Positions 1-20,009 of a DNA stretch of 20,009 nucleotides are shown in pieces. Below the pieces are notes generated by a model. That model was not told the origin of the DNA, searched no databases, and was given only the letters and a program-made list of their open reading frames with translations. Origin of the DNA: Romboutsia sp. (GTDB taxonomy: Bacteria > Bacillota > Clostridia > Peptostreptococcales > Peptostreptococcaceae); NCBI RefSeq assembly GCF_051659545.1, contig NZ_JBOFOR010000158.1, forward strand, positions 1-20,009. Direction: 5' to 3'. The translations under genes were made by a program, and so were the position numbers. Numbering within the stretch: position 1 is the first letter of the stretch; each line of letters opens with the position of its first letter.

Positions 1-81
1 AATATGAATTAAAAAGCTTCAAATAAAATTTAATATATGATATTATTATACTTTACGCTAAAAAAAGAAAGGAAGTATAAT

Positions 82-612
82 ATGAAATTGATAAGAACAA
101 AACCTGAGGAATTTAAAATAGAAAAATTTATCGAATATATAAGTGATAATTTGGAAGAATTACTTTTAGAATACCCGAAAGAAATATCGAGAGTATGTTT
201 AATAGATAAAGATTACCTAGATGTAATTTTATTTGAAGAAGAATATGAAGAAATAAATAATTCGAAGGATTATGCAGATATATTATTAAGTGAAGAATAT
301 GGACTATTACTAACTATTGCGAAAACTAATGAAAATTTAGATAAATTAGAGTTTATAGATGGTAAAAAATATAGTCTGAGTCACTATATAGACGATATTT
401 ATCAAGATAATGCCATAAAAGATATAGGTGATTTAAGTTTAGATATGAGCCATTTAGTAAGTATATTAGTAGACTTAGATGATGGAGAGATAGTTTTATC
501 ATTAGTTAATTTTGAGCATGGTGGACAAATATCTCAGCCCAAAATAATGGAAGCTGAAGACAGCGGAGATTTTGAAGAAGTTGTAAAAGTATTAGTAGAA
601 AAGTTTATGTAA
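82..612 (+). CDS. hypothetical acidic soluble protein, 176 aa, no family recognised
   Basis: Track ORF 37..612. I prefer the in-frame ATG at 82 (GGAAG SD-like at 71-75, 6-nt spacer) over the ATG at 37, which has no SD. Strongly D/E-rich with no hydrophobic segments. TAA stop is followed by hairpin 621..642. Confidence 0.6.
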   Translation: MKLIRTKPEEFKIEKFIEYISDNLEELLLEYPKEISRVCLIDKDYLDVILFEEEYEEINNSKDYADILLSEEYGLLLTIAKTNENLDKLEFIDGKKYSLSHYIDDIYQDNAIKDIGDLSLDMSHLVSILVDLDDGEIVLSLVNFEHGGQISQPKIMEAEDSGDFEEVVKVLVEKFM

Positions 613-620
613 ATAAAAAT

Positions 621-642
621 AGGGCTACCATGAAGTAGCCCT
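621..642. terminator. bidirectional rho-independent terminator between convergent genes
   Basis: AGGGCTAC-catgaa-GTAGCCCT, a perfect 8-bp stem with an A-run upstream and T-rich sequence downstream. It lies between the stop codons at 612 (+) and 649 (-). Confidence 0.7.
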
Positions 643-648
643 TTAAAT

Positions 649-1815
649 TTATACTGTTTTGAAGTGTTTTTTATTCTGAGCTATATCTAATCTACTTATC
701 CAATTTAAAATAACAAAACTAAATAAAGAAGCAAATATAGAGAATATAAATATAGATTTAATACCAAGGGTATCTATAAGTCCACCATAAAGTAGCTTCA
801 TTAAAGAATAAGAAATACCAATAGTAAAAGTATAAACCGTCATAGATGTAGTATAAAGTTTTTTATCTACTACCTTAGCTATAAAATCAAATGCACATAT
901 TGTCATTATAGAAACAGCAATACCATGCATAGAAGTAGCTATCATAAATATCCATGGATTAGAAGTAAACAAATAAACAACCCATCTAACAATTAAAGCA
1001 ATACTAGCAAAACTTATTACTTTAACCAGTCCATACTTTTCAAGTAGTGACTTACTCTTAACCATAAAATAAAGTTCAGGAATTACCATAAAGACAGTAA
1101 GTAATCCAACTAAATCACTTCCAGCTCCAAGATTCATTAAATGTATTCCCTGGAATGCCATCATTGCTTCAGTTAAAGAAGTTACGCATACACCACACAT
1201 TAAAATTAATAAGTATGACTTATTTTTAAATAATAATGGTAAATCTTCTTTTAAGTTTATTTTTTCTTCTGTATCTTTACTTGATAAGCTTGGTAAATAT
1301 GGTGTAATAAATAAACAACCTATCATACTAACCATAAATACGTAGAAAAACATTAAATCGTTATTAGTTATTCTAATAAGTTGGCCACATAAAAAAGAAG
1401 ATATTGCAAAGAACATAGAACCTACAACTCTTATTTTACCGTAATTTTCATTTTTTTCTTCACAATATGAAGTTGTTATAGAATCAGTCAATGGAAGAAT
1501 AGAATTTCTAAACATTTCAAGGAATATAGCTATTACAAAAATAGAAATAAAAGAATTAGTAATAGTATAAATCCATGCACATAAAAGCGAAATAAATATA
1601 TTTATCCAAAGTACAGTTTTTTGTTTACTTAATAAATCACTTAAAAGACCCCAAATAGGAACAAAAATAATACCTAAAATTGAAGGTATTGAAACGATAA
1701 CTCCTACTTGTGAAGATGTAAATCCTAGACTATTTTCTAGATATACTGGTAAAAAAGTGTTATATGCACCTAAACCAATAAATAAAGCTAAATATTTAAT
1801 ATAAAATTTTGACAT
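649..1815 (-). CDS. MFS transporter, MFS_1_like type (HcaT / NupG / XapB-like), 388 aa
   Basis: Track ORF 649..1896. I trim to the ATG at 1815, which is preceded by a perfect AGGAGG (rc of 1821-1826) with a 5-nt spacer; the 27-aa extension has no SD. About 12 hydrophobic helices. 'FLPVYLEN.LGFTSSQVG' and 'ILPLTDSIT' resemble the HcaT/nucleoside-H+ symporter pattern as I recall it. Confidence 0.8.
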   Translation of the reverse strand: MSKFYIKYLALFIGLGAYNTFLPVYLENSLGFTSSQVGVIVSIPSILGIIFVPIWGLLSDLLSKQKTVLWINIFISLLCAWIYTITNSFISIFVIAIFLEMFRNSILPLTDSITTSYCEEKNENYGKIRVVGSMFFAISSFLCGQLIRITNNDLMFFYVFMVSMIGCLFITPYLPSLSSKDTEEKINLKEDLPLLFKNKSYLLILMCGVCVTSLTEAMMAFQGIHLMNLGAGSDLVGLLTVFMVIPELYFMVKSKSLLEKYGLVKVISFASIALIVRWVVYLFTSNPWIFMIATSMHGIAVSIMTICAFDFIAKVVDKKLYTTSMTVYTFTIGISYSLMKLLYGGLIDTLGIKSIFIFSIFASLFSFVILNWISRLDIAQNKKHFKTV

Positions 1816-1956
1816 AATAATTCCTCCTATAATAAATATAACATAAAAAAATAAAATTATAAATAAAGTTAAAATATAAAATAAACTTCTATTCACTTTA
1901 ATGAAGTTGGTATATGGATATGTATTAGATATATATCTAAAAAATAGAGTGAAAAA

Positions 1957-2006
1957 TTATTTAAGTTTCACAAAAGGACATATGTCCTTTTAAAAAACTT
2001 AAATAA
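1957..2006. promoter_or_regulatory. 50-bp composite inverted repeat, candidate operator in a divergent control region
   Basis: TTATTTAAGTTT-cac-AAAAGGACATATGTCCTTTT-aaa-AAACTTAAATAA. The perfect 20-bp core palindrome is 1972-1991 and the perfect 12-bp outer arms are 1957-1968 and 1995-2006. It lies between the MFS start (1815, -) and the Crp/Fnr start (2057, +), so a terminator role is implausible. Confidence 0.5.
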
Positions 2007-2034
2007 TTGATAATATATATATAAGTAATATCAT
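2007..2034 (+). promoter_or_regulatory. candidate sigma-A promoter for the Crp/Fnr-yjjI-yjjW unit
   Basis: TTGATA (2007-2012), 16-nt spacer, TATCAT (2029-2034), followed by SD TAGGAG (2041-2046) and ATG 2057. Such matches are common by chance in AT-rich DNA. Confidence 0.3.
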
Positions 2035-2056
2035 ATTTGTTAGGAGCAATCTAACT

Positions 2057-2746
2057 ATGAAAAATAATACACTTTATAACTTAATAGAAATTAAAGAAGT
2101 TCAAGGTTTTGTAAATAAAATACCGGATAGTATTAAGAATAAATGCAAACTATTAAAGTTTGAAAAATCAAAGATAATAACACTTAAAGGAAATACTATA
2201 AAAAATATCTACATAAGCTTGCAAGGGAAAATGCAAGTTAAAAATGAATTTGAGAATGGATTTATATATAATTTTGCAGAAGTAGAATCTATATCATATA
2301 TAGGTGCTATGGAAATTATGGCAAATGAAAATAAATATTCATCAACTTTACAAACAACTACAGAGTGTCTAATGATTGAAATTAAAGTAAATGATTTTAT
2401 AAACTGGATAAACAATGATCAATGCTTAACCTTAGAAGTACTAAAGTTTGTATCTATGAGTATGCATAAACAATCATTAAACAAAGGGGAAGTACTAGCA
2501 TATCCTGCTATATACTCTCTCATAACTTATTTAATAAATGTATATAAAAGTGAAAAAAGTGAAACTATATATCTACAAAAAAGTAGAGAAGAAATAGGGT
2601 CAACGCTAGGATTTTCTGTAAGAACAATTAATAGAAACCTAAAGCTTCTAAAAGAAGAAAAATTAATTTCAGTTAACAGAAAAGTTATATCAATAAGCAA
2701 GGAACAGTTTAATAAACTGTCATATAAATTAAACTCAATAAAATAA
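2057..2746 (+). CDS. Crp/Fnr family transcriptional regulator, 229 aa
   Basis: N-terminal cNMP-binding-like beta-roll region followed by a C-terminal Crp-type HTH ('SREEIGSTLGFSVRTINRNLKLLKEEKLI'). Only 3 scattered Cys, so no FNR-type N-terminal Fe-S cysteine cluster. Confidence 0.85.
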   Translation: MKNNTLYNLIEIKEVQGFVNKIPDSIKNKCKLLKFEKSKIITLKGNTIKNIYISLQGKMQVKNEFENGFIYNFAEVESISYIGAMEIMANENKYSSTLQTTTECLMIEIKVNDFINWINNDQCLTLEVLKFVSMSMHKQSLNKGEVLAYPAIYSLITYLINVYKSEKSETIYLQKSREEIGSTLGFSVRTINRNLKLLKEEKLISVNRKVISISKEQFNKLSYKLNSIK

Positions 2747-2767
2747 ACATATGTAGGGGGAAAAAAT

Positions 2768-4261
2768 ATGCAACAAGTTCTAGACATTATAAAAAATGAA
2801 ACACTAACTTACAACCAACAAGTATTACAACTAGCAGGGCAAGCTGAAAGTACTTTAAATGTACTTGATATAGATGAAGACACTAAAAAACTACTAGATG
2901 AAAATATCATATGTGGTATGTTTGAAGGAAATGCTCCGTATAGGCCAAGATACATAATACCAAATTACGAATTGTTAATGAAAAAAGGATGTAAATTCTT
3001 AGACCTAGATATACCAACGGATATATGGGAAGCTACGAATACATTATTAATATTTTACAAACACGTGCCATCTATAACATCATATCCAGTGTATCTTGGA
3101 AACCTAGATGAACTTTTAGAGCCTTTTGTAAAAGATGAAGAAGAAGCTTATAAAGCTATAAAGTTATTCTTAAAGCATATAGATAGAACTTTAACAGATT
3201 CTTTTGTTCATGCAAATATAGGTCCAGTAGATACTAAAGCAGGTAGATTAGTACTTAAAGCAATGAAAGAATTACAATGTGCAGTACCGAACTTAACAGT
3301 AAAATACGATAAAGACTTAACTTCAAAAGGATTTATAAACATATGTGCAGATACAGCATTAATAACAGCTAAGCCTAGCTTTGCTAATCATAAGATGGAT
3401 ATTAAAGATTTTGGAACTGAAAAGTATGCACTTGCAAGCTGTTACAATGGATTTATAATAGGCGGAGGGGGACATACCTTAGTTAGACTTGTCCTTAGTA
3501 GATTAGCAGAAACTTCAGACTCAGCAGAAGACTTTATAGAAAATAAAATACCTTATGTATCACTTAAAATGTTGGATTATATAGATGAAAGAGTAAGGTT
3601 TTTACTAGAAGAATCTGCATTTTTCAAATCAAACTTCCTTGTATTAGAAGGTTTTATCAAAAAAGAATTGTTTAGTGGAATGTTTGGAATGGTAGGGCTT
3701 GCCGAAGCTGTAAATTATCTTTTAAATGCAACAAATCAAGATGATAGATTTGGATACTCAAAAGAAGCTAATGATTTAGGATTAAGAATAATAGAAAAAA
3801 TTAATTCTATAGTAACTTCGTATAAATCAAAATATACAACTTGTTTTAATAGCCAACATTTAATGCATGCTCAAGTAGGAATAGACACAGATACTGGAAT
3901 ATCACCAGGGTGTAGAATACCAGTAGGTGAAGAACCACAACTATTTAAGCATATATTACAATCTGCGCCATATCATAAATACTTCTTCAATGGGATAGGT
4001 GATATATTTGTATTTGAAGATACCTATAAAAATAATATAGAAGCAGTAGTAAATGTAATAGATGGAGCTTTTAATAGTGGTGTAAGATATATATCAGTAT
4101 ACGGTGATAGCTCTGACGTAGTTCGTGTTACAGGATATTTAGTTAAAAAGTCGGAAGTAGCACAACTTGAAAAAGGAAATGCAGTTAAAAATAATGCAAC
4201 AGTATTTGGAATGAATGCAAAAAATGGTGCTAAAGCCTTTGATAGAAAGCTTAGGGATTAA
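2768..4261 (+). CDS. yjjI: YjjI-family (DUF3029) glycyl-radical enzyme, 497 aa
   Basis: SD GGGGGA then ATG 2768, 21 nt after the regulator. The C-terminal 'SDVVRVTGYLV' matches the glycyl-radical fingerprint RVxG[FWY] (Gly456, nt 4133-4135). Size of about 500 aa and coupling to a YjjW-type activase fit the YjjI family (TIGR04040, from memory). Confidence 0.8.
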   Translation: MQQVLDIIKNETLTYNQQVLQLAGQAESTLNVLDIDEDTKKLLDENIICGMFEGNAPYRPRYIIPNYELLMKKGCKFLDLDIPTDIWEATNTLLIFYKHVPSITSYPVYLGNLDELLEPFVKDEEEAYKAIKLFLKHIDRTLTDSFVHANIGPVDTKAGRLVLKAMKELQCAVPNLTVKYDKDLTSKGFINICADTALITAKPSFANHKMDIKDFGTEKYALASCYNGFIIGGGGHTLVRLVLSRLAETSDSAEDFIENKIPYVSLKMLDYIDERVRFLLEESAFFKSNFLVLEGFIKKELFSGMFGMVGLAEAVNYLLNATNQDDRFGYSKEANDLGLRIIEKINSIVTSYKSKYTTCFNSQHLMHAQVGIDTDTGISPGCRIPVGEEPQLFKHILQSAPYHKYFFNGIGDIFVFEDTYKNNIEAVVNVIDGAFNSGVRYISVYGDSSDVVRVTGYLVKKSEVAQLEKGNAVKNNATVFGMNAKNGAKAFDRKLRD

Positions 4262-4263
4262 AT

Positions 4264-5061
4264 ATGGCAGTGGTTAACAAGATTATTCCTTTTTCATGTA
4301 TAGATGGACCAGGAAATAGAACGGCAATATTTTTCCAAGAATGTAACTTTAAATGTACTTATTGTCACAATCCTGAAACTATAAAAAAGTGTATAAACTG
4401 TACTAAATGTATATCAGTTTGCCCAGTTAAGGCACTAGAAGTGAAAGATGAAAAAGTAGTTTGGAATGAAAAGATTTGTGTACAGTGTGATAATTGTATT
4501 AGAGTTTGTAATAACTTATCAACTCCTAAGACTAAAGAGTTTAGTGTAGATGAACTCTTTAATGAAATAAAGGAAATAAGCCCATTTATCCAAGGTATAA
4601 CGGTAAGTGGAGGAGAATGTACTCTAAATGCTGATTTTTTAATAGGACTATTTAAAAAAGTAAAAGAAGAATTAGATCTTACTTGTTTTGTAGATACTAA
4701 CGGAGGTATAGACTTAACAAATTATGAAGAACTAGTAGATGTAACGGATAAGTTTATGCTAGATGTGAAAAGTATAGATGAAAATGAGCATATTAAAATT
4801 ACAGGAATTAGTAATAATATTGTTTTGAAAAATCTAAAATATCTTTTAGATAAAAATAAGCTATACGAAGTTAGAACTGTTATAGCTCCTAATTTAAAGA
4901 ATGAAAAAACTGTTAAAGAAGTTTCTAATATTATTAAAAATAAGTGTAAGTATAAACTGAATGTATATAGAAAACATGGAGTAAGAAAAGAAGGTATTGA
5001 TTTTCATGGTGAAACAAGTCTTAGTGAAGAAGAAATAAATAAATTTAAAAAATATATATAA
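4264..5061 (+). CDS. yjjW: YjjW-family glycyl-radical enzyme activase (radical SAM), 265 aa
   Basis: Starts 2 nt after the yjjI TAA. 'GPGNRTAIFFQECNFKCTYCHNPE' carries the radical-SAM CX3CX2C (nt 4342-4365). Two ferredoxin-like motifs, CINCTKCISVCP and CVQCDNCIRVC, then 'GITVSGGE', as in GRE activases. Confidence 0.85.
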   Translation: MAVVNKIIPFSCIDGPGNRTAIFFQECNFKCTYCHNPETIKKCINCTKCISVCPVKALEVKDEKVVWNEKICVQCDNCIRVCNNLSTPKTKEFSVDELFNEIKEISPFIQGITVSGGECTLNADFLIGLFKKVKEELDLTCFVDTNGGIDLTNYEELVDVTDKFMLDVKSIDENEHIKITGISNNIVLKNLKYLLDKNKLYEVRTVIAPNLKNEKTVKEVSNIIKNKCKYKLNVYRKHGVRKEGIDFHGETSLSEEEINKFKKYI

Positions 5062-5064
5062 AAT

Positions 5065-5099
5065 AAAGGGTAATTACACAGTGTTAGTAATTACCCTTT
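5065..5099. terminator. bidirectional rho-independent terminator
   Basis: AAAGGGTAATTAC-acagtgtta-GTAATTACCCTTT, a perfect 13-bp stem between the convergent stops at 5061 (+) and 5110 (-). Confidence 0.8.
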
Positions 5100-5109
5100 A
5101 ATAACTTTA

Positions 5110-6072
5110 TTATACAGAACATCCATTTTGTCCAAGATAAGTTGATAAAAAAATTCTTAATTCAACTAAGCATAAAAATAAAATAGCACGATTTTCAAAT
5201 TCATCTCGATTAAGAGGGAGGGGTTGGTTTTTAATGTCTGATGTTAAAAACTCAAGCTCCTTTAGTAATTTACTGACATTGTTAAAATCGAGGGTTGTAT
5301 TAGCCATTTTAAATATAAAATCAGAAATAATATAACCTTGAGAGGGAGTAGAATTTAAAGTATATACATAAGAATATAGAGTTTCTAATATATCCCTTTG
5401 TCTCTTGATGCTTTCAATATGATTTAAAAAAAATCTAGTATCACTTAATAAATTATTATTTATATTTTCATAGGTTTGAGAAACGCTCTTGTCTATTAAA
5501 TTATTCAAATTATGAAGGTCTTTATCGTACTCGGTACCTTCAGTAGGACTTTTGATAAGGTTTGAAATATCTAAAAGTATAACACGAATTTCTTCTTGGA
5601 GCTTTAACTGACCATTGTAAATTTTATCAATATTGCTTGGAATATACATATTCATAATAACGCCCATAGAAGCTCCTATAGTGAATAATAAAGATTCGTT
5701 TATAATCATATCAAAAGATACATTACCTTGAAGCAAGTAATGGGAAGATATAACAAGACACATAGCCATAACGTACTGTATATCTAAAATAAAGCAAAAA
5801 GTTATAATTATAAATGTATATACTGAGAATGAAACTAAATTAAATCCTAATGTATTAAAACATAAATATGAAAATAATGTACATAAAAGAAATCCATATA
5901 CTTTTCCAAGTGCAACTTTAAGTGTTTCTTTTTTTGTATTTTTTACTGTCAAAAGTGTAATTATACCAGCAAACATGGCATATTCTAGATTTAATAACCC
6001 AGCAATAAAAGTAGCTAAAGAACTACCTAGAGCTAATTTTATTATTTTAAGTGCGTTACTTTTGTTTAACAT
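5110..6072 (-). CDS. aromatic acid exporter family (ArAE_1 / FUSC-like) membrane protein, 320 aa
   Basis: N-terminal half has about 5 TM helices ('LKIIKLALGSSLATFIAGLL...AMFAGIITLLTV'); C-terminal half is a soluble helical domain. This architecture and N-terminal pattern are typical of Firmicutes ArAE proteins (from memory). AAGGAGG lies upstream but with a long 15-nt spacer. Confidence 0.6.
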   Translation of the reverse strand: MLNKSNALKIIKLALGSSLATFIAGLLNLEYAMFAGIITLLTVKNTKKETLKVALGKVYGFLLCTLFSYLCFNTLGFNLVSFSVYTFIIITFCFILDIQYVMAMCLVISSHYLLQGNVSFDMIINESLLFTIGASMGVIMNMYIPSNIDKIYNGQLKLQEEIRVILLDISNLIKSPTEGTEYDKDLHNLNNLIDKSVSQTYENINNNLLSDTRFFLNHIESIKRQRDILETLYSYVYTLNSTPSQGYIISDFIFKMANTTLDFNNVSKLLKELEFLTSDIKNQPLPLNRDEFENRAILFLCLVELRIFLSTYLGQNGCSV

Positions 6073-6384
6073 ATCAATTCTCGTATACCTCCTTAAATAT
6101 TAAAATAATATTATATATTTTAACATAATTTGTATAATTTCAAAAGTACAAACTCTTTAGCCAGTACCTTATTATAGATTTATTAATATTAGTTTAGGAT
6201 TTAAAGAATTAAATATACATAAATTTAATTCTAAGATACTAACATAAAAAAGGACAAAATTGCTAAACTTATTTTGGGCTAAAAAGCATATAATAAATGT
6301 AGTACTTTTAATAATCTATATTGATATTAGTATATATCTACAAGTCTGAAATAAGTTAAAAATCATAACTAAAAGGAGATTTAT

Positions 6385-6669
6385 ATGAATAATATTGTCA
6401 CCTTTTCTATAATAGTTATAATATTATTAGCGAGTTTTCAAACGGTGGATTCAATACAAATATTTATGTATAAGCATAAAGACAATCCAGAAAAAATATT
6501 GAAATTTGGAACAATGCGACTAGCAACAATATTTTTAGCTATAACAGCTTTTGCGTATATGCTTGGGTTGTCCAGTTGGATTATTAATAGTATGTTAATA
6601 TTAATGGCAATAGTAATTGCCACTTTTGTACTATTAATTAAACTTATGTACAAAAATAATATTAATTAA
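6385..6669 (+). CDS. small integral membrane protein, 94 aa, 3 predicted TM helices, unknown function
   Basis: AAAGGAG SD 7 nt upstream of the ATG, hydrophobic segments, and terminator directly after the stop. Confidence 0.6.
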   Translation: MNNIVTFSIIVIILLASFQTVDSIQIFMYKHKDNPEKILKFGTMRLATIFLAITAFAYMLGLSSWIINSMLILMAIVIATFVLLIKLMYKNNIN

Positions 6670-6693
6670 GCTACTTATATATATAAGTAGCTT
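6668..6693 (+). terminator. rho-independent terminator
   Basis: AAGCTACTTA-tatata-TAAGTAGCTT, a perfect palindrome followed by TTTAATA. Confidence 0.7.
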
Positions 6694-6722
6694 TTTAATA
6701 TTGACTTAAACCAATAAAAATG

Positions 6723-6748
6723 TTAGATTTAATGAAAATTAAATCTAA
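6723..6748 (-). terminator. rho-independent terminator for the minus-strand ORF 6756..7286
   Basis: TTAGATTTAAT-gaaa-ATTAAATCTAA, a perfect 11-bp stem. On the minus strand it is followed by CATTTTTATT and starts 8 nt after the stop. Confidence 0.6.
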
Positions 6749-6755
6749 TGGGGGA

Positions 6756-7286
6756 TTAGAAGATGTCAATAAAGGTTATAAAGAAAATAGAACATAGTAA
6801 TATAGCAGATATTTTATATTGTGTAAACGGAAATGTTAAAATAGACATAGAATCTAATATAGAATTAAGTGAGGGTGATTTATTTTTATTATGATAATAA
6901 GTTGTAATACGAGTGACGATAATTCCCCCAATAATTAAAGCAATAGGTCCACCGTAGTTTCTAAGAATAGGCTCTAGAACATCACTAAAACTGCCTGCTT
7001 CAGAAATCTCACTCCATACAGCACCAATAAATCCTGCCACACCTATTAAAAATACAAAACAAGATACAAATAATGCAGTACATTTAGATTTAAATACAAA
7101 GTATGATCCAACTAATACTACATAGGGAATAACTAAAGATAATGCTGATGAATTTGTAAGCAGTTCAAAAAGAATATCTATACTGCCAACACCAACTAAC
7201 GGAACTACAATTAGTAAAATAAGTATTCCACATTGAACCCATAGAGCATTTATCATAGTACCATCTTCACGTTGCTTAGTTAACAC
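6756..7286 (-). pseudogene. probable C-terminal remnant of an APC-superfamily (YjeM/GadC-like) amino-acid permease; alternatively a stand-alone 4-TM protein
   Basis: 'INALWVQCGILILLIV...LTNSSALSLVIPYVVLVGSYFVFK' resembles the last 4 TM helices of APC permeases, as recalled. The ORF opens with GTG and has no SD, and only 103 nt separate it from the divergent thrE-like gene, so the first ~300 aa of a full permease are absent. It has its own terminator. Confidence 0.4.
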
Positions 7287-7389
7287 TTTGTTAATTTATA
7301 TTAACTATAAAAAATTAACTTCTTTATTGATTCAAAAGTAAGTGATATAATTTACTTCTGATATAAATATAAGTAAAGGGGGAAAACTC

Positions 7390-8178
7390 ATGAAAGAACA
7401 AAATAATTATAAATACAAGAAAGATGTATTGCGTTTAGCTACATTTATAGGACAACTAATGCTCGCTAACGGAGCAGAGACTTTTAGAGTAGATGATACT
7501 GTAAAAAGGATTTGTAAATCAAGAGGGTTTTCTCATATAAATGTATTTATGGCGCCTAATACAATTATAGTGTCAGATGATAGGTTTGATGGGTATACAT
7601 TTATGAAGGTGATAGAAAATAGGTGTATAAACTTAAATAAAATTGATTTATTAAATGACTTTTCAAGAAAGTTTGTAAGTCAAACAGAGATGTGCATTGA
7701 TGAAGCAATAGAAACATTAATAAAACTAGATGAAGTAAGACATCACTCACAAATAGCAATAAATATATGGACTGCAATAGGCTCTTCAAGTTTTGCTGTA
7801 TTAGTTGGAGGGGATAATGTAATAACATTTATGCTGACTCTAATAACATCTGTAATGGCTATGATTATATTTAATAAAGTTAAAAAAATTAGTAATATAC
7901 CTGTTTTTGCAACTTTAGTATCATCCATGATAATAGGATTTTGCGGAGTAGGGCTTGTAGAATTAGGAATACTAGAAACACCAAAAATGTTAATAGTGGG
8001 GTCTATTATGCCACTTTTGCCGGGAGTACCTTTCTTAAAAGCTATAAGAGATTTAGTATCGGGAGAATTAATGTCAGGAGTTGGACGAGCAATTGATGCG
8101 GGAATTATTGCTACAGGTATAGCCGTAGGTATTGGTATGACTATGAATTTATATGTTAAGTGGGGTGGTTTATTATAA
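7390..8178 (+). CDS. threonine/serine exporter family protein (ThrE / DUF1212, YjjP-like), 262 aa
   Basis: SD AAGGGGGA. 'LRLATFIGQLMLANGAETFRVDDTVKRI' is the hallmark N-terminal ThrE motif. C-terminal half has 5 TM helices. Confidence 0.8.
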   Translation: MKEQNNYKYKKDVLRLATFIGQLMLANGAETFRVDDTVKRICKSRGFSHINVFMAPNTIIVSDDRFDGYTFMKVIENRCINLNKIDLLNDFSRKFVSQTEMCIDEAIETLIKLDEVRHHSQIAINIWTAIGSSSFAVLVGGDNVITFMLTLITSVMAMIIFNKVKKISNIPVFATLVSSMIIGFCGVGLVELGILETPKMLIVGSIMPLLPGVPFLKAIRDLVSGELMSGVGRAIDAGIIATGIAVGIGMTMNLYVKWGGLL

Positions 8179-8654
8179 TGATTTGGATGCCAATTTATAT
8201 ACACATAACATTTTCATATTTAGCAGCAGTTGGATTTGCAGTATTTTTAAATGCGCCCAAGAAAACACTATATGTATCAGGAGCTGTAGGAATGATATCA
8301 TGGACTATATATATATTATTAATGAGATGTAACTTTGATATGATAAGTGCTAATTTTATAGCAGCTTCAATAGCATCATTACTTAGTGAAATATTGGCAA
8401 GAAAGATGAAAAAACCTACTTTATTATTTATAGTACCAGGAATAATAACTTTAATACCAGGACTTGGTTTATATAATACAATGTATTACGTTATCGAGGG
8501 GAATTTTCAACAATCATTTACTACAGGAACTAATGTTATTTTAGCAAGTGGAGCTATAGCTCTTGGAGTTATTGTGGTTTCTTCTTTATTTAGAAATCAT
8601 TATTTAAATTTAAAATCTAAATTAGAAAAGATAGAAAATAAAAAGATTATTTAA
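8178..8654 (+). CDS. threonine/serine exporter ThrE_2 subunit (YjjB-like), 158 aa
   Basis: Track ORF 8160..8654. I prefer ATG 8178, which overlaps the upstream TAA (TAATG) with GGGGTGG SD at 8162-8168. Small protein with 4-5 TM helices, as always paired with ThrE. Confidence 0.75.
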   Translation: MIWMPIYIHITFSYLAAVGFAVFLNAPKKTLYVSGAVGMISWTIYILLMRCNFDMISANFIAASIASLLSEILARKMKKPTLLFIVPGIITLIPGLGLYNTMYYVIEGNFQQSFTTGTNVILASGAIALGVIVVSSLFRNHYLNLKSKLEKIENKKII

Positions 8655-8736
8655 AATAGAAAACGTTAGAATGAGTAAAGCCATAGTAAAACAAAAATTG
8701 TAGTTTATGGTTTTTATAATACAACAAAAATAATAG

Positions 8737-8859
8737 ATGAAAGATGCTTTTAGAACAGTAATATATGCAGTAGGGTTCATATTTATAGGATATGCTATGA
8801 TAATATATGCAATAAAACAAGTCACAACTATGAATAATATCAAACTTGGGAAAAAGTAA
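8737..8859 (+). CDS. possible 40-aa single-TM peptide, not in the supplied track
   Basis: ATG..TAA encodes MKDAFRTVIYAVGFIFIGYAMIIYAIKQVTTMNNIKLGKK, one clean TM helix with charged flanks. It ends 23 nt before the 23-bp hairpin. There is no recognisable SD, hence low confidence. Confidence 0.25.
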   Translation: MKDAFRTVIYAVGFIFIGYAMIIYAIKQVTTMNNIKLGKK

Positions 8860-8881
8860 ATTAAAAATACTAAATAGTAGT

Positions 8882-8939
8882 AAATAATAATTAAGGAGTT
8901 TATCTCAAAAAATTGGGATAAACTCCTTAATTATTATTT
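8882..8939. terminator. unusually long perfect hairpin, probable terminator of the thrE unit
   Basis: AAATAATAATTAAGGAGTTTATC-tcaaaaaattgg-GATAAACTCCTTAATTATTATTT, a 23-bp perfect stem with a 12-nt loop and a U-rich 3' arm. Confidence 0.55.
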
Positions 8940-9074
8940 GGCAAAATATGAAGTATTTATGTAAGAGAAGTATTACAAGTAAATGTTATTAATTGATGTT
9001 ATAAAAATTACTAAGTGGGTATAAATAAAAATATAAGTAATGAAATATTACAAAAGGGATAGGAGAAAATAAAG

Positions 9075-10055
9075 ATGCAAGAATTATACGATATAATAAT
9101 AATAGGTGGAGGTCCAGCTGGATTATCAGCAGGAATTTATGCAGGTAGAGCAGCTTTAAAAACATTAATTATAGAAAAAGAATATGTAGGAGGACAAGCA
9201 GTTAAAACATTAGAAATTGCTAACTACCCTGGAATACTAGATATTGATGGACCTAGTTTAGCAAATAATATGAGACAACAAGCTGAAAATTTTGGAGTTG
9301 AATTTGAATATGATGAAATAATATCTATGGATTTGGATAGTAAAATAAAATCAATAAAAACAAGAAAAACTTTACTTAGATCTAAGTCAATAATAATTGC
9401 AACAGGGGCTAAGCCAAGACAAATAGGATTTATAGGTGAAGATGAATTTTATGGAAAAGGTTTGTCCTATTGTGCAACTTGTGATGGAGGTTTTTATAGA
9501 AACTTAGATGTATTTGTGGTTGGAGGAGGGTACTCTGCAGCTGAGGAATCTTTATTTTTAGCAAGGATAGCAAGGAAAGTTACAATACTTGTTAGAAAAT
9601 CAAAGTTTTCTTGTGCTAAATCTATTGTTGATAAAGTATTAGCAAATGATAAGATAGAAGTTAGGTTTAATACTGAAATTACTGAAATTAGTGGAGATTT
9701 ACAACCAACATACTTAGAATATACAAACACCATGACTAATGAAATCGGCAGATATAAACTTTCAAATGACGATAGAGCTTTTGGAATATTTGTATTAGCA
9801 GGCTACATACCAAATACAAATATATTTAAGAATAAAGTTAAACTAGATAAGTATGGATATATACCTACTGATAATAATATGAAAACAAATATAGATGGAG
9901 TATATGCTGTGGGAGACTTAAGAGAAAAATCACTTAGACAAATAGTTACAGCTGTATCTGATGGCGCAATAGCAGCAACTGCTAGTGAAAAATACTTAGA
10001 GGAAAGCAGTCAGATTTTACAAACTTCAGATAAAAAAGTTTTATTATTAGTATAA
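9075..10055 (+). CDS. thioredoxin-disulfide-reductase-like FAD flavoprotein, 326 aa
   Basis: SD AGGAG at 9061-9065. FAD motif 'IIIIGGGPAGLSAG', redox-active CATC (nt 9471-9482), second Rossmann motif 'VVGGGYSAAEE', and 'GVYAVGD'. The NADPH 2'-phosphate motif HRRxxxR reads VRKSKFSCA (nt 9591-9617). Confidence 0.8.
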   Translation: MQELYDIIIIGGGPAGLSAGIYAGRAALKTLIIEKEYVGGQAVKTLEIANYPGILDIDGPSLANNMRQQAENFGVEFEYDEIISMDLDSKIKSIKTRKTLLRSKSIIIATGAKPRQIGFIGEDEFYGKGLSYCATCDGGFYRNLDVFVVGGGYSAAEESLFLARIARKVTILVRKSKFSCAKSIVDKVLANDKIEVRFNTEITEISGDLQPTYLEYTNTMTNEIGRYKLSNDDRAFGIFVLAGYIPNTNIFKNKVKLDKYGYIPTDNNMKTNIDGVYAVGDLREKSLRQIVTAVSDGAIAATASEKYLEESSQILQTSDKKVLLLV

Positions 10056-10060
10056 TAAAT

Positions 10061-10120
10061 ACTCCCTTTGTATTTGTAAAATATTTATTAAACAATAGGT
10101 TCTACAAAGACAAAGGGAGT
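10061..10120 (+). terminator. compound hairpin after the TrxR-like gene
   Basis: ACTCCCTTTG (10061-10070) pairs with CAAAGGGAGT (10111-10120). An inner TTTGTA/TACAAA stem follows. Starts 6 nt after the TAA. The apical loop is long, so it is an atypical terminator. Confidence 0.45.
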
Positions 10121-10176
10121 TGAAATTTGTACGCTTAAAGTAGAAATCAAAGAAAGATGATTACTAAAGTCATAAT

Positions 10177-10218
10177 ATAAGAAAAATATACTAGTATTTC
10201 GTAGTATATTTTTCTTAT
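10177..10218. terminator. perfect 17-bp hairpin, likely bidirectional terminator
   Basis: ATAAGAAAAATATACTA-gtatttcg-TAGTATATTTTTCTTAT. It lies between the + strand TrxR-like gene and the - strand 46-aa ORF. Confidence 0.55.
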
Positions 10219-10301
10219 GTAAAATTGCTAATCAAGTATATGTCTAGCAACTTTATATTTAATTGAATAGCTTAACTTTTTAGTTCAAGCTAAAAGAAAT
10301 A

Positions 10302-10442
10302 CTATTCCTTTATCTCGTCCTTTTCACTTTTGTATACTTCTTCTAAGTTTTCTTCATCCTTTGAAAGTTTTTCACTAACTTCCTTTGTATACTCCTGCTT
10401 ACACTTTTTACTTAAAGAACAAAATACGCTATCTGTTTTCAT
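10302..10442 (-). CDS. small acidic protein, 46 aa, not in the supplied track
   Basis: GGGGAG SD 6 nt before the ATG (rc of 10440-10442). Encodes MKTDSVFCSLSKKCKQEYTKEVSEKLSKDEENLEEVYKSEKDEIKE, with TAG at 10302-10304. An imperfect hairpin (10270-10292) and the 17-bp hairpin lie downstream. Candidate promoter is TTTACA-N18-TATAAA (rc of 10530-10559). Confidence 0.55.
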   Translation of the reverse strand: MKTDSVFCSLSKKCKQEYTKEVSEKLSKDEENLEEVYKSEKDEIKE

Positions 10443-10670
10443 AAAAATCTCCCCTTATTATATCTATAATTTTAATATATACAGTAGATAGTACTCAGAA
10501 ATAGTTTATAAGTCTTATAACTATAATAATTTATAGTATCCCCCTAGAAAAACTGTAAATGATTACTATATTTAAATAGATACCCACAAAAATAGAGTTT
10601 AATCATAGTAATAAAAAAAATTATAAATAAATCTAATTTCGAAAATATAATACATAAAAATATACAATTG

Positions 10671-10699
10671 TTGAAGCAACTGTGATTATTGACTATAAT
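10671..10699 (+). promoter_or_regulatory. candidate sigma-A promoter of the chemoreceptor gene
   Basis: TTGAAG (10671-10676), exact 17-nt spacer, consensus TATAAT (10694-10699). It lies about 100 nt upstream of ATG 10799. Confidence 0.4.
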
Positions 10700-10798
10700 T
10701 ATCGTATAAAGTGTTTTTTGAAAATTTAAACACTAGTTTTAGAATTTTATAGTAAGAATATAAAAAATAAACACAAATGACTGAGGGGATGAAACTAT

Positions 10799-12823
10799 AT
10801 GATTAGTAAGGTAAAAAAAATATTCCACGGGCTTCAAGTAAGGTTAATAATTATATTAGGGGGGATTTTAGTTGCTATATTTTTAATTTCTGGAATTGTC
10901 ATTGCCAACTACAGTAATGATGCTTTTAGCGAAAATGAAGCGACTATACTACAAAAAACAAATCAAAACACATCTTTACAAATTAAAAACTACATTGACA
11001 CATATTCTACTATGATGAAGCAATTAGCTGTAGACCCTACATTAAAGAAAACTATGCTAGAATTAAAAATAGGGCAAAATGTTAAACAATCTGAGTACTT
11101 TGATGAATCATTAAACTTAATAAAAAATAGTGCTAAACTAGATTCCAAGAATATATTAGCCATATATTATGGAGATGAAGATTCAAAGCAATTACTAGAT
11201 TCTAATGGAGTAATTACATCAGATGATCCAACTTATGATGTAACTTCTAGAGACTGGTATATTGGAGCTAAAGATAACTATTTCTTCATAACTGAGCCAT
11301 ATGAAGATGTGGACTCAGGGGAACAAGTAATATCTATTTCTGTAAGTGTAAAAGATGAAGAGGGCAATTTTTTAGGAGTAGTATCTATAGATATACTTAT
11401 TACTGTAGTTTCAGATATGGTAGCTAACACAACTCTTGGTAATACTGGGTATTATACAATGGTTACAAATGAAGGCATAATATTATCTCATAAAGATAAA
11501 TCTTTATTATTAAAGAATATTAATGATATAGGCCTTGATAAAAATATTTTAACAAATTTAAATAACAATAAAAACGATATTACATATTTCAAATTTAGAA
11601 ATCAAGAAAATGTAGGTTCTATAATAGATATACCAGGAATTAATTGGAAATTAGTAGGATCATTACCAGCAAGTGAATTTAATGCAAATACTACAAATGC
11701 TTTAAATAAAATCATATTAATTTGTATTGTTTCTTTAATAGTAATGTTACTAGCATTAGTTTTAGTAGCTAGAATGATAACTAAACCGATAAGAAAATTA
11801 ATAATAGCAACCAATAAAATGGCTCAAGGTGATTTAGATGTTGAAATTGATGTTAATAGCAATGGTGAAATAGGGACATTATCTAAGAATTTATCTACAT
11901 TAGTAAATAGATTAAAAGAGAATATTCAATATATTAATGAAGTTTCAGGAGCTTTAAAAGATTTATCTAATGGAAATCTATCTATTAAATTAAAGCAACG
12001 CTATGATGGTGAATTTGTAACATTAAAGAATTCATTAATGTCATTATCTGTAACATTTACTAATGTAATGAATGAAATTATAACTATATCTAATGAAGTT
12101 GCTAATGGAGCGAATCAGATAAATGAAGCTTCACAAATATTAGCATTAGGAGTTGAAAATGAAACAATTCTTACAGATAATATTTCAATAACTATAGAAA
12201 AAGTCTCAAAAGATCTTTCTACATTATCATTAGATTCAAGGGAGGTTAACAAATTCTTTACGAAAGTGAATTCAGAAGTAATTAGTTGTAACAACTCAAT
12301 GAATCAAATGCTTGGTTCTATGGAAGAAATACAAGTTACTTCTAGCGAAATTAAAAAAGTAATAAAAGTTATAGAAGATATAGCTTTTCAGACAAATATC
12401 TTAGCTTTAAATGCAGCAGTAGAAGCAGCAAGGGCAGGTGCTTCAGGGAAAGGTTTTGCAGTTGTAGCAGATGAAGTACGAAACCTTGCAGCTAAGAGTT
12501 CAGATGCTGCAAAAACTACTACAGAATTAATTGGAAATTCTATTGAAAAAGTTAACCATGGTAAATCTTTAACTGATACAATAGCTAAATCTTTAAATTC
12601 AATAACTGGGCAAAGTGAAAAAGTAGGTACGCTTATAAATAGTATTTCAACTTCAATATCAAAGGAGGCAACAAGTATTGAGAGTGTAGCTGAAAATATG
12701 CAACAAATTTCAGAGGTAGTTCACAATACATCATCAACAGCACAAGAGATTGCAGCAGCGAGTGAAGAATTTTCTAGCCAAGCAAAAGTACTTACAGAAA
12801 TTACAGGAAAGTTTAATTGCTAA
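10799..12823 (+). CDS. methyl-accepting chemotaxis protein (dCache_1 sensor, HAMP, MA domain), 674 aa
   Basis: SD GAGGGGA. Two TM helices flank a periplasmic region of about 270 aa containing the Cache-type 'SRDWYIGA' motif. HAMP after TM2. Highly conserved signalling hairpin '[40 protein letters not shown]'. Confidence 0.9.
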
Positions 12824-12858
12824 TCAGACTTAAATATAAAATAGTATATTGCATTTTA

Positions 12859-12894
12859 AAAAGGTATAAATATATAAACTTATTTATACCTTTT
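12859..12894 (+). terminator. rho-independent terminator of the MCP gene
   Basis: AAAAGGTATAAATA-tataaact-TATTTATACCTTTT, a perfect 14-bp stem with a T-rich tail. Confidence 0.75.
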
Positions 12895-13003
12895 CTTGTT
12901 GTGTATATTTCAATTAAATATTTAATTAAATAATAGATGCACCAATGATTAGAATAGAAAATAAAGGGAATAAATAATCTAAACTTAAAAAGGAGAGATT
13001 AAA

Positions 13004-13972
13004 ATGATAAAAAAAGCAACATTTGCTGGAGGATGCTTTTGGTGTATGGTTAAGCCATTTGATAAATATAAAGGAGTAGAAAAAGTAGTAGCAGGATATA
13101 CAGGGGGAAATATTGAAAATCCAACTTATGAACAAGTTTGTACTGATACCACAGGACATATAGAGGCAGTACAAATCACATATAATGATGAATTAATAAC
13201 TTATAATAAATTACTAGATATATTTTGGAAGCAAATAGATCCAACTGATGAAGGAGGACAATTTAATGATAGAGGACAGAAGTATAAGACATTTATATTT
13301 TACCATGATGAAAATCAAAAAATAGTAGCCTTAGAATCTAAGAGAATATTGGAAGAAAGTGAATTATTTGATAGCCCAATAAAAACTCAAATAGTAGCAG
13401 CGAAAAAGTTTTATGAAGCAGAAGAGTATCATCAAAATTATTATAAGAAAAACTTGATAAACTATGAAATGTACTTCAGAGGTTCTGGAAGGTATGACTT
13501 TATAAAAGATAATTGGGACAAAAATAACATTAGAAGAGAAGAACTAAAGAATATTTTAACACCAATACAATTTGAAGTTACACAAAATGATATGACTGAA
13601 CCCGCTTTTCAAAATGAGCATTATAATAACAAAGAAGAAGGCATATATGTAGATATAGTAAGCAAAGAAGTACTATTTTCTTCTAAAGATAAATTTGACT
13701 CAGGTTGCGGATGGCCTAGTTTTACAAAATCAGTAGATGAGGATAGTATAGTGGAAAAAAGTGATTTTTCTCAGGGAATGTATAGGATTGAAGTAAGAAG
13801 TAGAGATGCAAATTCTCATTTAGGGCATGTATTTGATGATGGTCCAAAAGAAAGTGGAGGATTAAGATATTGTATAAATTCAGCTTCATTAGAATTTATT
13901 CTTAAAAATGAAATGAAAGATAGAGGATATGAACAATATTTATATATCTTTGAAGATAAAACAACAGAGTAG
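13004..13972 (+). CDS. msrAB: bifunctional peptide-methionine (S)/(R)-S-oxide reductase MsrA/MsrB fusion, 322 aa
   Basis: SD AAAGGAGAG. N-terminal MsrA active site 'GGCFWC' and 'GYTGG'. C-terminal MsrB motifs 'GCGWPSF', '[10 protein letters not shown]' and 'RYCINS'. Confidence 0.9.
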
Positions 13973-14065
13973 TAGTTTTAATAATTAAAAGGTGATACTA
14001 CTATAAAAATAATAACTAGTATATAATAGAATGAGGAAAAACTACAAATATTAAGGAGTAATATT

Positions 14066-14470
14066 ATGTCCATAAAAATGATGCACCATGTATGTATTCA
14101 AACTGAAAAATACACAGAATCTCTAGATTTTTATACTAGAATCTTAGGATTTGAAGTAATAAGTGAAACACCAAACTTTCATAATAGAGATTTTAACACA
14201 TGGTTAAAGCTAGGGGAATTTATGATAGAACTTCAAACACCAAAACAAGGAGATACATTAAATAAATGGAGTAATCTAAATGAAGGAATAGTGCACATGT
14301 GTTTTTTAGTAGACAATGTTGAAGAAGAATACGATAGAATCAAATCTTTGGGATATAATAGCTTTAAGATAAAAAATGGAAAAGTTGTATATGATGTAGA
14401 AGGTGAAAAATTAATGAAAATTAAAGCACCAGAAGGCACAGAAATTGAAATGAGAGATACCGATATATAG
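14066..14470 (+). CDS. VOC family (glyoxalase / bleomycin-resistance / dioxygenase fold) protein, 134 aa
   Basis: SD AAGGAG. 'HHVCIQTEKYTESLDFYTRILGFEV' is a typical first beta-alpha-beta-beta-beta module with a metal-ligand His; 'IELQ' and 'HMCFLV' fit the paired module. Confidence 0.75.
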   Translation: MSIKMMHHVCIQTEKYTESLDFYTRILGFEVISETPNFHNRDFNTWLKLGEFMIELQTPKQGDTLNKWSNLNEGIVHMCFLVDNVEEEYDRIKSLGYNSFKIKNGKVVYDVEGEKLMKIKAPEGTEIEMRDTDI

Positions 14471-14480
14471 ATAAATATAA

Positions 14481-14509
14481 ATAGCTACCCTTAATTTAAG
14501 GGCAGCTAT
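14481..14509. terminator. bidirectional terminator between convergent genes
   Basis: ATAGCTACCC-ttaatttaa-GGGCAGCTAT, a 10-bp stem with one mismatch (G-U on the minus transcript). It lies between the stops at 14470 (+) and 14516 (-). Confidence 0.7.
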
Positions 14510-14515
14510 TTATAT

Positions 14516-15037
14516 TTAAAATTTAATGTAAATTAATTCTTTTTCGTTATATCTAGCAATAGCATAAATAAGATCAGAAAGTCTATTAATATACTTTAGT
14601 AAAAGAGGACTTACATTATCAACTTTACTAAGAGTGAAGATTCTTCTCTCAGCTCTTCTACAAATAGTTCTAGCTACATGTAAATTAGCAGATAATAAGC
14701 TAGATCCAGGAACAATAAAAGCATCAACTTTATCAATTTTTTTAATATAGTCATCTATTATAGTTTCAAGATTTTTAATATCATCCTCGGAGACACCATT
14801 TTTATATAAGCCTTCTTTTTTAGTAGCAAGCTCTCCAGAAACTGAAAACAACTTTAATTGAATATTTTTTAATATTTTCTTATCTTCATTTTCTGAATAA
14901 TGTGTGCAAAGACCTATGTATGAATTTAGTTCATCAAGAGTACCGTAAGATTCTACCCTTATATCATCTTTGTCAATTCTTGAGCCATCATATAAAGATG
15001 TTTGACCTTTATCTCCAGTTTTTGTATATATTTTCAA
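14516..15037 (-). CDS. ATP:cob(I)alamin adenosyltransferase, PduO type, 173 aa
   Basis: 'KIYTKTGDKGQTSL' N-terminal ATP-binding motif and 'SYGTLDELNSYIG' are typical of the PduO/MMAB family. The start codon is TTG (rc of 15035-15037), with AAGGGG SD 8 nt upstream. Confidence 0.85.
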   Translation of the reverse strand: MKIYTKTGDKGQTSLYDGSRIDKDDIRVESYGTLDELNSYIGLCTHYSENEDKKILKNIQLKLFSVSGELATKKEGLYKNGVSEDDIKNLETIIDDYIKKIDKVDAFIVPGSSLLSANLHVARTICRRAERRIFTLSKVDNVSPLLLKYINRLSDLIYAIARYNEKELIYIKF

Positions 15038-15156
15038 AATAACAACCCCTTATTAAAATATTTTATAATTATTCTTTATAAAATATATATACCCATATAA
15101 ATATAATAAATTCAAGTTAATATAAATTATATTAGTTGCAATAGAGAAGCTACAAA

Positions 15157-15180
15157 TACATACATACATACATATGTATG
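15157..15180. repeat. (TACA)4 tetranucleotide repeat merging into a 14-bp perfect palindrome
   Basis: TACATACATACATACA at 15157-15172. CATACATATGTATG at 15167-15180 is its own reverse complement. Located in the divergent region between the adenosyltransferase (-) and the 54-aa ORF (+). Confidence 0.8.
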
Positions 15181-15300
15181 ATACTGTCTAAATAGAGAAA
15201 TTTGATATTTTTCCAATTAATGATAAAATATATAGGTAAGCAGATAAAACTTATTTGAGAGTAATTTTAGATAAGTTAAAGGGGAGGATTATTAGAAATA

Positions 15301-15465
15301 ATGAAAAAAATTAGTGGTTTAGCAAAATTTGAGTTTGTAGTAGCAGTATTATTATTCTTGTATGCTTTTGTAAACAAAACAGGAATACTTAATTCAATAT
15401 TTTTTGGTATAGTAGGGGTGGTATTTTTATCAAATGCTATATCAAAGCTTAGTGATAAAAAATAG
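15301..15465 (+). CDS. small membrane protein, 54 aa, 2 predicted TM helices, not in the supplied track
   Basis: GGGGAGG at 15281-15287, though with a long 13-nt spacer. Encodes MKKISGLAKFEFVVAVLLFLYAFVNKTGILNSIFFGIVGVVFLSNAISKLSDKK. TAG at 15463-15465, with shared terminator 15521..15550 downstream. Confidence 0.5.
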   Translation: MKKISGLAKFEFVVAVLLFLYAFVNKTGILNSIFFGIVGVVFLSNAISKLSDKK

Positions 15466-15520
15466 CTTGGTAAATTATTTAAATTATGCTTTCTTAATAT
15501 TAAATAATATAAATAACAAT

Positions 15521-15550
15521 AAAGGACTTACTATTTATAGAAAGTCCTTT
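15521..15550. terminator. bidirectional terminator
   Basis: AAAGGACTT-actatttataga-AAGTCCTTT. It lies 6 nt downstream of the TGA stop of the minus-strand ABC ATPase. Confidence 0.7.
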
Positions 15551-15556
15551 ATATAA

Positions 15557-16291
15557 TCATTTACCACAAACTAGTTTTCTTACAAATTCTGTTTTAGGAT
15601 TTTCAATAATTTGATTTGGAGATGCGTATTGATGTATCTGTCCACCGTCCATAACCACCACCTTAGTACCAAGCTTAAGAGCTTCTTTTATATCATGTGT
15701 AATAAAAATTATAGTAACATTAAGTGTTTTGTGAATTTTAATAATGGCTTCTTGTAATAACTTCCTTGTGATTTCATCTACTGCACCAAAGGGTTCATCC
15801 ATTAATAAGATTTCTGGTTTTGCAGCTAAAGCTCTTGCTATTCCAACTCGTTGTCTTTGCCCTCCAGACAATTCACTTGGATATCTATATAACATATCTT
15901 GGCTTAATCCAACAATACTTATAAGTTTATGGATGTTTTTTAATATTTCATCTTTATTTTTAACCTTACTTAGATTTGGAACATAACCAATATTTTTCTC
16001 AATATTCATATTAGGAAAAAGTCCAATCTCTTGAATTACATATCCTATTTTTCTTCTTAACTGTATTTGGTCAACTTTAGAAATATCTTCATCATTAACG
16101 TAAATATTACCACTCTCAGGCTTTAATAGTCCGTTAATTAGCTTGAGAACAGTAGTTTTTCCACAGCCAGAGCTTCCGATTATAGTCAAAAACTCTCCTC
16201 TATTTACAGTTAAATTAAAATTATTTAAGACTATATTATTCTCATAGGATTTAGTAACATTATCAAAAAATATAACTCTATCATGTGACAT
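15557..16291 (-). CDS. ABC transporter ATP-binding protein, osmoprotectant/quaternary-amine (OpuCA/OpuBA-like) type without CBS domains, 244 aa
   Basis: Walker A 'GSSGCGKTT', signature 'LSGGQRQRV', Walker B 'LLMDEPF', H-loop 'ITHD'. The protein ends right after the ABC core, so the tandem-CBS tail of OpuCA is absent. TGA stop. Confidence 0.85.
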   Translation of the reverse strand: MSHDRVIFFDNVTKSYENNIVLNNFNLTVNRGEFLTIIGSSGCGKTTVLKLINGLLKPESGNIYVNDEDISKVDQIQLRRKIGYVIQEIGLFPNMNIEKNIGYVPNLSKVKNKDEILKNIHKLISIVGLSQDMLYRYPSELSGGQRQRVGIARALAAKPEILLMDEPFGAVDEITRKLLQEAIIKIHKTLNVTIIFITHDIKEALKLGTKVVVMDGGQIHQYASPNQIIENPKTEFVRKLVCGK

Positions 16292-16303
16292 AATATGCCT
16301 CCA

Positions 16304-17224
16304 CTATTTTATTAAGCCTTTTTGTTTTAAAAATTCTTTTGCTATTTGATTTTCAGGTTCTTTATTAGTTTCTAATTTGTAGTTTAATTTAGACATTTCA
16401 TCTGAATTAATAATATTATCCATTTTAGCTAATACTTTTTCTAACTCAGGGTGCTTTTTCAATACATCTTCTCTTATTACAGTTCCGCAATAATAAGTTT
16501 GAAAGAATTTTTTATCATCTTGAAGTAAAACAACATCAGATGCAGATAGTTGACCATCAGTAGTAAATACATTCATTACATCAATTTGTTTTGAATTTAT
16601 AGCATCGTATTTAAGGCCAATATCTAAATCAGTTGATTTTTTAAAATTGAAGTTATAAGCTTTACATAAAGAGTCATAGCCATCATCTCTTTCGTAGAAA
16701 TCATATTCTGCACCAAAACAAAGCTCTGATGAATATTTTGATAAATCTGAATATGATTTAATATTATATTTGTCAGCAATATCTTTTCTAATAGCTAGGC
16801 CATAAGCATTATTGAATCCATATAAACCACACCATTTTAAATTATAATTTTCTTCGTATTTTTTACCTAACTCTTTGTATAAAAGATCTTCTTTAGGAAT
16901 ATTTTTTTCTTTAAGAATAAAACTCCAAGCCGTACCTGTATATTCAGGATACATATCAAATTCGCCCTTTAGTAGTGCAGGATGTATATTGCTAGTTCCG
17001 CCACCAACACCTTTAGTAATATCTACTTTTAAGTTAGTGTCTTGTTCAATTAATAATTTTAACATCTCAGCCAATATAAATTGTTCAGACATAGGTTTAG
17101 TTGCAAGTTTTATTGTATCTACATTTTTTTCGTCTTTTTTTGAACATCCCATTGCCGTTATTGAAGTCATAGCAATTATCATAGTTACCGATAAAATTTT
17201 TTTAAAATAGCTTTTACTTTTCAT
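16304..17224 (-). CDS. glycine betaine/choline/carnitine-type (OpuCC/OpuBC family) substrate-binding lipoprotein, 306 aa
   Basis: AGGAGG SD. Signal peptide with lipobox 'TAMGC'. 'GVGGGTSNIHPALLKGEFDMYPEYTGT' is the OpuAC-fold aromatic-box region typical of this family. Confidence 0.8.
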   Translation of the reverse strand: MKSKSYFKKILSVTMIIAMTSITAMGCSKKDEKNVDTIKLATKPMSEQFILAEMLKLLIEQDTNLKVDITKGVGGGTSNIHPALLKGEFDMYPEYTGTAWSFILKEKNIPKEDLLYKELGKKYEENYNLKWCGLYGFNNAYGLAIRKDIADKYNIKSYSDLSKYSSELCFGAEYDFYERDDGYDSLCKAYNFNFKKSTDLDIGLKYDAINSKQIDVMNVFTTDGQLSASDVVLLQDDKKFFQTYYCGTVIREDVLKKHPELEKVLAKMDNIINSDEMSKLNYKLETNKEPENQIAKEFLKQKGLIK

Positions 17225-17242
17225 TAAGCCACCTCCTAATAT

Positions 17243-17884
17243 TTATACCAATCTCCATTTCTTTTTTATAAATTTCTCAATACTTCCAATAATTAAATCC
17301 ACTACAGAAGCTAAAAGTGCAATTAGTAAACTTCCAGCTATAGTCATAGCAGAGTTGTTAGTTGTTATGCCTCTATAGATTGCAACACCAAGCCCTCCAG
17401 CTCCAATAAAAGAAGCAATACCTGCAAGTGCTATAGTCATAACTACCATATTTCTAAGGCCTGACAATATTACAGTTGTTGCTAAAGGAATTTTTACTTT
17501 TAATAGAATCTGAATTTCAGTACTACCCATACCTTTTGCAGCTTCAATAATAAAAGGGTCTATTGTTTCTATACCAGTATATGTACTTCTAACCATTGGT
17601 AATAATCCGTAGATAGTTAAGGCTATTATTGCACTAGTGTTTCCAATACCTGATATAGGTATTAAAAAACCAAGTAGTGCTATAGATGGTATGGTATAGA
17701 TAAAATTTATAATAGACATAACTATTGGAGTTGTTTTTTTATAATAACTAATAATTAACCCTAAAAGTATTCCAAAAACAGAGGCTATAAATATTGAAAT
17801 TCCAGAAATTATTAAATGTTGAATTGTTACTTCCATAAAAAAATCACTTCGCTGTAAGTATAAGTTAATTACTTCATTAAACAT
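17243..17884 (-). CDS. ABC transporter permease (OpuCB/OpuBB-like), 213 aa
   Basis: About five predicted TM helices. An EAA-like loop 'IIEAAKGMGSTEIQILLKVKIPLA' marks a BPD-type permease. It is first in a permease-SBP-ATPase operon. No good SD precedes ATG 17884. Confidence 0.8.
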   Translation of the reverse strand: MFNEVINLYLQRSDFFMEVTIQHLIISGISIFIASVFGILLGLIISYYKKTTPIVMSIINFIYTIPSIALLGFLIPISGIGNTSAIIALTIYGLLPMVRSTYTGIETIDPFIIEAAKGMGSTEIQILLKVKIPLATTVILSGLRNMVVMTIALAGIASFIGAGGLGVAIYRGITTNNSAMTIAGSLLIALLASVVDLIIGSIEKFIKKKWRLV

Positions 17885-17904
17885 AATTACCGTTCTACTA
17901 AAGC

Positions 17905-17936
17905 TATCTAAATATACTCATGAGTATCTAAATATA
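17905..17936. repeat. two 12-bp direct repeats flanking a 10-bp palindrome
   Basis: TATCTAAATATA at 17905-17916 and 17925-17936, sharing end bases with the palindrome ACTCATGAGT at 17916-17925. It lies 21-52 nt upstream of the permease ATG and about 170-200 nt downstream of the tnpB stop. Confidence 0.8.
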
Positions 17937-17939
17937 TTC

Positions 17940-18200
17940 ACCAATAACATTTAGCCCTAAGAACACCACATTCTTAGATTTAATTCACCTTATATAATAT
18001 TTCTATTATATAAGCCTGCTGGGTTCTAATTAATATTAACTAGTCCATATCAGTTCATCCTATTTAAGATGGCGTGAACTACGCAATGATTATTTTTTTA
18101 TATTCTATATCCCCTCCAAAATATATCTATCAAACCTAAAGTAGCCTTTCTTTATTATTTTATTTAATATTTTTTTAGTTGGTTCTAGATTATCTTTTCT
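17940..18200 (-). ncRNA. probable TnpB-associated omegaRNA (reRNA) scaffold / IS607 right-end region; boundaries approximate
   Basis: In IS200/IS605/IS607 elements the omegaRNA overlaps the tnpB 3' end and runs to the right end (established). Minus-strand hairpins seen: CTTATATAATA-gaaa-TATTATATAAG (17989-18014), CTAAGAA-tgtggtg-TTCTTAG (17957-17977) and AGTTCA..TGAACT (about 18049-18077). Confidence 0.35.
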
Positions 18201-19364
18201 AGCTATATTTATTGCACTATTCACATCTCTAAGTATTGTTGTATTACAAGATACACAAGTAAACGCCCTTATACTTGGGTCTTTCTTTTCTTTATTCCCA
18301 CATATACAACAAGTTTTTGTAGTGTCTTTTTCATTTACAACAACATATGCCTTATTTGACTTTTCCATAGTCCAACTAAGTATTTTTCTAAACATACCTA
18401 TTAAAGATTGATTTAGCATTCCCCTATGCATATTCTTGTCACTTGCTACTTCAAGTGTAGGTGTATAATCACCTATTATTGCTTTATCATAATTTCTAGC
18501 TATATAATTCGCTATACTATACATAATTAACTTAATCTGTTCTCGTCTTTTATGGTATAGCTTATCTAATGTATTATTTAATTTTAGATACCTTTTACTC
18601 TGTAAATAATATTTACTACCATGTTCTGTATATTTCAGCTTATTTTTTCTATTACACAAATCTCTTTTAGATTTAACTTCATCTATTAGCTTATCAAAAT
18701 ATTTGACTTGATATAATTTTTCAAATTCAAAAGTAGTTCCTGTATTATCAATAGCTACGAATAGATTTTTATGATTTGGATCTATTGATATCCATGTTTT
18801 AACTTCCTTATTTGACAGACTTTCTTTTTCTATTGTAAATATGGCATAAAAATCCCCCCCCTGTTGCTTACAAAGTCTAAAGTTTTTTATTTTCTCATTT
18901 TCTCTTAAATCAAACTTTTCTTTTAAATACCCTTTTACATGAACTTGTTTATTAAGTTCATTTTTTCCTAAAGATATTCTTAAATTTCTACTGTCAAGTA
19001 GCTTAAATCATTTATTGGGTTCATCATAAAATAATGAAAACCACTTTTTCTTAAATGACCTGAAATTTGGATAAGAACAATTTTTATTAAAGAATTTTTC
19101 ATAAGAATCCTTAACTCTAATTGCAGTATTTTTAAGTGGTGATGAGTGTACAGAATATAAAAATATATTTTCTGATTTCATTTTAGTAGCATAATTTCTT
19201 AAATTTCGTCCACTCAAAAGCTTTTTCTCACTACCATTTTTATAATCATCTATCGTAACTTGAAGTAGTTGATTGTATAGCCAATTACATATTTTAGATT
19301 GACCATCAAGTATTTGTGAGTCTTTGTTATCAAATACTACTTCTATTTTCTTAGCATATATCAT
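18105..19364 (-). pseudogene. tnpB: IS607-family TnpB (OrfB) RNA-guided nuclease gene, 420 codons interrupted by one in-frame TGA
   Basis: Track ORFs 19008..19364 and 18105..18659 are in the same frame (19364-18659=705). My translation of 18660-19007 is open and TnpB-like ('...GDFYAIFTIEKE...KTWISIDPNHKNLFVAID...'). The only stop is TGA at 19008-19010. C-terminus has the zinc finger CCICG...CVSC and 'RDVNSAINI'. Confidence 0.85.
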
Positions 19365-19367
19365 AAC

Positions 19368-20009
19368 CTAAGCCTGTACCTTATCATCTATATAGTCACA
19401 CTCACTATTTCTAAACATTGCTAAATTTGTATCTTTTATTTTTTTTGACTTGTGGCTTCTACTACCATATAGTTTTGATGAGAATACCGTAATCACAGAC
19501 AGTACATCTTCTACTAATTCTTCTTCATATATTTTATCCTCTGTATGATTTATGACTTCTATTTTAACATTGTATATAGAGCATAATTCTTCTATCATTT
19601 CATATCCAAATCTTATTAACCTATCCTTATAATTAATCACTATTCTATCAATTTCCTCACTACATATTAAAGCTATTAATTCTTTTAACCCTTTTTTATT
19701 GTAATTTAGTCCACTACCTAAGTCTGATATAACTTTAAATTGATATCCTTTGGCAATACAATAATTACTTACATTCTCTATTTGTCTTTCTAAATCTTGT
19801 TTTTGGTTAGATGATGAAACTCTACAATATGCTATAGTTATTTTAAAACTATCATCTTCTTTACACTTGAATCTAATTAAATCATTTTTATCATATCTTC
19901 TATGTTTTCCAGTGGTTCTGTATGAAGTTATTTTTCCTTCATTTTCCCATCTCCTCATTGTGGGTACGGATACCCCTAAGAATTCACTTGCTTCTCTTAT
20001 ATTTAACAT
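19368..20009 (-). CDS. tnpA: IS607-family serine recombinase transposase TnpA, 213 aa
   Basis: N-terminal MerR-like HTH 'LNIREASEFLGVSVPTMRRWENEGKI'. Resolvase-type catalytic domain 'IAYCRVSSSNQKQDLERQ'. The start ATG occupies the last 3 bases of the window. TAG stop lies 3 nt before the tnpB ATG. Confidence 0.9.
   Translation of the reverse strand: MLNIREASEFLGVSVPTMRRWENEGKITSYRTTGKHRRYDKNDLIRFKCKEDDSFKITIAYCRVSSSNQKQDLERQIENVSNYCIAKGYQFKVISDLGSGLNYNKKGLKELIALICSEEIDRIVINYKDRLIRFGYEMIEELCSIYNVKIEVINHTEDKIYEEELVEDVLSVITVFSSKLYGSRSHKSKKIKDTNLAMFRNSECDYIDDKVQA

Follow-up and report, generated by a model that had tools for sequence, protein, structure and literature searches.

A predicted autoregulated crp-yjjI-yjjW operon for a glycyl radical enzyme family without assigned function in Romboutsia

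The 20,009-nucleotide stretch of Romboutsia sp. DNA analyzed here (the window) contains, on the forward strand, genes for a Crp/Fnr-family transcription regulator (positions 2057–2746, 229 amino acids), a YjjI-family glycyl radical enzyme (GRE; 2768–4261, 497 amino acids) and a YjjW-family radical-SAM activase (4264–5061, 265 amino acids). They are flanked on the reverse strand by a divergent gene for an HcaT-like MFS permease (649–1815) and a convergent gene for a putative ArAE-family exporter (5110–6072, 320 amino acids; PF06081, PF11728). All of the open reading frames of the original prediction, which had joined permease, regulator, YjjI and YjjW in one self-contained cassette, are present, and HMM searches bear out the identities given there for the last two: YjjI scores 737.5 bits against TIGR04040 (cut-off 498.3) and 711 bits against PF11230, and YjjW 361.8 bits against TIGR04041 (cut-off 250.2), family assignments that, by profile score, are far beyond chance. 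YjjI matches, at 100%, a Romboutsia sp. entry annotated as belonging to the YjjI family; judged by its sequence, the window protein is an ordinary representative of a catalogued family without assigned function. YjjW carries every motif cited for it, namely the CX3CX2C motif CNFKCTYC (residues 27–34, nt 4342–4365) and two ferredoxin-type CX2CX2CX3C motifs, CINCTKCISVC (residues 43–53, nt 4390–4422) and CVQCDNCIRVC (residues 72–82, nt 4477–4509), and it also scores 153 bits with the model for the HypD activase and 137 bits with the generic model PFLE_PFLC. Only 2 nt separate the yjjI stop from the yjjW start, and the pairing extends well beyond the window: of the 80 other loci compared, 79 have yjjW immediately 3' of yjjI, often with an 8-nt overlap.

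The predicted glycyl-radical site of YjjI is Gly456 (codon GGA, 4133–4135), within the RVTGY motif at residues 453–457; this glycine, singled out in the original prediction, is kept in 20/20 aligned full-length family representatives. The predicted thiyl-radical cysteine is Cys225 (codon 3440–3442), in the S-C-Y-N-G loop that had been put forward as a candidate for this role. S224-C225 pairs with C418-C419 of PflB (hhalign, E = 2.6e-5; also in an HMM search against the PDB), and C225 is invariant in all 21 family representatives, although the loop segment ASCYNGFIIGGGGH had been slightly misplaced and occupies residues 223–236, nt 3434–3475 and not 3438–3479. In the AF2 model of the protein (pLDDT 88.2, pTM 0.89) both residues are placed at the tips of β-hairpins, Cys225 between strands 220–222 and 228–230, and Gly456 between strands 451–454 and 457–460. 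His148 and Glu294 are likewise invariant in the 21-representative alignment, and Arg61, Lys202, Arg240 and Arg383 nearly so. A family-wide second cysteine was not found among these representatives: C49 occurs in only 13 of the 21 and C382 in a single one, the latter being kept in close clostridial relatives and replaced by Ala in E. coli.

The top structural matches of the YjjI model are class III ribonucleotide reductases (NrdD; E = 1e-17, TMq 0.70–0.76), followed by PFL and the eliminases. The earlier description of YjjI as far smaller than characterized GREs is therefore correct with respect to the PFL-type enzymes of 750–850 residues, but not with respect to its closest structural relatives, which have about 540–700. 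These matches, a weak hit to the NRDD profile PF13597 (32 bits, cut-off 26.2) and nucleoside-related neighbor genes in several lineages would all be compatible with YjjI being a ribonucleotide reductase of a minimal, divergent kind, or serving as back-up for NrdD. However, the NrdD equivalog models reach only 17–28 bits on YjjI against cut-offs of 326–764, and the sequence alignment between YjjI and NrdD spans only about 45 residues; the C-terminal Zn-ribbon cysteines are missing, since the last cysteine is residue 382, as is the ATP-cone or specificity-site region, the protein being 100–200 residues shorter. Together with the patchy occurrence of the candidate second cysteine C49 and the presence in E. 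coli of a bona fide nrdDG besides yjjIW, these differences leave a reductase role barely credible. A non-enzymatic role, as a radical carrier, spare part or sensor like GrcA/YfiD, would agree with the unusually small size for a GRE, with the lack of conserved metabolic partner genes near yjjI and with the lack of a reported reaction in the searchable literature to August 2026. It is nevertheless highly improbable for a protein that has its own dedicated activase and an invariant thiyl cysteine, that retains the full barrel and both finger loops in the model, and in which the conserved residues H148, E294, R61, K202, R240, H367, Q369, D375 and R383 form a pattern typical of a substrate pocket. 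Because the loop cysteine is single, with Ser in place of PFL C418, because no second cysteine is family-wide, and because His148, Glu294, Arg61, Lys202, Arg240 and Arg383 are conserved, the chemistry of YjjI is most likely a single-thiyl radical reaction of the elimination, lyase or decarboxylase type on an anionic metabolite; PFL-type acyl transfer or true ribonucleotide reduction appears less likely.

The regulator combines a cNMP-binding-like sensor barrel (PF00027, 32.5 bits, cut-off 27.5) with an HTH_Crp_2 domain (PF13545, 31.9 bits, cut-off 27). As first noted, its 229-residue sequence contains no FNR-type N-terminal Fe-S cysteine cluster; there are three scattered cysteines (30, 104 and 123), of which C104 alone is conserved in the orthologue alignment, and the recognition helix follows the pattern S-x-R-T-x-N-R across orthologues. 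The subfamily is narrow, with 196 clusters at E ≤ 1e-10. Between crp and yjjI there are 21 nt, within which a yjjI ribosome-binding site, GGGGG (2756–2760), can be read, and since this spacer is too short for a terminator the two genes are predicted to be co-transcribed. Among the 80 loci, 12 have a Crp/Fnr gene at position -1 of yjjI, always with the palindrome described below, and crp is directly 5' of yjjI in all four contexts found by starting from the regulator; as only some 15% of the loci sampled have it, it is probably a lineage-specific addition. On this neighborhood evidence the Crp/Fnr gene is a real, lineage-restricted partner of yjjI, and this part of the proposed cassette is retained.

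A perfect 20-bp palindrome, AAAAGGACATATGTCCTTTT (1972–1991, center 1981.5), with the core GGACATATGTCC at 1976–1987, is the proposed operator of the regulator; the window contains one match, compared with 0.09 expected by chance. The conserved form of the palindrome is AAArGGACATATGTCCTTTT, and in 12/12 fetched loci with the regulator at -1 it lies 37–73 nt 5' of the annotated regulator start codon. It is also found 5' of a distant crp-like gene whose product is a homologue with only 20% identity (locus L025) and 5' of yjjI in a locus that has no adjacent crp gene (L006); with the exception of L006, loci without the regulator lack it, and elsewhere in 1.18 Mb there are merely a few one-mismatch chance matches. 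The palindrome is followed by a predicted extended -10 element, TGATAATAT (2008–2016, forward strand; hexamer TAATAT at 2011–2016), the spacing of which is conserved: in 14 of 15 loci a TAnnnT hexamer, mostly preceded by TG, ends 33.5–35.5 nt 3' of the palindrome center. With transcription predicted to start near 2023, that center would be at about -41.5. A 5-N4-5 frame at -41.5 is the arrangement that fits Crp/Fnr dimers at class II promoters, and this geometry, with the palindrome about 41 bp from the predicted start, argues for an autoregulated crp-yjjI-yjjW operon. Alternatively, the palindrome could be bound by a different regulator, or form a hairpin, in RNA or DNA, that belongs to the upstream gene. 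In mycobacteria, which are of another phylum, an unrelated regulator of the TetR type recognizes the core motif GGACANNTGTCC (PMC3526308), so that the motif alone does not identify the binding protein, and in L006 no crp gene adjoins the site. Such an assignment is unlikely, however, because site and regulator gene occur together in the window and in every one of the 12 fetched loci, because the site accompanies even the distant homologue in L025 and, L006 excepted, disappears with the regulator, because its spacing to the -10 element is fixed while the upstream genes vary, and because its frame and position suit a Crp/Fnr dimer.

The longest open reading frame of the permease gene extends from a GTG (649–1896, reverse strand, 415 amino acids), but the start is most likely the ATG at nt 1815, which has AGGAGG 8 nt upstream and yields a protein of 388 amino acids (PF12832, 158 bits). 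Of the description of this protein as HcaT/NupG-like only the HcaT part holds, and the substrate hint drawn from it is not supported: pairwise comparison gives 22% identity with E. coli HcaT (E = 6e-18) and essentially no relation to NupG (E = 0.035), the protein scores 107 bits on the HcaT equivalog with its cut-off of 259, and it falls far under the nucleoside-permease equivalog cut-offs too. The cassette originally proposed, in which the permease would import an aromatic-acid or nucleoside substrate, the regulator sense it and YjjI/YjjW transform it, draws some support from the 241-nt divergent intergenic region that permease gene and crp share and that contains the palindrome, from the weak similarity to HcaT, and from the transporter genes of other families that adjoin crp-yjjI-yjjW in R. 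ilealis and in locus L087. Besides the low equivalog scores, it is contradicted by the lack of any permease relative in the 80 yjjI loci, six other Romboutsia-type loci included, by the distance of about 150 nt between the palindrome and the best promoter candidate of the permease gene, and by the genes 5' of crp-yjjI-yjjW, which are different in each close relative (a tRNA gene, an HD phosphohydrolase, GH2 with a GPH-type MFS_2, or UxaC with a TRAP transporter, the last two pairs being those seen upstream in the four contexts reached by way of the regulator). The four-gene unit is thus very unlikely, whereas its yjjI-yjjW pair and, within a restricted lineage, its regulator gene hold up. An ArAE homologue is near yjjI in only one of the 80 loci (L007), and on the same neighborhood comparison the MFS and ArAE genes are unrelated neighbors outside the conserved unit. 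The yjjW and ArAE genes converge on a hairpin with a 13–14-bp stem (5064–5100; -18.5 kcal/mol, z = -4.24, 0/200 shuffles folding as well), previously regarded as a 13-bp terminator closing the unit. The hairpin is real, but it escaped a consensus terminator scan and its U-tract is weak on the forward strand; the U-tract being better on the reverse strand, it is a candidate bidirectional terminator shared by yjjW and the ArAE gene.

The best explanation of these data, to which we assign a probability of roughly 0.7, is a three-gene, autoregulated crp-yjjI-yjjW operon (approximately 1972–5100) and not a four-gene cassette. From the conserved anatomy, a dimer of the Crp/Fnr paralogue would bind the palindrome, which in the FNR frame reads GGAC-N4-GTCC instead of TGAT-N4-ATCA and, centered about 41.5 bp 5' of the predicted start, would cover the -35 position of a promoter with an extended -10 only. 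With the site in this class II activator position, the regulator would turn on transcription of crp itself as well as of yjjI-yjjW, presumably when a small-molecule ligand is present; as it lacks the Fe-S cysteine cluster, it would not sense O2 directly in the way that FNR does. By family membership, YjjW would reductively cleave S-adenosylmethionine at the [4Fe-4S] cluster of its CX3CX2C motif, with electrons fed by the two ferredoxin-like auxiliary clusters, and the 5'-deoxyadenosyl radical would take hydrogen from the Cα of Gly456. By homology, the radical would move from the glycine to Cys225, which lies on the finger loop opposite, and the thiyl radical formed there would abstract a hydrogen atom from a small substrate of the cytoplasm held in the NrdD-like barrel.

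The independent gene contexts of yjjI in other lineages, which include deoCABD, NupC, a PnrA-type nucleoside ABC transporter and cdd/add/deoB, provide a modest lead toward nucleoside or pentose metabolism as the source of that substrate; no neighbor family is dominant, with 198 Pfam families over 145 immediate neighbors in an unbiased count without phylogenetic correction. The original statement that YjjI has no assigned substrate or reaction still applies: no biochemical assignment was found in the searchable literature to August 2026, a GRE review of June 2026 makes no mention of YjjI, and a preprint of August 2026, in which a radical probe applied to live cells labels Gly465 of E. coli YjjI, the equivalent of Gly456, calls the protein "an uncharacterized putative GRE" (bioRxiv 10.64898/2026.08.13.742689). 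Control by the Crp/Fnr family has a precedent in the direct activation of E. coli yjjI by FNR (PMC3688515) and in the anaerobic induction of yjjI reported for Yersinia.

Among known systems, E. coli YjjI/YjjW (b4380/b4379) belong to the same families as the window pair (TIGR04040/TIGR04041; PF11230, formerly DUF3029), with the same bicistronic yjjI-yjjW order of coupled or overlapping genes, the same SCYN cysteine loop and RVTGY glycine motif, and control by an activator from the Crp/Fnr family, which is FNR in E. coli and, by prediction, a dedicated paralogue here. At 39% identity to its E. coli counterpart, the window YjjI is the shorter protein by 19 residues; global FNR control is replaced by a dedicated regulator without the FNR cysteine cluster and its predicted GGAC-N4-GTCC operator, and yjjI neighbors deoCABD in E. 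coli but unrelated genes in the window. YjjI resembles class III ribonucleotide reductase in core size, in having only one thiyl cysteine on the finger loop and in the glycine hairpin at the C-terminal end, but it is far under the NrdD HMM cut-offs and lacks the Zn-ribbon, the allosteric sites and a family-wide second cysteine, and YjjW has two auxiliary ferredoxin-type clusters whereas NrdG is small. The PFL-like group (PflB and the eliminases/decarboxylases CutC, HypD, glycerol dehydratase, YbiW and PflD) appears, from the model, to have the barrel fold in common with YjjI, the Cys-loop region can be aligned with PflB (YjjI 174–232, PflB 370–427) and YjjW is closest to the activases of this group; YjjI, however, is 250–350 residues shorter, has S-C in place of the C-C pair of PFL and S-C-Y-N in place of the G-C-V-E of the eliminases, and scores 19.8 bits on PF02901, under the cut-off of 24.3. 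Finally, FNR/CRP class II promoters resemble the window in the two-domain architecture of the regulator and in a 5-N4-5 site that stands in for the -35 element, its center some 41.5 bp before the predicted start, but the window regulator differs from FNR in lacking the cysteine cluster and in its recognition helix, S-V-R-T-I-N-R where FNR has T-V-E-T-I-S-R, and its predicted half-site is GGAC rather than the TGAT or GTGA of FNR/CRP.

The four genes that the original prediction had joined into one cassette for import, sensing and radical chemistry are all present as described in the ORF map of this AT-rich window (25-31% G+C). An MFS permease gene lies on the minus strand (649-1896 as the longest ORF, with a probable start at the ATG at 1815, which has AGGAGG in front of it) and is divergent from a Crp/Fnr-family regulator gene (crp, 229 aa, 2057-2746), the glycyl radical enzyme (GRE) gene yjjI (497 aa, 2768-4261) and the activase gene yjjW (265 aa, 4264-5061). 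The motifs and spacings that had been read from the sequence were verified: 21 nt, with a GGGGG ribosome-binding site among them, separate crp from yjjI; 2 nt separate the yjjI stop from the yjjW start; the glycyl-radical motif RVTGY occupies residues 453-457 of YjjI, with the Gly456 codon at nt 4133-4135; and YjjW carries CNFKCTYC (CX3CX2C, residues 27-34) and two CX2CX2CX3C motifs (residues 43-53 and 72-82). A putative exporter gene of the ArAE family (5110-6072), outside the interval originally delimited, is convergent with the unit, and the hairpin proposed to close the unit after yjjW is placed between the convergent genes at 5064-5100, with its better T-run on the minus strand. A consensus terminator scan of the window did not report this hairpin, though folding confirmed it (-18.5 kcal/mol, z = -4.2). 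On the far side of the MFS gene, between it and a convergent 191-aa ORF (37-612), lies a second, G+C-rich hairpin of 8-9 bp with T-runs on both strands (621-642), a candidate bidirectional terminator that would mark the left edge of the MFS transcription unit.

The curated sequence models leave no doubt that the 497-aa protein belongs to the YjjI family. It scores 737.5 bits against TIGR04040 (cut-off 498.3), with residues 2-496 of 497 covered, and 711 bits against PF11230 (cut-off 23), and a 100% identical Romboutsia sp. protein in the database is annotated as 'YjjI family glycine radical enzyme'. YjjW scores 361.8 bits against TIGR04041 (cut-off 250.2) and 53 bits against the general model PF04055, so that both family assignments hold with TIGR04040, TIGR04041 and PF11230 far over their cut-offs; the best matches of the activase to HMMs of other families are to hydroxyproline dehydratase activase (153 bits) and the generic PFLE_PFLC (137 bits).

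The composition of the unit was explored in 80 loci carrying YjjI homologues 53-87% identical to that of the window, one genome per species, from Peptostreptococcaceae, Clostridium, Lachnospiraceae, Fusobacteriaceae, Spirochaetota, Victivallales and others; partners were counted by searching every ORF of the loci, designated below by L numbers, with the window proteins in BLASTP. YjjW is encoded directly downstream of yjjI in 79 of the 80, the exception being a contig end, and the Crp/Fnr regulator directly upstream in 12, namely seven loci of Romboutsia/Terrisporobacter type, L009, three of Lachnospiraceae type (L015-17) and the spirochaete L018. The ArAE gene recurs in a single locus (1/80), and the MFS gene and the upstream 191-aa ORF in none (0/80 each). 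When contexts were fetched from the regulator side, the order crp-yjjI-yjjW was found in 4/4 with differing flanks, such as AraC, GH2 and GPH-type MFS_2 in R. ilealis, and UxaC with a TRAP transporter in L087. Of the proposed four-gene cassette, then, regulator, YjjI and YjjW are borne out and the permease is not: its absence from all 80 loci and the differing regulator-side flanks argue against an importer of the YjjI system, and therefore the MFS gene is a chance neighbour of crp-yjjI-yjjW. The hint at a substrate that had been drawn from the permease family fails as well. The protein shares 22% identity with E. coli HcaT (BLASTP, E 6e-18), shows no meaningful BLASTP similarity to NupG (E 0.035) and falls far under every equivalog cut-off for an HcaT/NupG permease (NF008346, 107 vs 259; TIGR00902, 67 vs 699; TIGR00889, 41 vs 446); judged by these matches it is a generic MFS_1_like transporter with HcaT as its nearest relative. 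An exact-sequence database look-up of its 388-aa and 415-aa versions returned no record.

Apart from YjjW and the regulator, which is confined to some lineages, neither de novo clustering of all neighbours in the 80 loci nor a Pfam census of the 145 proteins next to the pair gave a conserved partner, and about half of the loci have yjjI-yjjW standing alone. The census counted 198 families, the commonest being GNAT (8), HATPase (5), ABC (4) and NUDIX (4). Where no crp was detectable, the small ORFs in front of yjjI were considered as divergent Crp/Fnr proteins and rejected, because their sequences resembled other proteins: a sigma factor, hemolysin-III-like and ECF-S-like membrane proteins, and LrgB-like, DUF-type and nuclease-like proteins, the sigma-factor reading alone being backed by HMM (three members match Sigma70_r2). 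Patatin-like phospholipase genes recur near yjjW in E. coli (yjjU), Clostridium sp. K13 and three Cetobacterium loci (L065:11924-12886; L020/L026/L028, about 10350-12650; L081:5412-6485), which may be coincidence. The remaining genes of the window, a ThrE-type exporter pair (7390-8654), a thioredoxin-reductase-like flavoprotein (9075-10055), an MsrA-MsrB fusion (13004-13972), a cobalamin adenosyltransferase (14516-15037) and an OpuA-type glycine-betaine ABC system (15557-17884), look like ordinary chromosomal housekeeping with no tie to yjjI. The 3' end of the window is taken up by an IS607-like element on the minus strand (18105-20009), comprising a serine-recombinase TnpA with a MerR-type HTH that is truncated by the window end (19368-20009), a 118-aa ORF with no Pfam match (19008-19364) and a 184-aa ORF with a Cas12f1-like TNB domain (18105-18659), all likewise on the minus strand; the two ORFs look like a split TnpB, the shorter being its N-terminal part.

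By its domain matches the regulator is a member of the Crp/Fnr transcription-factor family, with an N-terminal cNMP-binding-like barrel (PF00027, 32.5 bits, cut-off 27.5) and a C-terminal HTH_Crp_2 domain (PF13545, 31.9 bits, cut-off 27; PF00325, 22.2, cut-off 21). FNR proper was rejected on a score of 21.8 vs 228 bits against NF008365 and on the lack of the N-terminal cluster, three cysteines plus a central one, that ligates the [4Fe-4S] of this O2-sensing subgroup; as had been noted originally, there is no FNR-type cluster, the only cysteines being C30, C104 and C123, of which C104 alone is conserved among 14 orthologues. The recognition helix reads S-V-R-T-I-N-R, with S187, T190 and R193 invariant in the orthologue alignment, and the helices of FNR and CRP differ from it. 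The subfamily is narrow, with 196 clusters at E <= 1e-10.

The intergenic region between the MFS gene and crp contains a perfect 20-bp palindrome, AAAAGGACATATGTCCTTTT (1972-1991), whose core pattern GGACANNTGTCC matches once in the window against 0.09 expected by chance. In 12/12 regulator-bearing loci a palindrome of this kind precedes the annotated regulator start by 37-73 nt, with the exact core in eight, one mismatch in L018 and a symmetric variant, (C/T)GACA-N2-TGTCG, in L015-17. Two further loci carry it: L006, where no regulator gene is adjacent and the site immediately precedes yjjI, and L025, where it precedes a crp-like gene that shares only 20% identity with the window regulator; other one-mismatch matches in 1.18 Mb of loci are only a handful and are intragenic. 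According to the alignment and spacing table, 14 of 15 loci have a -10-like hexamer (TAAAAT or TAATAT, usually TG-extended) whose end lies 33.5-35.5 nt past the palindrome centre, in the downstream direction, which would place the centre at -40.5 to -42.5 if transcription starts 7 nt past the hexamer, as was assumed. In class II promoters of CRP and FNR the activator site overlaps the -35 region, and palindrome and hexamer together have the predicted layout of such a CRP/FNR-dependent promoter. This conserved promoter anatomy suggests that the Crp/Fnr paralogue would act by ligand-dependent class II activation, and we infer positive autoregulation of the crp-yjjI-yjjW operon by a ligand-responsive regulator. 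In mycobacteria, a TetR-type regulator has its site at the same core motif, GGACANNTGTCC (PMC3526308), and therefore the pairing of regulator and palindrome stays proposed. The crp-like gene of L025, a Firmicutes MAG (UBA3546), appears to head a nine-gene string on the same strand (L025:1762-10323) that includes crp, two ABC permeases, an ATPase, a solute-binding protein, a 443-aa amidohydrolase, yjjI and yjjW, with a second, convergent amidohydrolase gene; L025 is the sole locus where the operator seems to control a transporter together with yjjI.

The active site of YjjI was inventoried in two alignments, one of 21 close homologues (57-87% identical) and one of 50%-identity representatives of the whole family together with E. 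coli YjjI (n=21, 20 full length). Because only about 20 of the 485 matches obtained by clustering at 50% identity are full length, the family is compact and probably isofunctional. C49, C225, C382 and G456 are all invariant among the close homologues. Across the family, Gly456 is conserved in 20/20 full-length representatives, including that of E. coli, and C225 is invariant (21/21), while C49 is a cysteine in only 13/21 and C382 in only 1/21. His148 and Glu294 are invariant among the representatives, and E53, R61, K202, N207, N227, R240, H367, Q369, D375, R383 and R453 are nearly so. Cys382 (codon 3911-3913, motif SPGCRIPVGEEP) is replaced by A, V, T, S or H elsewhere in the family, with Ala in E. 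coli; it is a lineage-specific cysteine adjoining the near-invariant Arg383.

In a profile search of PDB sequences, and in hhalign against E. coli PflB (E 2.6e-5), the YjjI segment ending in YALASCYNG aligns with the PflB segment ending in YAIACCVSP, and therefore Ser224-Cys225 corresponds to PflB Cys418-Cys419. By this alignment Cys225 is the counterpart of the hydrogen-abstracting thiyl cysteine, and the second, PFL-specific cysteine is absent. A candidate cysteine loop had been proposed from the sequence alone; the ASCYNG loop exists, with its coordinates corrected to nt 3434-3475, and the alignment of C225 with PflB C419, its invariance (21/21) and two short flanking strands in the structure model speak for its role as the thiyl-cysteine loop. 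A pyruvate formate-lyase, the enzyme whose segment gave this alignment, was rejected for YjjI because S224-C225 stands where PflB has C418-C419, and because the score against PF02901 (19.8 bits) is under the 24.3 cut-off.

An AlphaFold2 model built from the alignment (mean pLDDT 88.2, pTM 0.89) places Cys225 at the tip of one β-hairpin (strands 220-222 and 228-230) and Gly456 at the tip of another (strands 451-454 and 457-460), so that the predicted structure shows the 'two finger loops' of GREs. Foldseek matched the model to NrdD and PFL folds of the PDB with probability 1.00 and TMq 0.6-0.76. Class III ribonucleotide reductases, the NrdD proteins of P. copri, phage T4 and S. thermophilus, occupy the top ranks (E 1e-17 to 1e-15, TMq 0.67-0.76, TMt up to 0.68); PFL, PflD, YbiW and dehydratases follow with E 1e-14 to 1e-10 and smaller target coverage. 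As modelled, YjjI is a GRE barrel of about the size of the NrdD core. The structural ranking makes NrdD itself an obvious candidate identity, and it was rejected on several grounds: the equivalog models score 17-28 bits overall against cut-offs of 326-764 (TIGR02487, 23.3 vs 326 bits; NF005497, 28.5 vs 764 bits), the C-terminal zinc-ribbon cysteines are lacking, with no cysteine past residue 382, and a second active-site cysteine is not family-wide. Cys49 had been considered for the NrdD 'bottom' cysteine; hhalign between the YjjI profile and E. coli NrdD reached only about 45 residues, and the occurrence of Cys49 in only 13/21 representatives weakens that assignment.

By homology, YjjW would generate a radical on Gly456 of YjjI, the radical would be relayed to Cys225, and the resulting thiyl would abstract hydrogen from the substrate. 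PFL-type acyl transfer is disfavoured because YjjI has no Cys-Cys pair, and ribonucleotide reduction because it has no reductant cysteine, zinc ribbon or allosteric sites; the residue inventory points to single-thiyl chemistry of the elimination, lyase or decarboxylase type on an anionic small molecule.

Support for a nucleoside- or pentose-related substrate comes from gene contexts in unrelated lineages and from the NrdD-like fold. The yjjI-yjjW pair is divergent from deoCABD in E. coli and Edwardsiella, and in the latter a gene for a NupC-type nucleoside transporter abuts yjjW. NupC-type genes adjoin yjjIW in L089 (4748-9712) and L090 (4681-8398), in L090 at 70 nt upstream on the same strand. 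In L079, a Lachnospiraceae MAG (901-11699), yjjI-yjjW lies between a gene for a PnrA/Bmp-type nucleoside-binding lipoprotein and a same-strand string encoding an ABC ATPase, two permeases, cytidine deaminase (cdd), adenosine deaminase (add) and phosphopentomutase (deoB); the last gene of the string, truncated where the fetched stretch ends, is a fragment that encodes a cNMP-binding domain. L069 (514-3259) has a Bmp (PnrA-type) gene after yjjW. A psuK-psuG-like pair occurs within 1-5 kb of yjjI, on either side, in seven Clostridium loci (L022, L037, L044, L045, L047, L054, L061); inspection of the sequences and their mutual similarity, rather than an HMM, led to the reading of the pair as a pseudouridine kinase of HTH-PfkB type and a pseudouridine-5'-phosphate glycosidase. 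Genes for 5'-nucleotidases, NUDIX proteins or HD phosphohydrolases neighbour the units of L001 and L015-17: a YfbR-like 5'-deoxynucleotidase gene adjoins crp in L001, and L015-17 have a NUDIX gene and a homologue of the E. coli pyrimidine 5'-nucleotidase YjjG. Since no family dominates among the 145 flanking proteins, in counts that ignore kinship, the nucleoside- or pentose-related substrate is rated only as a suggestive lead, with a probability of roughly 35-40%. A more specific version, in which YjjI would be a single-cysteine radical enzyme that derives from NrdD and serves the anaerobic catabolism of nucleosides or pentoses, carrying out for example an RNR half-reaction, we regard as unlikely; the half-reaction, in which 3'-hydrogen abstraction and then 2'-OH loss would make up a radical dehydration or lyase step on a ribosyl compound and the reductive half would be dispensed with, seems equally doubtful. 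As part of the nucleoside/pentose reading, the Crp/Fnr paralogue lacking the cysteine cluster would be the sensor of a ribosyl metabolite. A 574-aa E. coli-type database entry, P0394, combines YjjI (PF11230) and DeoC (PF01791) domains; as the two genes are neighbours with divergent orientation, the entry is probably an artefact of gene calling or assembly and not a real fusion.

Full-text searches of the literature outside subscription-only journals found no reaction assigned to YjjI/YjjW, as the original prediction had held, and a GRE review of June 2026 makes no mention of YjjI. Gly465 of E. coli YjjI has been labelled by a radical-trapping probe in living cells, according to a preprint of 13 August 2026 (bioRxiv 10.64898/2026.08.13.742689). 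Anaerobic induction of yjjI is described in Yersinia (PMC3792023), and E. coli yjjI co-clusters with nitrate-respiration genes (PMC3228777) and is directly activated by FNR (PMC3688515). A search upstream of E. coli yjjI with the FNR consensus, allowing up to three mismatches, returned only matches with three. The RefSeq name of YjjI is still 'DUF3029 domain-containing protein'.

To our knowledge, YjjI/YjjW is among the last GRE families of E. coli and many gut anaerobes without a known reaction, and each earlier GRE de-orphaning that we are aware of (CutC, HypD, IslA, indoleacetate decarboxylase) gave new gut-relevant anaerobic chemistry. Three things are added here: the unit is redrawn as crp-yjjI-yjjW together with its operator, the residues of the active site are inventoried, and a nucleoside lead is offered that can be tested. 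The inventory (a single thiyl Cys225, His148, Glu294, an Arg/Lys ring and no second cysteine) narrows the plausible reaction classes, and the modest but convergent gene-context signal towards nucleoside metabolism marks out a small, cheap substrate panel, with the misleading clue of the neighbouring MFS permease removed. The regulator and its sharply defined operator could serve as a biosensor for the inducer, probably the substrate itself or a closely related compound.

Among known systems, the activases of eliminase and decarboxylase GREs, for which a two-ferredoxin insert is typical, have that insert in common with YjjW, while the likeness of NrdD to YjjI is limited to the fold. FNR has the site TTGAT-N4-ATCAA, whereas the site described here reads (A/G)GGAC-N4-GTCC(T/C) in the FNR frame. 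The unit is an ordinary member of a catalogued family of GRE plus activase, and not a new kind of system.
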